Part shown: positions 1 through 64,000 of the stretch, one piece after another | Position numbering within the stretch: position 1 is the stretch's first letter | Layout: every line of letters starts with the position of its first letter | NCBI GenBank assembly: GCA_027623295.1 | Contig: JAQBXR010000007.1 | Span: 43,552-107,551 of the forward strand | Direction: 5' to 3' | DNA: 64,000 nucleotides | Origin: Planctomycetota bacterium | GTDB taxonomy: Bacteria; Planctomycetota; UBA1135 | Notes under the pieces: generated by a model | Told to the model about the DNA's origin: nothing | What the model saw: only the letters and a program-made list of their open reading frames with translations | Database searches by the model: none | Made by a program: the position numbers and the translations under genes

Positions 1-1
1 C

Positions 2-205
2 GGACGGGGCGGCCAAGGCGGCGGCGGGGGACGTGGTGGTCCTCGCGGCGGCGGCCAGGGCCGTGGACGTCGTGAAGAATTTGGGCCAGATCCAAAGCGC
101 CAGAAGAAAGAAGAGTTCGACCCAACCAACCCGTTCTATGTTTTCTTCCAGAAAGAACAGCAAGGTGGCAAGGGCGAGAGGAAAACTAAAGGATCCTCTT
201 CTTAA
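2..205 (+). CDS. 3' end of a gene entering from upstream. It encodes an Arg/Gly-rich (RGG-box) C-terminal tail of the kind found on DEAD-box RNA helicases and some RNA-binding proteins
   Basis: My own frame-2 translation from the window edge reads GRGGQGGGGGRGGPRGGGQGRGRREEFGPDPKRQKKEEFDPTNPFYVFFQKEQQGGKGERKTKGSSS, ending at TAA 203-205. It is absent from the ORF track because no start codon lies inside the window. The parent protein is not visible. Confidence 0.4.
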   Translation, partial: GRGGQGGGGGRGGPRGGGQGRGRREEFGPDPKRQKKEEFDPTNPFYVFFQKEQQGGKGERKTKGSSS

Positions 206-206
206 G

Positions 207-686
207 TTGCTTCAGCATCCACAGGCTGACGCTTTCTTAGAAAGCTACCTCAAAACCCTTCCCGCATCTGAACGGGAAGGGTTTACTTCTTTTAGCGCGG
301 AACACTTTTGTGCGGAGGAAGAGGCTGCAAATGCCTGCGCTGCTTTAGTCCGCGATGGCGTGAAGATGGCTACCTGCAGCATGAAATACTGGTATGAAAC
401 GGAAGGCTTACCGATGCCTGCAGTGGGCCACCTCATGGTGGTTCTGACCTGGGCCGGGGAGCCGAGTTCCATCATTCAAGTTACTGAGGTGAGTGAATGC
501 AGATTCCGCGAGATCACTGCCGAGTGGGCCCTTGCCGAAGGAGAAGGAGATCGGTCTTTGGAGTCTTGGCGGCGGGGGCATCGTGCTTTCTTCGAAAAGG
601 AGTGCGAGCAGATTGGCATGCCCTTTACCGAGGAGGTCTTGCTGGTGCAGGAGCGATTCCGCGTGGTCCATCTGGGGGGCTGTTAG
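207..686 (+). CDS. ASCH-domain protein (YhfF-like)
   Basis: ORF track 33..686. The segment DGVKMATCSMKYWYETEGLPMPAVGHLMVVLTW...ECRFREITAEWALAEGEGDRSLESWRRGHRAFF fits the ASCH/YhfF pattern. The first 58 codons of the ORF are the alternate frame of the upstream RGG tail. The start is therefore more likely TTG 207 (just after the upstream TAA) or ATG 138. Confidence 0.65.
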   Translation: MLQHPQADAFLESYLKTLPASEREGFTSFSAEHFCAEEEAANACAALVRDGVKMATCSMKYWYETEGLPMPAVGHLMVVLTWAGEPSSIIQVTEVSECRFREITAEWALAEGEGDRSLESWRRGHRAFFEKECEQIGMPFTEEVLLVQERFRVVHLGGC

Positions 687-695
687 GATTCCAAT

Positions 696-1472
696 ATGTC
701 TATGGAATTCGCCATTCAAACCACTGCACTGACTCGGAACTTTGGGGATTTCTGTGCAGTCCAACAAGTTGAGCTTCAAGTAGAGCTTGGCACCTTCTAT
801 GGTTTTCTCGGCCCCAATGGTGCCGGAAAATCGACCACTATCAAAATGTTGACAGGATTGTTGGCGCCATCGTCAGGCGAGATTTCAGTGCTTGGGCAAA
901 ACCCAGCAGTGCATGAAGAAGCACTCAAGATGAAGAGCCAGATTGGAGTCATGCCGGAAGACTTGGCGTTATTCGATAACTTGAAAGCTGCCGAGTATCT
1001 AACCTTTATTGGGCGCATGCACGGGATGGAGCAAAAGGTCATTCGTGATCGCACCGAGGAGTTACTGCCATTGCTCGATTTAGAGAAAGATGCCGACAAA
1101 CTCGCGATTGAATATTCTCATGGCATGAAAAAGAAGTTGGCTTTGGCAGCAGCTCTTCTTCCCGATCCAGATTTACTTTTTCTGGACGAACCCTTTGAGG
1201 GCGTCGATGCCGTGGCCTCTCGTACGATTCGGAAACTCTTAGCGAAGTTTGTAGAACGCGGCTCTACGGTATTTTTGACTTCCCATGTTTTAGAAATTGT
1301 GGAACGACTGTGCACCCATGTAGGAATTATTTCTGACGGAGTGTTGGTGGAGCAAACCAAGATGGAAAACCTTGGCAGTGGCGGATCCTTGGAGCAGCGC
1401 TTCCTCGAGGTCGTCGGCTCAAAGGTAGATACCGACCCACAAATCAGTTGGTTGGGCGAAGGCGTTCTTTGA
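696..1472 (+). CDS. ABC transporter ATP-binding protein (ABC-2 exporter type)
   Basis: Walker A GPNGAGKST, signature-like YSHGMKKKLALA, Walker B LLFLDEPFEG, H-loop TSHVLE. ATG start. Confidence 0.9.
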   Translation: MSMEFAIQTTALTRNFGDFCAVQQVELQVELGTFYGFLGPNGAGKSTTIKMLTGLLAPSSGEISVLGQNPAVHEEALKMKSQIGVMPEDLALFDNLKAAEYLTFIGRMHGMEQKVIRDRTEELLPLLDLEKDADKLAIEYSHGMKKKLALAAALLPDPDLLFLDEPFEGVDAVASRTIRKLLAKFVERGSTVFLTSHVLEIVERLCTHVGIISDGVLVEQTKMENLGSGGSLEQRFLEVVGSKVDTDPQISWLGEGVL

Positions 1473-1492
1473 ACCGCTCGCAACTAAAAATC

Positions 1493-3277
1493 ATGATGTG
1501 GGTGCGATGGCGTATTTTGGCCAACCGCATGAGTCGACGCGGAAAAATCAACAGTGTGCTTTTTGCGGTTTTATTGTTGCTCGGCGCGGTTTTATTTGTC
1601 GGAGCGTTCTTTGCGACTTTTCTGGTTGGCAGCGAAATCCTGCCGGACGCAGAACCGATGGAAGTGTGGGGGGCATGGCTTGGCCTAGGCGTTGGCTTTT
1701 TACTCTTCTGGATGATTGGCTTAATGACCGAGTTGAGTCGTTCGGATTCGTTGTCGATTAAGAATCTTTTGCACTTACCGGTTTCTTTGGGCTGGGTTTT
1801 TATTAACAACTACCTGAGTTCTTTCGTTTCACTCAGCATTGCATTCTTTCTTCCGGCCATGCTTGGTTTAGCCTTAGCCATGATCAAGGTCTTCGGCATG
1901 TACATGCTCCTGTGCTTTCCCCTGATCTTTGGGTTCTTCATCCTAGTCACTGCTTTGACCTATCACTTGCGCGGCTGGCTTGCGCGTCTGATGGAGGATA
2001 AACGTAAAGCTAAGAGCATTGTCATGGGGATTAGCTTTGGACTTGTGCTTTTAGTGCAAGCGCCAAACTTTATCAACATGGCGACTAGCGGAAGCCAATT
2101 GGATGGTCGCGTTAAGAAATTTGAGCTACAGAGCAAGGTTAAATCCGCAACGCCAGGACCAAGGCTTGAACAGGCACAGGCCGAACTAGATGCCTTCTTG
2201 GCAGTGGAGGAAATTGAGGAAATGAAATCAGACCGTGTCATGGTCCTCGCCAGTCAAGTCATCCCCTTTGGGTGGTTGCCTTATGGCATGTTTGCCTTGC
2301 ATGGAAAAAGATTTCTCGCAGCATCTTTGTCAATCATGGGTTTCTTTCTGCTTGCCGGCCTCAGTTTGAAGCGTTCCTACCGCACCACCTTACGCGGTAT
2401 TGTGGAAGGAGAGGGGCATGGCGCTGGTGCTAAGAAAAAGAAGGGTTCGCTTGAGCTAAAGAAATCTAAAAAGAAGGCTGGGGGAATGCCTTTCGTAGAG
2501 CGTCGAATCCCATGGACCAGCGACGCCGTTTCAGCCGTCACTTTTTCGAATCTCCGTTCTCTCGTGCGAGCACCGGAATCGAAAATGATGATGCTCGGCC
2601 CCATTATCATGTTCGGCTTTATGGCTATGGGCTTGGTGAAAAGTGACAATCTGGAAAATTACAGAATATGGATGCCAATCATGAGTCTCGGCGCAGCTTC
2701 CATGGGAATGATGAGCGTGAGTCAGGTCATTCAAAACCTATTTGGCTTAGACCGAGCAGGCTTTCGCGCTTATGTTTTGTCTCCAGTGCCACGCAAGCAA
2801 ATTTTGATTGGCAAAAATTTGGCTTCTGCTCCGTTTGGAATGGGGATAGGTTTTATCGCACTTTGCGGCCTTCAATTTTTCATCCCAGTGGACGCAAACC
2901 ACTTTTTTGGCGGGTTCTTTCAGGTCATATCGGCCTTCTTATTGTTCTGTTTGGTGGGCAATTCCATGTCGATCTATGCGCCGGTTCGAATGCGCGAAAT
3001 GGGCAATAAAGGCGTGAGACCAAAGTTCTCGACTTTTGTTTTACAATTCCTTGCGATTATTTTCTATCCCTTGGCGCTGTCTCCGCTGCTCCTGCCGTGG
3101 GGCGTGGAATACATGCTGAATGGAGAAGCTTGGGCGGAGGGGCTTCCGATTTACCTGCTGCTCCAGGCGGTCATGCTTGGCTTAGTGGTCTTGACCTATC
3201 GCTGGTTCCTTGGCCAGCAGGGCGAAATCCTGCAAAGCCGGGAACAGCAAATCCTTGACGTCTTAACCCGCGATTAA
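1493..3277 (+). CDS. Polytopic membrane protein, putative permease partner of the ABC ATPase
   Basis: ORF track 1448..3277 begins at TTG. ATG-ATG at 1493 lies 20 nt after the ATPase stop. The protein has many hydrophobic segments and a Lys-rich loop GAGAKKKKGSLELKKSKKKAGG. I recognised no family motif. Confidence 0.65.
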   Translation: MMWVRWRILANRMSRRGKINSVLFAVLLLLGAVLFVGAFFATFLVGSEILPDAEPMEVWGAWLGLGVGFLLFWMIGLMTELSRSDSLSIKNLLHLPVSLGWVFINNYLSSFVSLSIAFFLPAMLGLALAMIKVFGMYMLLCFPLIFGFFILVTALTYHLRGWLARLMEDKRKAKSIVMGISFGLVLLVQAPNFINMATSGSQLDGRVKKFELQSKVKSATPGPRLEQAQAELDAFLAVEEIEEMKSDRVMVLASQVIPFGWLPYGMFALHGKRFLAASLSIMGFFLLAGLSLKRSYRTTLRGIVEGEGHGAGAKKKKGSLELKKSKKKAGGMPFVERRIPWTSDAVSAVTFSNLRSLVRAPESKMMMLGPIIMFGFMAMGLVKSDNLENYRIWMPIMSLGAASMGMMSVSQVIQNLFGLDRAGFRAYVLSPVPRKQILIGKNLASAPFGMGIGFIALCGLQFFIPVDANHFFGGFFQVISAFLLFCLVGNSMSIYAPVRMREMGNKGVRPKFSTFVLQFLAIIFYPLALSPLLLPWGVEYMLNGEAWAEGLPIYLLLQAVMLGLVVLTYRWFLGQQGEILQSREQQILDVLTRD

Positions 3278-4233
3278 CGGTCACGCTTAAGCATAGCTAC
3301 AGGCACGCCGATGGCTTCTAGCTGTGGCATGACCTCGGCCAGCCAGCGTTTGCCATCTACGCCATAACCTTTGGTTGGCTTGACTTCAGGTAGCTTTTTC
3401 GCCCACCAGGCATTGAACAAATCCATCATCCGTTCGCGGGTTTGCTTGGCGGCTAAAGAGCCTAGCGCAACGGGTAGGTGCTTGCGGTCCGCGCCTTCGC
3501 TGAAACGAAGCTGCACATTCCGGTTGTCAAACTCTAAGGAGTAAGTGGAGCCACTTGGCTCTTCGCCGTGAATCGTGATCAAACGTGGATTCAAAGCGCG
3601 GCGCAGAGGGTCGGCATAACGTTGACGTCCACCTTGGCGATCTAACTCAATGCGTAAAGGTGCATCGCCGGTCAAGCTCATGATGTGGCGCACCGCTTGC
3701 ATCGTAATCGCAAAGTTCGCATGGCCTTTGCCACCAGTGTTCTCAAGCAACTGATTCCACTCACCAGCCGGAACCGCACGTGCGCCAAAGCCAGTGAGGG
3801 TACATCCGTGGGCGTCTAAATCGCGTCGGACCGATGCTGCATCTAAGCGTGCGCGGTCATGCGTAATTTCAGGCACCAAGTCATGAGTCAGCTGCTTAAA
3901 CCAAGGCGCCTGGTGTAGTAAACGCGCATCGCCGGCGGGGGATTCGGTCACCCAGCGATCTAAACTGAAGTCGCTTTCTTGACTGAGTTCGCGAAAGGCA
4001 GCCACCGTCCGGCCCAAGCGTTTGCGTCCATGCGGCCCCTGATGCACCTTCTTCGAATCGTTCAGCCACAGCCGACGTAAATCTTTACGCTCCGGCTTCG
4101 GTGAGGTTGAGGTCGACAGTACATCCCACAAATCCTGTTCCGGACTTTGCACCCGGAACACACTGAAGCCAACCGTGAATGGGCCTACAAAAGGGCCATA
4201 GCCCGCTTCATCAATCCCCGCGAGAAAGGCCAT
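3274..4233 (-). CDS. RNase HII-family protein, long variant
   Basis: N-terminal GIDEAGYGPFVGP (compare the RNase HII motif GIDEAGRGP), LNDSKKV (DSK motif) and a C-terminal ADRKHLPVALGSLAAKQTRERMM block. At 319 aa it is about 100 aa longer than typical RnhB. Confidence 0.6.
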   Translation of the reverse strand: MAFLAGIDEAGYGPFVGPFTVGFSVFRVQSPEQDLWDVLSTSTSPKPERKDLRRLWLNDSKKVHQGPHGRKRLGRTVAAFRELSQESDFSLDRWVTESPAGDARLLHQAPWFKQLTHDLVPEITHDRARLDAASVRRDLDAHGCTLTGFGARAVPAGEWNQLLENTGGKGHANFAITMQAVRHIMSLTGDAPLRIELDRQGGRQRYADPLRRALNPRLITIHGEEPSGSTYSLEFDNRNVQLRFSEGADRKHLPVALGSLAAKQTRERMMDLFNAWWAKKLPEVKPTKGYGVDGKRWLAEVMPQLEAIGVPVAMLKRDR

Positions 4234-4238
4234 GGAAT

Positions 4239-5204
4239 CTAGTTGGAAGCGGTTTCAGCTTTGACTTGCAGTGATGGTATTTTGCGCATGACGAAGTACA
4301 CCAATAGCGCAACCGCAAAGGTTGCAATGCCGACCATCTGCGAGGTGGAGAGCAGCAGATGCGGGAAGGCTTGCGGGTCGCCCTGAATGAGCATGTCGCG
4401 ATAAGCCTGTAAATCAATCACCCGACCTGCGGCATCCTTGACGCCAGCGTTGTTGAGGTAAATCGCAACATCTTCCGGGCTGGAACCTTCTTTGTAGATG
4501 CCGCCGCGCGCCACCATGTCAAAGCGGAAGTACTCGACGATAAAACGCAACATGGCATAACCCATGATGAGCAGCAGTGAGACCTGGCCGTGGAACTTTT
4601 TGCGCTTCAGCATCATCAGGCCGAAGAAGAATAGGCTCAAAGCTTTCGCCGACATGTACAGCTGCGTCGGGTGGACCGGCACGGTGGACAGGGTGGGCTC
4701 AAAAGCTGAGCCAACAGCGAGTGGCTCCGGGAAGGTGATAGCCCAAGGCACATCGGTGGGGGCGCCGTAGTCATCGCCCACTGCCAAGCAGCCAAGCCGG
4801 CCAATCGCCTGGCCCAGGAAGCCGGCGGTCAAACCATAATCCAAGCTCTGCCATCCGGGCATGCCGAGTCGCTTCGCCTTCCAGACTCCGAGCACTACAG
4901 CTAGAATGAGGCCGCCATACATGACCAGCCCGCCTTCCCAAACTTTGAGAATGTCCGCAGGGTGGCTCGCGTAATGGTCGATGTTGACCAGCACAAAGGC
5001 GAGGCGAGCGCCGAGGATCACGCCAATCAAAACCCACCAACTCACATCTGCGAACCGCGCCGGGTCTAGCTCTTTGTTGGCTCCATAACGCGACGCCAGC
5101 TTCGAGCCGGTGCCAACGCCAACCAGGAATCCCAATGCCACTAGCAGGCCAAAGGACCGTAGGGGAAAATCGAGGAAGGGAATAGTGAACAGTTCAGGCC
5201 ACAC
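4239..5204 (-). CDS. lgt: Prolipoprotein diacylglyceryl transferase
   Basis: GGLVMYGGLI, GRLGCLAVGDDYG, PWAITF and VHPTQLY blocks in a multi-TM protein. GTG start. It carries a C-terminal extension. Confidence 0.85.
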   Translation of the reverse strand: MWPELFTIPFLDFPLRSFGLLVALGFLVGVGTGSKLASRYGANKELDPARFADVSWWVLIGVILGARLAFVLVNIDHYASHPADILKVWEGGLVMYGGLILAVVLGVWKAKRLGMPGWQSLDYGLTAGFLGQAIGRLGCLAVGDDYGAPTDVPWAITFPEPLAVGSAFEPTLSTVPVHPTQLYMSAKALSLFFFGLMMLKRKKFHGQVSLLLIMGYAMLRFIVEYFRFDMVARGGIYKEGSSPEDVAIYLNNAGVKDAAGRVIDLQAYRDMLIQGDPQAFPHLLLSTSQMVGIATFAVALLVYFVMRKIPSLQVKAETASN

Positions 5205-5230
5205 GGCCGCATTCTAACTACGCGCACGTT

Positions 5231-6043
5231 TTGACCGAGTCCGAGAACCAGAAACCACCCCTTTACGAAGGGCCACAACGCCTCTTTTTTGAAGGGCGCT
5301 ACCGGAAGTTGGTGCGCGACCTTCCGCAGACCATTTTTTTCTGCCCGGGTTGCAAAGGGAAGGGGTGCAATACCTGTGAAGGAAATGGCCGCTTGTCTAA
5401 GGATTCGGTGCAGGAACTCATCGCACGAGTTGCCATGCCTCGCTTTAAGGCACGGCGCAATAGGTTCCATGGTGCTGGGCGCGAGGACATGAACGTGCGT
5501 ATGCTCGGCAACGGACGCCCCTTTGTTTTTGAAATGCAGAAGGCCAAGCGCAGAGATGTCGATTTGGTGGACCTGGCCGCGGAAATCAAACGCCGCTCCG
5601 AAGACCGTATTGAGCTGCTCGATCTGAAGCTCTGCGAACGTTTCCGCGTGGCCGAGGTCAAGGAAACCCACTGTGAAAAGGAATACCTCGCGCGCGTGCG
5701 TTTTGACGATGGCGTCGTGGTCGATGCCGCTGCCGTAGAGCAAAAACTACAGGCCTTACTCGAAGGCCCACGCCTAGATCTTCAGCAGAATACGCCGCAA
5801 CGCGTGGCACATCGCCGAGCCGACAAGGCGCGCGAGCGCTGGATTGACATCACCGCGTGGGAGCGCGATGGCGACGACTGGATGATTTCCATCTTGTCGC
5901 AACACGGCACCTACATCAAAGAAGCGATTTCCAGCGATGGCGGGCGTACGGTGCCGTCGATTGCGGAGCTGCTTGAGGGCGCTTGTACTTGTGTGGAGTT
6001 AGATGTGCTGAACATCTTGGTGCCTCCAGAGCCTACTGATTGA
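5231..6043 (+). CDS. pus10: Pus10-like tRNA pseudouridine synthase (short form: zinc ribbon plus catalytic domain)
   Basis: CPGCKGKGCNTCEGNG (CxxC-x4-CxxC). FHGAGREDMNVRMLGNGRPFVFEM matches the Pus10 catalytic block AGREDVDVRxLGxGRPF. The C-terminal RVAHRRADKARERWI...GTYIKEAISSDGGRTVPSIAELLG...ELDV is also Pus10-like. TTG start, with no nearby ATG. Confidence 0.65.
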   Translation: MTESENQKPPLYEGPQRLFFEGRYRKLVRDLPQTIFFCPGCKGKGCNTCEGNGRLSKDSVQELIARVAMPRFKARRNRFHGAGREDMNVRMLGNGRPFVFEMQKAKRRDVDLVDLAAEIKRRSEDRIELLDLKLCERFRVAEVKETHCEKEYLARVRFDDGVVVDAAAVEQKLQALLEGPRLDLQQNTPQRVAHRRADKARERWIDITAWERDGDDWMISILSQHGTYIKEAISSDGGRTVPSIAELLEGACTCVELDVLNILVPPEPTD

Positions 6044-6196
6044 GAAAGCCTTCGCGCTCTTGCGCTTCGAGCAGGACATCGCCAGGAATCGCAGACGGCT
6101 GATTTTGCGTTGGCATGACGCAGGCCCAGCCGAACAGGGCGAAGGAAAGGCAACGCGAGACTCGGTTTTTATTGCCTTTCACGATTAGGCTGAGAG

Positions 6197-6694
6197 CTAA
6201 AGCGAAACGCCAGTAATCGTAGCCTGACTCACCATGGTGCCGTCTTCGCGGATCACCTGGCCTTCCCACTTAAAGTAAGGGCGGCGCTTGCTAGATTTCC
6301 GAATCTTGCCGGCAACCCAAAGCTTCTCGCCGGCTCCCACTGGTTGGCGGAAACGTACGCCCTCGAGGGCTCCAAAGCCCATGAACACGCCAAGGTCTAA
6401 TTCCAATTCGTGGTGTGCATGAATCGATGCGATTTGCGCCATGCACTCAATTTGCAACACGCCCGGGAAGAGTGGGCGTCCAGGAAGGTGCCCGCGCTCC
6501 CAAAACTCGCCCGGCTGCAAAAGCCGCGACCCCACCACCAAGTTGCCCGGCAAATCCAAGTGCAAAATGGAATCTAACTGCAGAAACTCGAAGCGTTGCG
6601 GGTTGCGCAACATGCAATCTTCTGCAGTCATGAAGACCTTATCGAGCGGGAAATCCTTTGGGTCAATGAAGGGGACGGAGGAGGTCACGCACAA
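6197..6694 (-). CDS. FabZ/FabA-like hotdog-fold 3-hydroxyacyl-ACP dehydratase
   Basis: GHLPGRPLFPGVLQIECMAQ (compare FabZ HFPxxPxMPGVLxxEAxAQ), then GVRFRQPVGAGEKL. TTG start at 6694; an alternative ATG is at 6631. Confidence 0.6.
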   Translation of the reverse strand: MCVTSSVPFIDPKDFPLDKVFMTAEDCMLRNPQRFEFLQLDSILHLDLPGNLVVGSRLLQPGEFWERGHLPGRPLFPGVLQIECMAQIASIHAHHELELDLGVFMGFGALEGVRFRQPVGAGEKLWVAGKIRKSSKRRPYFKWEGQVIREDGTMVSQATITGVSL

Positions 6695-6742
6695 GAATAT
6701 ACCGCCGAGCGGATGGTTTATCCCAATCTAAGAACTCCTGGT

Positions 6743-8560
6743 CTAAGGAGTTAGAGACAGACTCTGTGGTTCGCTCAGCAAATCGACGCTGCCGCCAGGG
6801 CCAAAGACGACAAAGGCATGATTCAGGGTTGATCCGGCAGCGCCCAAGAAGGCATTTGGCGGAAAGCTGAGGGTCGCAGTGGCTTTGCCCTGGGCATCGA
6901 GGGTGCCGCGGAAAGCACCGAACAGCACATGTCCGGGCTGCCGCAAGGTCAATTGAAAGTAGGGGCCAGCATTTAAGAACAAGTGGTTGACGCCTTGATT
7001 TAAGCCTGGGGAACGACCGGTGTTACTGCCGAGCATCCAATATTGTTTGATGCCATGCGCCAGGCCGGCATCGAGGCTGAAAGTCGCAGTGCCACCAGGA
7101 GTCAGGGAAAGACTATTTACGTCTTGCTTGAGGTGATCCAGGCCAAGGTGTCCGTCGCTAAAAATGTTTTGCCCGAAGATGTCATCGTTGCCATTGCGTT
7201 CATCTTCCCAGAACACCACGGCTTCTTCAGTCTCGCTCATGGATAGGGATAAGCGAGTAGAGCGATTACTTGGCAGGCTGCAAACGGTTTCTGGTCCGCC
7301 CCAAACTTGGGTTCCAGAAGCATCCACTAAAGTTGCAATCACTTCATCCTGTCCAAAGCCGCCGTTTGGTGCCCAGCCGAGTACAGCAAGGGCGCCATCG
7401 GCCAAAGGCTCGACGTAGCTTAGATATTTGGTTGCAGAGTCCACCGGCAAGATTTCGATTCCATTACCCCAAGTGGTTAGCCCGTTGGCGTCGACTTGTT
7501 GTGCAAACCAACCGCTCTGCGATTGACCGCTGTTCTTTTCACTCCAGAATGCAAAGATGCTGTTGGTACGCGCGTTGAAGGCAGCGCGCGGTGCAATGTG
7601 ATTCATGCCGACCGCATTGGACAGCGGGACTCCAAGGTGTGGAAAGAGCTCGGCGCCGCTGCTATCCAGGCGTTGCACATAAGCATCGAATAGGCCGCCG
7701 CGGCTTGGGTTGCTGACATGCCAGCACAAGACTGCGCCACCATTGTCATCGGCCAAGAGCTGAGGACTGTACGCAAAGGGTAAATTGGAGGCGTCGTACA
7801 CTTCGGTGGGTTGAGCCCAAGCGGGAGCGCCAGAAGGCAAGAAGGCTTGCGTGCGTAGGTGCTTGGTGCTGGTGAAAAAGTTGGTGTCGCGCACCCAACT
7901 CACAATCACGTTTCCATTGTCGCCGGCCACCACTTCTGCAAAACCAGGCGAAGCGCCGGCTTCCGCGGCAATCACTACGCCACCTGCTTGCAGTTGCGGT
8001 TGACCGCCGGCATCCAAGCGTTGCATGCGAATCACCGGGTTCGCACTGAACTGACTCCACACCACTACGAAATCACCGGTGCTGGTTTGGGTGACCATAG
8101 GGTCGGCTTCGAAATCCCCATTCACCGAAAGCGTGACGCCATTGGGGCCCCAAGGAAGGCCTCCGGTTGCCGCAATGCAGTAGGCATAAACATCGAGGTC
8201 GCTGCCGGAACGGGTGTCGGTGAAGACCACGACTGCATTACCACCAGTGTCGGCAGTGAGATCCCAGTTCACCAAACTAGAAGACTGCGGGTTGCTGCTT
8301 ACTAATACTCCGCCGGGTGCAAAAGTGGCTTGTCCAGTGGCACTGTAAAGCTGGGCGTAAACGTCGTAGTTGCCAGAAGCATTGTCGAACCAGGCCACCC
8401 ATCGACTACCGTCAGCGGTTGTGGCGGACTTCGGTAAGGCCTGTTCGCCAGCGCGGGCGACTACGGTTGTGTTCTGGTTGGCATCGTCGCTCCATTGGGC
8501 GGCAAGCGGAGCTGCGAAAAGCACGAGCGAGGGGAGAGCAACAAAGGCGAACTTGACCAT
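6743..8560 (-). CDS. Secreted repeat protein, probable beta-propeller with about 8 blades, plus a C-terminal beta-rich domain
   Basis: Signal peptide MVKFAFVALPSLVLFAAPLAAQ. A roughly 50-aa unit recurs, for example RWVAWFDNASGNYDVYAQLYSATG, AVVVFTDTRSGSDLDVYAYCIAATG, AVLCWHVSNPSRGGLFDAYVQRLDSSG and AVVFWEDERNGNDDIFGQNIFSDG. Confidence 0.7.
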   Translation of the reverse strand: MVKFAFVALPSLVLFAAPLAAQWSDDANQNTTVVARAGEQALPKSATTADGSRWVAWFDNASGNYDVYAQLYSATGQATFAPGGVLVSSNPQSSSLVNWDLTADTGGNAVVVFTDTRSGSDLDVYAYCIAATGGLPWGPNGVTLSVNGDFEADPMVTQTSTGDFVVVWSQFSANPVIRMQRLDAGGQPQLQAGGVVIAAEAGASPGFAEVVAGDNGNVIVSWVRDTNFFTSTKHLRTQAFLPSGAPAWAQPTEVYDASNLPFAYSPQLLADDNGGAVLCWHVSNPSRGGLFDAYVQRLDSSGAELFPHLGVPLSNAVGMNHIAPRAAFNARTNSIFAFWSEKNSGQSQSGWFAQQVDANGLTTWGNGIEILPVDSATKYLSYVEPLADGALAVLGWAPNGGFGQDEVIATLVDASGTQVWGGPETVCSLPSNRSTRLSLSMSETEEAVVFWEDERNGNDDIFGQNIFSDGHLGLDHLKQDVNSLSLTPGGTATFSLDAGLAHGIKQYWMLGSNTGRSPGLNQGVNHLFLNAGPYFQLTLRQPGHVLFGAFRGTLDAQGKATATLSFPPNAFLGAAGSTLNHAFVVFGPGGSVDLLSEPQSLSLTP

Positions 8561-8573
8561 CCACCCATTCTAA

Positions 8574-9986
8574 TCAGGAAATCGGATTCGCGGTGGGGTT
8601 CTGGGCGTCGTCCTTTTTCTGGTCTTGCGGCGGAGTAAACAGTTGCATGCGCCGGAAAAACCAGATAATCGCCGCAAGCTTGAGAACATTGCCCACGTTC
8701 AGTGCCCACCAGATCCCTGCGGCACCCAATCCCAACCCCGCAGAGAACCACCATGCAATCGGAATGCGGACCGCGTTGCCTGCAATGCTGACGTAGGCCA
8801 TTTGCAGAGTGCGGCCAGCGCCGGTCATCATTTGCTGCAAAGTGGAGTAAGCCGCGGTGGCTACTTGGGTGAAAGCGACGATGGCAAGATAAAGCGCGGC
8901 CTCGTCTAGAACCGCTGGGTCGTCGGTGAACCAGGAAGCCATTTCGCGTCCCACTAAAAGCTTGGCAGCAGCGGCCATCATGGCAAACGCAACGGAAAGT
9001 CCAAGGCAACTCATGGCACCACGTTTTGCACCTTGATAATCCAGTGCGCCAAGGCGTCGACCAACAATGCTCGATGCGGCCATGGCAGGGCCCATCATGC
9101 CGCAATAACTCACCGACTCGATGCCGTTAAACCCAACCGCTAAACCTGCTTGAACATTTGCGCCAAGCGGAGCCACACTGGTTTTCATAATGGCTATAAA
9201 ACAACCGGAGTAGGCGGCATGTGAAAAGCCAACTGGAAGGCCCACTCGGACAATGCGTTTGAGTTCTGCTACGTCAAAAGTGCGTTTGAGGAAACCACCT
9301 AAGCCGAACCATTGCTTCAGCGCTAACACTCCAAGTAGAGCGCAAAAGCCGCGCGAGATGCCGGTGGACCAAGCGGCACCTTCCATGCCCATCGCGGGGA
9401 ATCCCCACCAGCCATAAATCATGGCCGGGTTGAGGACCGCGTTGAGCGCCACCGATAAAAGCGACAATAACATAGGCATGACGGTGTTACCCAAACCTAA
9501 GAATACGCAGTCAATCAGTGGTTTAAAGCCGATGAGAGGAAGCACGATGTAAATTGTGCTGAGATACTCCTCTGCAAAAACCGCTGGTGCGCCAAAGCCA
9601 CCTGCCATGCGCACCCAGAACGGGGTGGTCATCCATCCAAGCAGTCCAATGAGGCTAAACCAAATCAATCCCGCACGGCATGCGGTGCCAATGGTGCGCT
9701 CCACGTTGTCATGTTGTCCCGAGCCGCTGTGAAATGCAACACGCGCTAAAACTCCACTGGTGATGATCGACAAAAACGAAAAGTTTAGGATCAACATGAA
9801 GGTGGTTAACCCCATGGCCGCCTGAGCGTCGGGACCAAGGTCGCCAACCCAATACTGGTCGTTCACTCGATACCCAGCGTGCAATAAAAACGACAAGGTA
9901 ATCGGCCATGACAAGCGAAATGCTTCTCGTAGGCTTTCGCGTCGGGTGGTGTTGTGCGCGAGCGGACGGATGGAGGTAGGACCCAA
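8574..9986 (-). CDS. MATE-family efflux transporter
   Basis: 470 aa with about 12 hydrophobic segments and a typical MATE N-terminus (LREAFRLSWPITLSFLL). TTG start. It begins 13 nt upstream of the next gene. Confidence 0.75.
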   Translation of the reverse strand: MGPTSIRPLAHNTTRRESLREAFRLSWPITLSFLLHAGYRVNDQYWVGDLGPDAQAAMGLTTFMLILNFSFLSIITSGVLARVAFHSGSGQHDNVERTIGTACRAGLIWFSLIGLLGWMTTPFWVRMAGGFGAPAVFAEEYLSTIYIVLPLIGFKPLIDCVFLGLGNTVMPMLLSLLSVALNAVLNPAMIYGWWGFPAMGMEGAAWSTGISRGFCALLGVLALKQWFGLGGFLKRTFDVAELKRIVRVGLPVGFSHAAYSGCFIAIMKTSVAPLGANVQAGLAVGFNGIESVSYCGMMGPAMAASSIVGRRLGALDYQGAKRGAMSCLGLSVAFAMMAAAAKLLVGREMASWFTDDPAVLDEAALYLAIVAFTQVATAAYSTLQQMMTGAGRTLQMAYVSIAGNAVRIPIAWWFSAGLGLGAAGIWWALNVGNVLKLAAIIWFFRRMQLFTPPQDQKKDDAQNPTANPIS

Positions 9987-9996
9987 GGCGGGAATC

Positions 9997-11061
9997 CTAC
10001 TTAAAGCGGCGCATCGGAATAGTGACCGCGGTGGGGGAATCGGCGTTCACCGAAGCTTGGCGTATCACTTTGCGATAGGGGCCGCCATAGGCAGAGAAGC
10101 TGTAGTTGCCGGGGGGTAGAGCTGTGAAGACCACCTGACCGTTTTCCCCAAGTGGCAGACTGCCTGAAAAACCAAGACCTTCTCCGGAGCGGGTGGCGAG
10201 GACTCGCATGGTGAGCCAATCTTCGGTCGCGGCTTCGGTGCCATCGAGGAAGTCCACCGTGACCGTTGCGCGGCCCATTTTTGTAACGGTGAAGGAAACA
10301 TAGGCCTCCGGGGCCTCGCGGCTGATGCCAATCACCTGGATTTCGCTCAGCGGATTGCGGAAGGAGCCCACATAGACGTTGAATTCGCCATCGCGCAGTC
10401 CGGTGATGCGAAATTGGCCGTTTTCATCGGTGAGCGAGGTCAAGGGCACCTGACTGGCGCCTGGATTATTACTGCGCAACACCACCGCCACCGGGATTTT
10501 TTCCACCGGCTGGTTCATTTCATCGACCACCACGCCAATTACGCTGGCAGCCGGGACCACCGCAATCGAGGCGAAATGGTTGTTTTGTTCCGGCGACAAG
10601 GTGAGCAGGAGTTCCTGGTCTAAACACTCGGTTGCGGTGAGTTTTAGTGTGTAATTACCAAAGGGGACTCGTTCAAAGCGGAAGGTGGGCGCTTCTTCCG
10701 AGGCCGGTGAAATGCCGATGGCCTCGCCACCGGATTGAGGAATAAGGCTCACCGTGATGGCCTGGGGCCAAATCACCCAATGCGCCGCCACCACGCGTCC
10801 ACGCACAATGCCAAACTTTGGCTGATAGCTCAAGTCGTCGCGCACCGGATCCAGCGGGAGGTCCACTTTCTCCAGCACGGCCGATGCGATGGGTTCGAGT
10901 TCAAGGGAGGACTCCCGTTGGCTCGAGGATCGACCCTTGGCAGGGTCAGGATTCTCGTTTGGGTCGGAAGTGAGCACCCAAAACACCGCCACCGCCAGCA
11001 TAAGCAGTAGGCCGGGGACCCAAAGGTTGGTTCTTCCGAGGTTGGTGCTACGAAAGGGCAT
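9997..11061 (-). CDS. Membrane-anchored protein with carboxypeptidase-regulatory-like (CarboxypepD_reg) beta-sandwich repeats
   Basis: N-terminal TM segment VPGLLLMLAVAVFWVL. Repeats include IGVVVDEMNQPVEKIPVAVVL...TDENGQFRITGLRDGEFNVYVG, GNYTLKLTA and LPPGNYSFSAYG. Confidence 0.55.
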   Translation of the reverse strand: MPFRSTNLGRTNLWVPGLLLMLAVAVFWVLTSDPNENPDPAKGRSSSQRESSLELEPIASAVLEKVDLPLDPVRDDLSYQPKFGIVRGRVVAAHWVIWPQAITVSLIPQSGGEAIGISPASEEAPTFRFERVPFGNYTLKLTATECLDQELLLTLSPEQNNHFASIAVVPAASVIGVVVDEMNQPVEKIPVAVVLRSNNPGASQVPLTSLTDENGQFRITGLRDGEFNVYVGSFRNPLSEIQVIGISREAPEAYVSFTVTKMGRATVTVDFLDGTEAATEDWLTMRVLATRSGEGLGFSGSLPLGENGQVVFTALPPGNYSFSAYGGPYRKVIRQASVNADSPTAVTIPMRRFK

Positions 11062-11106
11062 CAGGCGAGAATAAACTATGTGCCCCCGGTACGTGCACTA
11101 AACATC

Positions 11107-13605
11107 ATGATTCGTCGACCTCTCCCTTTCGCTGCGCTGGCCCTCTTGTCGGGCCTCGCCGCAATCCCTTTATTCGCCCACACCTCCGGCTCCGGCGATT
11201 CTGCTCCAAACACGAGCGGTTCTTCTGAGCAGAAGGCGCAGCGCGTGGTGGTCCTCGGCATGGACGGCATGGATGCCGAAGTGACTGGCGACTGGATGGA
11301 TGCCGGTGAGCTGCCGAACTTTCAGCGGCTCCGCGAGGGCGGCACCTTTGCACCACTCATGCCAGCCAACCCTGCGCAGTCTCCGGTTTCTTGGGCAACC
11401 TTGAACACGGGTGTGAACCCGGGCAAGCACGGCATTTTTGACTTTGTGGGTATTGCACGCGGAAGCAAGAGCAGCCCGGTTACGCCCAACATTGGCTTTC
11501 AAGAGGCTAAGTACTTCACGGCAGAAGAGCTGGGCATGAGTCCAGCCGGCGGCGATTCGAACTACGCAATTATGGGTGGAGGTTTGGTTCTCGGTTTGGT
11601 GCTTTTACTCGGCATTGGTCGGTTGAATAAGCCTGCCGGTTTGGTGATTGGTCTGGCGGTTGCCGGTGGCGCCGTGTTCTTCGGACAGGGCGGTGATGCC
11701 GTGTTGCCAGAGAAGTTCAAAGATTACGAAAGCTCGAACCACGCAAAAAATTATTGGGAGTCGCTCGATGAAAACGGGATTGAGTTCCGTGGACAGGGCA
11801 CGATTGTGGCTTACCCAACGCAAGAGTTGAAGCACGGCAAGTTGATTGCCGGTCTTGGAGCTCCCGACGCAAAAGGTGGCTTGAACTCAAGCGCGATTTA
11901 CACCACCGCAAAGGAACGAAAAGGACGACGTAAAAACTACGACTCTCTTCCTGCAACGGTGATTGAAGAAACCGAAGACTTCAACGTTCGGGTGGGCAAA
12001 AACGCCGGTACTACGCGCGTATTTGAGTTTGTGAAGGAAGGCAACGTGCTTAAGTCGCACCTTTACGGCCCAGCAAACTCCATCCTGAAGAGTAGCTTGA
12101 CCACCGAGCGCAATGAATTGCAGGAAAGTGACAGTGACCCAGAACGCCTTAAGCAGCTAGTTGCTTTGGTAGGCGATGGACGTCGTAGTTTTGGCAACTC
12201 CGACCTTCTGGACACATCCGTTCCGATCTCTGCAACTTGGACCAAAGGCGCTTCGGTGGACTTGACCGTTGCTGAGGTTGCGCAAAACATCGCGCTGAAC
12301 CATTGGAGCGATTTCTATCAAGTGGAATTCCCATGGCACCCTTCTTACAGCACTTGGGCTTTGGTCCGTTTCTGGGTAGAAGAGCGTGACGGTGAATTGG
12401 AAATCTTTGCATCGCCATTGCAGATCGACCCGCAACATCCGACTCCTGGCAGCCGCATCAGCTGGCCGGCAAGCTTCGCCGCGGACATCGAATCGCGGAT
12501 TGGACGCTTTGAAACTTTGGGTTGGGCGTGTCAAACCCACGCCGTGAAAGATGCAGAGCTTTCAGACGACGCCTTCTTGGCAGACATCGAGTTCACTCTC
12601 GGATGGCGTACTAAGATGCTGAAAGATGCCGTCGAGCAGGGCGACTGGAAAGTGTTGTTCCACTTCTTCGGAACGCCGGACCGCATTTTTCACATGCTTA
12701 TGCGTCACATGGATCGGCTGCACCCACAGTTCGACGAAGCCGAGGCAAACCGCATGGTTCATTACTTCGGTCAAGACTTTGCACTCAAAGACAGTGGCTT
12801 GGTCATTTACAAAGAGATGGACAAGATTGTCGGCTACGTGCTGGATGAAGTCCTAGCGGAAGACGATGTCATGATGATCGTTTCTGACCATGGCTTCGAT
12901 AGCTTCCGCCGTCAAGTAGATTTGAACGCTTGGTTGGCACAAGAAGGCTTCATGGCTTTGGCCAATAAGTCTGCACTTGGCATTCCAAAGACCGCAAAGG
13001 AAATGAGCAGAAGTGCGCTGAATTTCATTGATTGGCGCGAGTCTCAGGCCTACTCGGTGGCCATCGGCAAAATCTACCTCAACCGGAAGGGGCGTGAATC
13101 TAAAGGCATCGTGACCGATGAAGATGCCGACGCCGTGCTCCAGGAAATCAGTGATCGCCTTTACGCGATGACCGATCCAGATTCGGGCGAGAAGGTTGTA
13201 AAGAAGGTTTATCTACGCGATGACCTTTACAGCGGACCTTATGTGCACCGTTCGGAAACCGGTGGCGAAGGCGCTGCGGAAATCACCATTGACTTCTACC
13301 CGGGTTATCGCGCTTCTTGGTCGGTGACCGGTGGTGGAATCACTTTGGCCGATGGTGAGAACGAAGATGGCGACAAGATTGCTATTCCGGGTGCCTTCAT
13401 CTATGACAACGATTACGCATGGTCGGGTGACCACTGTGGAGTCGACATCATGGAAGTGCAGGGCATCTTCTTCAGTAACAAGCAGTTGGCCTTGCCCTCT
13501 GGAGATGAGTGGTACGACGCCACGCACCTTGCTCCAACAGTGTTGGACTTGCAGGGCGTTGCGATCCCTGAAAATTACGATCGCGCCCCGCTACAACTTA
13601 AGTAA
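11107..13605 (+). CDS. Alkaline-phosphatase-superfamily enzyme, type I phosphodiesterase/nucleotide pyrophosphatase-like (large paralog 1)
   Basis: VVVLGMDGMD, AQSPVSWATLNTGVNPGKHGIFDF, MIVSDHGFDSF and YAWSGDHCG. Signal peptide MIRRPLPFAALALLSGLAAIPLFA from ATG 11107 (the ORF-track GTG is at 11080). An internal hydrophobic hairpin reads IMGGGLVLGLVLLLGIG...AGLVIGLAVAGGAVFFG. Confidence 0.8.
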   Translation: MIRRPLPFAALALLSGLAAIPLFAHTSGSGDSAPNTSGSSEQKAQRVVVLGMDGMDAEVTGDWMDAGELPNFQRLREGGTFAPLMPANPAQSPVSWATLNTGVNPGKHGIFDFVGIARGSKSSPVTPNIGFQEAKYFTAEELGMSPAGGDSNYAIMGGGLVLGLVLLLGIGRLNKPAGLVIGLAVAGGAVFFGQGGDAVLPEKFKDYESSNHAKNYWESLDENGIEFRGQGTIVAYPTQELKHGKLIAGLGAPDAKGGLNSSAIYTTAKERKGRRKNYDSLPATVIEETEDFNVRVGKNAGTTRVFEFVKEGNVLKSHLYGPANSILKSSLTTERNELQESDSDPERLKQLVALVGDGRRSFGNSDLLDTSVPISATWTKGASVDLTVAEVAQNIALNHWSDFYQVEFPWHPSYSTWALVRFWVEERDGELEIFASPLQIDPQHPTPGSRISWPASFAADIESRIGRFETLGWACQTHAVKDAELSDDAFLADIEFTLGWRTKMLKDAVEQGDWKVLFHFFGTPDRIFHMLMRHMDRLHPQFDEAEANRMVHYFGQDFALKDSGLVIYKEMDKIVGYVLDEVLAEDDVMMIVSDHGFDSFRRQVDLNAWLAQEGFMALANKSALGIPKTAKEMSRSALNFIDWRESQAYSVAIGKIYLNRKGRESKGIVTDEDADAVLQEISDRLYAMTDPDSGEKVVKKVYLRDDLYSGPYVHRSETGGEGAAEITIDFYPGYRASWSVTGGGITLADGENEDGDKIAIPGAFIYDNDYAWSGDHCGVDIMEVQGIFFSNKQLALPSGDEWYDATHLAPTVLDLQGVAIPENYDRAPLQLK

Positions 13606-13644
13606 CGGGACGCGATGTGGGAATGTCGGTGGCAGAGTTTCGGC

Positions 13645-14151
13645 TCAGTCGCCGGCGTAACCAAGCCCGCTTAGGTCGACACCAGGGCCATTGGTGCGGA
13701 TGGCTTCAAAAGCAGCAGCAGGCTTTCCTAGCTTTTCTTTGAGGTCCGGGAAGGTAGCCAATGCATAGGCGACCATTTCATCGCCAGCATCTGGCATGGC
13801 GGCAGCAACCGCAGCATCGCAAAGTTTGAGCAAGCCATCGCCGGTGAGGTGATCTGCATGGTCAGCTTTGAGGCGATCGAAAGCAGCCATGGCGCCTTCT
13901 TCATTGCTGTCATCGAGGTGCAGGTTGACCAAAGCGAGCAAGGCATCGCCCTGAAGTTTGGCATCGCCGTTTGCTGCAGCGTACTCATAGCCAGCTTGTG
14001 CGGTTGCAACGTTGTCAGAAGCAGCAGCGGCATCGGCCTGGTCCATGGCAGCAACCGGATCGGTGAAAGTCGCAGCGGTTTCTTTGGAATCGCCAGAGCA
14101 AGCGGCAAGGCCGAGCGCCAGGACGAGGGGGAGTGTGTGAGTGAAACGCAT
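13645..14151 (-). CDS. Small lipoprotein of unknown function (paralog A)
   Basis: The lipobox-type signal is LVLALGLAAC-SG. The rest is Ala/Asp-rich and helical. It is collinear with the neighbouring 164-aa lipoprotein. Confidence 0.7.
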   Translation of the reverse strand: MRFTHTLPLVLALGLAACSGDSKETAATFTDPVAAMDQADAAAASDNVATAQAGYEYAAANGDAKLQGDALLALVNLHLDDSNEEGAMAAFDRLKADHADHLTGDGLLKLCDAAVAAAMPDAGDEMVAYALATFPDLKEKLGKPAAAFEAIRTNGPGVDLSGLGYAGD

Positions 14152-14219
14152 GATGGTTGTCGGGTCGGAGATTTCCGGGGAGGAATCTTACTCTTTACGG
14201 CTAGGGGGTGTTGAAATTA

Positions 14220-14714
14220 TTAGTCGTGAGCACATCCAATCTGACTTAGGCCGCCACTTTTAATCAAGGTTCGGATCCTGGTGTACTCTTCATCTATGAC
14301 AATCCACCTGTCTTGTAGCTCAGGGTATTCCTCACTGGCAAGCTGCAGCATGGGCTCGCCGAGCTCGGCCATGTTGGCGGTGATCGCCAGGTTACACAGG
14401 TTGCGGAGTTTCTCAGCGGATAAGAGTGGCATGTGGTCCGCAACCAGGCAATCAAAAATCAGCAAGCCTTGGTCGGTTTTGCCATAGCGCAAATGGACGT
14501 CAAGTAGGCCGAAAAGGGCTTCAGAAGCCATTTCTTCACTCCCATGCTCCAAGGCATACGCGAAGCCAGCCTCGGCGGTCATGGGGTGATTCGCGGCAAT
14601 TGCTGCATCGGCTATGACGAGCGCTGCAACGGGGTCGTCGAAGTTGGGGATGACCTCTTCTTTTTCGCATGCTGCGAGGCAGAACAAGAGGAGTAGGGAG
14701 GTGACGGACTTCAT
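14220..14714 (-). CDS. Small lipoprotein of unknown function (paralog B)
   Basis: The signal is LLLLFCLAAC-EK. DPVAALVIADAAIAANHPMTAEAGFAYALEHG... aligns with DPVAAMDQADAAAASDNVATAQAGYEYAAANG... of paralog A. Confidence 0.7.
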   Translation of the reverse strand: MKSVTSLLLLFCLAACEKEEVIPNFDDPVAALVIADAAIAANHPMTAEAGFAYALEHGSEEMASEALFGLLDVHLRYGKTDQGLLIFDCLVADHMPLLSAEKLRNLCNLAITANMAELGEPMLQLASEEYPELQDRWIVIDEEYTRIRTLIKSGGLSQIGCAHD

Positions 14715-14817
14715 AAGGACTTCCTTGAAATCAAAGTCTACTTTTTGTGGCTCCAGGTGGGCCGAAAAACTGGAAAAACCCTCGTTGCAGGGGGGGGTCG
14801 CGCTCCGATAAGGCTAC

Positions 14818-14866
14818 GATTGGAGTAAGAAAGCACTCACAAGGGGTATCTATTCGCACTCCAATC
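14818..14866. promoter_or_regulatory. Perfect 9-bp inverted repeat (GATTGGAGT-N31-ACTCCAATC) 36 nt upstream of the RHH gene and sat
   Basis: Read directly: arms at 14818-14826 and 14858-14866. It could be an operator or a 5'-UTR stem. No function has been demonstrated. Confidence 0.3.
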
Positions 14867-14901
14867 AGGTAACCTGTCTCACTTCTAATCTTCCTTGGAT
14901 C

Positions 14902-15120
14902 ATGCAAAAAGAAACACGAGTCACTGTTAAAATCCCACGTCCGCTTTACCGGCGGATTCAGCAGGTGATTGCTAACACGGGTTTCTCGTCACCAACCGAG
15001 TTCATCGTTTACGTCCTCAGGGACCTGATGAGCGAAGTTGAGACCAAGGAAGAGCAGGAATTTAGCCCTGAAGAATTGCAGGCCATTACGCAGAAGTTGA
15101 AAAACCTCGGATACCTGTAA
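14902..15120 (+). CDS. Small ribbon-helix-helix (CopG/Arc/MetJ-like) protein, paralog 1
   Basis: The beta-strand VTVKIP is followed by helices PLYRRIQQVIANTG and FSSPTEFIVYVLRDLM. An acidic linker and a C-terminal LKNLGYL tail follow. The gene lies 36 nt upstream of sat. Confidence 0.65.
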   Translation: MQKETRVTVKIPRPLYRRIQQVIANTGFSSPTEFIVYVLRDLMSEVETKEEQEFSPEELQAITQKLKNLGYL

Positions 15121-15155
15121 ACCCTTTTAAACAAACCATTTAACCTTTCAGAATC

Positions 15156-16307
15156 ATGATTGCTCCGCACGGTGGAAACCTGATCAACCGCGTCGTCGAA
15201 GGTGGCGAGCGCGAATCCTTGCTCGCAAAGGCAGCCTCTTTGCCGGCTCTCACCCTCAACTCCCGCGAAACCAGCGATTTTGAAATGATCGCCACTGGCG
15301 CCATGAGTCCTTTGGAAGGTTTCATGGGAGAAGCCGATTACCACGGTGTCGTGGAAAACATGCACCTCGCATCGGGTCTCGCTTGGCCACTACCTGTGGT
15401 TCTTGCAGCAAAGGATGGCGAGTCCGCAGTTGCGGGTTCTGAGTACGCCCTGAAAGGCGAAGACGGAACCATTCTTGGTGTCATCGCCGTAGACAGTGTC
15501 TACAGCCCTGACAAGAAGAACGAGCTAGTGAAGTGCTATCAGGGTGACGAAGATCACCCAGCATGGGGCTACCTCGCATCCATCGGTGACACCTACATTG
15601 GTGGTCAAATCACCATGGCAAATCTGCCTGCTTACGAGAAGCACAACGATTTCCGCCTCACTCCAGTGCAAACCCGCGCTGCCTTCGCTGAGAAGGGTTG
15701 GAACAGCATTGTTGCTTTTCAAACACGTAACCCAATTCACCGGGCTCACGAATACCTAACCAAAGTGGCACTTGAGCAGACCGATGGTCTCTTGATTCAC
15801 CCATTGGTTGGCGACACCAAGGCAGATGACATTCCATCGGATACCCGCATGGAGTGCTATCACGCACTGCTGAACAAGTACTACCCACTCGATCGCACCA
15901 TGCTCGGCGTTTACCCGCAGGCCATGCGTTACGGCGGTCCACGTGAGGCGATTCTGCACGCGCTTTGCCGTCAGAACTACGGTTGTACTCACATCATCAT
16001 TGGTCGCGATCACGCTGGCGTAGGTTCTTACTACGGCACCTTCGATGCCCAACAGATTTTCAACCAGTTTCCCGATGGAGAGATTCTCATCGAGACCTTA
16101 CTTTTTGAGCATGCTTTTTACTGCAAGTTGACCGGCGGCATGGCTTCCACGAAGTCCAGCCCAGCCACTAAAGACCAGAAGGTCTTCCTTTCCGGTACCA
16201 AGGGGCGTGAAATGCTAGCAAATGGCGTACGTCCGCCAGCTGAGTTCACGCGTCCTGAAGTCGCCGACATCCTGATCGCTTCCTACGCTCAACCGGCGCA
16301 GGCTTAG
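15156..16307 (+). CDS. sat: Sulfate adenylyltransferase (ATP sulfurylase)
   Basis: QTRNPIHRAHEYL and IIGRDHAGVG motifs at a homo-oligomeric Sat length (383 aa). Confidence 0.92.
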   Translation: MIAPHGGNLINRVVEGGERESLLAKAASLPALTLNSRETSDFEMIATGAMSPLEGFMGEADYHGVVENMHLASGLAWPLPVVLAAKDGESAVAGSEYALKGEDGTILGVIAVDSVYSPDKKNELVKCYQGDEDHPAWGYLASIGDTYIGGQITMANLPAYEKHNDFRLTPVQTRAAFAEKGWNSIVAFQTRNPIHRAHEYLTKVALEQTDGLLIHPLVGDTKADDIPSDTRMECYHALLNKYYPLDRTMLGVYPQAMRYGGPREAILHALCRQNYGCTHIIIGRDHAGVGSYYGTFDAQQIFNQFPDGEILIETLLFEHAFYCKLTGGMASTKSSPATKDQKVFLSGTKGREMLANGVRPPAEFTRPEVADILIASYAQPAQA

Positions 16308-16336
16308 TCCCTCAAAACATCGCAAGCTAGAGACTC

Positions 16337-17248
16337 ATGTTTGGATTTGGTAAAAAACGCGAGAACAACCATCTGTTCATCATCACACTCGACTCGTGCC
16401 GCTTTGACTCGTTCATGGCGGCCGAGCCGGAGAACATCGCCAAATTGTGCGGTGGTCTCAGTAATGTTGAAAAGCGTTATTCCTACGCTGGATGGACCGC
16501 TCCGTCTCACTACAACCTCCTGACCGGCTTAGTGCCGCACAGTAGTCCTACCGAGGTTTACGCTTCGGAGTACTACAAAGAGGATCTCTACAAGTTCAAG
16601 GATCGCCTTGGTGTGGAGGAGGCTGGCTTTGAAGCCATGATTCCGCATCTATGGCTTCCGGCTTACATGAAGAAAAAGGGCTATGAAACTCATGCTCTTG
16701 TTTCTTTGCCGGTTTTGAACCCTGCTACCGGGATTAACCGCGACTTTGACACTTTCAAACTCATGCCAAAGCACAACGACATGTTGGCTATGTTGGATGA
16801 TATGGAAGCACACAAGAAGCGTGATTCCAAGGGTCTTAAGGGCAACACTCCACAGTTCTACTTGATGAACGTGGGTGAAACTCACTATCCATATGGCTTG
16901 CCCGATGAGGACAAGAACGATTTGCCGCACATCTCTGGTGTGAATGGTATTTTCAAGAAGCTGGATAAGCAGATTGGTGACGACGGCGTCTTGATCTCGG
17001 ACAAAGAGTCCGGCGATTTCATGGACGCAGACATCATCGAGAAGTGCCGCCAGCGCCAAATCAACACGGTGAAGTATCTCGATCAAGAGGTCTTCCCACG
17101 GTTTTACGACCTGCTACCGAAAGATAGCTGGGTCATTGTTACTGCTGACCACGGTGAACTGTTCGGTGAAGGTGGCTACTTTGGCCACGGCCCGATCATG
17201 CACGAAAAGTGTTTCGAGGTTCCCTTCCTCGAAGGCAAACTCAAATAA
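16337..17248 (+). CDS. Small cytoplasmic alkaline-phosphatase-superfamily enzyme (NPP/type I phosphodiesterase-like, Thr nucleophile)
   Basis: IITLDSCRFD (metal-ligand Asp). GWTAPSHYNLLTGLVP resembles the NPP motif TFPNHYSIVTGLYP. VIVTADHGELFGEGGYFGHG is also present. There is no signal peptide. The gene lies 29 nt after sat and 30 nt before cysC. Confidence 0.7.
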   Translation: MFGFGKKRENNHLFIITLDSCRFDSFMAAEPENIAKLCGGLSNVEKRYSYAGWTAPSHYNLLTGLVPHSSPTEVYASEYYKEDLYKFKDRLGVEEAGFEAMIPHLWLPAYMKKKGYETHALVSLPVLNPATGINRDFDTFKLMPKHNDMLAMLDDMEAHKKRDSKGLKGNTPQFYLMNVGETHYPYGLPDEDKNDLPHISGVNGIFKKLDKQIGDDGVLISDKESGDFMDADIIEKCRQRQINTVKYLDQEVFPRFYDLLPKDSWVIVTADHGELFGEGGYFGHGPIMHEKCFEVPFLEGKLK

Positions 17249-17278
17249 TCATCCCCGTTTAACAAGAAGATTAGACCC

Positions 17279-17830
17279 ATGTCTGACCATAAAGGATTCG
17301 TACTCTGGTTCACCGGCCTATCCGGTTCTGGCAAGTCCACCCTCTCTCGCATGATTGAAGGTGAATTGCGTAAGCGCGACTGCAAGGTCGAAGTTCTCGA
17401 TGGCGATGAAGTTCGCGAGAACCTCTCCAAAGGCCTCGGTTTCTCCAAGGAGGACCGCGACACCAACGTGCGTCGTATCGGCTACGTTGCCAAGCTGCTT
17501 AGCCGCAATGGTGCTATCTGCATCACTGCTGCAATCTCTCCATACAAGGACGTGCGTGACCAGTGTCGCGCGATGAACCGTCACTTCGTTGAAATCTACG
17601 CAGAGTGCTCGATTGAGGAGCTCACTCGCCGCGACGTCAAGGGTCTTTACGAAAAGGCTTTGTCTGGTGAGATCAAGCACTTCACCGGCATTTCGGATCC
17701 TTACGAGGCTCCTGAGAAGGCGGAAGTCACGATCAACTCTGAAACTCAGTCAGAAGAGGAATCGCTCAAATCCATCATGGATTACCTCGAAGGTCAGGGT
17801 TACATCCCGGCCGTCGCAGCAAACGCATAG
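17279..17830 (+). CDS. cysC: Adenylylsulfate (APS) kinase
   Basis: P-loop FTGLSGSGKSTL, LDGDEVR and the SPYKDVR block. 183 aa. Confidence 0.92.
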   Translation: MSDHKGFVLWFTGLSGSGKSTLSRMIEGELRKRDCKVEVLDGDEVRENLSKGLGFSKEDRDTNVRRIGYVAKLLSRNGAICITAAISPYKDVRDQCRAMNRHFVEIYAECSIEELTRRDVKGLYEKALSGEIKHFTGISDPYEAPEKAEVTINSETQSEEESLKSIMDYLEGQGYIPAVAANA

Positions 17831-17844
17831 TTTGGTTTCAAATA

Positions 17845-17890
17845 CTGAGGGGAACGGGGAAAAAAGCCCTTTCCCCTCAGTTCTATTTCA
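17845..17890 (+). terminator. Candidate intrinsic terminator after cysC
   Basis: A 10-bp perfect stem pairs CTGAGGGGAA (17845-54) with TTCCCCTCAG (17871-80). The loop is 16 nt and is followed by TTCTATTTCA. The large loop and interrupted T-run lower my confidence. Confidence 0.45.
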
Positions 17891-17911
17891 CGCATAATTC
17901 ACCCCTTCGCC

Positions 17912-20077
17912 ATGAAGCGGTCCCGCAGATTCCTTCTCCCCCTCGCTGTTCTATTTGCATGGCTCAGCGCCCCCGACCCCGCCTCGGCCTACATTGGCCC
18001 CGGTGCGGGTTTCGCATTCCTGTCAGGTGGCTTGGTCCTCATTGGATCCCTGTTCCTGGCGGTCGGCATCCTGCTGATCTACCCATTGAAGATGATCTTT
18101 CGGATTGCCACTGGCGCCGGAAAGATTAAAGGCGATATCAAACGCCTCGTCATCATCGGTTTCGATGGCATGGACCCTCGCCTTGCGCAGCGGTTCATGG
18201 ACGAAGGTCGCATGCCCAATATGAAGGCGTTAGCAGAGGAGGGGAGTTTCTCTCCACTGCAAACGGCATACCCTTCCATGTCGCCGGTTGCGTGGTCGTC
18301 GTTCTCGACAGGTGTAGATGCTTCGCGGCACAACATCTTCGACTTTATTACGCGCGATCCTTGCACGTACATGCCGATCCTTTCCAGCACCGAGATCACC
18401 TCGGCTGAGAAGGCTTTGGTGAAGATTGGCAAGTTGGAATTGTTCAAGCGGCCGAGCTCAAGTATCAAGTTGTTGCGTAAAGGAACTCCTTGGTGGAAGA
18501 CTCTGGGTGATAAGAAGATCTTTTCCAACATCATTCGCGTGCCGATTACCTTCCCACCGGAAGAGCATCATGGCGTGTTGCTGAGTGGCATGTGTGTTCC
18601 TGACTTGAAGGGAACCCAAGGCAGTTTCACTTTTTGGACTAGCGATGAATCCCTCACTGGCCCCGATGCCGGCGGCGATGTGTTGTTAGTAGGCAAAAAT
18701 GGTAACGCCTATCGTTGTCCAATCACTGGCCCGCCCGATCCATCGCAAGCGCAGGCTACGCCAATGCGCGTGCCGATGAAGGTTGAGGTTCTGGTAGACG
18801 GCGAGAAGCTTCGCCTGACCATTGGCGCCAAAGGCAAGCAGCAAATCGTAAACCTGGGCGTCAAGGAATACTCCGAGTGGATTACTCTCGAGTTCAGGGC
18901 TGCCAAAGGCAAAGCCAAGGTCACCGGAATCGCTCGCTTCTACTGCATGGGCACCGATCCTGAGTTTGGCCTCTATATGACGCCAATCCAGATCGATCCA
19001 GCAAACCCAGCGATGCCGATTTCGCATCCAACGGTTTACTCGATCTACCTTGCTAAAAAGCACGGTCCATTTTCCACGCTTGGACTTGCCGAAGATACTT
19101 GGGCATTGAACGAACGCGTCATTGATGAGGAAGCGTTCTGGAAGCAGGCGCTAAACATCTGGGATGAGCGTCGTTTGCAGTTGTTTGATTCGCTGCAGAA
19201 TACTCCAAAGGGTTCCATCGTCTGTGTCTTCGATGGTACCGACCGCGTGTCACACATGTTCCACCGTTACTTGGACCCAAGTCACCCTGCCAACGAAGGC
19301 AAGGATACCGAGTGGGGCAAGGACAAGGTCGCCGAGATTTATTCCATCGCCGATGGTTTGGTCGGAGACGTGCGCAAGAAACTGAACCCGAAGAAGGATC
19401 GTTTAATGATCATCTCGGACCATGGTTTCTGTCAGTTCAAGCGCGGAGTGAACCTCAACGCTTGGTTGCGTGACAATGGTTACTTGGTCTTGAAGGACGA
19501 TGCACCAGTCGATGAAGCCTCCGGCAAGCCCACTTCGCGTGACTGGCTGAGGGATGTCGATTGGACTAAAACTAAAGCGTTTGCGCTTGGCCTTACCGGC
19601 ATGTTCATCAACCGCAAAGCCCGCGAGCGCGATGGCATTGTGGAAGAAGGCGCTGAGTTGGAAGCCTTGAAGGCAGAAATCATTGCCAAGCTTTCCGCCG
19701 TGAAGGATCCCAAAGACGGTGAGTTGATCTTCAAGGAGGTCTTCGATGCCGGCAAAATCTTTACCGGACCTTACGTCTTCCAAGCTCCTGACTTGTTCAT
19801 GGGCTATAAGCGTGGTTACCGCAACTCATGGGATTGCGCGACGGGCGCTTGCCCGGTCGAGGTGTTCTCGGATAACACCAAGTCGTGGTCGGGTGACCAC
19901 TGCATTGATCCGCGCGAGGTTCCAGGAGTCATTTTCTCCGATACTCCGCTCAACACCGATACGCCAAACCTAATGGACCTCGGCCCAACTGCCCTGCGTC
20001 TGTTCGATGTTGACGTGCCAAAATACATGCAAGGCCAACCGTTGTTTGGTGAACGCAAAGAAAAGGTGAAGTCATGA
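17912..20077 (+). CDS. Alkaline-phosphatase-superfamily enzyme, type I phosphodiesterase/NPP-like (large paralog 2)
   Basis: VIIGFDGMDP, SMSPVAWSSFSTGVDASRHNIFDF, MIISDHGFCQF and KSWSGDHCID. The N-terminus has two hydrophobic segments (FLLPLAVLFAWLSA and AYIGPGAGFAFLSGGLVLIGSLFLAVGILLIYPL). Confidence 0.8.
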   Translation: MKRSRRFLLPLAVLFAWLSAPDPASAYIGPGAGFAFLSGGLVLIGSLFLAVGILLIYPLKMIFRIATGAGKIKGDIKRLVIIGFDGMDPRLAQRFMDEGRMPNMKALAEEGSFSPLQTAYPSMSPVAWSSFSTGVDASRHNIFDFITRDPCTYMPILSSTEITSAEKALVKIGKLELFKRPSSSIKLLRKGTPWWKTLGDKKIFSNIIRVPITFPPEEHHGVLLSGMCVPDLKGTQGSFTFWTSDESLTGPDAGGDVLLVGKNGNAYRCPITGPPDPSQAQATPMRVPMKVEVLVDGEKLRLTIGAKGKQQIVNLGVKEYSEWITLEFRAAKGKAKVTGIARFYCMGTDPEFGLYMTPIQIDPANPAMPISHPTVYSIYLAKKHGPFSTLGLAEDTWALNERVIDEEAFWKQALNIWDERRLQLFDSLQNTPKGSIVCVFDGTDRVSHMFHRYLDPSHPANEGKDTEWGKDKVAEIYSIADGLVGDVRKKLNPKKDRLMIISDHGFCQFKRGVNLNAWLRDNGYLVLKDDAPVDEASGKPTSRDWLRDVDWTKTKAFALGLTGMFINRKARERDGIVEEGAELEALKAEIIAKLSAVKDPKDGELIFKEVFDAGKIFTGPYVFQAPDLFMGYKRGYRNSWDCATGACPVEVFSDNTKSWSGDHCIDPREVPGVIFSDTPLNTDTPNLMDLGPTALRLFDVDVPKYMQGQPLFGERKEKVKS

Positions 20078-22218
20078 AGCACACGCTAAAACTTGCCGCC
20101 GTCTTGGTTGCTGGAATGAGTCTTCTAGGTTGTGGTGAAAAACAATCCGAGACTCGTGTGGTCGTGTTCGGTGTGGACGGATTAGATCCGGAAATGCTGC
20201 AAGAACGCGTCGACAGGGGCATGATGCCTAACTTCAAGAAGTTGTTGGATAACGGCTCGACTTTCGCGCCGCTGCAAACTTCTTGGCCTCCGCAATCGCC
20301 AGTCGCATGGTCGAACTTCATCTCGGGTGTGAATCCGGGTAAGCATGGTTTGTATGACTTCATTCATGCGGACTACACGCAGAAAAACTACGGTGTGAAG
20401 TCTTCCATGGCGGAAACTACCCCAGTGGGGCGTGACATCACCTTGTTTGGTTATGATATTCCGTTGACCGGGGGAGTCACTTCTAGCACGCGTAAGTTCC
20501 CAGCCTTCTGGGAAGTCCTGGCCGATGCAGAGGTGCCGACCTACGTGCACCGCATGCCGGCAAGTTTTCCGCTTACCGAAACCACTGCTACGGTATTCCC
20601 GGACATGGGGACGACGGATATGGTCGGCGCAATGTCTGGAATTTCTTATCTTTGGACCGAAAATGAGTTCAAGGGCAAGAGTTTGGTGGGAGAGTCTTAT
20701 CGCGTGGAGAAAGTAGAACTCAACCGTCGTAATGAGGACATGTGGCTTCAGTGGACCAAGCTTTACGGACCAGCAGAAACCATTCTCAATGTCGATGACC
20801 TCAAGCATCAAATCCACGAGGCGATTGAGGCCGGCAACAACGAAAAGGCCAATGCACTGCAAAAGGAGATCGAGCGTAAGCAAGAAGTCTCCGTTCCAGT
20901 CGCGCTGATGGTTGACAACACCGGCGATGCCCCGCAACTCGCGGTGCAAATCGAAGATCAATACGCCACCGCCGGATTAGGTGAGTGGAGTAACTGGGTG
21001 CAGGTGGAATTCTCGGTGCTTGGCGGCCTGATGCCGCTTACCGGATACACCCGTTTCCGCTTTATGTCTGCGCAACCATTCGAAGTTTACGCCCTGCCGA
21101 TTCAGTTCGATCCTTATGCGCCGGCAACGGAGATTTCCATGCCGCCAGAAGCAAGTGCTGAACTCGCCGAAGCGATTGGCCCCTATATGGTGCAGGGATT
21201 CGCCGATGCCTACAAGTCCTACAAAGCCGAGTTGTTGGATACTTCTGGCTTTATCAACCAGTCCGACATGGCTCTGGATGAACGCACCAAAATGATGCAC
21301 TACGGTCTCGATCAAATCGAGGAGACCGGCGGACTCTTGTTCCTCTACACGGGGTCATTGGACATGCGCTGTCACATGTTGTGGCACACCTCCGATGACA
21401 TACACCCGCACCAAGAGGAAGCTGGTGAGTACTTAGGCGTTCCTTACGACGAGCAGATTGATCGCATTTACATGCAGGTCGACACCATGCTCGGCGAAAT
21501 GGTCGCACGCATTGAAAAGATGGAAGTGGAGTCCGGTGAGAAAATCGAACTCATCGTCATGTCGGACCACGGCTTTGCGCCTTTCCATCGCAAGATGCAC
21601 ATCAATGATTGGTTGGTGCAAGAGGGTTACTTGGTGCTGAAAGATGGCATCACCGAAACTAGTGACCTCAATCTTGATCTCGATGCCGATGGCCATCCGA
21701 TTAAAGGTTCTGGCCCAGTGGATTGGTCGAAAACCACGGCTTACTGCATTGGCTTTAACGGCATCCTGCTGAACCGCGTAGAGCGCGAAGGCGAAGGCAT
21801 CGTTACCGACGAGGAAGTGGAGGCCTTGCTCACCGAGATTACCGGCAAGTTGCTCGCACTCGAAGATGGCGGAGTGCCAGTCCTCACCCGCGTGCTTCCA
21901 GCAACCGAAGTCTTCCAGGGGCCAGCCGAAGTCATGAAGTTTGCCCCGGACCTGCAACTCGGATTTAATACCGGCTTTGGCGCTTCTGATGAATGCGCGA
22001 TTGGCGGTGTCGTCGGTGGGGGAGAATTCCTCGTCGACAATGATTCCCGCTGGTCGGGATCGCACCTCATGGATCCTGAACTCGTTCGGGGCACCATCAT
22101 CTCTACGTCTGGCAAAACCTTCTCGAAGGACCCAGCGCTAGAAGATATCACTGCAACCCTCTACAGTCTGTTCAACGTGGCTCCCCCCGAGGGCACCGAC
22201 GGACTACCTCTTTACTAA
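20074..22218 (+). CDS. Alkaline-phosphatase-superfamily enzyme, type I phosphodiesterase/NPP-like (large paralog 3, lipoprotein)
   Basis: ATGA overlap with paralog 2. The lipobox signal is VLVAGMSLLGC-GE. Motifs VVVFGVDGLDP, PQSPVAWSNFISGVNPGKHGLYDF, IVMSDHGFAPF and SRWSGSHLMD are present. Confidence 0.8.
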   Translation: MKHTLKLAAVLVAGMSLLGCGEKQSETRVVVFGVDGLDPEMLQERVDRGMMPNFKKLLDNGSTFAPLQTSWPPQSPVAWSNFISGVNPGKHGLYDFIHADYTQKNYGVKSSMAETTPVGRDITLFGYDIPLTGGVTSSTRKFPAFWEVLADAEVPTYVHRMPASFPLTETTATVFPDMGTTDMVGAMSGISYLWTENEFKGKSLVGESYRVEKVELNRRNEDMWLQWTKLYGPAETILNVDDLKHQIHEAIEAGNNEKANALQKEIERKQEVSVPVALMVDNTGDAPQLAVQIEDQYATAGLGEWSNWVQVEFSVLGGLMPLTGYTRFRFMSAQPFEVYALPIQFDPYAPATEISMPPEASAELAEAIGPYMVQGFADAYKSYKAELLDTSGFINQSDMALDERTKMMHYGLDQIEETGGLLFLYTGSLDMRCHMLWHTSDDIHPHQEEAGEYLGVPYDEQIDRIYMQVDTMLGEMVARIEKMEVESGEKIELIVMSDHGFAPFHRKMHINDWLVQEGYLVLKDGITETSDLNLDLDADGHPIKGSGPVDWSKTTAYCIGFNGILLNRVEREGEGIVTDEEVEALLTEITGKLLALEDGGVPVLTRVLPATEVFQGPAEVMKFAPDLQLGFNTGFGASDECAIGGVVGGGEFLVDNDSRWSGSHLMDPELVRGTIISTSGKTFSKDPALEDITATLYSLFNVAPPEGTDGLPLY

Positions 22219-22239
22219 CCTCCTGGACCGGAGAACATC

Positions 22240-22437
22240 ATGTTTGGTGGAAATAAACTAAAGATCAATAAGGACATTATCGAGCGCTGCAAAAAGTGTT
22301 CGGAGGTCGCTGGCTACTCTTCTGTAGAAGAGTTCGTCGAGCACATTCTCGAGAAGGAACTGAAAGGCATCGAAGGTGCTGGCACTTCCGACGAAGCGAT
22401 TACCGAAAGCCTGCGCGGCCTCGGTTACATCAGCTAA
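22240..22437 (+). CDS. Small ribbon-helix-helix-like protein, paralog 2
   Basis: KLKINKDIIERCKKCSEVAGYSSVEEFVEHILEKEL aligns with VTVKIPRPLYRRIQQVIANTGFSSPTEFIVYVLRDL of paralog 1. The C-terminal LRGLGYIS aligns with LKNLGYL. Confidence 0.6.
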   Translation: MFGGNKLKINKDIIERCKKCSEVAGYSSVEEFVEHILEKELKGIEGAGTSDEAITESLRGLGYIS

Positions 22438-22466
22438 CTTAAAACGAAACGAAAAACCCTACCACG

Positions 22467-23390
22467 ATGAAACAACGAATCATCGTCATCGGCATCTGTG
22501 CAATCCTTGTGGCAGTTGGCATGCTTGCGCCAACCGTCATGAACGCCATTTTTGATGTCTTCGACTTAGCCTTCGGTTGGGCCGGCCCGTTTGCGGTCGT
22601 CACCATAGTTTCCGGATTGGTTGGGGTGTTGTTCATCCTTGCCTTCCCGCACGTTTCCTCACAGAAAGGAATCAAGTCGGTGAAGTCAAAGATTAGCTAC
22701 AACCTAGTTTCGATTCGCCTATTCCAAGACGACTTGCCAACCGTGATGCGGTCCCTAGGCGCCACGCTTACTTGGAACTTTACTTACCTTGGGTTGAACC
22801 TGCTTCCAATGGTGGTGCTTGCCGCGCCATTCATGATTGTGTGGTTTCAGCTCAACGCGCTTTATGCTTATCAACCGGTGCATGCTGGCTCCGAGCAGAT
22901 GGTCGTGGTGGAGTTAAGTGAGTCGGTTGCAGATCCAAGTGAAGTGGTTGTCACCATGCCAGACGGCGAGGTGCTCGGCTCCCGGGTCAACTTGGGCAAG
23001 CGCTACAACACCGAAGATCCTCCGGTGCAGCAAGCCGCAACTTTGTTGGTGCGCTACATCCCAAGTACCGAGGGCAGCCAAGCGCTCACCTTCAGCTACG
23101 CCGGAGAGAGTGTTACCAAGACGGTTGAGGTAGACACCGATCCGCGTCGTTTGGCGCGCATCCGCACCTCTGACCCATTGGGTGGATTTGTAGCGGCGGT
23201 CGACCCGATTGTCTACTTCGGTGACCCAGTCCTGCCTTCGAGCAGCTTCGTGCGCAACGTCACGGTCAACTACGCAGTGGCTCCACTCTGGTTCATGGCT
23301 GGCGGTGAAATGTCCATCATGATTTGGTTTGTGGTGGTCTCCATGATTGTCGGCTTCGGACTGAAAGGCCCACTTGGGGTTGAGATCTAA
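22467..23390 (+). CDS. Membrane protein of unknown function
   Basis: The N-terminal half has about 4 hydrophobic segments, followed by a soluble middle region of about 120 aa and a C-terminal TM (MSIMIWFVVVSMIVGFGL). It lies 29 nt after RHH paralog 2. Confidence 0.6.
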   Translation: MKQRIIVIGICAILVAVGMLAPTVMNAIFDVFDLAFGWAGPFAVVTIVSGLVGVLFILAFPHVSSQKGIKSVKSKISYNLVSIRLFQDDLPTVMRSLGATLTWNFTYLGLNLLPMVVLAAPFMIVWFQLNALYAYQPVHAGSEQMVVVELSESVADPSEVVVTMPDGEVLGSRVNLGKRYNTEDPPVQQAATLLVRYIPSTEGSQALTFSYAGESVTKTVEVDTDPRRLARIRTSDPLGGFVAAVDPIVYFGDPVLPSSSFVRNVTVNYAVAPLWFMAGGEMSIMIWFVVVSMIVGFGLKGPLGVEI

Positions 23391-23495
23391 GGCTTAGGCC
23401 TCCGTTACTCCCCATAGGAATCGCATTCTTGCTTTTCCTCTTTTAGAGCACCACTGAGACACCCCACGCAGCCCTGCTAACATGGGCGCGTGAAG

Positions 23496-24800
23496 ATGCA
23501 TACCAAGATTGCCCTAGCCATGGTGCTGGGCGCCCTCGCAGGATGGGGGCTTCAGACATTCGCTGAGGCTGATTACCTCACCACCACTGTGATGAAAGGT
23601 GGCCTGGAGGCGCAACTCCAGGTGCTCGACCCGGAGAGTCAACGCGCCGCATGGTTGACGCCCTTTGTCATGGCCGCCGACATCTTTATGCGGCTGCTGA
23701 AAATGCTCATCGTGCCGTTGGTTTTGAGCAGTATTGTGACCGGCGTTGCAGGCATCTCTGGTGGCAAAGAATTCGGACGCCTGGGCATGAAGACCATGGC
23801 GTATTACATGTCGACTTCTATGCTCGCCATCATTACGGGCTTGCTGGTCATTAACATTACCGCGCCCGGGGTCGATGCCGCGCTGAACCTAGCCATCCCG
23901 GAGAACTTCAATCCCGGCGAAGGCTCGAGCTTCCTCGACATTTTGCAACGCATGGTGCCGCCGAACATCTTCAGCGCCCTTTCCGATAACGGGCAGATGC
24001 TGCAAATCATTGTTTTCGCTCTGCTGCTCGGCACCTTCATCGGCCGCGTGGGCGAACCGCACTCCACCCGCATGCGCGAGTTTTTCGACAGCTTCTTCGC
24101 CGTCATGATGGCGATTGCAACCGCAGTCCTCAAACTCATCCCATACGGCGTGTTTGCGCTGGTAGCCAAAGTGGTCGGAGAAACCGGTTTCGAGGTCTTC
24201 GTTCCACTTCTGAAGTACATGGGCATTGTCGCTTTTGCCCTGCTCTTCCACGCCGGTGTGGTGCTGCCACTCATCCTGAAGTTCGTCGGCGGCATCTCGC
24301 CCATGGCATGGTTCAAAGCCATGTCTCCAGCCCTGATGACGGCGCTGTCCACCTCGTCCTCGTCCGTCACCCTGCCGGTTTCTATGGAGAGTGCGGAGCA
24401 CCGCGGCGGCGTATCGAATAAGCACACTTCTTTTGTGCTTCCACTCGGCGCCACCATCAATATGGATGGAACTGCCCTGTACGAATGCGTCGGCGTGATG
24501 TTCCTTTGCCAGTATTACGCTTCGACGGGAGACTTCGACCTCACTATGGGCAAGCAAATCTTCATCGTGATGACGGCGCTGTTTGCGTCCATCGGAGCTG
24601 CCGGAATCCCATCTGCCGGACTCATTATGATGACCGCGATCCTCAGCGCGCTCGGCCTTCCCACCGAAGGCGCACTCATGCTGCTCGCCATCGACCGTCC
24701 ACTCGACATGCTCCGCACCATGGTCAACGTGTGGTCTGATTCTTGTGGCGCCGCACTCATCGCAAAGTCCGAAGGCGATGCAATACTATCCCAATCATGA
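23496..24800 (+). CDS. Dicarboxylate/amino acid:cation symporter (DAACS family)
   Basis: MTALSTSSSSVTLPV (compare the SSSAATLP motif), LGATINMDGTALYE and NVWSDSCGAA. ATG at 23496 (the ORF-track GTG is at 23490). Confidence 0.85.
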   Translation: MHTKIALAMVLGALAGWGLQTFAEADYLTTTVMKGGLEAQLQVLDPESQRAAWLTPFVMAADIFMRLLKMLIVPLVLSSIVTGVAGISGGKEFGRLGMKTMAYYMSTSMLAIITGLLVINITAPGVDAALNLAIPENFNPGEGSSFLDILQRMVPPNIFSALSDNGQMLQIIVFALLLGTFIGRVGEPHSTRMREFFDSFFAVMMAIATAVLKLIPYGVFALVAKVVGETGFEVFVPLLKYMGIVAFALLFHAGVVLPLILKFVGGISPMAWFKAMSPALMTALSTSSSSVTLPVSMESAEHRGGVSNKHTSFVLPLGATINMDGTALYECVGVMFLCQYYASTGDFDLTMGKQIFIVMTALFASIGAAGIPSAGLIMMTAILSALGLPTEGALMLLAIDRPLDMLRTMVNVWSDSCGAALIAKSEGDAILSQS

Positions 24801-27229
24801 GTGGCGATGACCCCTTTGGTGACCCCGTAGACATTATTCTCCCTGGCGCAGAAGAGCAGAGTCTCGAACAGGCTGCGAAGGAGATTCTGGCGCTTCCGGC
24901 GGTCAAGAACGAAACTCCACCGCAACTATTGGTGGTGTTTCCGCTGCGCAAATCAGTGCCTTTTCCGGGCCTGATCATGCCGGTGCATGCACAGGATGGC
25001 TATGAAGCCAACATTATGGAGAAGGCACTCGCGCAAGGGAAACGCGTGGGCTTACTGCTCGCTCCCGGCATGACCGAGGAGGGACATGTTGGCAAGGCTA
25101 AGGACTTTGCCATGACCGGTGTAATTGCCGAGGTGCATCGTCGGATTAAACTTCCCGACGGCAACACCAACTACCTGTGCCGCGGCCTACAACGTTTTCA
25201 CGTCGACCGTTTTGTGCGAGTCAAGGAAGTGCCGGTGGCCAAGGTCAGCTATCCAGATGATGTCTACCCTGCGGGCAATGAAACCGAAGCGCTCGCACGC
25301 AATGTGCTGAGTTTGGCGACGAAGGTTGCCGGCCACAACCCAAGCTTGGGCGATGGCTTCAACCTGGCGGCCTTAAATATTGATCCTGCCGGTAACCTTG
25401 CCGACTTTGCAGCGGCGTATTTGCTGAAGGACACCAATATCAAACAAGGCGTATTGGATACCATGAATGTGCGTGATCGTTTGCTGAAGGTCGACGAAGG
25501 TTTGACCCGCGAGTTAGTCACCTTGGAGTTAGGGGACCGTATTCAGAAGGAAATTCACGAACGTATTGAGGAACAGCAGAAGGAGTACTTTCTGCGCGAG
25601 CAGATTCGCATCATTCGGCGTGAGTTGGGGGAGGAGCAGGATCCGGAAGAGCAGGACCGTGCGTTATTCCTTGGCCGCCTGAAGGAAAACGAATACCCCG
25701 AAGAGGTGGAAGCCAAAGTGCGCGATGAAGTGCAGCGCTTAGGCACCATTCCGCAATCTTCGCCCGAGTATTCCATCGTGCGCAACTACTTGGAGTGGTT
25801 GACCGACCTGCCCTGGTGCGTCAGTTCTGATGACCGGATTGACATCGACCGGGCCGAGAAGCTGTTAGAGCGCGACCACTTTGGCTTGAAAGAAGCGAAG
25901 GAACGCATCCTAGAATTTTTGGGTGTGCGCAAAGTCCGGCCCGAACACACCGGTGCAATCTTGTGTTTCGTGGGTCCTCCCGGCGTAGGGAAAACTTCGC
26001 TCGCTATGGCAATCGCAGAATCGATGGGACGCAAGCTGGAACGCATGAGCTTGGGCGGCATGCGCGATGAAGCGGAAATCAAAGGGCATCGTCGCACCTA
26101 CATTGGCGCTATGCCTGGCCGCATGTTGCAAATGATTCGACGCGCGGGAAGTAATAACCCGGTCATCGTCTTGGACGAAATTGACAAATTAGGTAAGGAC
26201 TTTCGCGGGGATCCATCGAGTGCGCTGTTGGAAGTTTTAGATCCAGCGCAGAACCATAATTTTTTGGACCTGTTCATGGACGTACCTTTCGATTTGTCGA
26301 AGGTCATGTTTGTGGCGACGGCCAACAACCTATATGAAATCCCAGGTCCGCTACGTGACCGCATGGAAATCATTGAGTTGCCGGGTTACTTGCGTTCTGA
26401 AAAAGTGAAAATCGCGCAGAAATATTTGTTGCCGCGTCAAATTCGTGAGCATGGTTTAGAGCCAAAGCGAATCAAAATCTCCATGAACACCATGCGTCAG
26501 GTCGTGGACGGTTACACCCGTGAAGCTGGAGTGCGTGGTCTAGAAAAGAAGATTGCTTCTATATGTCGCAAGCGGACTTTGGAAATTGCGCGACGAAAAC
26601 GTCCGCAGGCTGAAATTAAGTCTGAGAAATTGGAAGACTATTTGGGCCCTGCAGCATTCACCGACGATCTTGTGCGTTTACGTCCGGGCGTGGGTGTTGC
26701 GCTTGGTTTGGCCTACACCTCCTACGGGGGCGATGTTCTGGAAATTGAATGCGCTGCATTTAAAGGCAATGGCCGAGTACAGGCCACGGGTCGTTTGGGC
26801 GAGGTCATGACTGAGTCATGCCGCATCGTGCATAGTTTCTTGCGCGATCATCATGCGGAGTATGGACTCGAGGTCGATATGTTCGCCAAGCAAGATTTGC
26901 ACCTGCATTTCCCTGCGGGCGCAGTCCCGAAGGATGGTCCAAGCGCTGGTATTGCCATTGCCTCAGCAATGATTTCGCGTTTGAAGAGTAAGAAGCTCAA
27001 ACCGCGTTTAGCCATGACCGGCGAGATCACTTTAACTGGCGTGGTCATGCCGATTGGCGGCGTGCGCGAAAAGGTTTTGGCTGCGAAACGTCTTGGAGTC
27101 AAAACGGTGTTGTTGCCGGCTGGAAACCAGCGCGATGTAAAACAACTCGAAGAGAGTTGGACGCGCGGTTTGAAAATTGCGTATGTCAGTCACTTCTCAG
27201 AAGTGATCGAGCTCGCCTTCGGAGCTTAG
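24797..27229 (+). CDS. lon: ATP-dependent Lon protease
   Basis: Walker A GPPGVGKTS, Walker B VIVLDEIDK, catalytic PKDGPSAGIA and GGVREKVLAAKR. ATG 24797 forms an ATGA overlap with the transporter stop. The ORF-track start at 24743 is an upstream extension. Confidence 0.92.
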   Translation: MSGDDPFGDPVDIILPGAEEQSLEQAAKEILALPAVKNETPPQLLVVFPLRKSVPFPGLIMPVHAQDGYEANIMEKALAQGKRVGLLLAPGMTEEGHVGKAKDFAMTGVIAEVHRRIKLPDGNTNYLCRGLQRFHVDRFVRVKEVPVAKVSYPDDVYPAGNETEALARNVLSLATKVAGHNPSLGDGFNLAALNIDPAGNLADFAAAYLLKDTNIKQGVLDTMNVRDRLLKVDEGLTRELVTLELGDRIQKEIHERIEEQQKEYFLREQIRIIRRELGEEQDPEEQDRALFLGRLKENEYPEEVEAKVRDEVQRLGTIPQSSPEYSIVRNYLEWLTDLPWCVSSDDRIDIDRAEKLLERDHFGLKEAKERILEFLGVRKVRPEHTGAILCFVGPPGVGKTSLAMAIAESMGRKLERMSLGGMRDEAEIKGHRRTYIGAMPGRMLQMIRRAGSNNPVIVLDEIDKLGKDFRGDPSSALLEVLDPAQNHNFLDLFMDVPFDLSKVMFVATANNLYEIPGPLRDRMEIIELPGYLRSEKVKIAQKYLLPRQIREHGLEPKRIKISMNTMRQVVDGYTREAGVRGLEKKIASICRKRTLEIARRKRPQAEIKSEKLEDYLGPAAFTDDLVRLRPGVGVALGLAYTSYGGDVLEIECAAFKGNGRVQATGRLGEVMTESCRIVHSFLRDHHAEYGLEVDMFAKQDLHLHFPAGAVPKDGPSAGIAIASAMISRLKSKKLKPRLAMTGEITLTGVVMPIGGVREKVLAAKRLGVKTVLLPAGNQRDVKQLEESWTRGLKIAYVSHFSEVIELAFGA

Positions 27230-27248
27230 GTCTGAAGGTAGTCCTGAC

Positions 27249-28478
27249 TTAGCCTTCGTCAAGCATGGCCACTAAACGGCGCACGGCTTCGTCTACAAAA
27301 TCGAAGTCTTCTGCTGCGGCATCGCATTCCACAACTTCAATGCTTGAGGGGAGCGCTTTGCGTAAAGCTTCAAAGAAGAGGGCGTCTTCTTTGGGATTGT
27401 GGAGTGGACCACCTGCGATGGAGTAGCGGCTGGTTCCTTTGAGCGGGAGCATCATTACTGCTTTGCCTTGGGTGGATTGAAGGCGTCGTCCAATCTCGAC
27501 CGCCACATCGCACCACTGGTCGGCCGCAAGCCGCGGCGCAAGAATGATAGGGTTATGGAAGACGTGCTGATGATTCTTATAGGCATCGGGCAACGTGTTT
27601 GCTTCTACCAGCAAGCCAATGTGCTCCGAACCGCCGGGGCAGAGCACTTGAGGTAAGCCCAATCCTCCAGCCACGGTGAGGCGTTCCTCATTGCCCGCGC
27701 GTAATGCGTCAAACAGGGCATCGGAGATCTCACCTAGTGCATAATCAAATACCGCGCCGATGATGCCTTCTTTCATCATCTTCTCCATGGCAGCTCCGCC
27801 GGACCCCACCGCGTGGAAAACGATGACCTCATAACCTGCTGCATGAAACTGTTCGATGGCACGCTGGGCGCCTTCGGTTAAAACCCCAAGATTGGTCATG
27901 CCAATCAAAGGCTTATCACCCTTTGCAAGCCAAGCCTGACCGCTGCTAAGAGCCATTCCATAGGCCGCTCCAGCAGCGTTGGAAAGTAAACGCCGGGTGA
28001 ATGGGTTGAGGCCGAGAAGGTCACTCACGGAAAACATCATGGTGATGTCCTTGATGCCCACAAAGGCGCCCGTGTCGCCCGATGCCATGGTCGACAGCAT
28101 GATCTTCGGCAACCCGTAAGGAAGAGCTTGCATAACCGCACTGCAATTGGAGGTGCCTTGAGTTCCACCGAGGCCAAGCACCGCATGCACTTCCTTCTTT
28201 TGCAGGAGCTCTAAAAGTAAATGCGTAGCTCCGGCAATCATGACCGGCGATGCCGTTTGCCGCGTTGGATTTTGCAGTAGCTCTTCTAAGTTTGTGCCGC
28301 CTGCTTGCGCGACGCTGGCGCGGTCGAAGTCTGCTGCAATGCCGGCCTCCTTCACCACACCCATGTCGATAAGCAGTGCGGACCCACCTAGAGCCTCAAT
28401 CTGTTCGCGTAGAAACCCTGCCTCCTCAGCTTTGGTGTCCAAAGTCGCAAGGATGGCAATGATAGGTTTCTTGTTCAC
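27249..28478 (-). CDS. UPF0261 / Tm-1-like ATP-binding domain protein
   Basis: The N-terminus KPIIAILATLDTKAEEAGFLREQIEALGGSALLIDMG is typical of UPF0261. 409 aa. GTG start 2 nt after the stop of the upstream partner gene. Confidence 0.7.
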   Translation of the reverse strand: MNKKPIIAILATLDTKAEEAGFLREQIEALGGSALLIDMGVVKEAGIAADFDRASVAQAGGTNLEELLQNPTRQTASPVMIAGATHLLLELLQKKEVHAVLGLGGTQGTSNCSAVMQALPYGLPKIMLSTMASGDTGAFVGIKDITMMFSVSDLLGLNPFTRRLLSNAAGAAYGMALSSGQAWLAKGDKPLIGMTNLGVLTEGAQRAIEQFHAAGYEVIVFHAVGSGGAAMEKMMKEGIIGAVFDYALGEISDALFDALRAGNEERLTVAGGLGLPQVLCPGGSEHIGLLVEANTLPDAYKNHQHVFHNPIILAPRLAADQWCDVAVEIGRRLQSTQGKAVMMLPLKGTSRYSIAGGPLHNPKEDALFFEALRKALPSSIEVVECDAAAEDFDFVDEAVRRLVAMLDEG

Positions 28479-28480
28479 GT

Positions 28481-29344
28481 TTACTTTTTGCCGGTGAAGC
28501 GAAGGGATGCGAATTCGGCAGCAGCCGCACTGACCGCACGCTCAATCGGAATGCGCTCGGTGGAGGAGCCAGTCCAAATCCCATGGCCGGAGGTATGGTC
28601 CAGCATGTATTGCCCATCTTCGGGAGTTTCCAATGCGGCACCATGCGCGATGAGAATGACATCGGGTTTAATCTTGCGCACTGCAGCATAAACTTGCTCG
28701 GTGCGTTGCGCGGTTTCCGCAATGACTTCGCCGGAATCAAAACCGGTGCGCCCACCTTTGGTGGTGCCGGCGTGGAAACAGAAGACATCGGGTTGCGCTT
28801 CTTCCATGAGCTGGAGGCTGTCCTCCATATCAAATGCCAAACCAATCCCGACCATGTCCATCTCGCGCGCCAGTTTCAACATTTCAATCTCATGCTGAAA
28901 GGTAATCCCGCTGGAAGTCAGCACCTTATAAATCTGACTGTCCTTATCGATGTAACTGATGGAAGGACTAATGTTCGAGACCGACATCACGCCCATGTCC
29001 TTAACCTTTTGCAAAACCGTACGCATATCCTTCAGTGGGTCATTGGCGTTGAGGCATGCGCAAACAAAGGCATCGCCCTTCATCGCCGGCAGAATGTCTT
29101 GCTCGGTGTAATCTAGAACCTGTTGATTGCTGTCGAGGATTGGCCACATCATCGACATGGTGCCCATGCCGTTGGCGCGCAGGCGCGCACCAGAAAAGGT
29201 GTTAATGCAATCGGCACCTGCTTGTTCGAGAAGCTTGGCGACCAATCCGCTGCCGGCACTCGAAATCAGAATGGGTAGGTGCTGCTCCACTTTTGCATGG
29301 AGCTTTTGGAGGATGGCATCGCGGGTAGTTCTCGGGCTAATCAT
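28481..29344 (-). CDS. PEP-hydrolase-like TIM-barrel protein (Tm-1 C-terminal-domain homolog)
   Basis: AILQKLHAKVEQHLPILISSAGSGLVAKLLEQAGADCINTFSGARLRANG fits my memory of the PF09370-type family. It is adjacent to UPF0261, as in the split form of Tm-1. Confidence 0.65.
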   Translation of the reverse strand: MISPRTTRDAILQKLHAKVEQHLPILISSAGSGLVAKLLEQAGADCINTFSGARLRANGMGTMSMMWPILDSNQQVLDYTEQDILPAMKGDAFVCACLNANDPLKDMRTVLQKVKDMGVMSVSNISPSISYIDKDSQIYKVLTSSGITFQHEIEMLKLAREMDMVGIGLAFDMEDSLQLMEEAQPDVFCFHAGTTKGGRTGFDSGEVIAETAQRTEQVYAAVRKIKPDVILIAHGAALETPEDGQYMLDHTSGHGIWTGSSTERIPIERAVSAAAAEFASLRFTGKK

Positions 29345-29380
29345 GGCTAGGGCAGTAGGTTTCGCGTGGGGGATGCAAGT

Positions 29381-31366
29381 TTAGCGGGGGAATGCAGAAG
29401 CCACGCCGCCATCGACTGGAAGCGAAGCGCCGGTGGTTGGGGTGCGACGGGCGGCAAAAAACAGAACCGCTTGGCCGACATCCGACGCGGTTATTTCTGT
29501 TTGGAGCAGATTGCGTTGATGATAAAAGTTCTCGAGCGCAGCTTCGTCAATGCCACGGGAACGCGCGCGGTCGGGACCGACGGTAGCCCATAATCCGGAA
29601 GGGTTGTCACCGTGGCGGAACACCGCATCGGGGCAAACCATGTTGACGCTTATGTTTTCACAAGCCAGTTCCAAGGCAGCAACCTTGGCTAACTGATGGG
29701 CGCCAGCCTTACTTGCACTGTAAGCGCCAAAAGAAGCGCCTGGAGCCAACACATTTTTCGAGGAGACCAATACGATTGCGCCGCCGCGTGCTTGACGTCG
29801 CAGAATGTCAGCGCCCACTTTCAGAGTGTTCAACACTCCCGTTTGATTGACCGCAACGACGCGTTCCCAATCTTCGCTAGTGAGTTCCTGCAGCGAAGCT
29901 ACATGCGCCACTCCAGCATTTGGAATCAAAATATCCAAACCACCAAAACGTGCGCAAACCTGCTCAATGGCATTTTGCATCGAGGCCTCATCGGTGACAT
30001 CGGCCTTGCAGGTCATAGTGGTACCACCTAAGCGCTGTGCAGCAGCATCGGCGGCTTCTAGATTCCAATCGAGCAAGGCAACTGCAGCACCGGCATCGAG
30101 CAGAACCCGTGCAATGCCTTCGCCGATCGCGCCACCGCCTCCGGTGATGACCGCAACTTGACCCTCCAACTCGGCAGGGCGTTTACCACCCAATTTCGCT
30201 TGCTCTAAGGACCAGTATTCCATGTCGAAGAGGTCCAGTTCATGCAGCCCTTGGTAAGGACTGACGCTAGCCATGGCAGTCTTAGTCAGGATAGTGTGTT
30301 CGGCTAAGTCCGCCGCGATGGCCGCAGCTTTTGCGTTGCCACCTACGCCAATCAGTCCATAACCCGGCACTAATAAAACGCGCGGCATTGGGTCGAGCAT
30401 GACACGTTGGCCACGCGAGGCTTGACCGCGCTCAAAGTAGGCACGGTAATCCTTGGCATAAGCTTCCAAAACGGCGCGCATGGATGCCGCGTCGGTCTGG
30501 TCGATCCAGCACGGAAGGTTCTTGGTGCGTAATGCGTGGTCAGGGGTCAGCGGCGGCGTGAGCAGAATGTCTTTTGCATGGTCATGGTTCAACGCAGCAA
30601 GGATCCACGGTTGCGCGCGGGTTTCCAAAACCAAAGGGCCCGTGCCACCAAGTTCGGCAAGCAGTCCGCGTAGTTCCGCAGTGAAATCCGCTGCGCTTAA
30701 AGTTGGTGCAGCAGAGGCCGCACGACTTGCGTCTAGAGAGGTCTGGTAGTGCGCGGAAGCCAAGGCCACTAAGTCAAAATGGCGCTGCAAGGACTCTTCA
30801 CCGCTGTCACCAAAAGAGAACAAGCCATGATGATGCAAGAGTACACCTTCCACTTCTGGGTTGGCATCGACCGCATCGGCCACCGCCTTTGCCAATGGGA
30901 ACCCAGGCATGATGAATGGCAGATAGGCCACTCGATCACCAAAGATGGAGTTGCAGGTTTCTTCGCCAGCTTCGCAGTTCGAAATGGCAAGGATGGCGTC
31001 GGCATGACTGTGATCAATAAACCGATGTGGCAAAAATGCATGCAACAAGGTTTCCACCGACGGATTCGGCGCACTCGGATTCAAAAGGCATTTGCGCACT
31101 TCGCGGACCATTTCTTCATCGGTCAGCGAATTCAGACCACGCAGTTCCCGCAACCGATTCAAATCTAGTGCGGGTAAGCCTGGAGCTTCGATTGAGCCCA
31201 AATCCCAGCCGGAACCCTTCACCCAGATCACCTCAATGCGTCGCCCGAGTAAATCGGTCACTTCTCCTTTCGCAGAGGTATTGCCGCCACCATGCAAGAC
31301 TAAGCTCGGGTCGGCCCCAAGCAGGCGGGAGGTGCGGACGCGTTCGGCGAGGATGGGATCCATCAT
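29381..31366 (-). CDS. Bifunctional class II aldolase / short-chain dehydrogenase (rhamnulose-1-phosphate aldolase/alcohol dehydrogenase type)
   Basis: The N-terminal aldolase block is LHGGGNTS...VIWVKGSGWD. The C-terminal SDR has VITGGGGAIGEG and YSASKAG (YxxxK). 661 aa. Confidence 0.85.
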   Translation of the reverse strand: MMDPILAERVRTSRLLGADPSLVLHGGGNTSAKGEVTDLLGRRIEVIWVKGSGWDLGSIEAPGLPALDLNRLRELRGLNSLTDEEMVREVRKCLLNPSAPNPSVETLLHAFLPHRFIDHSHADAILAISNCEAGEETCNSIFGDRVAYLPFIMPGFPLAKAVADAVDANPEVEGVLLHHHGLFSFGDSGEESLQRHFDLVALASAHYQTSLDASRAASAAPTLSAADFTAELRGLLAELGGTGPLVLETRAQPWILAALNHDHAKDILLTPPLTPDHALRTKNLPCWIDQTDAASMRAVLEAYAKDYRAYFERGQASRGQRVMLDPMPRVLLVPGYGLIGVGGNAKAAAIAADLAEHTILTKTAMASVSPYQGLHELDLFDMEYWSLEQAKLGGKRPAELEGQVAVITGGGGAIGEGIARVLLDAGAAVALLDWNLEAADAAAQRLGGTTMTCKADVTDEASMQNAIEQVCARFGGLDILIPNAGVAHVASLQELTSEDWERVVAVNQTGVLNTLKVGADILRRQARGGAIVLVSSKNVLAPGASFGAYSASKAGAHQLAKVAALELACENISVNMVCPDAVFRHGDNPSGLWATVGPDRARSRGIDEAALENFYHQRNLLQTEITASDVGQAVLFFAARRTPTTGASLPVDGGVASAFPR

Positions 31367-31407
31367 GGTTTAGTTTAGGGGCTTAGAAGGGAGGTCGGGC
31401 GCCTACT

Positions 31408-32079
31408 TTAGGCCAGGAATTGCAGCACTTGATCAATGCGGGTGACCACAAAATCCGCCAAATGGGTTTCGCTGGTCGGATGACTCGTGCAAGGCACGCA
31501 AACGGTGAAGCAACCCGCCGCTTGGGCTGCGCGCATGCCATTTGCAGAGTCCTCAATCGCAATGCACTTTTCGGGTTCGACACCGAGTGCACGTGCGGCG
31601 GCTTGATAAACATCTGGGTGGGGTTTACCACGGTCGTGGGGGACATCTTCGTGGCCCGAGCATCGAATCGGCAGCCGTTCCGCAAGTCCAGCCGCTTTCA
31701 AGCCCGCAGCGATTTGCCCTCGAGGTGAGGCCGATGCCACCGCCATAGGAATTTTGTGCTCCTCGGCATGCTGCAAAAGGTCGAGAACGCCGGGCAGTGG
31801 CTCTATGCTGGTGGCTTGCAAAATCCGTTCATACTCCTCGGTGCGGCGCGCCATCAAATACGAGATCTCGGCAGGGATCTTGAATTTTTCGCACAGGGCA
31901 TTCCAGTAGGGCAGGTCGGAAAAACCCAGGAACGGCGTGAAATCTTCAGGCGTCAGGAACAAATCCCACTCGGCCAGCACCGACAGAGTGCTTTCATAAT
32001 GAAAGTGCTCGGTGTCAATGAGGGTGCCATCAAGATCGAGCAAAAGACCAGCAACGGGGTGGGGAGGCGATGGAGTCAT
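31408..32079 (-). CDS. HAD-superfamily hydrolase (beta-phosphoglucomutase-like subfamily)
   Basis: LLLDLDGTLIDTE (DxDxT), VASASPRG, GKPHPDVY and IEDSANGMRAAQAAG. Confidence 0.8.
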   Translation of the reverse strand: MTPSPPHPVAGLLLDLDGTLIDTEHFHYESTLSVLAEWDLFLTPEDFTPFLGFSDLPYWNALCEKFKIPAEISYLMARRTEEYERILQATSIEPLPGVLDLLQHAEEHKIPMAVASASPRGQIAAGLKAAGLAERLPIRCSGHEDVPHDRGKPHPDVYQAAARALGVEPEKCIAIEDSANGMRAAQAAGCFTVCVPCTSHPTSETHLADFVVTRIDQVLQFLA

Positions 32080-32091
32080 CTTGCAGCTTTC

Positions 32092-33291
32092 ATGATTGTC
32101 GCTGCGCTTGGTTCCTGTGCAAGTCCAGGCTCACATCCAACCACTGGGGTGGACGACGACACCAATTCCGCCGTGTTACCCCTGCAGTTGGATCTGCCAC
32201 CGCGCTTTGAAGCCTGGCGCAAGCCGCTTTTGCAAGAGTGGGCCACTATGAACCAGCGTTTTCCAGCGGTTGCCGCACGATGGCCTCGAGATTCCGCCTT
32301 GGAGTTGCCAAAGTTTCGAGTGGTGGTTCCGGAGAACTCGGAGGCGGCCTATGCGTTTTATCGCATAGCTGGCTTAGAGGGAGATCCGAGCGTGCCGCGC
32401 ACTTTTCCAGGCTTGGGTTTAGCCGTGGTGCCCCTGCCGCGTAACGATGCCCTGCTCGCCGACTTGTCCCTGCCCATGAAAACCTGGATGCATGGTTTTC
32501 GTCATGAATGTGCGCACCTTCTAAGTCTCGATCGGCCAGGATTGCGTGCGGCCCCAGGCTGGTTTCAGGAAGGGTTTGCCGAACTATGGTGTCCTTCCAA
32601 TGCTGGGGAATCTGGCGCACTTACGGAGTTATCGCAAGCATGGCCATATTGGGGGAATATGCATCTTTGGTGGAGCACTGCAAAGGATGCACCGGTTGAA
32701 GCCCAGTACACCTATTCCGCTGGCTTGGTCGCCATGGCTCTTGCGACCGATGCAGGACCTTCCCCATGGCCAAATTTGCAGCGGGATCAATGGGCTTCCC
32801 ATGCGGAACTCCAGTTTACCGGTCTACGCGGACGCCACGCCGATTGGGATGTCGCAGCCGGGCGCTATCTCCTCGCTACTCGCCCTGGACAGCACGTAGA
32901 TTTAGATTTACCCAAACTTTGGGATGGCCGTCAGCCGTTGCAGCTTCATATGCAGATTGGGCGTAGCCCTGGTAAGTCGGAGGCTGGCTTGGTATTGTTC
33001 GGTTCTGGTGTTAGCGAGACCCGCATAAGGCTCCGCTACGGCCTTGGCGGCGGTTTTGCAGCCTATGTCGAAGAGGGCGAAACCGCAGGATATGAAGCCT
33101 TCGCTTTGCCCAATGAACGAGATCAACTTGGCGTTGCCCGCAACGCGACCTTGCGTATGGATGGAACCCTCCTGCACGTCGAAATGCTAGATTTCGAGCG
33201 CACCTTCGATCTTGAAAAACTCAACCTACAACTGCCCTTACGTATCCGTATGGTGGTTCGCGACGGAGCCTTTTTGCTCCACACAAAATGA
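32092..33291 (+). CDS. Putative lipoprotein with an HExxH zinc-metallopeptidase motif
   Basis: WMHGFRHECAHLL (HExxH). The N-terminus is MIVAALGSC from ATG 32092, or the better signal GRRWSHLAAFMIVAALGSC if GTG 32059 is used. ORF-track residues 31756-32091 are antisense to the HAD gene. ATGA overlap with sppA. Confidence 0.55.
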   Translation: MIVAALGSCASPGSHPTTGVDDDTNSAVLPLQLDLPPRFEAWRKPLLQEWATMNQRFPAVAARWPRDSALELPKFRVVVPENSEAAYAFYRIAGLEGDPSVPRTFPGLGLAVVPLPRNDALLADLSLPMKTWMHGFRHECAHLLSLDRPGLRAAPGWFQEGFAELWCPSNAGESGALTELSQAWPYWGNMHLWWSTAKDAPVEAQYTYSAGLVAMALATDAGPSPWPNLQRDQWASHAELQFTGLRGRHADWDVAAGRYLLATRPGQHVDLDLPKLWDGRQPLQLHMQIGRSPGKSEAGLVLFGSGVSETRIRLRYGLGGGFAAYVEEGETAGYEAFALPNERDQLGVARNATLRMDGTLLHVEMLDFERTFDLEKLNLQLPLRIRMVVRDGAFLLHTK

Positions 33292-35045
33292 ACAACTTCC
33301 TCAAAATGACCCTGGCCAGCGTGATCGGATTGATGCTGGCGATCGGCATCCTGGTCACCATTTTTTCCAGCTATTGGGTGGCGGAACCCGAACTTGGAAT
33401 CCCATCGAGCTGTGTGTTGGTTCTTGATGAAACCTTGCTGACCTCGGAAGCCGGATCGCTTCCTTCTTTAGCGGGTTTAATGACCGAAACGGAACAGGCC
33501 AGTATGGCCTTACGTAAAGTCATCGCGGCCATCCGTGCTGCTGCCACGGATAAGCGCATCCAGGCCATCTTGTTGCTAAATGAGGGGCAGTACCACGGCA
33601 TGACTGCACGTAAGGAATTGCAGAGTGCGCTGATGGAATTCCGCGAAGCCGATAAGCCGATTTATGCCTATGCTTCGGACTACACGCAAAATGGATACTA
33701 CCTATCTTCAGTTGCCGATCCCGTAGTCATGCCGCCACTGGGTATTTTTGACATGAAGGGACTCTCCGCAGAGGTGGAGTATTACGCAACGGCCATGGAA
33801 GCGCTTGGCGTTGAGATGCAAGTCACCCGTGTTGGTAAATACAAATCCGCAGTGGAGCCTTATCTACTAAGCGAATCCAGTGAGGCCAACCGCGAGCAGA
33901 TGATGGCTATCCTCAACGATCTTCAGTCTACTTTCCTGCAAGATGTAGGAGAGGCCCGCGGCTTGAGTGAAGAAACTTTGCAGAGTTTGATTCAAAGCGG
34001 AGGCTTGTTGTCGGCGACGGAGGCCAAGCAAGCAGGCTTAGTGGATCAAATCGCTTACTTCGATCAAATACTTGAAGAACTCCAGGAGTTAGCCGGCCGT
34101 GGGCAAGACGATGAAGCCTTTGCACAAGTCGGTATTTTCCGTTATATGAAGGAAATGGAGGAGTCCGAAGATACGCAAAGCGGACCGGTCATTGCAGTGG
34201 TTTATGCCGAAGGAGAAATCGTAGATGGCTTCACCGAAGATGGCATCGGCGGTGATACCTTGGCCGCTAAACTACGTTCCGTGCGCTTGGATCCGTATTT
34301 TGACGGCGTGGTCCTCCGCGTGAACAGTCCCGGTGGCAGCGCATCGGCAAGCGAAGTCATTCTCCGTGAAATGCAGCTTTTGAAGGAGGCCGACAAGCCT
34401 GTGGTGGTGTCGATGGGGCCGGTTGCTGCGAGTGGCGGCTATTGGATTTCCTGCCAAGCCGATGCCATCTTTGCCCAACCGAATACGATTACCGGTTCGA
34501 TTGGTGTGTTTGGCATGTTCCCCAACATGGAAGGCCTATTGGATGAAGTGGGCGTGAAGGTGGAAGTCTTTAAGACTGGGCCCAATACCGATTTGTTTTC
34601 GTTTTACCATCATAAATCCGATCAACAAATGGCAGTCATGCAAGGCTATGTCGACAACATTTACGATGGCTTCCTTGACCGCGTTGCCGAGGGCCGTGGC
34701 ATGGACCGCGACCAGGTGCATGAAATTGCACAAGGACGTGTTTGGACTGGCACCCGTGCGCTGGATCTTGGACTAGTCGATGAACTCGGCGACTTAGATT
34801 CAGCTATCGAAAAATGCGCCAATCTGCTCGACACCGAAGAATGGCAGTTGGACTTCCTGGAGGAAGAGGCCGAGGGTGTCGACCTTCTGCTCGGAGCGAT
34901 GCTTGCGCCGGAAGATTATCCGGTGGTGGACCTGGGGCTGCCGCAAGAAGCCATGTCTTTGTGGAAAGGCTTACAAACCTTCCGCAGTTATGCGCAACGC
35001 CCGGGCGTTTATGCGCGTTTACCGTTCAACATAAACATTCACTGA
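33288..35045 (+). CDS. sppA: Signal peptide peptidase SppA (67K type, tandem domains)
   Basis: N-terminal TM MTLASVIGLMLAIGILV, VLRVNSPGGSASASE and AASGGYWIS. Confidence 0.85.
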   Translation: MNNFLKMTLASVIGLMLAIGILVTIFSSYWVAEPELGIPSSCVLVLDETLLTSEAGSLPSLAGLMTETEQASMALRKVIAAIRAAATDKRIQAILLLNEGQYHGMTARKELQSALMEFREADKPIYAYASDYTQNGYYLSSVADPVVMPPLGIFDMKGLSAEVEYYATAMEALGVEMQVTRVGKYKSAVEPYLLSESSEANREQMMAILNDLQSTFLQDVGEARGLSEETLQSLIQSGGLLSATEAKQAGLVDQIAYFDQILEELQELAGRGQDDEAFAQVGIFRYMKEMEESEDTQSGPVIAVVYAEGEIVDGFTEDGIGGDTLAAKLRSVRLDPYFDGVVLRVNSPGGSASASEVILREMQLLKEADKPVVVSMGPVAASGGYWISCQADAIFAQPNTITGSIGVFGMFPNMEGLLDEVGVKVEVFKTGPNTDLFSFYHHKSDQQMAVMQGYVDNIYDGFLDRVAEGRGMDRDQVHEIAQGRVWTGTRALDLGLVDELGDLDSAIEKCANLLDTEEWQLDFLEEEAEGVDLLLGAMLAPEDYPVVDLGLPQEAMSLWKGLQTFRSYAQRPGVYARLPFNINIH

Positions 35046-36088
35046 GCGGAGAGCGCATCGATCACCATGGAGACCGAGATCTTGTCCATCCATGGGGAGC
35101 GCTTACTGCGATCGCGTGGGGGAGGTGCTACACCTTCCTCACCGGCATATACGATTTGAACCTTCTCGCCCGGCGGGTGATAAATCACGGGGTCGGTGGG
35201 ACCGAAAAGCGCAATGACCTGGGTGCCACGATAGGCGGCTAAGTGAACTGGGCCACTGTCGGTGCCGATTAAGCAGTTGGCGCCATCGCTCAGGGCCATC
35301 AGGTGCGCCAAGCTTGGAGTTGCCGGTGCGAGCGTGGCGGCGCCTTTGGATAAGGCGGCCACTTCTTCCACTTTGGCTTTGTCGGCGGGGGTCCACAGCA
35401 GCAATGGAGTTTTGCCTACTTCGCGCATGGCGATGGCAAGTTCTGCCCAACGCTCGATGGGCCACAGTTTGTCTTGGCCGTAAACGGTGGTGGTGGTGTG
35501 CAGCAGCTCGTAATTATGGAGGTCTGCATATTGCGCAGTCGTTTCGCCGTCTAACGCCCAGCGTCCGTCGAAGTTGGGGCTTCCTGTCCATCCAAGCGTG
35601 CGTAATAGCTGTAAATCACGCTCGGTGCGTTGCGCTCGTGCCGGTACTTGCGCATGAAACTTATGGAAACGATGGGCACCTTCCCGCGCTACCGGTGGCG
35701 CAAAGCCCACCTTGGCCGGCGATTTCAGGAACAGGAGCTGCAGGGCGCTCTTTAGATTCGACTGAAAATCTAGTATCAAATCATATTGCCCACGTTTCTT
35801 CAGCCCACGTAAGTGATGCCAAAAGGGAGCCACACCACGGCCGCCTTTCCACGACTTCCGCGGCATCTGAATCACCTCATGAACCGCCGGATGTCCCTCT
35901 AGAACTGCGGCGTGATGGTCTTCCACCAGCCAATCCACCTTTGCATTGGGCAGGGCATCGTGCAGGGCATCGAGCACCGGGAGCGCGAACACGATGTCGC
36001 CCAAGGCACTCATGCGAATCGCGAGGATGCGTGCATTTTGCGGCAAGTCGGCGAGCTGGAGGCCGGTCATTCGGCGCAAAGATACCAT
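35039..36088 (-). CDS. Glycosyltransferase family 9 (LPS heptosyltransferase-like)
   Basis: ILAIRMSALGDIVFALPVLDAL, GTDSGPVHLAA and the overall GT9 length. Confidence 0.8.
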   Translation of the reverse strand: MVSLRRMTGLQLADLPQNARILAIRMSALGDIVFALPVLDALHDALPNAKVDWLVEDHHAAVLEGHPAVHEVIQMPRKSWKGGRGVAPFWHHLRGLKKRGQYDLILDFQSNLKSALQLLFLKSPAKVGFAPPVAREGAHRFHKFHAQVPARAQRTERDLQLLRTLGWTGSPNFDGRWALDGETTAQYADLHNYELLHTTTTVYGQDKLWPIERWAELAIAMREVGKTPLLLWTPADKAKVEEVAALSKGAATLAPATPSLAHLMALSDGANCLIGTDSGPVHLAAYRGTQVIALFGPTDPVIYHPPGEKVQIVYAGEEGVAPPPRDRSKRSPWMDKISVSMVIDALSAQ

Positions 36089-36094
36089 GCGCCC

Positions 36095-36805
36095 ATGTCG
36101 GAGTCAGCGACAACCCCCCGGACCTGGTCAGAGCCCCGTGTTTGGCTCTTTGTGGCCCCCGATTTGGCGGCCAGTGGTGCGTGGGAGGATTGGCTGCTCG
36201 AAGGAGAGGCGCATTTGGAAAAACTAGCGCTTGCCGCCGATCGTGTACTCGGAAAAGGCCGCGGTGCTTCACGTAGTGTGGTTTTTACAAATGGTGCGGC
36301 TGGAGTTTGGCGGGTGAACCGCCACGGCGGCATGTTGGGGAACCTGCAAGGGGATCGCTACCCGAGTCCGGAACGGTTGCAGCTAGAAGTGGAGCTTTCC
36401 GAAGGTTTGCGCGCGGAACAGGTCCGTACACCCCGTGTGCTACTGGCCTTGGCGGTGAAGGATGGCAAGAAGTGGCGTCAGCATTTGGTCACCGAGGAGG
36501 TTGCTGGAGCCGAAACTGTTTTTGCCGCGCGCAAGAAACCTGCCGCACTCGTGGCTGCAGGCCAACTCATGGATCAAGTTTTCGAACTGGGTCTATGGGC
36601 GACTGACCTGCACCCTGACAACCTTCTTTGGCGAGAGCAAGATCAAAGCTGCTGGCTGATTGATTTGGCGGGAGCGAAACGCTTGTCGCAACCGCTCGAT
36701 GCTAGCCAACGCGCTGCGCGTATCGACCGCTTCTTCCGCTACTACCGCAAGCATGCCGGCGAGGAACCGGAAGGCGCTGCCCGACTACGGAGTGCATTGC
36801 GTTAG
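36095..36805 (+). CDS. Lipopolysaccharide kinase family protein (Kdo/WaaP/InaA-like)
   Basis: VWRVNRHGGMLGNL, the catalytic-loop-like DLHPDNLLW, and WLIDLAGAKR. ATG 36095 lies 6 nt from the divergent GT9 start. The ORF-track start at 35912 is antisense to GT9. Confidence 0.65.
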   Translation: MSESATTPRTWSEPRVWLFVAPDLAASGAWEDWLLEGEAHLEKLALAADRVLGKGRGASRSVVFTNGAAGVWRVNRHGGMLGNLQGDRYPSPERLQLEVELSEGLRAEQVRTPRVLLALAVKDGKKWRQHLVTEEVAGAETVFAARKKPAALVAAGQLMDQVFELGLWATDLHPDNLLWREQDQSCWLIDLAGAKRLSQPLDASQRAARIDRFFRYYRKHAGEEPEGAARLRSALR

Positions 36806-36815
36806 AATTCGTCCC

Positions 36816-38249
36816 GTGGAACTGCGCCTCTACAACACCTTTACTCGCGAAAAGCAGCTGTTCACACCGATCGATCCTGATCAGGTGCGCATGTATCACT
36901 GTGGGCCGACGGTTTATCAACGCCCGCATATTGGTAACTACCGCGCGTTCTTGTTCGCCGATTTACTACGGCGGGTGCTGGAGTTGGCGGACTACAACGT
37001 TCTTCAAATCATGAACATCACCGATGTCGGCCACTTGTTGGACGATGCGGACGATGGCGAGGACAAGTTAGAGGTCCAAGCAAAAAAGGACAAGGTGGAT
37101 CCGTGGCAGGTGGTTGCGAAGGTGACGGAAGAGTTTTTTGCCGACTTAGAATTGCTAGGCGTGAAGCCGGCACATGCCTATCCACGTGCATCGGATCACA
37201 TTCCGGAAATGGTGGAGCTGATTGAAGTTCTCATTGAGAAAGAGCACGCCTATCGCGTAGGCGACAATGTTTACTTCGATGTAAACAGTTTTCCCGCATA
37301 CGGAAAGTTGTCCGGTAACAAAATCGATAACCTCGAAGCCGGTGCGCGATTGGAAATCAATCAAGAGAAGCGTCATCCGGCAGACTTCGCCTTGTGGAAG
37401 TCTGACGCCAAGCACATCATGAAATGGGAGACCGTGTTTGGCCCAGACGGATTTCCGGGTTGGCATATCGAATGCTCCGCCATGGCGCGAAAATACCTAG
37501 GCGATCACTTTGACATTCACACCGGTGGTGAGGACAACGTATTCCCGCACCATGAATGCGAAATCGCGCAAAGTGTTTGCGCATTGGATAGTCCCTTCGT
37601 GAATCTGTGGATGCACACCAAATTCCTCCAAGTCGATGGCGGCAAGATGGGGAAATCCCTCGGCAACGCCTATTCGCTCGATGACTTGAAGCAACGCGGC
37701 TTTACGGTGTTGGATTTCCGTTTGCTTCTGCTGCGTGGCAACTACCGTAGTTCCCTCAATTTCACTTGGGAAGCGCTGAAAGGAGCTGCGGAAGGACGCA
37801 TCAATCTCAATGACTTCCGCAATCGTTTACTTGCGCTTACCGATTGCGCCGCGGCCGATGGCATCGACCTAAAGACTCTCGATGCGGAGTCTGCTGTAGC
37901 ACAAGCCAACTTCGCATTCCGCGCTGGCCTATCCGATGACCTGAATACATCGGAAGCGCTCGCTGCGATTTTCCATCTGCGCAATACTTTTCAGCATGGC
38001 AAACTCGATGCTTCTGAAAACGCAGCAGCCTTAGCCTTTCTGCACATGACTAACTCAGTCTTCGGCTTCCTCGAAGAGCTAAGCACCGATGGTTTGGCCG
38101 ATGATGCCATCGACCAATTGATTGTTGAACGTGGAGAAGCGCGCACCGCTAAGGATTTTGCACGCGCCGATGCCATCCGCGACGAACTCGATGCGGCCGG
38201 CATTACCCTGGAAGATACGCCCGATGGCGTGAAGTGGTTTCGCGGTTAA
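36816..38249 (+). CDS. cysS: Cysteine--tRNA ligase
   Basis: LYNTFTREKQ, MYHCGPTVYQRPHIGNYR (HIGH) and KMGKSLGN (KMSKS). GTG 36816 lies 10 nt after the preceding stop. The ORF-track start at 36660 overlaps the upstream gene. Confidence 0.92.
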   Translation: MELRLYNTFTREKQLFTPIDPDQVRMYHCGPTVYQRPHIGNYRAFLFADLLRRVLELADYNVLQIMNITDVGHLLDDADDGEDKLEVQAKKDKVDPWQVVAKVTEEFFADLELLGVKPAHAYPRASDHIPEMVELIEVLIEKEHAYRVGDNVYFDVNSFPAYGKLSGNKIDNLEAGARLEINQEKRHPADFALWKSDAKHIMKWETVFGPDGFPGWHIECSAMARKYLGDHFDIHTGGEDNVFPHHECEIAQSVCALDSPFVNLWMHTKFLQVDGGKMGKSLGNAYSLDDLKQRGFTVLDFRLLLLRGNYRSSLNFTWEALKGAAEGRINLNDFRNRLLALTDCAAADGIDLKTLDAESAVAQANFAFRAGLSDDLNTSEALAAIFHLRNTFQHGKLDASENAAALAFLHMTNSVFGFLEELSTDGLADDAIDQLIVERGEARTAKDFARADAIRDELDAAGITLEDTPDGVKWFRG

Positions 38250-38346
38250 GGCGCAAAAGTCTTAAGGCATCGGCAGCATGGCTCCGGTTGTCTGATTGAT
38301 GGGGGGTAACGATTGACCTCTTCGCCAAGGTCCGAGGCCGGCTGGC

Positions 38347-39090
38347 TTATTCCTTGGGCGCATTCAGGTCAATGCCCAAACGTTTCGCCAACTTCTTTGG
38401 CATACGCGGACGGCGCGCATGCGGATCGGGGCGCAGGGTTTCCCAAGGCTCTGGCGGGTTCTCGATCCAATGCAGGAAGCGATCCGGATCCTTGCCGCCA
38501 CCTAAACGCTGATACCAATCTTTGCGTAACTCGTGTCGATCTTGCTCGGAAAGCGAGCCATGCGCTTCGGGGCAGACATCGAACAAACGCTGCAGGATGA
38601 GGCCAGTGGCGACCGAGAGGTTAAAGGACTCGGTAAAGCCGAACATAGGGAGGAAGATGCGCTTTTCCGAGGCCTCAAGCATGATCTTGCTCACGCCATC
38701 AGATTCGCGGCCGATGACCACGGCAAGGCGTTCGGGCAGGTTGTGCAACTCTTCACGGGTGGCCGGAATCGCATCTCCACCTAAATCGGTTGCGTAAATA
38801 GTCCAACCTTCCGCAAGCAGGGTGTCGCGGCAGGTTTCTGAATCCGGGAAGCTGCGGACCTTAAGCCAGCCATCGGCACCTTTGGTCACCGACTTATGAA
38901 ACTGCTCCGCGGTTTCTGGGTCGTGATCGACTAACCAAACATGTACCAAGCCGAAGGCTTCTGCGGTACGCAATACCGCGGCATGGTTAAAAATGTCGGT
39001 GCAGCGCTCTAAAACTAAAAGGAAACGTCCGCAGCGTTGGCGCAATACCGCCTCAGCCCGACGCAACCTGCGCGGCGCTTCCTCAGTCAT
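38347..39090 (-). CDS. SpoU/TrmH-family RNA 2'-O-methyltransferase with a C-terminal extension
   Basis: NHAAVLRTAEAFGL, LAVVIGRESDGVS and IPMFGFTESFNLSVATGLILQ. ATG at 39090 (MTEEAP...) overlaps the rbfA stop by 8 nt. The ORF-track start at 39168 lies inside rbfA. Confidence 0.8.
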   Translation of the reverse strand: MTEEAPRRLRRAEAVLRQRCGRFLLVLERCTDIFNHAAVLRTAEAFGLVHVWLVDHDPETAEQFHKSVTKGADGWLKVRSFPDSETCRDTLLAEGWTIYATDLGGDAIPATREELHNLPERLAVVIGRESDGVSKIMLEASEKRIFLPMFGFTESFNLSVATGLILQRLFDVCPEAHGSLSEQDRHELRKDWYQRLGGGKDPDRFLHWIENPPEPWETLRPDPHARRPRMPKKLAKRLGIDLNAPKE

Positions 39091-39478
39091 TGTCCCGCTC
39101 AGGATCGGCGGGGGCGACGGCAGGAGTCCGGTCTTCTGGTGGAAGAACACTGCGCAAGACTTCTTCAATCCGCGCTGCAGCAGCCAAACCTTTGTCGTAT
39201 TCGAACTGCAAGTTTGGTGCAGAGCGAATGTTGATTTCGCGCGCTACCTGGCGACGTAAGAATCCGTTCGCGCTTTTGAACATATGTTCCACGCGGCTCC
39301 TCTCCTTGATGTCCAACACCGACCACCGCACCTTGGCAACCGTGAGGTCGCTGGTGATGGTGACTCCGGTAATGGTTACAAAGCCAATGCGCGGGTCGCG
39401 AATCTCGTGGATGATCATCTCCGAGATTTTCTGCTGAATGCGTTTCGCAATCTGCTTCTGACGCCGCTCACTGGCCAT
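39083..39478 (-). CDS. rbfA: Ribosome-binding factor A
   Basis: RIQQKISEMIIHEIRDPRIGFVTITGVTITSDLTVAKVRWSV. It follows infB. Confidence 0.9.
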   Translation of the reverse strand: MASERRQKQIAKRIQQKISEMIIHEIRDPRIGFVTITGVTITSDLTVAKVRWSVLDIKERSRVEHMFKSANGFLRRQVAREINIRSAPNLQFEYDKGLAAAARIEEVLRSVLPPEDRTPAVAPADPERDND

Positions 39479-39486
39479 GCTGAACC

Positions 39487-42225
39487 TTAGACGTTGGCCT
39501 CTTCTTTGGCTTCCGCTTCTGCCGCAGCCCGAACATCTTCCAGCGTGCGTTCGATTTCGACGACCTCAATCGACTCAATCACATCGCCAGCCTTGATGTC
39601 ATCGTAGTTCTCGATCTTGATACCACAGTCGTTACCTGCTGCAACCTCACGGACATCGTCCTTGAAGTGGCGCAGCGAGGCCATTGGAGCTTGGTAGATG
39701 ATCTTGCCACCGCGGATGAGGCGTGCGTTACTTGCGCGCTTGATCACACCGCTAATGACGCGACAACCGGCAATCGAACCCCAGCGCGAGCTGCGGAAGA
39801 CATCGAGCACATCGGCGTAACCAATGACATTCTCAACCGTCTCAGGTGCCAGCATGCCAACTACAGCCTTCTCGATATCCTCGAGCAGTTCGTAGATGAT
39901 GTCGTAACGGCGGATTTCAACCCTTACGCGCTCAGCTTCCTTACGTGCCTTACCTTCCGGAACTACGTTGAAGCCAAGGATGATGGCCTCTGCAGTTTCG
40001 GCGAGGGTGACGTCGGTTTCGGTGACTCCACCTACACCGGAGTGGATGACGTCGATAATGACTTCACTGGTGGAGAGTTCGGCGAGCGATTCTTTGAGCA
40101 CCTCTAGGCTGCCCTGAACGTCGGCCTTAAGAACAATCCGCAAGCGCTGTGCATTGGATTCGTCGATTTTCTCGAACAGGTTGCTGAGCGTGACGCCCGC
40201 GCCTTTCGACATTTCGATTTCCTTCTTGTGCAAGGCGCGCTTCTCAGCCACGGCTTTCGCAGATTTAATGTCACCAATCACGTAGAAAGTTTCACCGACG
40301 GCTGGGAACTCATCCAGTCCCAGCAAATCGACCGGAGTCGATGGGCCAGCTTCCTTGAGTGGCTTGCCGTTGTGGTCGAACATCAGGCGGATCTTGCCGA
40401 AGGTGTGGCCGGAAAGCACCACGTCTTTGACTTTGAGGGTGCCGTCTTGCACCAACACCGATGCGACCTTGCCCTTACCTTTTTCAAGCTTGGACTCGAG
40501 CACGATACCCATGGCATCGCCCTTCGCATGGGCTTTCAGACCGAGTATTTCTGCTTCCAGAAGTACGCGTTCAAGCAGTTCTTCGATGCCCAGCTTCTTC
40601 AATGCAGAAACTTCGACCATGCCAACTTCGCCACCCCAATCCTCAGATTGAATGCCAATGCCTGCAAGTTGTGCCCGCACTTGGTCGGGGTTCGCGTTTG
40701 GCGAATCAATCTTGTTGATGGCAACAATGATTGGCACGCCGGCAGCTCTTGCGTGAGCCGCAGCCTCTTCGGTTTGCGGCATGACGCCATCGTCCGCCGC
40801 AACTACGAGCACTGCAATGTCGGTCGACTGGGCACCACGTCTACGCATAGCGGTAAACGCTGCGTGACCTGGAGTATCCAGGATGGTGACCTTCTGACCG
40901 TTCTTCAGCTCGGCAACATAAGCGCCTACGTGCTGAGTTATGCCACCAGCTTCCTTGTTGGCAACCCGGGTGGTACGGATGGCATCGATCAAGGAAGTCT
41001 TGCCGTGGTCAACGTGACCCATGAAGGCAATGACTGGCGCGCGATCCGCAGTAGAAGCTTCGTCTACCGCTTTGCGCGAAGCCATGATCTGCTCCATCAA
41101 CTCGCGCTCAATGTCGAGTTCCGCCTTGAGCTCTACGCCGATTTCGAAATCGTCGGCGAGCACCTCAATGGTTTCTCCGTCAAGCAGGGTGTTGATGTTG
41201 GTCATCAGGCCCATGCGCATCAGCTTGCGAATCACGTGATTCACTGCGATACCCGTATCAGCGGAGAACGACTTCACGGTTACCGGAAGCTGCAGGAGGA
41301 TGTCACCCTTGCGGTCGATCGTGGACACATGCTTCGGACGCAGTTTGCCCTGGCGACGATCGCGTTGACGCTCGCGCTGCTTCTGACGCATATCGCGAAT
41401 CTGTGCGCTTTGCTTATCCCGTAGGTCGGTAAAGGTGGAACCGCGCTTACGCTCGGTTTGTTGTGCTTTGATCAAGCCCAACGCAGCCAAGTCGATGCGA
41501 CCCACGCGGGTTGCAGCTCGTTTTGGCTTTGGAGTCGGAGGAGACTCGGGTGCTTTCGCTTTAGCAACTCGTTTTCCGCCAGCTTCTTCCCGCTTTACTG
41601 GAGCCGGAGCCTTCGCTTTAGCTGCCGCAGGGTTTGGCCTTGGAGCAGGCGTAGGTACTGGAGCAACCGGCTCGGCCTTAACAGGTTTAGTTTCTTTGCC
41701 GCGCGCAGGTGCAACAATCTTGGCACCCTTAGGCCTTTTTTCGAAAGGCTGCCTGGCCTTTGGAGCAGGGGTCGGCGTTAGGGCAGGAGTTGGTGCTGGC
41801 TCAGGAGCTGATGCGGAAGCTTTCTTCTCTGCAGGGGCTTCTTCCGCCACGATGACTTCTGGCTCTTCAGCAACAGGCTCTTCCACTTCAGCCGGGGCTT
41901 TTTCCGCCACGGGAGCTTCGGGTTCCGCTTCCACGACTTCCTCTTTCTCAACAATAGGAACAGCCTGTGCAGACTTTACCAATGCATCCCAAGAAGTGGC
42001 GCCGACAGCTTCATTCGAACCAGTGCCGCCATCTGCGGCATCGCCCTCACCATCTTTGAGCAAACCGCCTCTACGCAGACGCTCTTCAATGATTGGGACA
42101 TCCCACTCCTCGACCGAAGCCTGATAGGAGGTAACTGGGAACCCAATGTTCCCCATGATGTCCACAAACTCGGCTGATTTATAGCCGAATCGTTTCGCGA
42201 GCTTGAAAACCTTAACTTTACTCAA
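39487..42225 (-). CDS. infB: Translation initiation factor IF-2
   Basis: G-domain motifs [15 protein letters not shown] and NKID. The N-terminal region is Ala/Pro/Glu-rich. Confidence 0.95.
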
Positions 42226-42228
42226 ACC

Positions 42229-43317
42229 TTATTCTTCCTCTTCGTCGCTGGCCGGTTCCTCGGCGGGGGAGTCTGTCGGCTCGGGCGCCGTTCCCTCTGG
42301 TGCGACAGTATCGCCTTCGAGCTCAGATTCACCACCTTCGGCGAGAATCTCAGCTTCGTATTCGGCTGGTGTCTTTAGTTCAATGTCCCAACCGACGAGT
42401 TGTGCGGCGAGACGTACGTTTCTGCCTCCCATGCCAATGGCAAGAGGCTTTTGTTCTTCACTGACGAGGACAAACACAGAGTGGTTGTCTTCATCTGGGA
42501 AGATGTGCTCGATAGGTATGTCCTTTGCAGGCTTCAGTGCATTTTGCACCAACTCCTCAAGGGAATCACTCCATGCGATAATGTCGATCTTCTCCATGCG
42601 CAACTCATCATTGATGTTGCGAATACGAGTTCCGCGCACACCAAGGCATGCACCGATAGGGTCGACGCGCTCGTCAGTGGAGTAAACCGCCACTTTCGAG
42701 CGATAACCTGGGTCACGAGCGACTTTCATCACGCGGATGATGCCCTCAGCGATCTCAGGAATCTCAACTTCGAAGAGTTTCTGCACAAACAAAGGATCCT
42801 TGCGCGAAACAATGATGACCACGCGGGAGCCCTCCTTGCGTACCTCTTTGACCAAGACGCGAATGCGGTCTCCGATGTGCAAGCGTTCTGCGTGAATACG
42901 CTCGGAGCGGGGCAGTAAAGCCTCGGTCCGACCAGTAATGATCACGATGACGTTCGGGCCTTCCAATTTGTGGACTTGGGCCGAAACGACCGTGCCGACG
43001 ATGTCCTCAAATTCGGAGAACACACGATCCCGCTCTGCCTCGCGAATCTTCTGCATGAAGACCTGCTTGGTAGTTTGCGCAGCAATGCGTCCAAGCTCTT
43101 CTGCAGAAGGCAAGCTCATGGAGCCATCTGGAGCCATAAGAGTGATCGAGCCCTCGGAGCGATCAATCTTGACTTCGAAGCCCACTTCTACACCAACCTT
43201 TTTGCGGACAGCCATGCTCAGAGCCTCTTCAAGGGCACAGAATAAGATCTCGCGATCAACACCACGCTCGCGGTGAATCGCGTCAATCATCCTAAGGACG
43301 TCGTCTTTACGCATCAT
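42229..43317 (-). CDS. nusA: Transcription termination/antitermination factor NusA (short form with an acidic tail)
   Basis: N-terminal domain, S1 domain (GTVVSAQVHKLEGPNVIV) and KH domains (ACLGVRGTRIRNI, LAIGMGGRNVRLAAQL). No AR1/AR2 repeats. It ends with SDEEEE. Confidence 0.93.
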   Translation of the reverse strand: MMRKDDVLRMIDAIHRERGVDREILFCALEEALSMAVRKKVGVEVGFEVKIDRSEGSITLMAPDGSMSLPSAEELGRIAAQTTKQVFMQKIREAERDRVFSEFEDIVGTVVSAQVHKLEGPNVIVIITGRTEALLPRSERIHAERLHIGDRIRVLVKEVRKEGSRVVIIVSRKDPLFVQKLFEVEIPEIAEGIIRVMKVARDPGYRSKVAVYSTDERVDPIGACLGVRGTRIRNINDELRMEKIDIIAWSDSLEELVQNALKPAKDIPIEHIFPDEDNHSVFVLVSEEQKPLAIGMGGRNVRLAAQLVGWDIELKTPAEYEAEILAEGGESELEGDTVAPEGTAPEPTDSPAEEPASDEEEE

Positions 43318-43355
43318 GAGACTATTTTTTGAAGCTTGAAGGTTGGGTTAGCCCG

Positions 43356-43388
43356 AAAAAAACGGGTGTGGGGCTAACCCCACACCCG
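43356..43388 (-). terminator. Strong intrinsic terminator inside the nusA leader (candidate attenuator)
   Basis: Minus-strand RNA reads CGGGUGUGGGG-UUAG-CCCCACACCCG, a perfect 11-bp stem with arms at 43388-78 and 43373-63. UUUUUUU follows at 43362-56. The terminator lies 39 nt upstream of the nusA ATG. Confidence 0.6.
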
Positions 43389-43559
43389 AGCGATTTCGCG
43401 GGTGGACCCGTGAAAAATCCCGGGTCAAATCACAAGAGAGGTGAAAGCCTCTATTGAGCCGCGCATCTTAACACCTGGGCGGGCATCTGGATATGGAAAG
43501 GACAGCGAAAAGTGAGTGCTGACACGCTAGGAACTCGGATTTCCGGGTCCTAGAATGGG

Positions 43560-43790
43560 GTGGTGACCGACCCTGACCACAAAGCCAATCCCGAGGTGCG
43601 CATAAATGGCGCTTTTCAGCCTTGGAAGGCCAATTGGAGCCTGCAGCTGCTGCTGGAAGAGCTAAAGGCTACTGGCCCTGGCGTGGCTATAGAGTGGAAC
43701 CGGGAAGTAGTGCGCCGCGCGGAATACGCCGTCTGTGTGCTTCAGCCAGGAGATGAGGTCGAAATTGTGAGATTAGTTGGAGGGGGATAA
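43560..43790 (+). CDS. thiS: Sulfur-carrier protein ThiS
   Basis: RINGAFQPW...[11 protein letters not shown] with a C-terminal Gly-Gly. It sits directly upstream of thiG. The GTG start is uncertain (43560 or 43563). Confidence 0.8.
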
Positions 43791-43819
43791 CCTTTCGTGC
43801 CAACCCAAACCAAGCACCC

Positions 43820-44638
43820 ATGAGCGCATCCATCCCTAAAGACGAAACCCTAGTCCTCGGCGACTATCGTTTTGAGTCCCGCCTTTTTCTCGGCACTGGC
43901 AAATACGCCACTTATCCGCAAATGCGCGACGCCCTCGATATTTCAGGCACCGAATGCGTGACTGTGGCAGTACGCCGGATTCCAGAAAATGAGGCCGCAG
44001 GTGAGCGCTTCTTAGATTTCCTCGACATGGATCGTTACACCATTCTGCCCAACACGGCTGGTTGCTTCGATGCTGAAAGTGCTTTGCGCACGGCACGTCT
44101 GGCGCGTGAAATGTTAGGCACCGACTTGATTAAGTTGGAAGTCTTGGGCGATAAAAAAACTCTTTTGCCAGACCCGGTGGACACTTTGTTTGCCACCGAA
44201 ACCTTAGTCAAAGAAGGCTTCACGGTTTTGGTTTATACCTCAGACGATGTTATGCAAGCGCGCCGTTTGCAAGAAGCTGGAGCCACTGCAGTCATGCCGG
44301 CTGGCTCTCCGATTGGCAGTGGTCAAGGAATCTTAAACCCTGTCAATCTGCATCTAATCATCGAACAGGCCACAGTTCCGATTATTGTAGATGCTGGCGT
44401 CGGCCAAGCATCCGACGTCTCGATTGCCATGGAGCATGGCGCGGCAGGGGTTTTAATGAACACCGCCGTGGCTGCTGCCGACGATCCTTTGCGCATGGCT
44501 CGTGCCGTGAACTTAGCGTGTAGAGCTGGGCGCGATTCCTTCCTCGCCGGACGTATGGCCAAGCGCCTTTACGCCTCTGCGAGTTCACCCATTCATGGTG
44601 TCATCACGAGTGACAACCCGGTCAGGGCAGGCAGCTAG
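43820..44638 (+). CDS. thiG: Thiazole synthase
   Basis: [31 protein letters not shown] and [10 protein letters not shown]. Confidence 0.93.
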
Positions 44639-45406
44639 TTGTTCGCTGAGTTACTTGCGTTTTGCGGCCTGCTGATTTTTGGAGGCTTACTGGGCGTGGT
44701 TTCGGGTGTTTCGCTTGCGCGCCTCGGGCGGCGAGGTGAAGCGAACCCGACTGCCTATGCCTTGGCGCCGTGGTTAGCCGTTTTGGGTGCCGTTGATATC
44801 TATTTGGTGAATGGAGGCATTTCGTGGCTGTTCCCAAGCACCACGACCGATGTCGCCCCACTCCGCCTAAGCCTCACCGCCATGGTGCTGGCCGCGCCGA
44901 TTCTCTTGTTCCGTATTTTCGGGGAATCCCCTGGCTGGTTCCGCAAAGGGCAAGTGGGGCGCCGCCTAACCTGGGCGGTCCGCGTTTGGCTAGTCGCAAT
45001 GCCCGGTTTTCTTGCGGTGGTCCTGCTTAATAACTTCTTATTTAATAACTGGATTCCATGGACGCCGCAACCAGATCCACTGCTTGGTCTTGCGCATCTA
45101 TCGGCTTCAGAGCTCGCGCTGAGTGCCTTGTTCCTGTGCATTTTACTCCCGATTCTGGAGGAGGCCTTGTTTCGTGGATATCTGTTTCGCGGGCTTGTTG
45201 GGCCGAAGTTTCGCCTTTCCTCGGTGCGCGCCCTCGCTGTATCGAGTCTGCTTTTTGCCTTGGCGCATCGCCCCGACATGTGGATACCTATGTTCTACCT
45301 CGGTTGCCTACTCGCCTGGCTCGACTGGCGCGGCGCTGACCTGCGCTTATGCATGATGGCTCATATTGCGCATAATAGTTTCTTTTTTGCGATTGCTTTA
45401 ATTTAG
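44639..45406 (+). CDS. CPBP-family intramembrane glutamic endopeptidase (CAAX protease/Abi family)
   Basis: PILEEALFRGYLF, LLFALAH and MAHIAHN in a multi-TM protein. TTG start immediately after the thiG stop. Confidence 0.8.
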   Translation: MFAELLAFCGLLIFGGLLGVVSGVSLARLGRRGEANPTAYALAPWLAVLGAVDIYLVNGGISWLFPSTTTDVAPLRLSLTAMVLAAPILLFRIFGESPGWFRKGQVGRRLTWAVRVWLVAMPGFLAVVLLNNFLFNNWIPWTPQPDPLLGLAHLSASELALSALFLCILLPILEEALFRGYLFRGLVGPKFRLSSVRALAVSSLLFALAHRPDMWIPMFYLGCLLAWLDWRGADLRLCMMAHIAHNSFFFAIALI

Positions 45407-45570
45407 GGAAGGATTAAATCCTTCCCTGGATGGCCACCTGTTCAAAAGGATTTCTACCTTCATGGTTTGTGGCAGATACCCTTGCACCATGCCATCGGTT
45501 GCAGGTTCCGTTGGCACCTTCGGCTCATTTGGCCAGAAAACGGGGCCTCCACTCTGGCATAATCCTGCAA

Positions 45571-46098
45571 ATGAATGAGTCCGAAACCACCTTTCCCATG
45601 CCACGCAAGGGCTTGATGAAACGCGTTCCAGGCGGCGGCATGGTTGCCCAAGGTGCCATCGTGACTGGAAACGTCACCCTCGGTGAGAACGCCAACATTT
45701 GGTTCGGATGCGTGGTCCGAGGCGACGATGCTCCCATCACCATTGGCGCGAATACCAACGTGCAAGATGGCGCCTTGATTCACTGCGATACCGGATGTGC
45801 CCAGGTCATCGGCAAGAACTGCACGATTGGCCACGGAGCGATTCTGCATGGCGTGGAAATTTGCGATGGCGTGCTGATTGGTATGGGCGCAATCGTTCTC
45901 GGCGGTTCCAAAATTGGCGAGGGCGCGGTGGTTGCAGCCGGCGCTTTGGTGAAGGAGAATTATGAAGTTCCACCGCGCACTTTGGTAGCTGGTGTGCCCG
46001 CGCGGGTGGTCCGCAAAATCACTGAAAAGGAAATTGCATTCATGGCGCATTCGGTGCCGCATTACGTAGAAACTGCGGAAAGTTATCTCGACGCATGA
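45571..46098 (+). CDS. Gamma-class carbonic anhydrase-like hexapeptide-repeat protein (YrdA/PaaY type)
   Basis: ANIWFGCVVRGD, IGANTNVQDGALIH and IGHGAILHG. ATG 45571; the ORF-track start at 45430 has no support. Confidence 0.85.
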   Translation: MNESETTFPMPRKGLMKRVPGGGMVAQGAIVTGNVTLGENANIWFGCVVRGDDAPITIGANTNVQDGALIHCDTGCAQVIGKNCTIGHGAILHGVEICDGVLIGMGAIVLGGSKIGEGAVVAAGALVKENYEVPPRTLVAGVPARVVRKITEKEIAFMAHSVPHYVETAESYLDA

Positions 46099-46880
46099 GC
46101 GCAACTTTCGATCTTCCCGCTTTGCAGGCACAGCTCCGCGATTTGTCAGGGCTGGTGGTTGCCTTTTCGGGTGGAGTCGATTCCTCAGCGTTGTTGGCAG
46201 CAGCCATCGACACTCTGGGTAAGGAAAAAGTTTTGGCAGTGATCGCTGACAGCCCCTCACTTGCGCGTTTAGAGCTGCAAGAAGCCAAGCAGGTTGCCTT
46301 GGATCTGGGTGCCGAGTTGGAAATCCTTTCCACTCACGAAATCGACGATGCTCGTTATCGAGCGAACTCCGGTGATCGTTGTTTCTGGTGCAAGGAACAG
46401 CTGTTTACCTATGCGCAACCGGCCGCTCAAAAACGTGGCTGGGCTTTGGCCTATGGTGAGAATGCCGATGACGTGGGGGAACATCGGCCGGGGGCAGAGA
46501 GTGCTGCACAGCGCGGTGTTCTAGCGCCATTACGCGATGCTGGTTGGTGTAAGGCCCATGTGCGTGCCTATGCCGCGCACCGAGGCCTAAGTGTTGCGGA
46601 GAAACCTGCCGCTCCATGTTTGGCATCGCGCGTGGCGGTGGGCGTTGCGGTCGACCTGGAGACTTTGGAGCGCATTGAATCTGTGGAGCAAAAGCTACGC
46701 ACGAACGGTTATCAGATCTTGCGTGCCCGCCATTTAGCTCAAGGGGAAATGGCACTGGAGTTTGGCGCCGAGGACTTTCTGCGTGCACAAACGGAAGCCA
46801 TGCAACTGCAGAAACTCGCGCACTCCTTCGGCTACACCGAGTGCAGCATCCGCCGCTATCAAAGCGGCAGCGTGGCTTAA
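46095..46880 (+). CDS. larE: PP-loop ATP pyrophosphatase of the LarE / TIGR00268 type
   Basis: The PP-loop is VAFSGGVDSSALL. Cys motifs GDRCFWCK and AAPCLASRV are present. ATGA overlap with the upstream gene. Confidence 0.75.
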   Translation: MSATFDLPALQAQLRDLSGLVVAFSGGVDSSALLAAAIDTLGKEKVLAVIADSPSLARLELQEAKQVALDLGAELEILSTHEIDDARYRANSGDRCFWCKEQLFTYAQPAAQKRGWALAYGENADDVGEHRPGAESAAQRGVLAPLRDAGWCKAHVRAYAAHRGLSVAEKPAAPCLASRVAVGVAVDLETLERIESVEQKLRTNGYQILRARHLAQGEMALEFGAEDFLRAQTEAMQLQKLAHSFGYTECSIRRYQSGSVA

Positions 46881-46883
46881 GTC

Positions 46884-47528
46884 TTACTGGTTGTCGCTCT
46901 CTGCCTGATCCTGGCGATGGTATTCCACCAGCCAGCGGCGGTAACGTAACGGAACGTTCTCAGCAGAAGCGTTGTCGATGGCCTGTTGCAGCCGCGGTGG
47001 CAGCTTGCCCCATTGGCCATCCCGAGGATTGCGAAGGAAGTCACTTAAGGGTTGATCCAACAAACTAGACTGACCCTGATTCCCTTCCTGTTGCGAAGGC
47101 TTTGGTGAACCCTGAGAGGGCTTATTGCCATCGAAATCCTTATTCTCGGAGTCTTCCGATGAATCCTTTTGACCTTCCCCTTGACCTTCTCCGGGTGATT
47201 CCGAGTGGCCTTGACCTTGGCCTTGGCCTGGAGGCGGCGCGGGCAAGAGTTCTAGCAAGGCATTCATTTCGGCAACCAAATCACGGGACGCTTTCGCGGC
47301 TTCTTGCAATAAAAGAGGTTGCGCTTCTGATGAGACGGTTTCTGCGAGCGAAAGGTCATCGAACTGACGTACGGCTTCGCGCAACCTGGCATCGGCATCC
47401 GCAAATTTATTGGTGACCTCGGCAAGCTTGGCCTGCACTTCTTGCATGGTCACGGTTTCACCTTGAGGATTCGAATCCGGAAGAGGCGCAGGCTCTTGGA
47501 GAGCTAGTAGGGCTAAGGCTAAAAACAT
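46884..47528 (-). CDS. Secreted low-complexity protein, last gene of the MoxR-associated array
   Basis: Signal-like MFLALALLALQ and the Gly/Gln/Ser/Glu-rich stretch GQGQGQGHSESPGEGQGEGQKDSSEDSENKD. The C-terminal block is GQWGKLPPRLQQAIDNASAENVPLRYRRWLVEYHRQ. The start abuts the upstream stop with a 0-nt gap. Confidence 0.6.
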   Translation of the reverse strand: MFLALALLALQEPAPLPDSNPQGETVTMQEVQAKLAEVTNKFADADARLREAVRQFDDLSLAETVSSEAQPLLLQEAAKASRDLVAEMNALLELLPAPPPGQGQGQGHSESPGEGQGEGQKDSSEDSENKDFDGNKPSQGSPKPSQQEGNQGQSSLLDQPLSDFLRNPRDGQWGKLPPRLQQAIDNASAENVPLRYRRWLVEYHRQDQAESDNQ

Positions 47529-49115
47529 TTATAGGTCCTCCGATGCCGTTTCATCTTTCGCCTGCTGCAGGCGCTCGACCATGGATTCAAACTGCAAGTA
47601 CAACTCGCTCTGTCGGTTCAGCAACATTTCTAATTCCAAAGCATCTTCCGGACCGAATGGAATACCGGCATCGGCGAATGCTATCTGGCGGTCTTCCATG
47701 AGGGCCAACCGTTCCGCCAAGGATTCCTGCATGCGTTTGAGCAAATGCAGTTCCATGGCAAAGTTCACTAGCGGGAGCTCCTTCTCTTCCTGATCTTCCG
47801 CCTCTTGCGCTTGCCCTTCCTCGGAAGGAGGCTCTTCCAGGCGTTTACGAATACGCTCTTGTTCAATCCGAATCACTTCAATGAGCTGCTGCCAATCTTT
47901 GGTCAACGCAGCAGCCAACGGCATGGCCTGTCGATTTAGGCGATACCGGGGTGGGCCAATTTCTTTGGACAGCACCCCGTGATCCTGGCTCAAACCTTGA
48001 ATGTAAAGCGGGAAACTGTCCGCGCCAGCTTGATCGATGGTGAGCAGCAAATCTTCTGCTGCAATCGACAACTCGTTTTGAGCTAAGCTGATCTGACGGA
48101 GGTGAGTGCGGGTGCTACGTGGCACGCCTTCGTCATCGAGGTTGACCACGATGTCTGCTAGTTCTGTCTCCATTTGCATGTGGCGGTCCAAAATCACTTG
48201 GGCTTCACGCATGACATCCAACAAGGCTTCGCGACGTTTCTCCTCATCGGAGCGCTCCTGTTGGTCCTCGATTTGCTTTTGCGCTTTTTTCAGTTCTTCA
48301 AGCGCTTCCTTTTGCTTAGCGATGGCCTTATCGAGTTGCTCCGCCTGATCTTGCGGCTTGGTTTCTGCGGATTGCGGCCGCATTTTCTGGGCCGCTTCTT
48401 CGCTGGCATCTTCGGCCTTCTTTGATGGCAGAGAACGACGACCGGTTTGCTCTTCCTGCTCGCGGTTGAATTTCTCTAATTCCTCAGCCAAACGATTCTG
48501 TAACTCCGCTAATTCTTCTCGCTTTGCATCGAGCTCTTCCTGCGCAGGAGGGGTTTCCCCATTCGGTTTTTCAGTTTCACCGTTCGGATTCGCTGGGTCC
48601 GTCGACGCCATGTCTTTCTGTTCTTTTGCTTCTTGCTGATCTTGCAACTTCTGCGTTTGTTGCATCAAGTTTTCTTGGCGTTGAGAAAACTCCTGCAAGG
48701 CTTCCGCGCGCATAAGCATCGCTTTCTCTAAAGCCATTTCGCGCTCACGACGTTCACTTTCAACCAGGTGATCCAAAAGGTCCTGCAATGTCTGAATCAA
48801 TTCCGCTTGACCTTCTAAGGCGTTCCCGGAATGCAGGGAAGTCAGCTCTCGTGCGACGCCATCAATTGCGGCGGCCAAGGTACCGGTTTCCTCGGCGCCC
48901 TTCAGCTTTTCACGGGCACGCAGCAAAAGCTCTGCGCGATCGGTACGCCCTTCTTCGAGGTCACGCTTCTCAAGCATTTCCAAGAGCTGTCCAAGACGAC
49001 GCACCTGTTCTGCCACCTGGCGCTGCTCGGTGGCTAAGCGCCCGAATTCGACAGGGTCCTGCGCCATAGGCATGGGCGCAAAGTGGAGCATGGAGGCAAG
49101 GACGAGTGAAAGCAT
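47529..49115 (-). CDS. Secreted long coiled-coil protein (Glu/Gln/Lys/Leu-rich)
   Basis: Signal-like MLSLVLASMLHFAPMPMA, then about 500 aa of heptad-like charged sequence (for example ELAELQNRLAEELEKFNREQEEQ and KQKEALEELKKAQKQIEDQQERSDEEKRRE). Confidence 0.65.
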   Translation of the reverse strand: MLSLVLASMLHFAPMPMAQDPVEFGRLATEQRQVAEQVRRLGQLLEMLEKRDLEEGRTDRAELLLRAREKLKGAEETGTLAAAIDGVARELTSLHSGNALEGQAELIQTLQDLLDHLVESERREREMALEKAMLMRAEALQEFSQRQENLMQQTQKLQDQQEAKEQKDMASTDPANPNGETEKPNGETPPAQEELDAKREELAELQNRLAEELEKFNREQEEQTGRRSLPSKKAEDASEEAAQKMRPQSAETKPQDQAEQLDKAIAKQKEALEELKKAQKQIEDQQERSDEEKRREALLDVMREAQVILDRHMQMETELADIVVNLDDEGVPRSTRTHLRQISLAQNELSIAAEDLLLTIDQAGADSFPLYIQGLSQDHGVLSKEIGPPRYRLNRQAMPLAAALTKDWQQLIEVIRIEQERIRKRLEEPPSEEGQAQEAEDQEEKELPLVNFAMELHLLKRMQESLAERLALMEDRQIAFADAGIPFGPEDALELEMLLNRQSELYLQFESMVERLQQAKDETASEDL

Positions 49116-49129
49116 GTCTTCTTCTAACC

Positions 49130-51226
49130 CTATCGTTCAGAAGCTTCTTGGGTACGTAGATAAAGTCCGCGTTGGCGCTCCAAAAGGGAGCGTAACAAGT
49201 TCACGGCACTGTTAAAGTCCTCCCAGGCGAGTAGGATTTCGAGAATCCCATCGAGCTGCTCCCTTAATTCGCTGGCGGCAGCTTGGGTCGGGCGGTTTTC
49301 GTTAGCGGCTTCGAGCAAAAGAGCACCTGGCCCAGTGCGAGCCTGGAGCAGGGCGCGACTTAAATCGAGCAGCATGGCGGAGCGGTCCAGCGGTGCTGGC
49401 AGGTCTGCCGAGAGCAGGGCTTCGGTGAGCACGCCTGGCTTGGGCATACCCTGGACTAGCTGAGCCTCGGCGGTTGGCCAGAGCGTGGCAGTCTGACGAT
49501 CGAGGCCAGAATAGACGCGTTCCAGAAGGTAATACTCGGCGCTGCCCAGCCCAGAATCGAGTTCCTTGAGCAAGCGTCGAATATTCCGTGACGACGGATT
49601 GGCGTCTGGTTCGGCGAAGGCTGCGGCGCGATCGCGCATGCCTTCAATACGTTCGCGCAAGCGCACAATGCGTTCGCCAAGACGTTGTTCTTCTACGCTT
49701 GCAGGAACAATCTCAATCCAAGGTGAGTTGGATTCCGCCACATTGCCTTCGGGCTGCGCTTGATCCATCGCCTGGAGTTGGAATCGGTAACGATTGTCTT
49801 CATAAGACTCCACCGAGAAGTTCTCAGCGGTTTCTAAGCGAAGGACCTTGCGAATGTCACGCGTGCCCAAAGTGTATGGCAGCGCGATTTCTTGCTCATG
49901 GCGTCCAAGGAGTTTGACATTGCCTAGGCCGAAGTCATCGTGCACTGCAATTGCGAGTGGGACTTTGCCACCAGGAACACTCAGCCACCGTTCATGCGGG
50001 AACAAAAAGCGCGGTTCCGGACGGCGGTCGGGAGTGGCGGTCCATTTCAGAACTGCGGCACGCTCTTGACGGAAGCCATCGATGCCGGAGAGCGCAAAGG
50101 ACATTTCCCCAGAACCGGAAACTTGGAACTCCAATGAGTACATGCCGTCTTCGTCGGGAGATAGGACTTCATTGGTGCCATCCAGTAGCTTGTAACGCAC
50201 CTCGGAAGTTTGGCGATCGGGACGCAGTTGCACCTGAACCGAAGAACCGCGCAGCAAACGTAGTTCATGGAACGGGCCTTCTTCACCAACGAGTTGGGTG
50301 TAGCTTGGGGGGGAAGTCCGCACCAACCAATCGCTGATTCCAGGAGCATCGCCTGCGCGAATTGCAAGCCGAGGAAGGCCATCGGTGTCATCGCCGCCGC
50401 GGAAGTGAAAGTCGGTATCGGTGCGTATAGGTGGAAGGCGCAATACAAAATTGCCACCACCTAAATCATGCATCGGACGTGATTGACCATTGCTTATGGC
50501 CTCTAGGCGGTCGGGGATCACGCCTTCGGCACGGACTCGAAGTGAAACCACAGAGCCGCGCGCGACTGAAAGGGTGTACTCCTCATGACCGTGAATCTCA
50601 AACTCCACCGGTTCGGCCAAGCCTTCCAAGTAGGCCGGCATGAGAACCAGATGGGTGTCGGAGGGCCAAGCTGTGGATTGGCCTAAGGCGCGTTGCATGA
50701 AAATCATCGCTTCTCCCGGATAACCCCAAACACCAAGTAGAAGCACGGCGATGGCACCTGCTCCCATTAAGAAACTGCGCCGTGCACGTCCGGTAGGGAC
50801 GACGGTTCTAGCATCTAAACCTTCACTCAAAGCCACCGCTTCTAGCGTGACTTCTTCCAGCATTTCGAGCGAAGATTCGCGCGGGTCATCGGCCAGTTCG
50901 ACGGCCGTAGAGAGCCGGTCTTTGAAGGCAGGGGCTTTGCGTTCCCAGATTGCAGCAAGGTCGCGGTTGGCCGGACGGTGGCGTAAGGGTTGCCAAAGGT
51001 CTTTGCCAATCTGCCAAGTTAAGACACCCAATGCGCAGATTTCCAAGATGATGCGGACTGCCGTGGGTGGATCGAGCAAACGGTCCAGCAGGTACAGTGC
51101 AAGCAAGGCTCCGGCAAAGTTCAGCACCGAACGTCCTACACCGTAGACCAAAAGGACTACGAAGAGACGTTGTTCGAGCGCACGTAAGAGTTGGCGCAGC
51201 GCTGCGGGAAGGGAAGCGCGACTCAT
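49130..51226 (-). CDS. Membrane protein with N-terminal TM segments and a large extracytoplasmic domain (DUF4175-like, from memory)
   Basis: ATG 51226 gives an ATGA overlap with the upstream stop. Hydrophobic segments are LFVVLLVYGVG, NFAGALLALYLL and IILEICALGVLTW. The ORF-track start at 51322 lies inside the upstream gene. Confidence 0.6.
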   Translation of the reverse strand: MSRASLPAALRQLLRALEQRLFVVLLVYGVGRSVLNFAGALLALYLLDRLLDPPTAVRIILEICALGVLTWQIGKDLWQPLRHRPANRDLAAIWERKAPAFKDRLSTAVELADDPRESSLEMLEEVTLEAVALSEGLDARTVVPTGRARRSFLMGAGAIAVLLLGVWGYPGEAMIFMQRALGQSTAWPSDTHLVLMPAYLEGLAEPVEFEIHGHEEYTLSVARGSVVSLRVRAEGVIPDRLEAISNGQSRPMHDLGGGNFVLRLPPIRTDTDFHFRGGDDTDGLPRLAIRAGDAPGISDWLVRTSPPSYTQLVGEEGPFHELRLLRGSSVQVQLRPDRQTSEVRYKLLDGTNEVLSPDEDGMYSLEFQVSGSGEMSFALSGIDGFRQERAAVLKWTATPDRRPEPRFLFPHERWLSVPGGKVPLAIAVHDDFGLGNVKLLGRHEQEIALPYTLGTRDIRKVLRLETAENFSVESYEDNRYRFQLQAMDQAQPEGNVAESNSPWIEIVPASVEEQRLGERIVRLRERIEGMRDRAAAFAEPDANPSSRNIRRLLKELDSGLGSAEYYLLERVYSGLDRQTATLWPTAEAQLVQGMPKPGVLTEALLSADLPAPLDRSAMLLDLSRALLQARTGPGALLLEAANENRPTQAAASELREQLDGILEILLAWEDFNSAVNLLRSLLERQRGLYLRTQEASER

Positions 51227-52296
51227 CGAGTGAAGATCGGGAGGTACTCCTTCGGAATTTGCAAGATAAGGCAAGCGGTTGCGGTGCCGTAATTGGTGCC
51301 GGGGCCAGTGCGGTTCGGCCACGAGCCATCTTTACGTTGCATGCTTAGGAGTTCCGCCGACACCACGCGTAAGTAGTTGCGATAACTCTCGCCACCCACA
51401 ATGTGGAAGGCTTGCACGGCATAGTAGTGGCCATAGTAAAAGTAGTAATGGCCCTCGACGTGTTTGCCGAAACGTTTGGTGAAGTCCCCCAGTTGGGCTT
51501 CCATGCGCTTGATGCCCTTTTCAATGTCAGCATCTGCGTAAACCCCGGCGCCGTGCAGAATCGTAATTCCAGCAGCGGTGAGAGCGAAGGTCGCACGCGA
51601 TTGCAAGTCGGGCTGATAGCGGAAGTCCCCAGGACGCGCCTGCATGTGAATGCTCCAGTCCGGATCGTCTTCCCGCACTGCACTTTTACGTACATAACTC
51701 ACTGCATCGTTAATGGTGGAGACCGGAACTTGAATACCGATATTCCGTGCAGCGCGCAAAGCTAAAACCTGACAGGCAGCAACCGACATGTCGGCATCGG
51801 CCACGTGAGGCTGATAACGCCATCCGCCTTGTTCATTCTGGCTGGCCACAATTAGGTCAATGGCCTTTTGCAAAGCTGGGCGCAAATCCTCGCGTTGCGT
51901 CATGCCATAAACCTCGGCTAAAAACAGAGTGGAGAAGGCATGGGAGTACATGCGGGTTTCATGCGCGGTGATGTAACCATCTTGATGCACCTGCTTCAGC
52001 AAGTAATCCACCGTCTTATCCACCACGCCGCCGTACTTGCCACGTCCAGGCACGTGCCCACCGGCTAAGAACGCCATGCCCGCTAATGCGGTAACGCCCA
52101 CGTGCGCGGCATCGCGATTCCATACCCGATAACCTTCCTCTAACTTATAGCCGACGTCGGCGTTCCAGGAGCCATCGACGTTTTGTTGCTCGGCCAAGTA
52201 CTGCAGGCCACGCTCGGCGGCTTCCAGGCCGGAGGTGGAGAGACCGCTGATTGGGTTAGCGGTTTGGAGGAGTAGGAGGAGTGCGCTAAGGATCAT
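51223..52296 (-). CDS. Secreted alpha/alpha-toroid protein with squalene-cyclase/prenyltransferase-type QW repeats
   Basis: QW-like motifs are GLQYLAEQQNVDGSW, AIDLIVASQNEQGGWRY and AELLSMQRKDGSW. A short signal-like N-terminus is present. ATGA overlaps occur at both ends. Confidence 0.7.
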   Translation of the reverse strand: MILSALLLLLQTANPISGLSTSGLEAAERGLQYLAEQQNVDGSWNADVGYKLEEGYRVWNRDAAHVGVTALAGMAFLAGGHVPGRGKYGGVVDKTVDYLLKQVHQDGYITAHETRMYSHAFSTLFLAEVYGMTQREDLRPALQKAIDLIVASQNEQGGWRYQPHVADADMSVAACQVLALRAARNIGIQVPVSTINDAVSYVRKSAVREDDPDWSIHMQARPGDFRYQPDLQSRATFALTAAGITILHGAGVYADADIEKGIKRMEAQLGDFTKRFGKHVEGHYYFYYGHYYAVQAFHIVGGESYRNYLRVVSAELLSMQRKDGSWPNRTGPGTNYGTATACLILQIPKEYLPIFTR

Positions 52297-55200
52297 TGGT
52301 TTCCAAGCAAAGTGATGAGGTCGCCGTTGCGTAATAACACCATACCCGGCATCAACGTGATGTATTGTGAACTCAGGGATCTGGCGGTGCTTGGCGTGGT
52401 ATAAGAATCCTGCAGCAATCCTTGCTCATTGAACAAGAGTAAGCTCAGGCTGGTTGCGGCACGGCGGGAGCCACCTTCGCGGAGAAGGAGGACCCAACCG
52501 TCGTCGCCGCGTTGTGGCCGCGGCGTAGGTTCGACTAAGTGTGAAAATGGAATTTCGGTAAGTAAACTAGTCCATTTAGTCTCTAGTTCACCCATTTCTA
52601 GGCATTGCACTTCTGCTTGATCACGGGCTGCAGGCTGCAGAGCCAGGAACTCCGTGCCATCCAGGACATCGGGGTGGCGCAAGCGCGTGAGGAACTGCGG
52701 AACGCGTACCGCAGGATCGAGGAAACGATGGGTCCAAGTCCGACGGTCACTGGGACGTAACCAGTTCAAGGTTAGTGGGCCAAGGTCTGCACCTAATCCA
52801 CGTTGCGGGCGAGTCCACCAACCAATGCCTTCCTTGACGCGGAAGGTGCTGAAGTCCAAACCTTGCAGTGAAATGCTGCGTGAAGGGCGATTCGGACTCT
52901 CAATCAGAATGGCGCCCTGGGGTGAAGTGCGTGTGGTGGGAATCGCAATGCCATCGCCAAAGGAAGCCACCGCTTGCAGCTCATCCCAGCGCGGCGCAAA
53001 CGGAAGTTCAAACGTGACCACTTCTTCTTCACGTAGCAAGTTCACGCGGTACACGGTGGAGGAGCGATCTTGCAAAACATGCAGATAGTCCTGGTTGGTA
53101 ACGATGTGAAGGTAACGGTCCGCCGTAGCACTCAGCGCTTGCTGCAAATAAGGCACACCCGTTTCCAAATCAAGCACACTGACCACAGCCTGACGTCCGG
53201 GAGCACTCAGCAGTACGGCCACAAAGCTTCCAATCTGGCTCGGCGTGGAGGTGCTGATAAGTGGCATATTCAGCAAACGCTCTTGGCGAAGGCCGCGATA
53301 GTCAATGTGAATCCAGCGGTCCTTGTACAGCACGGCAATCCCGGTCTTGGTGCCAAAGCGATACTTCTCCAAATTGGGCAAGCTGCTCGAGCCTGGAAGG
53401 AAATCCACGGTGTGCAGCAAACGCGAACCTTCAGCGGCGAGGCGCAGAATTTGGCATTGGTTGTCGTCTTGCAGGAAGACGTAAGCCGCGCCATCGACCG
53501 AAATGCTGTGCAAGGGAAGGGCGCCGTCGAGCTTCACGCTCACTAAAGGAGTCAGGTTTGTGGGCAGTGGCGGCAAGGCCTCTTGGTGCTGCAGCATTGC
53601 CGGAATGGAAGGCCAACTGCGGTCCTTTGCTCCAAAGCGATAGCTCCATGCCATCAACTCCATACGATCAACTTGATCTAGCTGAGTATCTTGCAGTTGG
53701 ATTTGCATCCAATCTTGCGCGGCCTTGGTGTTGGCATAGGCGCGCAGGAAGGCCAAATTCGGCGGCGCGACTTCCAGCCTGGAAAGAGCCGCTTTTTGAT
53801 GCGCAGCACCCATACCTGGATCTTGGATTAAAGTATCGAGCAGGGCGCGAGCCCAAACGTGTAAACTGAGATTGCCGACTTGCAAGCTACCGGCATCTTC
53901 AAGCAGGAGTACGGAAACTAAAGCAGCGCGTTGTGCTTCAGCATCGCGACCATCGAGTGCTCGTAAAGCTTCGGCGCGCAGCAAAGCAGCACTGCGCGGT
54001 TCCATGTGATTGCCGCGGGTGAGTACTCGGTCTGGGTTCTCGAACTTCACAATGTCCAAGGCCAGCTGCAAGCGTTTTGCCGTCACATCGATTTCAGGCT
54101 GAGCATCGAGAATAAGGCTAGCGGCATTGAGGCGCAGGCGGTTATTAGCGCTGTCGAGTAGATCGCCCAGTTCGCTTAAGCCCTTCCTGGTTTCGCCCAC
54201 TAGCAATAAAGTGCGTCCGGCAAGGAAGTGCAGCTCTTCGGCTTGAGCAGCAAACAAATCTCGTTTGGCAAGGTCACTTGCGGTGCGTGCGATTCGATGT
54301 CCAAGGCCGGGGTCCTCTTCATAGCGCACCGCTTCAAGTAACGGCAGGAGCTCGCGCAATAACTCCGGCGTGAGATCATGCGCCACCAAAGTATCGAGCA
54401 AGGCGCCGGGGCTTGCAAAAGCAATGATGCCCTTGCTGGTCATTAATAAAACCAAACCGTGAGTGACCTGAGCAGGGCCAATGAAGCGGCCTTCCAACTC
54501 TTCCCAAGTCAGTGCACCGGCGCGGATCGAAAGCGCATCTGGATCGAGTTCCACCACGCCATTCGAGCTCATGGCTAACACGCTTTTGTGCGTCAAAGCG
54601 CCGGCATTCAGGTTGGATGCATTCAGGCTGACGAACTCATAAAGCGGCGGGCTGGTTTGCGGACGTTGGGTGACGTTCTCCTCAAGTGGCAAGCGAGCCA
54701 CATGAGTGCCCGAGAACCATGCATACTTTTCATCCATGCCAATGAGGTTGCTCAAGGTGCCGTAAAGATTATTGTTGGCCTCAGCGACCCAGCGGCTAAG
54801 GCGACGACCATCTTCCGCATCGAGGGTCATTGCGAACATGCTGTCGGTCGGCGCCACCACAAGGCGCTTGCCATCGTAAGCCGGTGGGTTGTTATGGAAG
54901 TAACGCGCGCGGCTTCCAATCTGTCCGTTCTGGCGAGTACGAACGGTCGTGCGGGTGTAGGTGCGAGTCCAAATCGCATTGCCGGTGGCGGCATCGACGG
55001 CACAAATGGCACCGAAGTGAGTGCATACATAGACGCGTTCCAAATCGGCCACGGGCGGTGGTACCGCGAGCTCCGACAAGACATTGCCGAACAAGTTGGT
55101 TTCCATGGTGCCGCTCACTAAGAAGCGCTTCCACAAACGCTTGCCAGTGTGTAAATCAAAGGCCAACAAGGAAAGGTCAATGGTGCCGGCGGCGGTGTAA

Positions 55201-56279
55201 ACCGGAAGGTAAACCCGACCCCCTGAAACGGCAGGAGGACCCGCGGCAAGCTCAATCGGGTTGCGGTTTTCTGGATCCATCCAGGTGACTTCCTGCTTCC
55301 ACAGGATGTCGCCATTCACAGCATCGAAAGCGTAGAGTCGGCGCGCCGGCAGTTTTTTTCGAATTGGAATGCGGCTGTAACTATCCGAACGTCCAATGCC
55401 AACGGGCTCTTGGATGACGGCAAGCACAATGCCATCGGCTAGGACTGGTGCTAAGAGTGTGAGCGGCGAGGAACCATCCGTGATTTCATTACGATCATTA
55501 CTCCCAATGTGACTCCATCCGGGAGGGCCGTGGAAGTGCCAGCGCGGTTGTCCCGAACCAAGTTCTAGCGCGACCACCTCACGCCCATTGGTGGCAAAAC
55601 CGAGGCCGTTGCCAAAGGCCATACGATGCCCGAGATCTGCGGTAGGAGCGTCGTCGTCAAAGGAGAAACGCCACGCAGGGTCGAGTTCCATAGGGCGCAA
55701 CCTTGGCAGCGCAGGATCGCTTAGGTTTTGGAAGACCGGTGGGGCCAGGGCGTCGAAGGGTGGCCGTGGCGGGAGCTGTGCTTGCCATTCGGGAGAGAGT
55801 GGCGCGGCACCTTGGGCCAGAGCGAGTTGTGGATAACCGCGGTCATACCAAAGCTCTTGGAGCAAGACATTGGCGCGATCGCCGACCATCGAACCGCTGT
55901 AGCGTTGCGCTATTAGCTCGAGAAGATGCACATCGGGAGGGCGCATAGCCTCTTCCAATTCCAACTCGGCGCGCGCTGCGATGAGGCTCTCGCGAATAGG
56001 AATCGCTGCAGCAGGGAGTTTGGAAAGTAGAGACTGGGCACGTTGCACCGCACCGATGTAAAGAAAATCTTGATCCGCAATGAGCGCAGAAGGATCGGCG
56101 TCGGCCACTTCTTGCAGAAGCCCCACGGCAGCTTCCCACCGTTCATCGGCAAGATAAGCTTGTGCATCGGAAATCTTAGTCGCCAGAATGCGGTTCTCCG
56201 GTAAGGAAATCCCTTCTGGTAAATCCTCTTGCGCAACCACCTGCGCACCGAAAACGGCGAGCATTAGAAGACTAGGCAT
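52293..56279 (-). CDS. Giant secreted PQQ/BamB-like beta-propeller protein with helical (solenoid-like) regions
   Basis: Propeller blades: VVALELGSGQPRWHF, AVNGDILWKQEV, LLAFDLHTGKRLWKRF, ICAVDAATGNAIWTRTY and MTLDAEDGRRLSRW. A Leu/Ala/Arg-rich helical stretch of about 300 aa follows. ATG 56279 gives the signal peptide MPSLLMLAVFGAQVVAQ, 11 nt after the upstream stop. Confidence 0.75.
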   Translation of the reverse strand: MPSLLMLAVFGAQVVAQEDLPEGISLPENRILATKISDAQAYLADERWEAAVGLLQEVADADPSALIADQDFLYIGAVQRAQSLLSKLPAAAIPIRESLIAARAELELEEAMRPPDVHLLELIAQRYSGSMVGDRANVLLQELWYDRGYPQLALAQGAAPLSPEWQAQLPPRPPFDALAPPVFQNLSDPALPRLRPMELDPAWRFSFDDDAPTADLGHRMAFGNGLGFATNGREVVALELGSGQPRWHFHGPPGWSHIGSNDRNEITDGSSPLTLLAPVLADGIVLAVIQEPVGIGRSDSYSRIPIRKKLPARRLYAFDAVNGDILWKQEVTWMDPENRNPIELAAGPPAVSGGRVYLPVYTAAGTIDLSLLAFDLHTGKRLWKRFLVSGTMETNLFGNVLSELAVPPPVADLERVYVCTHFGAICAVDAATGNAIWTRTYTRTTVRTRQNGQIGSRARYFHNNPPAYDGKRLVVAPTDSMFAMTLDAEDGRRLSRWVAEANNNLYGTLSNLIGMDEKYAWFSGTHVARLPLEENVTQRPQTSPPLYEFVSLNASNLNAGALTHKSVLAMSSNGVVELDPDALSIRAGALTWEELEGRFIGPAQVTHGLVLLMTSKGIIAFASPGALLDTLVAHDLTPELLRELLPLLEAVRYEEDPGLGHRIARTASDLAKRDLFAAQAEELHFLAGRTLLLVGETRKGLSELGDLLDSANNRLRLNAASLILDAQPEIDVTAKRLQLALDIVKFENPDRVLTRGNHMEPRSAALLRAEALRALDGRDAEAQRAALVSVLLLEDAGSLQVGNLSLHVWARALLDTLIQDPGMGAAHQKAALSRLEVAPPNLAFLRAYANTKAAQDWMQIQLQDTQLDQVDRMELMAWSYRFGAKDRSWPSIPAMLQHQEALPPLPTNLTPLVSVKLDGALPLHSISVDGAAYVFLQDDNQCQILRLAAEGSRLLHTVDFLPGSSSLPNLEKYRFGTKTGIAVLYKDRWIHIDYRGLRQERLLNMPLISTSTPSQIGSFVAVLLSAPGRQAVVSVLDLETGVPYLQQALSATADRYLHIVTNQDYLHVLQDRSSTVYRVNLLREEEVVTFELPFAPRWDELQAVASFGDGIAIPTTRTSPQGAILIESPNRPSRSISLQGLDFSTFRVKEGIGWWTRPQRGLGADLGPLTLNWLRPSDRRTWTHRFLDPAVRVPQFLTRLRHPDVLDGTEFLALQPAARDQAEVQCLEMGELETKWTSLLTEIPFSHLVEPTPRPQRGDDGWVLLLREGGSRRAATSLSLLLFNEQGLLQDSYTTPSTARSLSSQYITLMPGMVLLRNGDLITLLGNQ

Positions 56280-56290
56280 GCGCAGTGAGA

Positions 56291-58528
56291 TCAAGACAGG
56301 TTGAGGCGTTTGCGGAGAATCCATTCTGCGGCGGCGCAAAGAATTGCGAGTCCGAGGAATGGCCAAGGCGAAAGAGGTTCGCGCGAACTGTTGAGAATGC
56401 GGGTCACGCGCTCGCGACCATCTAAGGTTTCGAGCAGTAGGTTGGCCTCTTCTGAGCTGACTAACATGCCCCCGGTGCGGCCGGTGATTGCCGTAAGCAG
56501 AGCACGGTCTTGCGAAGTGTCTGCCATCTCACGGGATGGCAGGCTGACATGAAAGCGGGCACTAGCAACGGCTTCACTGTCAGGGTCGCCATCGGCGGTG
56601 AGGTAAACGCGTGCTGCTCCCGGAGTGGAAGCGCGTAAGCGTCCGCGGTAAATGCCGGGTTGGTCAGCGATGGGGCGTAAATCGGCCGCGCGGCCAGCAC
56701 CTTCTAAGAATAGAGGTACGCCTTCTTCATCCACCACTGGCTGGAAGCTGTCATCGAGCAAACGCACTTCGACTTGAAGGAATGCGCCGAGTTCAATTTC
56801 ACTGCGGTCAAGATCGAGACGAATGCGACCACGATCTCCGCGCAAACGTGTAGCCGCCAAGTGGCGCAAAGCGGAACGCCAGAAACGGTCGACGTATCGC
56901 TCGCCCCCCGGGAAGCGCCAGCGCCAAGTTTCATCGGTACCAATCCAGCCGACCCAGCCTTCGGGCGCAAAAATACTTGCAGCCAAAATGTGGGGGCCAT
57001 ATTGGTTTTCATAATCTGGGTTCACCAACCATGCGGTGGCGCCAGGACGCAAACGTTCCACAGGCTGATACCACTCCAGCTTGGCCGAGGTTTCCCAAAG
57101 CTGCCGGTTCTCTTCCTGATCGCTGGAGAACAGCACCACCGGATGAGGGCGTTGCAGGTCGGGCGGTATGGGAGCGAAGCCCAGTTGCGGCGGCAAGGCT
57201 TCCTTACCGATCAGCACCGGCAAGAGGTCCTCAATGGGAGAACCAACATAAGCACGCGGGTTGTGCATCGGGCCGGCGAGCATGAGCAGCCCGCCACCTT
57301 TTTCGACGAACTCGGACAATCCAGCTAAGAAGCGTTGGCCATCGAGTGGATCGGGCGTAAGGCGGGTTGGGTCCACATCGCCTAGGACGACGAGATCAAA
57401 CTGGTCGAGCAAGTCGGTGGCGTCGATGGGTAGACGCAAAAGCGAACGGGTGCCGCGCGAATGTTCTTGTGGGAAGGAACGGTCGGCGTCCGCCAACCAC
57501 AGATTCACCATGACATCGCGTTCGGCGCGGATGAGGCGGTCACGAATGAAGCGGTATTCCCAACGCGGTTTGCCTTCCACGTAGAGCACCCGCACTTTGA
57601 CTTCCTTCACCGTCAGGCTCAGTTCCAAGCGGTTGTTGTCCGTGGCCGTTTCGCCTGCCATCGGCAAGACTTCCGCGACCAAGCGACGTTCGCCTGGCGT
57701 TTGCAGAAGTGCAGACAGCACCAAGTTGACGCCGTTTTCATCGAGCTCTTCAACGGCGGCGCGATCTAACTCATTGCCGAGTTCATCGAGGAGCCGCACC
57801 ACGGCGCGTTCCGGAAGTGGGGAACCGCCGGCGCGTAGACGCAGCGAGAAGAGTCCGACATCGCCCGCTAACACCAAGTCTGGAGTTTGCACGCGTTCCA
57901 GAATCAGGTCGGGTGCTTCTTCGGCCTGTCCAAAGGAAACCGCGTGTAGCTTGACACCTTCTGCGCGTAAACGGTCGGCGGCTTCGAGTGGGTCATTGCC
58001 TAGGTTGGTGCGGCCATCGCCAAAAAGCACCACGTCTGGCATGCGTCGCCCACGATATTCCGCAAGCAATCCTTCCAGTGCATTGCCTAAAGAAGAAGCT
58101 TGGCCGGCGCCACTTAGTTCTTCACCGTTGGTGGTGGTGGCGGCAAGTCGCTCGCTATAGCGCCAAGCCTGTAGCTGATACTTGCTTTCAAACTCTTCGC
58201 GCAAGGGCGACGCGAGCAAAGATTGCAGCTCGGTCAGGCGCGAGGGTGCGCCTGGACTGTCCGAGATTCGCATGGAGGCGGAATCATCGAGAAGCAAGGC
58301 AAGAGGAGCGGTTTCTGATTCCACGCTGTCGTGCTGGAGAGCAGGGCCAAAGCTTAGGAATAGCACCGTTGCGAAGACCATTAAGCGCAAACCCATAGCG
58401 AAGCGTCGTGCCACGCGGGAACGCTTGCGTAATCGGTAGGCCATTGCCGAAATCAAAACGGCAATCGGTACGATGAGCAGCCCTAAAACCCAGGGTGGTG
58501 GCAAGTGCGAGAAGACGAGGTGGTTCAA
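56291..58528 (-). CDS. Membrane-anchored VWA-domain protein with a GATase1-like module (BatB-like)
   Basis: The N-terminus has two TM segments (WVLGLLIVPIAVLISAMAY and LMVFATVLFLSFG). The MIDAS motif is LLLDDSASM. A second module reads FDLVVLGDV...FVEKGGGLLMLAGP. The C-terminal TM is WPFLGLAILCAAAEWIL. TTGA overlap with the upstream gene. Confidence 0.75.
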   Translation of the reverse strand: MNHLVFSHLPPPWVLGLLIVPIAVLISAMAYRLRKRSRVARRFAMGLRLMVFATVLFLSFGPALQHDSVESETAPLALLLDDSASMRISDSPGAPSRLTELQSLLASPLREEFESKYQLQAWRYSERLAATTTNGEELSGAGQASSLGNALEGLLAEYRGRRMPDVVLFGDGRTNLGNDPLEAADRLRAEGVKLHAVSFGQAEEAPDLILERVQTPDLVLAGDVGLFSLRLRAGGSPLPERAVVRLLDELGNELDRAAVEELDENGVNLVLSALLQTPGERRLVAEVLPMAGETATDNNRLELSLTVKEVKVRVLYVEGKPRWEYRFIRDRLIRAERDVMVNLWLADADRSFPQEHSRGTRSLLRLPIDATDLLDQFDLVVLGDVDPTRLTPDPLDGQRFLAGLSEFVEKGGGLLMLAGPMHNPRAYVGSPIEDLLPVLIGKEALPPQLGFAPIPPDLQRPHPVVLFSSDQEENRQLWETSAKLEWYQPVERLRPGATAWLVNPDYENQYGPHILAASIFAPEGWVGWIGTDETWRWRFPGGERYVDRFWRSALRHLAATRLRGDRGRIRLDLDRSEIELGAFLQVEVRLLDDSFQPVVDEEGVPLFLEGAGRAADLRPIADQPGIYRGRLRASTPGAARVYLTADGDPDSEAVASARFHVSLPSREMADTSQDRALLTAITGRTGGMLVSSEEANLLLETLDGRERVTRILNSSREPLSPWPFLGLAILCAAAEWILRKRLNLS

Positions 58529-60696
58529 AGGTTGCGCCTCCGGTCAAGGAACCAAGCACACAGTGTTTCACTGACAAGGAAGCCGAGTACCAAAAGCAAC
58601 AAGATGCGCGTCAGGTCTCGTGGCGGGGAGTCTGCGTTTTCCGTTTGGACAAGATCTTCGTCGGGATTGCCAATGCGCACCGATTCCGGTAAGAATTCAA
58701 GCAGGCTTGCGGCTTCTGCAGCGCGCAAATCACTTTCTTCGGTCGGAATGACGACGGCGAGTGGCTGCTCGAGCAAGACTTCCTCGCCATCAGGCAGCAG
58801 CAGGCGGGTATTCAAATGCCAAACTCCTGGGCGCGGAACAGATTCCAAAAGTTCCAAACGCGTGCGCCCATTTTCTAGGCTCTCCAAATCGGCAAGGCCA
58901 TTGAGTAGTAGGCCAGCGGGGTCGCGAAGTTGCGTATCGGTCGGCGGGTGATTCAGGCGCAGGCTAAGTGCGCTGCCGACCGGGTAGGAGACGGGGAAGC
59001 CTGGCTTTGGCGCTAAAGAAAACAGCAGGTCATAAATCAGCGGCAAGGTGCCACCGGGCAGTTCTTCCATGCGGTTCCAACCTGGCAGCGGAGAGCTAGC
59101 CAAAACGGCGACTTGTCCTTGGCCGAGTTTCCAGTCCACCAAAGCTGCACCAGAATCTAAGTTGGCGTCCTGCTGTAAGAAGCGCAATCCAATGTGCAAG
59201 TTCTCAGCGAGATTGGGGTCGACGTTCAGCGGACGATAAGTCGCATGCGGCACTTCAGTCAGCAAAGGCTTCCAGCGGACATCGTTGAAGAAACGCAGGG
59301 CGGGTGTATTGGCATCGACAATGTCGAGCCGTGCCGGAGATTCCACGGCTTGGATAGGAGTGCCAACACTAAGGCCCACCGCGCCGAGTTGCTGCAGCAG
59401 ATTTTGCAGTTCCCCTTGACCGGTTTGGGGACCAAGCGCAATCATTAAACCGCCGCCCGCCTTCACGAAACTGGCGATGCCTTCTGCGGTGCGTAAAGGA
59501 ACACGTCCAGCATCGGCGAGGATGAGTAAATCAAACTCGGCGAGGGCCTCTTGGTCAACCAGAGGGAGCGGTAGTGCAGTGGGGCGTAGTGGGGCCCATT
59601 CTCCCAGCGATAGATAGCGCCACATGCCATCGAAAACATTGGGCGTATCTTGTGGAGCTGAGGCTTCTCCAGCAATCATTACGCGGAAGCCATCGCCTAC
59701 ATCCAAAATGCTGGCGCGGGTGTCGTCGCCGACCAAAGCGTCGTGTTCAAGGCGCACTTCTAAGGCGCGGGCACCACTTTTTATGGGTGCAACAGCGACA
59801 TTCCAGTCCATCGGTTGACGTCCACCCAGAACAAAGCTTTCACTTGCGATGGGGGTCTCATCCATAAGCAAAGTTGCCTGAACGGTGGCTTCAGTTTCGC
59901 CGAAATTGCGTAGCGAAATCAGGACGCTGCAAGAGTCACCACGCACTAAACGTGGAGTGGAAAGTTCAATTCCCGTAACCCCAACGTTGGGGCGCAAGGA
60001 TGCACCGCAGTCCAGGACTTGAACATCGCATCCGAGAGCCACTAACTCAGCAAAGGGAGCACTGAATCCACTTTCGATATTCCAAGTGTTCGCCTGTAGG
60101 TCGGTCAATACCGTGACCGAAATGCGCGAAGGATCTGGACCTAAATCTTCCACCGTGCGTGCGGCTGCATGCAAAGCGCCAAGCAAGTCTCCTTGCGATG
60201 GATCTGCCATTTCCAACTCTTCCAACACGCTGCGCACTTCATCGGGGTCTCCCGATGCCACTCGCTCCGCGCGCATTCCAGCACGGATCACTGCGGCGCG
60301 GTCTTCCATTTTTGGGTCTAACTCGCGAAGCCGCTTGGCTGCAATCGAAAGCGCTTTCCCATACGCGCTTTGGCCTTCTCCCAAGTGATTCATCGACAAG
60401 GAGGCATCCAGAATCAAAACTTCGGCACGTGCATCGCGACCGAGAACCAACGGCAAGTCCTCACTGTTGGGGCGCGCCAATGCGAGAATCAAGAACAACA
60501 CGGCCAAGGTGCGCAAGATCAACAGCAAGACGTCTTCCAGTAAAACCCGACGTCGGGTGCGGCGGACGGCGCGCATTAGGAAATCCATGGCGCTGAACTC
60601 AACGCGGCGGAAGCGCCGCTTCTGCAACAGGTGAATGATGATGGGCACCAACACCAGGGGCAAAGCCCAAAGCACTAATGGAGCGGCAAAGTTCAT
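58525..60696 (-). CDS. BatA-like protein with an N-terminal double-TM region, a VWA domain and a GATase1-like module
   Basis: MNFAAPLVLWALPLVLVPIIIHLLQKRRFRRVEF is a BatA_N-type N-terminus. The MIDAS motif is VLILDASLSM. A second module reads FDLLILADAG...FVKAGGGLMIALGP. The C-terminal TM is ILLLLVLGFLVSETL. ATGA overlap with DUF58. Confidence 0.8.
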   Translation of the reverse strand: MNFAAPLVLWALPLVLVPIIIHLLQKRRFRRVEFSAMDFLMRAVRRTRRRVLLEDVLLLILRTLAVLFLILALARPNSEDLPLVLGRDARAEVLILDASLSMNHLGEGQSAYGKALSIAAKRLRELDPKMEDRAAVIRAGMRAERVASGDPDEVRSVLEELEMADPSQGDLLGALHAAARTVEDLGPDPSRISVTVLTDLQANTWNIESGFSAPFAELVALGCDVQVLDCGASLRPNVGVTGIELSTPRLVRGDSCSVLISLRNFGETEATVQATLLMDETPIASESFVLGGRQPMDWNVAVAPIKSGARALEVRLEHDALVGDDTRASILDVGDGFRVMIAGEASAPQDTPNVFDGMWRYLSLGEWAPLRPTALPLPLVDQEALAEFDLLILADAGRVPLRTAEGIASFVKAGGGLMIALGPQTGQGELQNLLQQLGAVGLSVGTPIQAVESPARLDIVDANTPALRFFNDVRWKPLLTEVPHATYRPLNVDPNLAENLHIGLRFLQQDANLDSGAALVDWKLGQGQVAVLASSPLPGWNRMEELPGGTLPLIYDLLFSLAPKPGFPVSYPVGSALSLRLNHPPTDTQLRDPAGLLLNGLADLESLENGRTRLELLESVPRPGVWHLNTRLLLPDGEEVLLEQPLAVVIPTEESDLRAAEAASLLEFLPESVRIGNPDEDLVQTENADSPPRDLTRILLLLVLGFLVSETLCAWFLDRRRNL

Positions 60697-61595
60697 CGAC
60701 GCTCACCCAACTTCTGTGCATTGCGTTGTGCAAGGAATCCCACTAAGCCGACTTCGAGTGGTTCTTCAATAGGCATGCGACGGAAGGCACAGCCAGCACT
60801 ACGCAAACCGCGACGCAACTCTGCACCATGCTTCTCAAATTCCTCTAGGTACGCCGCACGAATCGTGTTCGGATCGGCGTGCAAGTAGGCGTCACTCTCC
60901 AAACCTTCAAAGCGAGTGTTGCGCAAAAAAGGGAAATCGACTTCTGCATGATCCAAGGTACGCAATGCAATCACATCGTGCCCTTTCCGGCGCAGTTGAT
61001 TGACTCCCGTTGCGGCTTCCTCTGGGGTTCCCAAGAAGTCACTGATCCAAACCACCAAACCGCGGCGGTCCATTTGCCCGGCGGCAAGCTGCATACCCAA
61101 AGCGGGGTCGCCAGCGCCTGCCGGTTCTGATTCCGCCAACATATGACAGAGACTTTTCCAGTGTCCTTCGCCACCGCGTGCCGGCAGAGTGCGTTCCAAC
61201 TTCTCGCCGTGAGTCAGGATTAAACCGAACTGGTCATGCTGATCACAAGCTACACGCGCTAAAGCTGCAGCCAACCACGAGCCGTATTCATACTTATTCC
61301 ACGGACCGCTGCTGAACTGCATGGATGCCGAAGCATCGAGCACAATCCACAGGCGAAGATCGGTTTCTTCCTCATACTCACGGATGATGTTACGGTCAGA
61401 CCGAGCCATCAAGCGCCAGTCCAAACGGCGCAAGTCATCGCCGGCAACGTATTCCCTATGTTGCGCAAAGGTAGTACTCGACCCCTTAATAGGGGACTGA
61501 TGACGTCCACCGCGGAGACCTTCCACAGCAGTACGGGCGCGCAACTCTAAGCGTTGCAGCCGGGCACGTAGCCTAGGATCCGATGCCTGCTGCAC
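60693..61595 (-). CDS. DUF58-family protein (VWA-like)
   Basis: FAQHREYVAGDDLRRLDWR and WIVLDASASMQF (DxSxS). It sits immediately after MoxR. The GTG start overlaps the moxR 3' end by 23 nt. Confidence 0.85.
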   Translation of the reverse strand: MQQASDPRLRARLQRLELRARTAVEGLRGGRHQSPIKGSSTTFAQHREYVAGDDLRRLDWRLMARSDRNIIREYEEETDLRLWIVLDASASMQFSSGPWNKYEYGSWLAAALARVACDQHDQFGLILTHGEKLERTLPARGGEGHWKSLCHMLAESEPAGAGDPALGMQLAAGQMDRRGLVVWISDFLGTPEEAATGVNQLRRKGHDVIALRTLDHAEVDFPFLRNTRFEGLESDAYLHADPNTIRAAYLEEFEKHGAELRRGLRSAGCAFRRMPIEEPLEVGLVGFLAQRNAQKLGERR

Positions 61596-62610
61596 GGTCT
61601 CCGTCTAAAGCACTCGGGTGAGCCTGGATTCTCTGAAGTAGCTGCTGGATGACATCGTCTGGTGTGACGTTTTCAGCTTCGGCAGCAAAGTTGGTGAGAA
61701 TGCGGTGACGCAAAACCGACGGCGCGACGGCATCGACATCTTCTGCGGAAGCGTGGAAGCGACCCTGAATGAGTGCGCGTGCTTTGGCCGCCAGAATCAT
61801 GTTCTGCGATGCGCGCGGGCCGGCGCCCCAAGTGACCCACTGACGAATGAAGTCCGGAGCCTCGTCGGAGGGGCGGGAAGAGCGGGCAATCCGCACCGCA
61901 TAATCGATCACGCTGTCAGAGACCGGCACTTTGCGGACCAAGTTCTGCATTTGCACTAGCTGTTCGGCATCCAACACAACCTCTACTTTGCTTTCGGTGG
62001 ATCCGGTGGTGCGGCGCAGAATCTCGGCCTCTTCCTCAGCGGACGGATAGTCCACCTTGATCAAGAACAAGAAACGGTCGAGTGCCGCTTCGGGAAGGGG
62101 ATAAGTACCTTCTTGTTCAATCGGGTTCTGGGTCGCGAGCACGAAAAACGGATTCGGCAGCGGTCGTGTGGTACCAGCCGAGGAAACTTGACGTTCTTGC
62201 ATGGCTTCCAACAGCGCGGCCTGAGTTTTAGGCGGGGTGCGGTTGATCTCGTCGGCCAACACAATGTTGGAGAACACCGGACCGTTGACGAAGCGAAAAC
62301 TGCGCTCGCCCGTCTCGGGGTCGGCGTGCAGGACCTCCGCGCCGGTAATGTCGGCAGGCATGAGGTCTGGAGTGAACTGAATGCGGCGGAAATCCAGGTC
62401 TAAAGCGCGTGAAAAGGTGCTGATAAGCAGGGTTTTCGCCAATCCTGGCACTCCTACGAGCACGGCATGGCCGCGGGCAGCCAGAGCTATCGAGAGCTCC
62501 TCAATTACTAAATCTTGGCCCACGATCACGCGGCCAATCTGTTCACGGAGCTTTTGGAAGGCCTCAGCGAAGGCCTTGGCAGATGCCACATCGGTTGTTG
62601 GTTCAGTCAT
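61573..62610 (-). CDS. MoxR-family AAA+ ATPase
   Basis: Walker A GVPGLAKT, Walker B VLADEINR, FVLATQNPIEQEGTYPLPEAALDRF and ASPRAS. Confidence 0.92.
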   Translation of the reverse strand: MTEPTTDVASAKAFAEAFQKLREQIGRVIVGQDLVIEELSIALAARGHAVLVGVPGLAKTLLISTFSRALDLDFRRIQFTPDLMPADITGAEVLHADPETGERSFRFVNGPVFSNIVLADEINRTPPKTQAALLEAMQERQVSSAGTTRPLPNPFFVLATQNPIEQEGTYPLPEAALDRFLFLIKVDYPSAEEEAEILRRTTGSTESKVEVVLDAEQLVQMQNLVRKVPVSDSVIDYAVRIARSSRPSDEAPDFIRQWVTWGAGPRASQNMILAAKARALIQGRFHASAEDVDAVAPSVLRHRILTNFAAEAENVTPDDVIQQLLQRIQAHPSALDGDRAAGIGS

Positions 62611-62893
62611 GCGTTTCCTCTTCTAGGTTGTCTTTACGTGCTTGCAGCCCAAGTAGTTCAGCTTTTTTGCGCGCCGCGTCAGGATCTTTCCCGTGAAGGT
62701 CGAGGCGTTGCTGTTCTTCTCTCAACTGATCCTCCCTAGTAGCAGCATCTGCTTGCTCCTTGGCCTCTTGCTGACGGGTCTGCACCAGATCCACAGCGGC
62801 TGGCAGCAAAACATAGCCCCCGGCAAGGATGACGGCACCCCACAAAACGAATTCAAGGACCCGGTTTTTTTGGGAGGTTTCTTCGCGGCCCAT
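62603..62893 (-). CDS. Small single-TM coiled-coil protein (possibly FtsB/DivIC-like)
   Basis: From ATG 62893 the protein reads MGREETSQKNRVLEFVLWGAVILAGGYVLL (TM), then QTRQQEAKEQADAATREDQLREEQQRLD. It lies downstream of eno, as septum-formation-initiator genes do in several phyla. It overlaps the moxR start by 8 nt. The family assignment is weak. Confidence 0.45.
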   Translation of the reverse strand: MGREETSQKNRVLEFVLWGAVILAGGYVLLPAAVDLVQTRQQEAKEQADAATREDQLREEQQRLDLHGKDPDAARKKAELLGLQARKDNLEEETHD

Positions 62894-62959
62894 GGCCACA
62901 GTGATCGGTGAAAATGAGAGCAGGGAAGGCACTGTGCCTCCCTGTTTTGGGACACGGCT

Positions 62960-62988
62960 AATCTACGGACCTTAGAGCAGATTCGCAA
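62960..62988 (-). promoter_or_regulatory. Candidate sigma70-like promoter for the MoxR array
   Basis: On the minus strand, TTGCGA (62988-83) is followed by a 17-nt spacer and TAGATT (62965-60). It lies between the eno terminator and the first gene of the array. The promoter consensus of this lineage is unknown. Confidence 0.3.
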
Positions 62989-63035
62989 ATTTTGAGGCCT
63001 TTAAATGGATGGGAATCCATTGCGCTTATTCCATG

Positions 63036-63067
63036 AAAAAAGCCCCCTCTGCCAAAGCAGAAGGGGC
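63036..63067 (-). terminator. Intrinsic terminator after eno
   Basis: Minus-strand RNA reads GCCCCUUCUGC-UUUG-GCAGAGGGGGC, 11 bp including one G-U pair that would be a C-A mismatch on the plus strand. UUUUUU follows. It lies 28 nt after the eno stop. Confidence 0.65.
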
Positions 63068-63094
63068 GTCTCGAATTCTAGTTCGAAATGGGGC

Positions 63095-64000
<906 letters not shown>

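Follow-up and report, generated by a model that had tools for sequence, protein, structure and literature searches.

The gene at positions 5231..6043 (+) of the 64-kb stretch of DNA analyzed here (the window) encodes a 270-aa protein that is a member of the Pus10 family of pseudouridine synthases through its catalytic domain. This minimal Pus10 is a conserved form and not a truncation, and it is a real, under-recognized bacterial variant of a known family, new in its architecture and phyletic range; the enzyme family and its chemistry themselves are well known. On balance, its sequence features favor a working stand-alone Pus10 catalytic domain that was ancestrally acquired and modifies the T-loop of tRNA, probably in place of TruB.

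The gene starts with a TTG codon, and its translation contains both strings on which the earlier note had based its proposal of a Pus10 enzyme, namely the hallmark block FHGAGREDMNVRMLGNGRPFVFEM and the C-terminal segment YIKEAISSDGGRTVPSIAELL..ELDV. Searches with the Pus10 family HMMs, which that note had proposed, gave scores above the curated cut-offs: PF21238 (Pus10_C) matched with an E-value of 2.7e-57 and 194.4 bits against a cut-off of 27, residues 19-262 covering profile positions 1-231 of 232, and the NCBIfam equivalog TIGR01213 reached 265.7 bits (cut-off 200), its match being confined to profile positions 160-401 of 402. The sole significant sequence match in the PDB was human PUS10's catalytic domain (2v9k, 3e-26). 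An AlphaFold2 model was built from a 70-sequence alignment and had a mean pLDDT of 90.4 and a pTM of 0.83. Its top match in Foldseek was again 2v9k (E 8e-22, TM 0.72, rmsd 3.3 A, 32% identity), followed by TruA (E 4e-7) and by Cbf5 and TruB (E 2.5e-6 or weaker). In Pfam and NCBIfam, the query had zero matches to the TruB family (TIGR00431 / PF01509, TruB_N, HxGxLD), and the only related profile match was that of Cbf5, NF003280, at an E-value of 0.042 and far under its cut-off. Profile, solved-structure, and fold searches thus agree on the Pus10 identity and exclude other pseudouridine synthase families; an assignment by profile searches to a different family, for which the earlier note had allowed, was not observed.

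The protein had been described as a minimal form that lacks most of the THUMP-containing N-terminal domain, and in fact the whole zinc-ribbon and THUMP region is missing. The N-terminal accessory domain, which combines a THUMP-related fold with a Cys4 zinc site, is absent from the query, TIGR01213 positions 1-159 being unmatched, and PF22023 (Pus10_THUMP_arc) had no match in the query but does match full-length controls. In terms of TIGR01213 coverage, the full-length archaeal form (P0186; 3-402) comprises the zinc ribbon, Pus10_THUMP_arc (PF22023), and the catalytic domain, the intermediate archaeal form (P0129, located in a RadA/PcrB/diphthamide-synthase context; 68-401) comprises THUMP and the catalytic domain, and the short bacterial form represented by the query (160-401) comprises the catalytic domain only. 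The archaeal intermediate proteins (~320-350 aa; P0129, P0124 from Ca. Diapherotrites) are thus also N-terminally reduced and near to the query, but they have lost the zinc ribbon only and have kept THUMP (TIGR01213 ~62-401), whereas the query has lost both. Short forms also occur among archaeal sequences; these were found to be mostly fragments of longer proteins, and their clusters include 346- and 396-aa members.

An HMM of 413 positions was made from 54 full-length archaeal Pus10 sequences and searched on the stop-to-stop frames of all fetched loci. About 40 independent contigs of the short clade matched HMM positions 162-411 of 413 only, whatever the size of the upstream frame. A cryptic or frameshifted N-terminal domain was rejected, because the stop-to-stop frames of the ~40 loci had no match to positions 1-160. 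This sharp boundary, reproduced in ~40 loci, indicates that the minimal form is a defined architecture and not the result of a mis-called start or of truncation. In the window, there is an in-frame TGA at 5186-5188, 15 codons 5' of the TTG start, and the gap between the open reading frame and the divergent lgt gene measures 26 bp, so that no space is left for an N-terminal domain of Pus10. Compensation for the lost RNA-binding domain by charge was considered and rejected, since there is no rise in positive charge: in this clade, the catalytic domain has a mean net charge of +6.3, compared with values of +8.6 to +10.3 for forms that carry THUMP.

From GRYRK..PQT to the C-terminus, the query runs colinear with the catalytic domain of archaeal Pus10 (TIGR01213; M. 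jannaschii, P. furiosus), at ~40-45% identity. Both have the Cys4 cluster in the forefinger loop, H-x3-R-E-D in the active-site loop, His-Arg in the thumb loop, and the GTYIKE and LD motifs. In an alignment of 70 clade members with 53-94% identity to the query, C38, C41, C46, C49, H80, R84, E85, D86, and Y152 are invariant in all 70, as are H194, R195, R196, Y228, K230, and L257; for I229, conservation is 90% or higher. These residues were mapped to MjPus10 through P0186, a full-length archaeal homologue that shares the MjPus10 numbering at C227, C238, H269, R273, and D275, and the residues invariant in the clade map onto MjPus10 residues of experimentally shown importance (PMC3753934). In the active-site loop H80-G-A-G-R84-E-D86 (5468..5488, +), D86 corresponds to the catalytic Asp, D275, R84 to R273 at -2, and H80 to H269 at -6; the latter position is occupied by Lys in Thermococcales, whose Pus10 makes pseudouridine 55 only (PMC3753934). 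Y152 corresponds to the core Tyr, Y339, and the thumb-loop residues H194-R195-R196 (5810..5818, +) are aligned to the archaeal thumb-loop His-Arg, with H194/R195 corresponding to H376/R377. Within Y228-I229-K230 of the GTYIKE motif (5912..5920, +), I229/K230 correspond to I412/K413, a core hydrophobic residue and Lys, and L257 corresponds to the core Leu, L440. Unlike archaeal Pus10, which has GREDxD, the query reads GREDMN (G83-R84-E85-D86-M-N88), with Asn for the second Asp, and the same is seen in 18 of the 121 clade members; the MjPus10 D277A mutant retains both activities in vivo (PMC3753934).

The earlier note had also drawn attention to a CxxC-x4-CxxC motif upstream of the catalytic block and had taken it for a zinc ribbon. 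The motif is indeed present as C38-PG-C41-KGKG-C46-NT-C49, reading CPGCKGKGCNTC (codons at 5342..5377, +) and made up of two CxxCxGxG repeats, but it is not the zinc ribbon of the N-terminal domain. It is the Cys4 cluster located in the forefinger loop of Pus10, forms part of the catalytic domain, and is shared with full-length archaeal Pus10; it should not be read as what remains of the N-terminal ribbon. The segment C38-C49 can be aligned with C227-C238 of P0186 residue by residue, and the first Cys and the catalytic Asp are 48 residues apart in both proteins. Of 150 diverse relatives, nearly all have the same double CxxC, located upstream of the catalytic Asp by no more than 70 residues, and full-length relatives possess it plus two N-terminal CxxC pairs. 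The N-terminal zinc site of MjPus10 is made up of C31/C34/C106/C109 (PMC3753934). The C227-C238 region of P0186 corresponds to the forefinger segments ffl1/ffl2 of MjPus10, and it was shown that deletion of these segments abolishes pseudouridine 54 activity but spares pseudouridine 55 activity (Joardar et al., PMC3753934). Judged by its motif, the Cys4 cluster of the query is a presumed Zn site. Human PUS10 (2v9k), although providing the nearest structure for the catalytic domain of the query, lacks the CxxCxGxGCxxCxGxG insertion (an alignment gap) that the query has, and it carries a large N-terminal THUMP-containing domain.

The minimal Pus10 is carried by more than 120 sequence clusters and ~40 independent contigs of MAGs with a Planctomycetota label. 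All of the best 120 clusters (90% identity) have lengths of 239-339 aa and contain Pus10_C only, and every cluster among them for which an organism is given is labeled Planctomycetota or Planctomycetes. Most carriers are MAGs, the contigs that bear the gene reach 7.06 Mb, and the gene is present in three GTDB-representative MAGs. Near-complete genomes with a minimal Pus10 gene include GCA_016719295.1, to which the 7.06-Mb contig (JADKAF010000001.1) belongs, GCA_002748355.1, and the MAGs from which L001 and L002 are derived. The clade to which the protein belongs is thus widespread, and no other function is known for it; membership in a widespread bacterial clade of known different function, combined with the presence of a canonical truB, had been named as an outcome that would speak against the Pus10 proposal. 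Placement relative to archaeal sequences, also proposed in the earlier note, separated the short bacterial clade as monophyletic in 100/100 neighbor-joining bootstraps. Archaeal intermediate forms appeared as its sister group in 31/100, which is weak support. By distance, the nearest relatives include archaeal intermediate forms, one of which is from DPANN.

The gene is situated in a clearly bacterial context, as the window contains lgt, nusA-infB-rbfA, LPS genes (LPS heptosyltransferase and Kdo kinase), Lon, and BatA/MoxR/DUF58. Its divergent neighbor is lgt, encoding prolipoprotein diacylglyceryl transferase (4239..5204, -; PF01790, 1.3e-51), next to an RNase HII-like gene (3274..4233, -; a weak PF01351 match, 2e-9), and a convergent gene for a FabA/FabZ-like dehydratase lies downstream (6197..6694, -; PF07977, 4.6e-16). 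Among 42 loci of the short clade, lgt adjoins Pus10 in 29, and the RNase HII-like and FabZ-like genes were found in 25 and 28, respectively. This synteny persists down to ~47% Pus10 identity, and the RNase HII-like gene is also present in locus L005. On the 7.06-Mb contig, the genes around Pus10 encode an ECF sigma factor, SpoIID, RuvB, and TGT. For pairs of genes that are apparently on the same contig, as judged by an identical length of the longest contig, Pus10 and RbfA have diverged from the window to a similar degree (69% for Pus10 vs 69% for RbfA in one case and 69% vs 64% in another). The GC and GC3 of the Pus10 gene equal those of the neighboring host genes, and a recent horizontal transfer was rejected on this ground. 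Taken together, monophyly, synteny, RbfA-like divergence, and host-like GC argue for one ancient acquisition followed by vertical inheritance under purifying selection, and the ancestor of the lineage most likely acquired the gene from an archaeal-type Pus10.

A second bacterial clade (P0152, P0407, P0164, P0167, and P0238) comprises proteins of 340-404 aa that match TIGR01213 over ~77-399 and have kept THUMP. The neighboring genes encode Rho, GidB/RsmG, MscS, FeoAB, and acyl-CoA dehydrogenase, and all members with an NCBI name are labeled Planctomycetota. P0152, P0407, and P0164 were monophyletic in 100/100 bootstraps and were joined to the short clade in 0/100. These data show that at least two bacterial Pus10 clades exist, and the THUMP-bearing proteins of the second indicate that bacterial Pus10 is broader than the minimal form.

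The minimal Pus10 most likely functions by pseudouridylating the T-loop of tRNA without any domain other than the catalytic one, and we infer its substrate and modified position from the sequence. In the proposed mechanism, the thumb loop (H194/R195/R196) and the Cys4-stabilized forefinger loop (C38-C49) would pinch the T-loop, the target uridine would be flipped out with the aid of R84 and/or H80, and D86 would isomerize the flipped uridine to pseudouridine 55. Without THUMP, the enzyme would touch neither the acceptor stem nor the CCA end, comparable to TruB, which reads mainly the T-arm. In the case of wild-type MjPus10, the smallest substrate that suffices for both activities is a 17-mer T stem-loop (PMC3753934), and the CCA end is not required by human PUS10 (PMC9957541). 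Searches of the 64-kb window with Rfam and for tRNAs found none, and only one tRNA was identified in related loci, a tRNA-Ala with the T-loop UUCGACU (U54-U55-C56-G57-A58, canonical). Action of the catalytic domain alone is plausible because the 17-mer suffices, the CCA end is dispensable, and the T-loop of the tRNA-Ala of this lineage is standard. The loss of THUMP could nevertheless be costly, since many weakened MjPus10 mutants are inactive on the bare T stem-loop, from which it was concluded that nucleotides outside the T-arm stabilize binding (Joardar et al., PMC3753934). The minimal Pus10 may also make pseudouridine 54, because determinants of the dual specificity of archaeal enzymes are kept: besides the long forefinger loop, it has R84, Y152, and, at -6, a His.

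Bacterial TruB is the presumed functional analogue of the minimal Pus10, being a compact enzyme that reads the T stem-loop and acts on the same T-loop; it differs in that it belongs to another pseudouridine synthase family, has no forefinger loop, and has an HxGxLD active site and a C-terminal PUA domain, and its TM score to the query model is ~0.4. In the window, rbfA (39083..39478, -; PF02033, 4.5e-29) is the last conserved gene of nusA-infB-rbfA, following nusA (42229-43317, -) and infB (39487-42225, -). As the earlier note had pointed out, the usual truB slot after rbfA is filled by a different gene, which encodes a SpoU-family methyltransferase (38347..39168, -; PF00588, 1.2e-24) that scores under the TrmH and RlmB cut-offs. 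The same pairing of rbfA with SpoU, in which stop and start codons overlap, is also found in L009 and L010, and L011 has a protein kinase gene after rbfA; neither the window nor any of these three loci from related genomes has truB there. The outgroup L012, from an unrelated bacterium (RbfA 38% identity), has the classical rbfA-DHH-truB arrangement. A Pfam sweep of the 64-kb window revealed no TruB, no further pseudouridine synthase, and no THUMP protein. A tblastn search with the TruB of L012, which gave 630 bits against itself as a control, had no match in ~197 kb and then in ~430 kb of lineage DNA, and the sampled lineage DNA (about 0.7 Mb) is a small, non-random part of genomes of ~5-7 Mb. 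These operon-slot and tblastn negatives fit a loss of TruB but are not decisive. Given the absence of truB from the operon slot and from the sampled DNA, the minimal Pus10 probably stands in for TruB in this lineage. A further-reaching version, which we put forward tentatively, is that the whole lineage discarded TruB, possibly along with the m5U54 methyltransferase, and that a THUMP-less, archaeal-derived Pus10 modifies the T-loop to give pseudouridine 55 and possibly 54.

A TruB encoded elsewhere in the genome might instead make pseudouridine 55, in which case the minimal Pus10 would be an additional enzyme with a more restricted task, such as the formation of pseudouridine 54 in tRNAs, either all or some of them, or modification of a T-loop-like site in another RNA. 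We consider this division of labor rather unlikely. The conservation of the MjPus10 determinants for pseudouridine 54 (the long forefinger loop with its four Cys, together with R84, Y152, and a His at position -6) would agree with it, as would the situation in human cells, where TRUB1 and PUS10 coexist (PMC9957541, PMC7912444); human PUS10 makes pseudouridine 54. However, the conserved operon slot of truB lacks this gene in four lineage genomes, no TruB was found in the roughly 0.7 Mb of sampled DNA, and pseudouridine 54 is unreported in bacterial tRNA (PMC6380271), all of which speak against an extra enzyme.

Dependence of the catalytic domain on a separately encoded RNA-binding partner, either a split-off THUMP-like protein or another one, for contact with the acceptor stem appears improbable. 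The aid that MjPus10 receives from nucleotides outside the T-arm (PMC3753934) makes such a partner conceivable, and L004 and L005 have, immediately upstream of Pus10, a conserved ORF of ~130 aa (29% identity, E 2e-16). This ORF was rejected as a general THUMP partner, as its product resembles a receiver (CheY-like) domain and not THUMP, and neither the window nor the rest of L001-L012 contains a counterpart. No THUMP protein emerged from the Pfam sweep of the window either, and the conserved neighbors, lgt and the RNase HII-like and FabZ-like genes, are not such RNA-binding partners. That the gene is a decaying remnant, or lies on an archaeal contig mis-binned as bacterial, is effectively refuted: the protein is far shorter than canonical Pus10 and its carriers are mostly MAGs, but its catalytic residues are invariant over a deep clade, its boundary recurs at ~40 loci, its composition equals that of the host, and bacteria-specific genes are located on the same contigs (lgt in the window and 29 loci, and those listed above for the 7.06-Mb contig).

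As this clade has lost the THUMP and zinc-ribbon domain in nature, it offers a way to gauge the role of this domain in tRNA recognition. A compact Pus10 of 270 aa could also serve structural work with RNA; according to a 2025 review, the human PUS10 structure is available in the apo form only, and none is RNA-bound (PMC12710931). If TruB is truly absent, a tRNA-modification enzyme that is nearly universal in bacteria would have undergone non-orthologous displacement in this lineage. Pseudouridine 54 could then enter bacterial tRNA, pseudouridine 55 would be made there in the archaeal style, and the Pus10 catalytic domain would be sufficient alone in vivo.

Textbooks place Pus10 in archaea and eukaryotes only. 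Publications from 2019 (PMC6380271), 2021 (PMC7912444), 2023 (PMC9957541), and 2025 (PMC12710931), including three reviews, describe it as absent from Bacteria, which according to them use TruB for pseudouridine 55. A literature search for Pus10 in combination with Planctomycetes found no relevant paper. The proteins of the clade are already named 'tRNA pseudouridine(54/55) synthase Pus10' by NCBI PGAP and JGI.

Besides the minimal, catalytic-domain-only form encoded in the window, a second bacterial Pus10 clade was found, whose proteins measure 340-404 amino acids and have retained the THUMP region and lost the N-terminal zinc ribbon (L013:9001-9810, L014:9001-10050, L016:7001-8032, and L017:7001-8215). 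The surroundings of these genes are bacterial, namely, GidB/RsmG, MscS, FeoAB, acyl-CoA dehydrogenase, HEAT-repeat proteins, and Rho, the latter immediately 5' of Pus10. A grouping of this clade with the minimal one was never found in bootstraps. Archaeal Pus10 proteins of about 320-350 amino acids (P0124, P0126, and P0129, the last at L007:8402-9415) also keep THUMP and lack the N-terminal zinc ribbon. Of these, one belongs to Ca. Diapherotrites, and another has RadA, PcrB, and diphthamide synthase as neighbors in a marine archaeal setting. A reduced N-terminus of Pus10 is therefore not confined to Bacteria.

The window Pus10 carries a CxxCxGxGCxxCxGxG unit (5342-5377), which is a conserved forefinger-loop unit of archaeal-type Pus10, with homologous positions in the archaeal proteins. 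It resembles the repeats of DnaJ-type zinc fingers and, unlike archaeal-type Pus10, human PUS10 is devoid of it. The Pus10 papers covered by the analysis treat this region solely as "ffl1/ffl2" (Joardar et al., PMC3753934) and do not mention metal binding.

Two distant members of the minimal clade share a conserved ORF of about 130 amino acids immediately 5' of Pus10 and on the same strand (L004:9537-9929 and L005:9559-9942; 29% identity, E value of 2e-16), which looks like a receiver (CheY-like) domain. No such receiver-like ORF is present upstream of Pus10 in the window, where lgt takes that place. The 319-amino-acid product of the gene at 3274-4233 on the minus strand has only weak and partial matches to RNase HII (Pfam, 2e-9; far under the NCBIfam cut-offs). 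Since 25 related loci conserve this gene as a neighbor of lgt and Pus10, it may encode a divergent nuclease of the RNase HII-like type.

The customary truB slot is occupied by a SpoU-family methyltransferase gene coupled to rbfA, both in the window (38347-39168, minus strand) and in two related loci (L009:8437-9198 and L010:8404-9153); it scores below the TrmH and RlmB cut-offs. In these two loci the beginning of the methyltransferase gene and the end of rbfA share 8 nt. Because the longest ORF for this gene in the window overlaps rbfA by 86 nt, its true start is probably further downstream.

At the window edge, a gene for an ASCH-domain protein (33-686, plus strand; a PUA-like putative RNA-binding fold, with no NCBIfam assignment) lies beside an ABC ATPase and a 609-amino-acid membrane protein. 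Furthermore, a sulfate-activation cluster (15156-17830) comprising ATP sulfurylase, a sulfatase-like gene, and APS kinase is flanked by three large paralogous type I phosphodiesterase/alkaline-phosphatase-superfamily genes (11080-13605, 17912-20077, and 20074-22218, all on the plus strand).

Follow-up and report, generated by a model that had tools for sequence, protein, structure and literature searches.

The window, the whole 64-kb stretch of DNA analysed here, encodes two small RHH proteins, RHH-1 and RHH-2, both of which had been called in an earlier sequence-only reading and described there as paralogs along their whole length (Table 1). RHH-1 leads a PAPS operon, in which sat begins 35 nt 3' of the RHH-1 gene, and RHH-2 lies 21 nt 3' of AP paralog 3 (AP3), in a cassette with a pair of AP-family genes and a membrane protein gene. 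Two paralogous lipoproteins are encoded on the opposite strand, and the adjacency of lipoprotein A and the third AP-family paralog, AP1, is conserved at loci L010, L020, L021, and L022.

Table 1. Features of the region containing RHH-1 and RHH-2 (positions in the window).
Feature	Position	Strand	Basis and details
AP1, third AP-family paralog, 841 aa	11080-13605	+	PF01663, E 2e-26; convergent with lipoprotein A
Lipoprotein A, TPR-like	13645-14151	-	Divergent from RHH-1; LSGLGYAGD end coded at 13648-13674
Lipoprotein B, paralog of A (34% identity)	14220-14714	-	Degenerate tail LSQIGCAHD
Putative -10 element GATAAGGCT	14807-14815	+	Read from sequence, directly 5' of the operator-like array
Operator-like array 5' of RHH-1	14819-14888	.	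Four half-sites read in the window
Half-site TACTCCAAT	14819-14827	-	
Half-site CACTCACAA	14834-14842		Direct
Half-site CACTCCAAT	14857-14865		Direct
Half-site CACTTCTAA	14880-14888		Direct
RHH-1, 72 aa	14902-15120	+	ORF; RHH core at about residues 5-44, acidic linker, C-terminal tail
RHH-1 tail module E53-L72 (EFSPEELQAITQKLKNLGYL)	15058-15117	+	Alignment A1
sat (PAPS operon)	15156-16307	+	NCBIfam, Pfam
Sulfatase-fold protein, 303 aa (PAPS operon)	16337-17248	+	NCBIfam, Pfam
cysC (PAPS operon)	17279-17830	+	NCBIfam, Pfam
Terminator-like hairpin (17844-17881) and CATAAT -10 box (17893-17898)	17844-17898	+	Between cysC and AP2
AP2	17912-20077	+	PF01663, E ~4e-26
AP3	20074-22218	+	PF01663, E ~4e-26
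RHH-2, 65 aa	22240-22437	+	ORF; N-terminal MFGG, RHH core, third helix, GLGYIS end
RHH-2 tail module T49-S65 (TSDEAITESLRGLGYIS)	22384-22434	+	Alignment A2
Cassette membrane protein, 307 aa	22467-23390	+	Five N-terminal helices, Ig-like beta-sandwich at ~144-270, C-terminal TM

RHH-1 and RHH-2 share 27% identity across 64 residues (BLASTP, E 9e-9), and the alignment of their family profiles covers the full length with the tail (hhalign, probability 97%, E 9.8e-11). The majority of the 1111 RHH-1 homologs come from Planctomycetota MAGs and are annotated as CopG/RHH. RHH-1 itself gives weak matches to POTRA, to the NikR N-terminal domain, and to RHH_1, the last scoring under the Pfam threshold. 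The AlphaFold2 model of RHH-2 (pLDDT 92) comprises an RHH core and a tail helix (helices 11-24, 29-47, and 51-61), with helix 51-61 set against the core at pLDDT 92-96 in the monomer. Its top Foldseek matches are the NikR N-terminal domain, CopG, Arc, MazE9-N, and 1y9b; on the first three, members of the MetJ-Arc superfamily, the core superposes with an rmsd of 1.6-1.9 A over 40-42 residues, and JGI and NCBI likewise label the homologs as CopG/Arc/MetJ family. Unlike NikR, RHH-1 and RHH-2 have no ACT-like metal-binding domain and carry an additional LGY tail. In both family alignments (A1 for RHH-1, A2 for RHH-2), a G-[FY]-S-S turn is visible, as are strand residues that alternate between basic and polar (R6/T8/K10 and K6/K8/N10).

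RHH antitoxins are typically labile, autoregulate their own operon, and bind a partner through the C-terminal helix. In structural comparison, proteins of this type (1y9b, AtaR, TacA) match the full length of the RHH-2 model best, covering all three of its elements. The likeness to RHH-class type II antitoxins (TacA/AtaR/DUF1778-like, e.g., PDB 1y9b; ParD; the MazE9 N-terminal domain) comprises the N-terminal RHH core and a flexible acidic segment followed by a C-terminal helix, which in antitoxins binds the partner. In contrast to antitoxins, neither gene has a toxin-like neighbor among the ORFs or in family searches, in agreement with the sequence-only reading, and the adjacent genes encode metabolic or membrane proteins; moreover, the LGY tail is invariant across phyla and occurs on unrelated proteins, and Pfam and NCBIfam place neither protein in an antitoxin family. 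The data support RHH-1 and RHH-2 being paralogs with the RHH fold, not antitoxins.

The gene order RHH-1, sat, sulfatase-like gene, cysC is conserved at ~18 loci in a clade of Planctomycetota. The operator-like array located 5' of RHH-1 has three direct half-sites spaced 23 bp apart and includes the inverted repeat proposed earlier at 14818-14866, which is real and is the only pair of CACTCCAAT matches (0/1 mismatch) in an intergenic promoter region of the window. The half-site consensus is RCACTCCAAT, and the motif occurs 5' of RHH-1 in 22/23 regions, with spacings across loci of 10-11 or 21-23 bp. The density of the core CACTCC/GGAGTG is 10.9 per kb within 200 bp upstream and 0.38 per kb elsewhere, and ACTCC-N4-GGAGT is found at 9 of the 23 loci (p ~2e-20). 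Phased arrays in nearly all orthologous loci fit an autorepressor, and from this sequence pattern RHH-1 looks like an autoregulator that would bind the array and repress its own operon. The adjacent GATAAGGCT may serve as a -10 element; similar CGATAAGGC and GATAGAAT elements recur 5' of cassette genes at other loci, and a sigma-70 scan did not call GATAAGGCT.

A GC-rich terminator-like hairpin and a -10 box part cysC from AP2, which bears out the proposed division into two transcription units; the stem is predicted at -20 to -38 kcal/mol in 11/11 loci folded, with a different sequence in each. The second unit contains the cassette of four genes, two of the AP family followed by RHH-2 and the membrane protein, which recurs in at least 552 genome stretches from several phyla (Planctomycetota, Acidobacteriota, Gemmatimonadota, Thermodesulfobacteriota, Eiseniibacteriota, and one gammaproteobacterium), frequently with PAPS-synthesis genes or a small sulfotransferase gene close by. 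The AP pair lies directly 5' of RHH-2 in 83/84 and 55/59 evaluable loci, and the membrane protein directly 3' of it in 79/80 and 64/66. AP2 carries a signal-like segment at its N-terminus, a loop with the sequence AYIGPGAG, and a second TM, whereas AP3 is a lipoprotein. The N-termini of both are conserved across phyla, and the membrane topology of the cassette proteins is a predicted one. The membrane protein has no Pfam or NCBIfam match, and its AlphaFold2 model (pLDDT 92.6) yields Ig-like Foldseek matches only. The two LGY-tailed RHH paralogs mark a membrane gene cassette that is widespread, uncharacterised, and associated with sulfate activation, and neither a family model nor a paper was found to cover the tail-bearing pair and the cassette.

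The suggestion that each operon has its own autoregulator holds for RHH-1, with its conserved operator-like array, and fails for RHH-2, which we rejected as an autoregulator at the head of an operon: its gene lies within the cassette, closely spaced to its neighbors, and is a near-universal member. Its strand residues are conserved across phyla although no conserved operator was found across loci, and RHH-2 may not be a transcription factor at all.

The tail of both RHH families is an acidic helix that leads into L-x-x-L-G-Y-[ILV], and this motif lies at the C-terminus or no more than ~3 residues before it. Homologs conserve the endings noted earlier, LKNLGYL and LRGLGYIS, with LGY in the last seven residues of 120/120 RHH-1 matches, 120/120 RHH-2 matches, and 133/147 representatives (homologs clustered at 50% identity); the majority of the remaining representatives appear truncated or frameshifted. 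Invariant residues are K65, L66, N68, L69, G70, Y71, and L72 in RHH-1, and G60, L61, G62, Y63, I64, and S65 in RHH-2 across phyla. Among tail-bearing proteins as a whole, lipoproteins included, the residues following the Tyr differ (L, LD, IS, IE, VGD, TGSDDQ). One RHH-1 ortholog (L033) has Ser in place of the Tyr and ends LGSL. Mapping of homologs and their neighborhoods showed that the tail is kept and that the link to sat/cysC or AP-family genes recurs.

The tail is also found on other proteins. The likeness seen earlier in the lipoprotein A ending is conserved, its orthologs at ~17 other loci ending L-[KSA]-x-LGY-[VAL], and nearby sulfatases end in an L-x-x-LGY-type tail; these lipoproteins and sulfatases have only this short motif in common with the RHH tails. 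Among 8419 ORFs, the tail HMM matches CysC extensions (L057, E 5e-5; L088, E 1.7e-3), in which the full 20-residue module follows a Pro/Ala/Gly linker; six CysC tails have Phe where RHH tails have Tyr. Since the same tail ends a TPR lipoprotein, CysC extensions, and sulfatases, it is a portable module, and its presence on other cluster proteins suggests a docking tag that they have in common and not mere coincidence. Endings of the helix-Gly-aromatic kind are frequent in protein structures, the CysC encoded in the window itself closes with YLEGQGYIP, and RHH-1 has the POTRA match, so the resemblance could be partly convergent.

The explanation we place first, tentatively and at slightly less than an even chance, is that RHH-1 and RHH-2 belong to one large unnamed RHH family, whose defining feature is an added C-terminal module (an amphipathic, acidic N-capped helix with the LGY motif at its end), and that the tail docks both to a shared cassette partner. 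RHH-1 dimers would bind the phased half-sites just 3' of the sat/sulfatase-like/cysC promoter and autorepress this operon, probably controlling the divergent lipoprotein genes as well. RHH-2 would be a dedicated small cytoplasmic component of the cassette, together with AP2, which probably faces the cytoplasm, the periplasmic lipoprotein AP3, and the membrane protein, and the cassette would work with PAPS supply or a sulfotransferase. The tail would act as a portable protein-protein docking element, not a modification site, tethering both regulators to a common partner, presumably within the cassette machinery, in some genomes likewise CysC and, across the membrane, the TPR lipoprotein and sulfatases. 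In this way the PAPS operon and the cassette would be transcribed in step with the state of the machine, by a logic resembling that of RHH antitoxins with a partner-binding C-terminal helix. Tail proteins occur on either side of the membrane, a distribution that one receptor fits poorly, and docking must assume paralogous or membrane-spanning receptors.

The tail might instead be a homotypic oligomerisation helix joining RHH dimers at neighboring half-sites without a heterologous partner, with the CysC and lipoprotein endings as independent self-association or capping motifs. Phage P22 Mnt combines an RHH domain with a C-terminal tetramerisation helix, and the RHH proteins resemble it in their very small size, in an extra C-terminal amphipathic helix that would add function beyond the dimer, and, for RHH-1, in an operator-like array with several half-sites. 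The heptad-like pattern L59, I62, L66, L69 in the RHH-1 tail, half-site spacings suited to cooperative binding, and a variable linker permitting site bridging agree with this explanation. However, the tail helix, at ~12-15 residues, is shorter than that of Mnt, the tail is common to non-DNA-binding proteins, PDB searches revealed no sequence similarity to Mnt, and both the 20-residue module on CysC in just these clusters and the lock-in of RHH-2 to the AP-AP-membrane cassette would be left unexplained. We consider oligomerisation unlikely.

Quite unlikely is a tail that merely caps the RHH core of ordinary small autoregulators, the motif elsewhere being convergent. The RHH-2 tail helix, placed confidently on the core in the AlphaFold monomer, could be simply structural, and RHH-2 homologs are near constant in length (63-66 aa); comparable L-x-x-x-G-Y-[IL] stretches are found within AP2 and AP3 and where canonical CysC ends, and weak POTRA and RNA polymerase alpha-CTD matches suggest a generic motif. 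Against a cap, the low-complexity linker of the RHH-1 family varies in length by up to ~40 residues (alignment A1) while the tail is invariant, a natural homolog carries two tandem tails (P0302, six cluster members), the CysC module has no RHH core to cap, and sequence conservation of 57-65% between phyla exceeds what a plain RHH regulator usually shows.

Of the two roles suggested for the tail in the sequence-only reading, docking peptide and sulfation substrate, docking is the better. It is improbable that the Tyr is O-sulfated or otherwise modified by a PAPS-dependent enzyme of the cluster, with the RHH proteins as substrates or sensors. The Xanthomonas RaxX/RaxST system is similar in having a small protein with a conserved Tyr and PAPS-related genes nearby; the RaxX precursor is secreted, has 60 residues and a double-glycine leader, and is sulfated by RaxST and processed/exported by RaxB/RaxA (PMC6637879). 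Near-invariance of the Tyr and the preceding acidic stretch agree with modification, and the cassette co-occurs with sat/cysC, a ~200-aa sulfotransferase, or a sulfatase-fold protein in 46/63 long loci. A small PAPS-type sulfotransferase accompanies it in other phyla, but the best PDB matches to its profile, TPST2 and TPST1 (E 0.017), are limited to the shared PAPS P-loop, and no sulfur gene lies within 8-10 kb at 27% of long genome loci and about half of metagenome loci. In contrast to RaxX, RHH-1 and RHH-2 are folded cytoplasmic RHH domains with neither a double-glycine leader nor a RaxX/RaxB-type exporter, and the Tyr is flanked by Gly and Ile/Leu (G-Y-[IL]), not Asp/Glu as in an acidic D-Y context. 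Given Phe in CysC tails, Ser in one RHH-1 ortholog, and the lack of a sulfotransferase gene in the window, tyrosine sulfation is unsupported, and the Phe and Ser substitutions favor hydrophobic docking over hydroxyl modification. Least credible is a destabilising C-terminal degron or processing signal of the Lon, ClpXP, or Prc type: the lability of RHH antitoxins, the hydrophobic or aromatic C-terminus, and a Lon gene ~2.3 kb downstream (24743-27229) fit it, but no conserved Lon neighbor was seen at other loci, the variable residues after the Tyr are unlike exact degron recognition, and periplasmic lipoproteins and cytoplasmic CysC would require different proteases.

RHH-1 and RHH-2, the small ribbon-helix-helix (RHH) proteins encoded upstream of sat and downstream of AP3, respectively, belong to a family that has no Pfam or NCBIfam model and whose hallmark is an invariant C-terminal motif; a merged RHH profile (E up to 1e-3, 1.84-billion-protein library) puts its size at no fewer than 1836 clusters at 50% identity. 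The paralogy proposed in the sequence-only reading is borne out by a 64-residue alignment of the two proteins (27% identity, BLASTP E 9e-9) and by an end-to-end match between the profiles of the RHH-1 and RHH-2 family alignments, A1 and A2 (hhalign probability 97%, E 9.8e-11). RHH-1 homologs (n=1111 in a 5.8-billion-protein set) come nearly all from Planctomycetota MAGs, some of them annotated as CopG/Arc/MetJ, and RHH-2 homologs (n=227) extend to Gemmatimonadota, Myxococcota, and Schekmanbacteria. In A1, the RHH core and the C-terminal K-L-x-N-L-G-Y-L are invariant, while the linker joining them differs in length by up to ~40 residues; in A2, the N-terminal M-F-G-G (invariant or nearly so) and the C-terminal G-L-G-Y-I-S (invariant) are conserved. 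The shared tail, first noticed in two proteins, also holds among homologs: 133 of 147 new representatives end in LGY plus at most four residues, and most of those lacking it look truncated or frameshifted.

An AlphaFold2 model of RHH-2 built on a 72-sequence alignment (mean pLDDT 92) comprises an extended segment (residues 1-10) and helices 11-24, 29-47, and 51-61, and thus contains the beta-alpha-alpha RHH core, to which RHH-1 is tied through the hhalign match (97%). Foldseek comparison with the PDB matched the model to the NikR N-terminal domain, CopG, and Arc (rmsd 1.6-1.9 Å over 40-42 residues, probability up to 0.97), with E-values that are weak, as expected with a 65-residue query; the antitoxin-type RHH proteins 1y9b, AtaR, and TacA covered all three elements. 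The G-[FY]-S-S turn (G27-F-S-S in RHH-1, G25-Y-S-S in RHH-2) and the alternating strand residues (R6/T8/K10 and K6/K8/N10) are consistent with a DNA-binding RHH protein, and the turn G and one strand K (K10 in RHH-1, K8 in RHH-2) are invariant in both families. RHH-1 scored 13.7 bits against Pfam RHH_1, below the 20.5 cutoff, NikR models reached only E 0.0065, and Pfam/NCBIfam scans gave no RHH hit for RHH-2; superfamily membership therefore rests on the fold, since the thresholds of curated sequence models were not reached. PDB searches with both family profiles gave only sub-threshold matches (NikR N-terminal domain, E 0.27; Helicobacter pylori RNA polymerase alpha-CTD, E 0.15; C-terminus of an APS kinase, E 5.4).

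In contrast to NikR, RHH-1 and RHH-2 (72 and 65 aa) lack a C-terminal ACT-like metal-binding tetramerization domain, and matches to NikR models are confined to the N-terminal 45-50 residues of those models. Type II RHH antitoxins are encoded next to a cognate toxin gene, whereas RHH-1 and RHH-2 adjoin sat, AP3, and the membrane protein gene. Adjacent toxins had been reported as absent, and neither Pfam/NCBIfam toxin domains nor PADLOC hits were found among the neighbors; the same gene contexts recur in ~160 other loci, and no defense system was detected when both RHH proteins and every neighbor were scanned with PADLOC, Pfam, and NCBIfam. The resemblance to RHH antitoxins, whose C-terminal region binds and neutralizes a partner protein, is limited to architecture, as suggested by the predicted structure match.

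The ORF list contains both small paralogs as originally described (Table). Pfam and NCBIfam assigned sat, cysC, and the three PF01663 proteins AP1-AP3 (AP-family paralogs), and gave nothing significant for RHH-1, RHH-2, the membrane protein, or the lipoproteins; an Rfam scan of window positions 13000-24000 (E up to 1) returned no match. A GC-rich hairpin lies 3' of cysC, and beyond it, 14 nt ahead of the AP2 start codon, is a CATAAT box. A stem at this place was present in all 11 related loci folded (-20 to -38 kcal/mol), with a different sequence in each. Two transcription units are proposed, and the arrangement suggests a terminator followed by a second promoter with a very short leader.

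Table. Positions of genes and sequence elements in the window and in homologous loci (L numbers)
Feature	Sequence	Position	Strand	Basis or remark
AP1	window	11080-13605	+	ORF list, PF01663
AP1 internal segment LNAWLAQEGFMAL	window	about 12800		after SDHG motif
Lipoprotein A	window	13645-14151	-	ORF list
Lipoprotein B	window	14220-14714	-	ORF list
RHH-1 array, four sites	window	14819-14827 (inverted), 14834-14842, 14857-14865, 14880-14888		
RHH-1	window	14902-15120	+	ORF list, 72 aa
sat	window	15156-16307		ORF list, Pfam/NCBIfam
Sulfatase-fold protein, 303 aa	window	16337-17248		ORF list, PF00884 E 2.9e-10
cysC	window	17279-17830		ORF list, Pfam/NCBIfam
GC-rich hairpin	window	17844-17881		3' of cysC
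CATAAT box	window	17893-17898		
AP2	window	17912-20077		ORF list, PF01663
AP2 N-terminal region	window	17912-18140		basic, then signal-like hydrophobic segment
AP2 internal segment LNAWLRDNGYLVL	window	19500-19560		after SDHG motif
AP3	window	20074-22218		ORF list, PF01663
AP3 internal segment INDWLVQEGYLVL	window	21640-21700		after SDHG motif
RHH-2	window	22240-22437	+	ORF list, 65 aa
Membrane protein, 307 aa	window	22467-23390		ORF list
Lon protease gene	window	24743-27229		
CysC with C-terminal extension	L057	4016-4618		
CysC with C-terminal extension	L088	4536-5180		
CysC with C-terminal extension	L042	4914-5525		
CysC with C-terminal extension	L048, L055, L063, L078, L040			
PF00884 sulfatase-family, 631 aa	L052	10447-12342		ends L-K/R-x-LGY-[IT]-x
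PF00884 sulfatase-family, 870 aa	L084	4002-6614	-	ends L-K/R-x-LGY-[IT]-x
PF00884 sulfatase-family, 494 aa	L042	17230-18714	-	ends L-K/R-x-LGY-[IT]-x

Judged from its upstream sequences, RHH-1 is probably a DNA-binding regulator and most likely an autorepressor. RCACTCCAAT repeats occur within 200 bp before the RHH-1 start codon in 22 of 23 ortholog upstream regions, and the density of CACTCC/GGAGTG there is 10.9 per kb, compared with 0.38 per kb elsewhere in the same loci. An ACTCC-N4-GGAGT dyad lies upstream of RHH-1 in 9/23 loci (p ~2e-20), and of the ten ACTCC-N3-5-GGAGT palindromes that these loci contain, all but one fall inside RHH-1 upstream regions. The half-sites are spaced by 10-11 or 21-23 bp, which places them on the same face of the helix, and RHH-1 would repress its own PAPS operon (RHH-1/sat/sulfatase-like/cysC) through them. 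In the window, the array begins just past a -10-like box (GATAAGGCT), holds the single exact occurrence of CACTCCAAT in the whole 64 kb, and includes the inverted repeat noted from the sequence alone. As the array sits in a 187-bp divergent region common to RHH-1 and lipoprotein B, it may act in both directions alike. The conservation of RCACTCCAAT as a putative operator makes the RHH-1 half of the proposal immediately testable.

For RHH-2, k-mer and dyad enrichment was computed for the AP2 upstream regions of 58-64 loci, and the spacers between RHH-2 and the membrane protein gene were inspected. Neither the AP2 upstream regions nor the cassette intergenic spacers yielded a conserved motif; the signals obtained were coding (AYIGPG), -10-like boxes, or lineage-specific repeats only. 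The dyad test is considered sound because it recovered the RHH-1 operator. In one acidobacterial genus (L049, L056, L068, and L071), a palindrome, CATACT-N13-AGTATG, occurs between a divergent sulfotransferase gene and AP2 and is a possible lineage-specific candidate operator of RHH-2.

RHH-2 is a fixed member of a conserved gene cassette. Contigs encoding distant RHH-2 homologs carry, in order, an AP gene (~710 aa), a second AP gene (~660-710 aa), RHH-2, and a membrane protein gene (~280 aa), with a sulfotransferase gene (~205 aa) nearby. With one genome per GTDB species scanned, at least 552 cassette stretches were identified, spanning Planctomycetota, Acidobacteriota (Thermoanaerobaculia, Holophagales, Vicinamibacteraceae), Thermodesulfobacteriota, Eiseniibacteriota, and one Pseudohongiellaceae MAG. 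Neighbors were mapped by tblastn in genome or assembly loci (L001-L089) and in metagenome loci of a divergent MAKIKID...GLGYIE subfamily (L090-L169). The AP pair was directly upstream of RHH-2 in 83/84 and 55/59 evaluable loci of the two sets, respectively, and the membrane protein gene directly downstream in 79/80 and 64/66. In long loci (at least 12 kb), a sulfur gene of any kind was found in 46/63 and 6/13, respectively; the 63 long genome loci contained a sulfotransferase in 22, sat or cysC in 27, and a sulfatase-fold gene in 23. The sulfur link of the cassette is thus frequent without being universal, and the RHH-1/sat/sulfatase-like/cysC operon, found in 18 long loci, is a Planctomycetota addition.

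Across phyla, AP2 orthologs begin with a basic N-terminus and a signal-like hydrophobic segment (in the window and in L004, L045, L052, and others), followed by an invariant AYIGPGAG loop, a second transmembrane segment, and a basic stretch, a layout that predicts a transmembrane hairpin with a cytoplasmic catalytic domain. AP3 is a lipoprotein whose orthologs carry a lipobox or signal anchor, and the two paralogs therefore appear to lie on opposite sides of the membrane. The modeled membrane protein (pLDDT 92.6) is a helical bundle with an Ig-like sandwich, for which the PDB offered no informative neighbor, and AP2, the 303-aa sulfatase-fold protein, and the sulfotransferase had no PDB sequence match. 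The 303-aa protein, encoded between sat and cysC, lacks a signal peptide, weakly matches the C-terminus of an STM4013-family hydrolase model, and has W-T-A-P-S-H at the sulfatase C/S-x-P-x-R position, with Thr replacing the formylglycine precursor. It may be a PAPS- or APS-handling enzyme of the cluster, since in Planctomycetota it occupies the slot held by the small sulfotransferase in other phyla.

The tail is not confined to RHH proteins. An LGY[ILVMAT] ending with no more than six residues after it occurs in 140 of the 8419 locus ORFs of at least 50 aa, and almost all of these 140 belong to a few gene classes, the two RHH families included. The resemblance claimed for a lipoprotein tail extends to ~17 orthologs of the TPR-like lipoprotein encoded divergently from RHH-1, which end in L-[KSA]-x-LGY-[VAL]; lipoprotein B of the window has a degenerate version, LSQIGCAHD. 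The other classes are three PF00884 sulfatases near the cassette and C-terminal extensions of CysC, which in some Planctomycetota consist of ~25-35 residues with a Pro/Ala/Gly linker and an RHH-like tail (e.g., SAEEEDAIKTRLQDLGYI or SSEEEEQIKGRLKSLKFID). A 20-residue tail HMM built solely from RHH proteins matches such CysC extensions (L057, E 5e-5; L088, E 1.7e-3). In a further six CysC tails, this acidic helix is retained and the end reads K/N/S/G then F-[IV], and the RHH-1 ortholog of L033 ends in LGSL, with Ser for Tyr; the aromatic hydroxyl is thus not strictly required. The motif's presence on functionally unrelated proteins of these gene neighborhoods (APS kinase, TPR lipoproteins, and sulfatases) reads as the hallmark of a shared docking tag. 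An internal helix-Gly-aromatic segment follows the SDHG metal motif in all three AP paralogs (Table); its resemblance to the tail may be meaningful or merely reflect a generic structural motif.

We propose that the LGY tail would dock RHH-1 and RHH-2 onto a common cassette partner, RHH-2 acting as the small cytoplasmic subunit or regulator of the cassette, and that CysC in some genomes and, in the periplasm, the lipoprotein and sulfatases would dock likewise; candidate partners are AP2 inside and AP3 or the Ig-like domain outside. Such docking would resemble the partner-binding C-terminal helix of RHH antitoxins. Taken whole, with RHH-1 autorepression, this model is tentative, and we rate it somewhat short of probable. 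Self-association of the tail, as in Mnt, an RHH repressor with a tetramerization helix, is unlikely. The tail does show the amphipathic pattern, and PDB profile searches found no sequence match to Mnt. Somewhat less likely again is a purely structural cap, a role that the modeled third helix of RHH-2 could accommodate.

Sulfation of the tail Tyr, suggested earlier by analogy with RaxX/RaxST, gained no positive support, and we consider it very improbable. The sulfotransferase of other phyla (PF13469/PF00685) has TPST2 and TPST1 as its best PDB matches, limited to the PAPS P-loop (E 0.017), and tblastn with cassette sulfotransferases and Pfam scans of neighboring genes found none in the window. 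RaxX carries a leader and is exported; RaxST sulfates the peptide, and RaxB processes it (PMC6637879). In contrast to RaxX with its double-glycine leader and peptidase-containing ABC exporter (PMC6637879), RHH-1 and RHH-2 begin directly with the RHH strand, and the RHH cluster has no ABC or PCAT gene. A system of this type would have a tyrosylprotein sulfotransferase gene next to the substrate gene; no such gene occurs in the window, and in other phyla a sulfotransferase of ~200 aa is present in 22/63 long loci. The natural Phe (CysC) and Ser (L033) variants argue that the hydroxyl is dispensable. Equally improbable is a version in which the tail serves as the recognition element of a widespread, hitherto undescribed sulfation-linked membrane machine, with the tail Tyr of the RHH repressors itself O-sulfated or transiently modified by the PAPS-dependent enzyme of the cluster; the parts of the machine would be cytoplasm-facing AP2, periplasmic AP3, the Ig-like membrane protein, and a small sulfotransferase or PAPS supply, and, if true, a cytoplasmic bacterial transcription factor would read PAPS/sulfation status through a post-translational mark. 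That the tail is a degron is scarcely credible. A Lon protease gene lies 2.3 kb 3' of RHH-2, a placement not observed in the other loci with inspected gene tables.

Neither curated families, defense-system models, nor Rfam cover RHH-1, RHH-2, or the cassette, and nothing relevant emerged from full-text literature searches on the tail peptides or on RHH with sat in Planctomycetes. Both the fold and the overall logic of regulation have precedents; the portable tail and the cassette are new. The putative tag accompanies an uncharacterized cassette of four to five genes, carried by hundreds of uncultured species of marine, sediment, and soil phyla. Should the tail prove to be a docking tag, it would give a direct experimental handle on the function of the AP pair and the membrane protein and would show how these Planctomycetota control PAPS synthesis.

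Natural variants of the family include P0302 (107 aa; NCBI MGA1791317.1; six cluster members), a genuine homolog with two tails in tandem, as well as P0241, P0367, and P0377; several are tandem RHH-RHH proteins with a single tail, i.e., single-chain pseudo-dimers. P0272, in which RHH-2 runs into a Rad23-type UBA sequence, was dropped as a singleton on a 538-bp contig and probably chimeric. In RHH-2, helix B residues E31, F32, H35, E38, and E40 are invariant across phyla (A2), and RHH-1 has neither these nor M-F-G-G; these features might make up a metal or partner site peculiar to the cassette paralog.

Follow-up and report, generated by a model that had tools for sequence, protein, structure and literature searches.

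A Thr-type sulfatase-fold protein encoded between sat and cysC, a possible PAPS-dependent transferase associated with a conserved bacterial module

The 64-kb window, the whole stretch of DNA that was analysed, contains an eight-gene unit in the order c7, sat, X, cysC, c1a, c1b, c4 and c2, in which the genes for ATP sulfurylase and APS kinase enclose a gene, X, for a 303-residue protein. The genes of this unit and their upstream neighbours are as follows.

11080 to 13605, plus strand: NPP-family paralogue of 841 residues, with a signal peptide and internal hydrophobic segments, upstream of the unit
13645 to 14714, minus strand: two TPR-like lipoproteins (168 and 164 residues), divergently transcribed
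14902 to 15120, plus strand: c7, RHH-like protein of 72 residues, C-terminus ...KLKNLGYL
15156 to 16307, plus strand: sat, homo-oligomeric ATP sulfurylase with PUA_2 and ATP-sulfurylase domains (NF003166)
16337 to 17248, plus strand: X, soluble Thr-type sulfatase-fold enzyme of 303 residues (ORF call, ATG start)
17279 to 17830, plus strand: cysC, APS kinase (NF002059)
17912 to 20077, plus strand: c1a, NPP-family (PF01663) protein of 721 residues
20074 to 22218, plus strand: c1b, NPP-family protein of 714 residues with a lipoprotein signal (…SLLGC), predicted to be periplasmic
22240 to 22437, plus strand: c4, RHH-like protein of 65 residues, C-terminus ...LRGLGYIS
22467 to 23390, plus strand: c2, polytopic membrane protein of 307 residues, last gene of the module

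Sat scores 486 against NCBIfam NF003166 (cut-off 387), and CysC scores 257.5 against NF002059 (cut-off 244). The c1a protein carries a signal-like leader and an AxA/YIGPGAG junction, followed by one TM helix and a K/R-rich stretch, an order from which its catalytic domain is predicted to face the cytoplasm. The reading frames of c1a and c1b overlap by 4 nt. In related loci, c7 is conserved directly upstream of sat-X-cysC or X-cysC, and c4 always lies between c1b and c2. An orthologue of c2 in locus L048 gives a weak match to EMC3/TMCO1 (Oxa1/YidC-like; E 9e-4), under the gathering score. The LGY tail of c4 and c7 recurs at the C-terminus of the first TPR-like lipoprotein (...DLSGLGYAGD). A corresponding tail on CysC was rejected, its '...YLEGQGYI...' being the ordinary '...YLExxGLI' end of an APS kinase. 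Upstream of c7, a perfect 9-nt inverted repeat (14818-14866) was likewise rejected as an operator, having no exact match in any of 165 loci. PADLOC returns no anti-phage defence match for X, c1a, c1b, c2, c4, c7 or the 841-residue paralogue. Promoter and terminator matches do not exceed the shuffled expectation, and the operon boundaries are therefore drawn from the short intergenic gaps alone. The initial annotation of the window did not take in the eight-gene unit or the two downstream NPP-like genes.

It had described X as a protein of 303 residues without a signal peptide, 29 nt after the end of sat and 30 nt before the start of cysC, and the ORF coordinates and a Kyte-Doolittle scan agree with this. 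The scan detects no hydrophobic segment in X, which, together with the N-terminus MFGFGKKRENN, indicates a protein without signal peptide or TM helix; lacking a signal peptide or an N-terminal multi-TM domain, X is predicted to be cytoplasmic. The motifs quoted earlier, LDSCRFD (residues 18-24), GWTAPSHYNLLTGLVP (residues 52-67) and TADHGE (residues 269-274), are all found in X and are conserved across its family. This family is uncharacterised and comprises 5,894 homologues at E<=1e-3 from at least eight phyla, with orthologues of up to 92% identity. In an alignment extending down to about 30% identity, D19, R22, D24, H58, T182 and H183 are invariant, while T54, D271, H272 and H284 are at least 90% conserved. 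The number of homologues, the close orthologues and the conserved catalytic residues together establish X as a real gene and exclude a chance ORF. In 10 Fermentibacteria loci, X comes after a transporter operon (MlaE/MlaF/MlaD/lipoprotein), with HtpG also in the context, and in Binatia the context includes a class II aldolase. Long family members contain no informative domain fusions, one HATPase_c 'fusion' being probably a run-on with the neighbouring htpG, and long X-like proteins encoded next to X are in part ordinary Cys-type sulfatases and in part other Thr-type paralogues, and follow no consistent pattern. The literature searched contains nothing on the X family, on the module or on a sulfotransferase of the alkaline-phosphatase (AP) fold.

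X is a member of the AP superfamily. It matches the Pfam Sulfatase profile PF00884 above threshold (40.4 bits, GA 25, covering residues 15-298) and the NPP profile PF01663 below threshold (19.6 bits, GA 23, residues 14-123). NPP likeness is strongest for the N-terminal ~55 residues only, and the C-terminal half is sulfatase-like. The earlier label of X as NPP-like survives in the sense of a cytoplasmic AP-superfamily Thr enzyme, but by these curated thresholds the protein falls to Sulfatase PF00884. Its best NCBIfam match, NF038075 (STM4013/SEN3800 hydrolase), reaches 57.5 bits against a 250-bit cut-off, and X is not a member of that family. No Pfam match to the canonical sulfotransferase families PF00685 or PF13469 is found in X. 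The AF2 model has a pTM of 0.81, with pLDDT below 50 at residues 199-205 and 280-290, giving moderate confidence near the active-site loops. A Foldseek search of the PDB with this model returns 135 matches at E<=1e-3, of which the best 50 are AP-superfamily proteins, and assigns probability 1.0 to EptC, LtaS-type and sulfatase structures; the nearest solved structures lie at TM about 0.5, none of them close.

In profile alignments, T54 falls at the formylglycine Cys and H58 at the Arg; H183 corresponds to the sulfatase His, D271/H272 to DHG, and H284 to the Lys of the sulfatase 'YDKGP' motif, with the sulfatase C/S-x-P-x-R position reading T54-A-P-S-H58. These residue-level alignments bear out the earlier remark that a Thr replaces the sulfatase Cys/Ser, and the metal-ligand blocks pointed out at the same time are conserved in the family. 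The proposed catalytic set consists of D19, T54 (the putative nucleophile), H58, H183, D271/H272 and H284. With Thr54 in place of Cys/Ser, His58 in place of Arg and His284 in place of Lys, a formylglycine mechanism would be impossible, and by its aligned residues X is not a formylglycine sulfatase. The Thr nucleophile pattern T-x-P-x-H-Y...T-G of the Xanthomonas NPP 2gsn (SLTFPNHYTLVTG) is present in X. E181/H183 and H284/H289 are conserved in the family, and no alignment to the residues of the second Zn site of NPPs, a D-x-x-x-H motif together with a distal His, was obtained. X also carries both the Thr nucleophile (T54) and the post-DHG-loop His (H284) of PEtN-transferase/LtaS-type enzymes, and its weak profile matches to 6bne, 4kav and MCR-1 span this T54/H284 block.

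Among known systems, EptA, EptC, MCR-1, LtaS and LtaP resemble X in belonging to PF00884, in having Thr in place of formylglycine and in their DHGE...G-x-x-H-G block with a His at the sulfatase Lys position; EptC (6a82) and LtaP (4uop) are among the best Foldseek matches, and 6bne gives a weak profile match (E 2.8e-3). Such PEtN and phosphoglycerol transferases form a covalent Thr intermediate and transfer the group rather than simply hydrolysing it. However, they have an N-terminal polytopic membrane domain and an extracytoplasmic catalytic domain, their TM-scores with X are about 0.4-0.5, the T-A-P-S-H motif of X is of sulfatase/NPP and not Ept type, and its context is PAPS synthesis rather than LPS or teichoic acid. 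The best sequence-profile matches are type I sulfatases (choline sulfatase 6g5z and carrageenan sulfatase 6ptk, E about 2e-7), which share the D-x-x-R-x-D strand, the x-x-P-S-x loop, the T-H-Y-P His and the DHG metal ligands. These enzymes have ~500 residues, whereas X is a ~300-residue core that ends at residue 303 without a C-terminal subdomain. The Xanthomonas NPP shares the Thr nucleophile in T-x-P-x-H-Y-x-L-x-T-G and is the best alignment partner of the first ~55 residues of X. NPPs attack nucleotide phosphoanhydrides, but a true soluble NPP-family enzyme, Y460, fills the same sat/cysC slot in other lineages and is a separate family. The STM4013/SEN3800 hydrolases, named after Salmonella locus tags, are likewise small (~260-residue) soluble sulfatase-like proteins of uncharacterised function, but only the C-terminal ~60 residues align. 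STM4013 is scarcely mentioned in the literature searched.

Linkage of X to PAPS synthesis, as sat-X-cysC or X-cysC, is seen in 24 of 24 Planctomycetota-type loci, including some with c7-X-cysC but without sat (L010-L015, L019, L021), and is kept where Sat is of a different subtype (36% identity) while X is at 60%. In Acidobacteriota, cysD-cysN-cysC lies upstream of X in L034, a divergent cysNC fusion lies 174 nt from X in L076, and cysC occupies the opposite strand 362 nt and 1,275 nt upstream of X in L070 and L075, respectively. The linkage is thus found with either of two sulfurylases that are not homologous, Sat and CysDN. At the species level, X is directly adjacent to cysC in 18 of 80 loci, and in 40 of the 80 both sat/cysC and the module are absent from about 5-10 kb around X. 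In a further Acidobacteriota context (16 loci), c1a neighbours X and no sulfurylase is detected in the vicinity. The check put forward in the initial annotation, linkage of orthologues to sat and cysC, therefore comes out positive for all Planctomycetota-type loci and for the Acidobacteriota with CysDN, but not for the 40 unlinked loci. The window contains no cysH, cysQ or canonical sulfotransferase, and a sulfotransferase HMM finds no match in the window or in any of 95 X-containing loci. In L034, a PHP-domain gene belongs to the same gene string as X; its product is 37% identical to the copy in L121, for which CV1693/2yb1, a characterised 3',5'-bisphosphate nucleotidase, is a match with E 6e-34, and the L034 protein is likely a PAP phosphatase.

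A module-side metagenome survey, in which c1a served as probe and the c2 alignment was too divergent, reveals that the module is PAPS-linked without X as well. The arrangement c2-cysD-cysN-cysC, with a 3-nt gap, occurs in L134 and L149, and further PAPS-linked modules without X are found in L145, L150, L151, L121 and L156. The enzyme flanking the module is X, a canonical ~200-residue sulfotransferase or a soluble NPP enzyme. Specifically, a ~200-residue PF13469/PF00685 sulfotransferase with a PRSGTS loop lies directly beside c1a or c2 in 26-28 loci lacking X, among them L121, L150 and L156, which also carry sat; a search of PDB sequences with the module sulfotransferase gives no match. Canonical PAPS sulfotransferases cluster with PAPS synthesis genes in nodH-nodPQ and raxST-raxPQ, and rely on a P-loop-like PSB motif, needing neither a metal nor a covalent intermediate. 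In the module, they share with X the slot flanking c1a and the linkage to sat/cysC or cysDN/cysC, but have no sequence or fold relationship to it. X accompanies the sulfotransferase in 0 of 28 sulfotransferase loci, and an unbiased 2x2 table (28/25/9/0) supports exclusivity (Fisher one-sided p=0.006), scored by adjacency, so that a gene for either one might lie in another part of the genome. On the c1a tree, loci with different partners are intermingled, requiring at least 13 changes, and 12 module loci have no partner enzyme. Additionally, the soluble AP-superfamily enzyme Y460 (PF01663, 156 bits) forms sat-Y460-cysC in L151 and c7-Y460-cysC in L113. It is related to X around the DHG motif only, and its presence in the X slot is a convergent recruitment of a different AP-superfamily enzyme.

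Since related clusters without X carry an ordinary sulfotransferase, X may represent a novel type of enzyme that uses PAPS and supplies an undescribed system of the cell envelope. The preferred reading, to which we give a rough probability of 0.37 on genomic grounds, is that X performs, in the cytoplasm, the PAPS-consuming transferase step of a conserved modification system spanning the envelope, in place of the ordinary sulfotransferase. Its fold and catalytic residues, its PAPS linkage and the lack of any other visible PAPS consumer in the window suggest such a role, as do the PAPS-linked modules without X, the sulfotransferase found in them, the exclusivity and the recruitment of Y460. Against it stand the 40 unlinked species-level loci, the 12 partnerless modules, the scoring of exclusivity by adjacency and the moderate confidence of the X model near its active-site loops; moreover, the true consumer of PAPS in all variants could be c1a, whose catalytic domain is likewise predicted to be cytoplasmic. 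Among the three roles offered by the initial annotation, a novel transferase is the one that this genomic evidence favours.

In the proposed mechanism, Sat and CysC, by family membership, would produce PAPS. X would bind PAPS (or APS), and a metal site of D19, D271 and H272, assigned by alignment to sulfatase and NPP active sites, would activate Thr54. Thr54 would attack the sulfuryl group of the phosphosulfate, or its phosphoryl group instead, to give a covalent Thr54 intermediate, with H183 and H284 standing where sulfatases have their leaving-group His and Lys. The group might then pass to an acceptor that is handled by c1a, the membrane protein c2 and the periplasmic c1b. The acceptor could, speculatively, be a lipid or glycan precursor or else the Tyr that is invariant in the LGY tails on c4, c7 and exported cluster proteins. 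It counts against this mechanism that no PAPS sulfotransferase of the AP superfamily is known to us; all the PAPS-dependent sulfotransferases we know of share one fold and act by metal-free direct transfer. A broader and more tentative proposal is that X represents the first sulfotransferase or other PAPS-dependent group transferase on the AP/sulfatase fold, working through a metal-activated covalent Thr intermediate and repeatedly displacing the canonical sulfotransferase in a widespread, undescribed trans-envelope sulfation system. This system would combine a membrane protein with two NPP-like enzymes, one facing the cytoplasm and one periplasmic, and L-x-x-L-G-Y-tailed proteins may be its substrates or carriers.

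Two readings confine X to sulfate activation and its by-products; the initial annotation anticipated the first and, as a proofreading step, the APS/PAPS pyrophosphatase form of the second. As a CysQ-like remover, X would hydrolyse the 3'-phosphate of PAP via a phospho-Thr54 and relieve product inhibition of PAPS-dependent reactions. The AP superfamily classically provides the scaffold of phosphomonoesterases that use a Ser/Thr nucleophile, X sits tightly beside cysC, no cysQ lies within the window, and the wide occurrence of X in genomes lacking the module would fit a housekeeping function, PAP being produced also by phosphopantetheinyl transfer. However, a remover should accompany the sulfotransferase, as the PHP protein does in L121, and X never does; X-type clusters would have no visible PAP-producing enzyme, and in L034 a CV1693-type homologue already belongs to the gene string of X, making this role improbable. 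A phosphoanhydride hydrolase, either an inorganic pyrophosphatase pulling the unfavourable Sat reaction or an APS/PAPS pyrophosphatase or sulfohydrolase setting the pool size, would suit a gene placed exactly between sat and cysC. NPP-type chemistry hits such bonds, the N-terminal half of X aligns best to the Xanthomonas NPP, and the functional coupling of sulfurylase, kinase and pyrophosphatase extends, in some eukaryotes, to their fusion. Yet X persists beside cysC in the Planctomycetota loci without sat and beside c1a in the 16 Acidobacteriota loci, L121, L150 and L156 combine sat with a sulfotransferase and no X, and a pyrophosphatase has no reason to exclude a sulfotransferase. We consider such a hydrolase, and with it the generic proofreading role suggested earlier, to be very doubtful.

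X could also act on the substrate of the module rather than on a sulfonucleotide. It might, for example, be a soluble counterpart of the PEtN or phosphoglycerol transferases, a phosphodiesterase or phosphotransferase whose target at the cytoplasmic side is a lipid head-group or envelope precursor, its linkage to sat and cysC reflecting co-regulation only. The nearest characterised Thr-type relatives (EptC, LtaS-type and MCR-1 catalytic domains) cleave phospholipid head-groups, X follows the Mla-type operon in Fermentibacteria, and half of the X loci are without nearby sulfur genes. This reading, which is rather unlikely, leaves unexplained the insertion of X between sat and cysC across two Sat subtypes, its position beside cysNC and cysDN-cysC in another phylum and its exclusion of the sulfotransferase; in addition, X lacks a TM domain, unlike every characterised transferase of the PEtN or phosphoglycerol type.

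If the transferase reading of X is true, sulfatase-type chemistry run in the synthetic direction would constitute a new enzyme class. Whatever the chemistry of X, the two NPP-like proteins on predicted opposite membrane faces, the small LGY-tailed protein and the membrane protein form an unrecognised conserved module. Its genes are coupled to those for PAPS synthesis in numerous lineages of bacteria, among them abundant marine Planctomycetota and soil Acidobacteriota, and this implies a common, unstudied pathway of envelope sulfation or modification. The three interchangeable partners, X, the canonical sulfotransferase and the soluble NPP, provide an experimental handle through cross-complementation. 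The 841-residue NPP paralogue encoded upstream of the unit is also present in L001, L006, L086 and L087.

The gene for X, the 303-aa protein encoded between sat and cysC, comes third in what appears to be a unit of eight genes on one strand, in which intergenic gaps span 21-81 nt, one pair of genes overlaps by 4 nt, and a scan of little power found no convincing internal terminator. The unit comprises the following genes.

14902..15120, + strand: c7, 72-aa RHH-like protein
15156..16307, + strand: sat, ATP sulfurylase
16337..17248, + strand: X, 303 aa, ATG start
17279..17830, + strand: cysC, APS kinase
17912..20077, + strand: c1a, 721-aa PF01663 protein
20074..22218, + strand: c1b, 714-aa PF01663 protein
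22240..22437, + strand: c4, 65-aa protein
22467..23390, + strand: c2, 307-aa polytopic membrane protein

X starts 29 nt past the stop of sat and ends 30 nt short of cysC. Both neighbours are genuine: Sat contains PUA_2 and ATP-sulfurylase domains and scores 486 bits against NCBIfam NF003166 (cut-off 387), and CysC scores 257.5 against NF002059 (cut-off 244). X is a real gene, because 5,894 database proteins match it at E<=1e-3 and its orthologues reach 92% identity. It carries the motifs LDSCRFD, GWTAPSHYNLLTGLVP and TADHGE, and a hydropathy scan detects neither a signal peptide nor a TM segment. ORF coordinates, NCBIfam scores and hydropathy thus confirm the reading frame, spacing, motifs and lack of a signal peptide described in the initial annotation. 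The 64-kb window contains no cysH, no cysQ and no canonical sulfotransferase gene. An inverted repeat, GATTGGAGT-N31-ACTCCAATC (14818-14866), is found 36 nt before c7 within the divergent promoter region and has no exact match in any of 165 related loci.

X is a member of the Pfam Sulfatase family PF00884 (40.4 bits, GA 25); its score against the NPP family PF01663 is below threshold (19.6 bits, GA 23) and the match is limited to residues 14-123, while its best NCBIfam match, STM4013/SEN3800 hydrolase, falls far short of the cut-off (57.5 against 250). The AlphaFold model (pLDDT 75.9, pTM 0.81) retrieves only alkaline-phosphatase-superfamily structures among the matches listed (best 50 of 135), headed by the Vibrio AP-superfamily protein 3lxq, EptC, LtaP, many S1 sulfatases and YejM. 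TM-scores reach only 0.4-0.54, so no solved structure is close to X. A profile of near orthologues has no significant match among PDB sequences; a broader profile, extending to ~30% identity, matches choline sulfatase, carrageenan sulfatase and phosphonate monoester hydrolase at ~1e-7 to 1e-6, a Xanthomonas NPP at 6e-5 and PEtN transferases at ~3e-3.

Profile alignment places T54 at the formylglycine Cys of C-S-P-S-R and H58 at its Arg, H183 (THYPY) at the conserved sulfatase His, D271-H272 at the sulfatase DHG, and H284 (GHGP) at the catalytic Lys of DKGP. Across the family, D19, R22, D24, H58, T182 and H183 never vary, and T54, D271, H272 and H284 are at least 90% conserved. A formylglycine sulfatase is impossible with T54, H58 and H284 at the Cys, Arg and Lys positions. 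Within the sulfatase-like branch, X is a Thr-type member that is both minimal and soluble; it otherwise most resembles the Thr-type transferases EptA and LtaS, but these have a membrane domain and X has none. The superfamily is known, and within it X represents a new subfamily that is so far uncharacterised. The earlier reading of X as an NPP-like enzyme inside a PAPS operon therefore stands in part: superfamily, Thr nucleophile and functional neighbourhood are borne out, whereas the Pfam family is not, PF00884 being above GA and PF01663 below it, and the larger eight-gene unit had been missed.

An exhaustive representative search recovers 74 clusters of the X family at E<=1e-30 and 386 at E<=1e-10, from Planctomycetota, Acidobacteriota, Binatia, Fermentibacteria, Actinomycetota, Myxococcota, Bdellovibrionota, Dormibacteria and one cultured Synechococcus. 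Database annotations of these relatives read just "sulfatase-like hydrolase/transferase" or "metalloenzyme", and nothing on the family was found in the searched literature. In Planctomycetota, the X N-terminus (window 16337-16370; alignment A1 columns 1-45) bears a hydrophobic-basic motif that is conserved as MGLFD.FKKK or MFG.FGKKRE and in many cases precedes a linker rich in Pro and Arg; it might form a peripheral membrane-binding segment. In acidobacterial orthologues the N-terminus is purely basic.

Contigs with an X of 60-92% identity show the eight-gene order again, and half of the species-representative loci link X to sulfate activation or to the c1a module.

Gene context of X in 80 species-representative genome loci
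Sulfate-activation gene within 5 kb: 24/80
cysC directly downstream: 18/80
sat directly upstream: 11/80
c1a module within 6 kb: 27/80
Either sulfate-activation gene or c1a module: 40/80
Neither: 40/80

In Planctomycetota, the Sat beside X comes in two subtypes, one of 383 aa (64-86% identical to the window Sat) and one of ~417 aa (only ~36%). Since X remains at least 57% identical with either subtype, the gene arrangement was kept through a change of sulfurylase, and these identities suggest that the sulfurylase was replaced while gene order stayed. In the loci compared with window 15156-16307 (L002, L003, L008, L016-L020), X and CysC both show ~60% identity. In Acidobacteriota, X is again linked to PAPS synthesis, now with the non-homologous CysDN: locus L034 reads PHP - cysD - cysN - cysC - sulfatase-like - X - c1a - c1b - c4 - c2 (PHP, a PHP-domain putative phosphatase), a cysN-cysC fusion lies divergent from X at 174 nt in L076, and cysC is divergent from X in L070 and L075. 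The two Sat subtypes and the CysDN recurrence strengthen the link of X to PAPS. Among the loci with neither feature, Binatia show a class II aldolase - X arrangement and Fermentibacteria a conserved MlaE/MlaF/MlaD/lipoprotein - X - HtpG string. In the Fermentibacteria-type MAGs (L031, L032, L037, L040, L042, L047, L051, L052, L077, L078), X follows a STAS-MlaE / ABC ATPase / MlaD / ABC_trans_aux lipoprotein operon and htpG comes next in most; no sulfur genes are visible in these loci, and no current model accounts for this context.

Probing metagenome contigs with c1a yielded 80 further loci (L086-L165). The c1a-c1b-c4-c2 module (window 17912-23390) is tight, ordered and widespread, with all four genes in 24 of the 28 best-covered loci (at least 12 kb, with at least 3 kb upstream of c1a), and the searched literature yielded no account of it. 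The module is linked to PAPS synthesis independently of X: sat/cysC or cysD/cysN/cysC are frequent among its flanking genes, as is a ~200-aa sulfotransferase gene. Specifically, in X-less loci, cysD begins 3 nt past c2 and is followed by cysN in L134 and L149, with cysC too in L134; sat-cysC lies downstream of the module in L145; and sat and cysC lie upstream in L150, L151 and L098, and upstream on the opposite strand in L121 and L156. The PAPS-linked envelope module that houses X is conserved and had not been described before. In L121 (4821-9896, - strand), an apparently complete sulfation operon runs divergent from the module: besides sat and cysC it encodes a sulfotransferase, a putative PAP phosphatase of the PHP-domain, CV1693-like kind and a DASS/CitMHS-type anion transporter that bears TrkA_C domains.

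In 26-28 X-less loci, the immediate neighbour of c1a or c2 is a canonical sulfotransferase of ~200 aa. The enzyme matches PF13469 (E 4e-12) and PF00685, and its consensus has a PRSGTS PAPS-binding loop. An HMM of this sulfotransferase (E<=0.01) finds not even a weak match in 95 X loci and the whole window.

X and sulfotransferase at unbiased module-probed loci with at least 1 kb upstream
No X: 28 without sulfotransferase, 25 with sulfotransferase
X: 9 without sulfotransferase, 0 with sulfotransferase

The exclusion, which concerns adjacency at loci and not whole-genome presence, gives a one-sided Fisher p = 0.006 on sequences that are related. Partner states are interleaved on the c1a neighbour-joining tree (at least 4 X clades, 2 sulfotransferase clades and 2 clades with soluble NPP-family partners), and Fitch parsimony requires at least 13 changes of partner state; the exclusivity is therefore not one lineage split. 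Comparative genomics suggests that X substitutes for the canonical sulfotransferase.

Soluble ~460-aa true NPP-family proteins (PF01663, up to 161 bits) are a third partner type, found in X-less lineages at the following positions.

L151, 2663-4036
L113, 7397-8776
L098, 3747-5117
L113, 9308-10708

Gene order is sat-Y460-cysC-Y467-c1a in L151 and c7-Y460-cysC-Y467-c1a in L113, Y460 and Y467 being two such proteins, and Y460 fills the slot that X fills elsewhere. Their relation to X is limited to the surroundings of the DHG motif (hhalign probability 19.6%), and the arrangement suggests that a further AP-superfamily enzyme was recruited convergently to this slot. These partners measure ~430-467 aa, have a Thr nucleophile in PPITVPAW, and are encoded either in the sat-cysC interval or immediately before c1a.

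Because X clusters synthesise PAPS, have no visible canonical enzyme to consume it and encode X at the sulfotransferase position, the reading ranked first, at a probability of roughly 0.37, is that X would perform a PAPS-consuming transferase step where other clusters have the sulfotransferase. Fold, residue mapping, synteny and mutual exclusivity are demonstrated; how X would react (attack on S or P), what would accept the group and what c1a, c1b and c2 each do are inferred. It is rather unlikely that X acts on the module's substrate and not on a sulfonucleotide. Removal of the by-product by X as a PAP phosphatase is improbable, as such an enzyme is expected alongside a sulfotransferase, not in its place, and the L034 string that includes X appears to have its own PAP phosphatase, since its PHP homologue is 37% identical to the copy adjoining the sulfotransferase in L121. 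That L121 copy, with which the CV1693 comparison was made, matches PDB 2yb1 (E 6e-34), the structure of CV1693, a protein that the literature cites as a 3',5'-nucleotide bisphosphate phosphatase (PMC9410882, ref. 24); the best NCBIfam match of the L121 copy is "3',5'-nucleoside bisphosphate phosphatase" (E 1e-57, under the equivalog cut-off). Equally doubtful is a PPi/APS/PAPS hydrolase assisting the sulfurylase: a pyrophosphatase is expected beside the sulfurylase, not in the sulfotransferase's place, and both sat-bearing clusters without X (L121, L150, L156) and X-cysC clusters without sat argue against a dedicated helper.

Nearly all c1a orthologues have a signal-like leader ending A-x-A right before an invariant YIGPGAG (alignment A4: Y-[IV]-G-P-G-A-G), followed by one TM helix and a K/R-rich stretch (window 17912-18150). 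By the positive-inside rule this stretch places the NPP-like domain in the cytoplasm, which implies a putative N-out/C-in anchor with a predicted cytoplasmic catalytic domain. The A-x-A of the leader resembles a signal-peptidase site. c1b has a lipobox or signal-anchor and is thus predicted to be periplasmic. The c2 orthologue of L048 shows weak EMC3/TMCO1 (Oxa1/YidC-like insertase superfamily) similarity (E 9e-4, under the gathering score); the window c2 has no Pfam match. With c1a facing the cytoplasm, c1b periplasmic and c2 polytopic, the module is predicted to span the membrane, which fits a scheme in which it would hand a group activated in the cytoplasm outward.

Three unrelated cluster families end in L-x-x-[LM]-G-Y-(x)1-3: the small RHH-like proteins c7 (14/14) and c4 (13/16 exact; LGY ending in 16/16), and divergent TPR-like lipoproteins (19/22). 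The LGY-tailed proteins of the window are these.

13645-14151: lipoprotein
14902-15120: c7
22240-22437: c4

The same tail occurs on several exported sulfatase-like or NPP-like paralogues adjoining X (L008, L033, L034, L059, L081), and the L-x-x-[LM]-G-Y tail is observed 71 times against 14 expected from shuffled sequences. Speculatively, its invariant Tyr is a candidate modification site or docking/sorting tag. The c7 model is strand-helix-helix plus a C-terminal helix, and its best fold matches are all RHH proteins, none significant. Elsewhere in the window, 52293-62610 (- strand) encodes a MoxR AAA ATPase - DUF58 - BatA-N - weak-VWA-hit - 1357-aa PQQ/beta-propeller string, a Bat/aerotolerance-like operon unrelated to the X finding.
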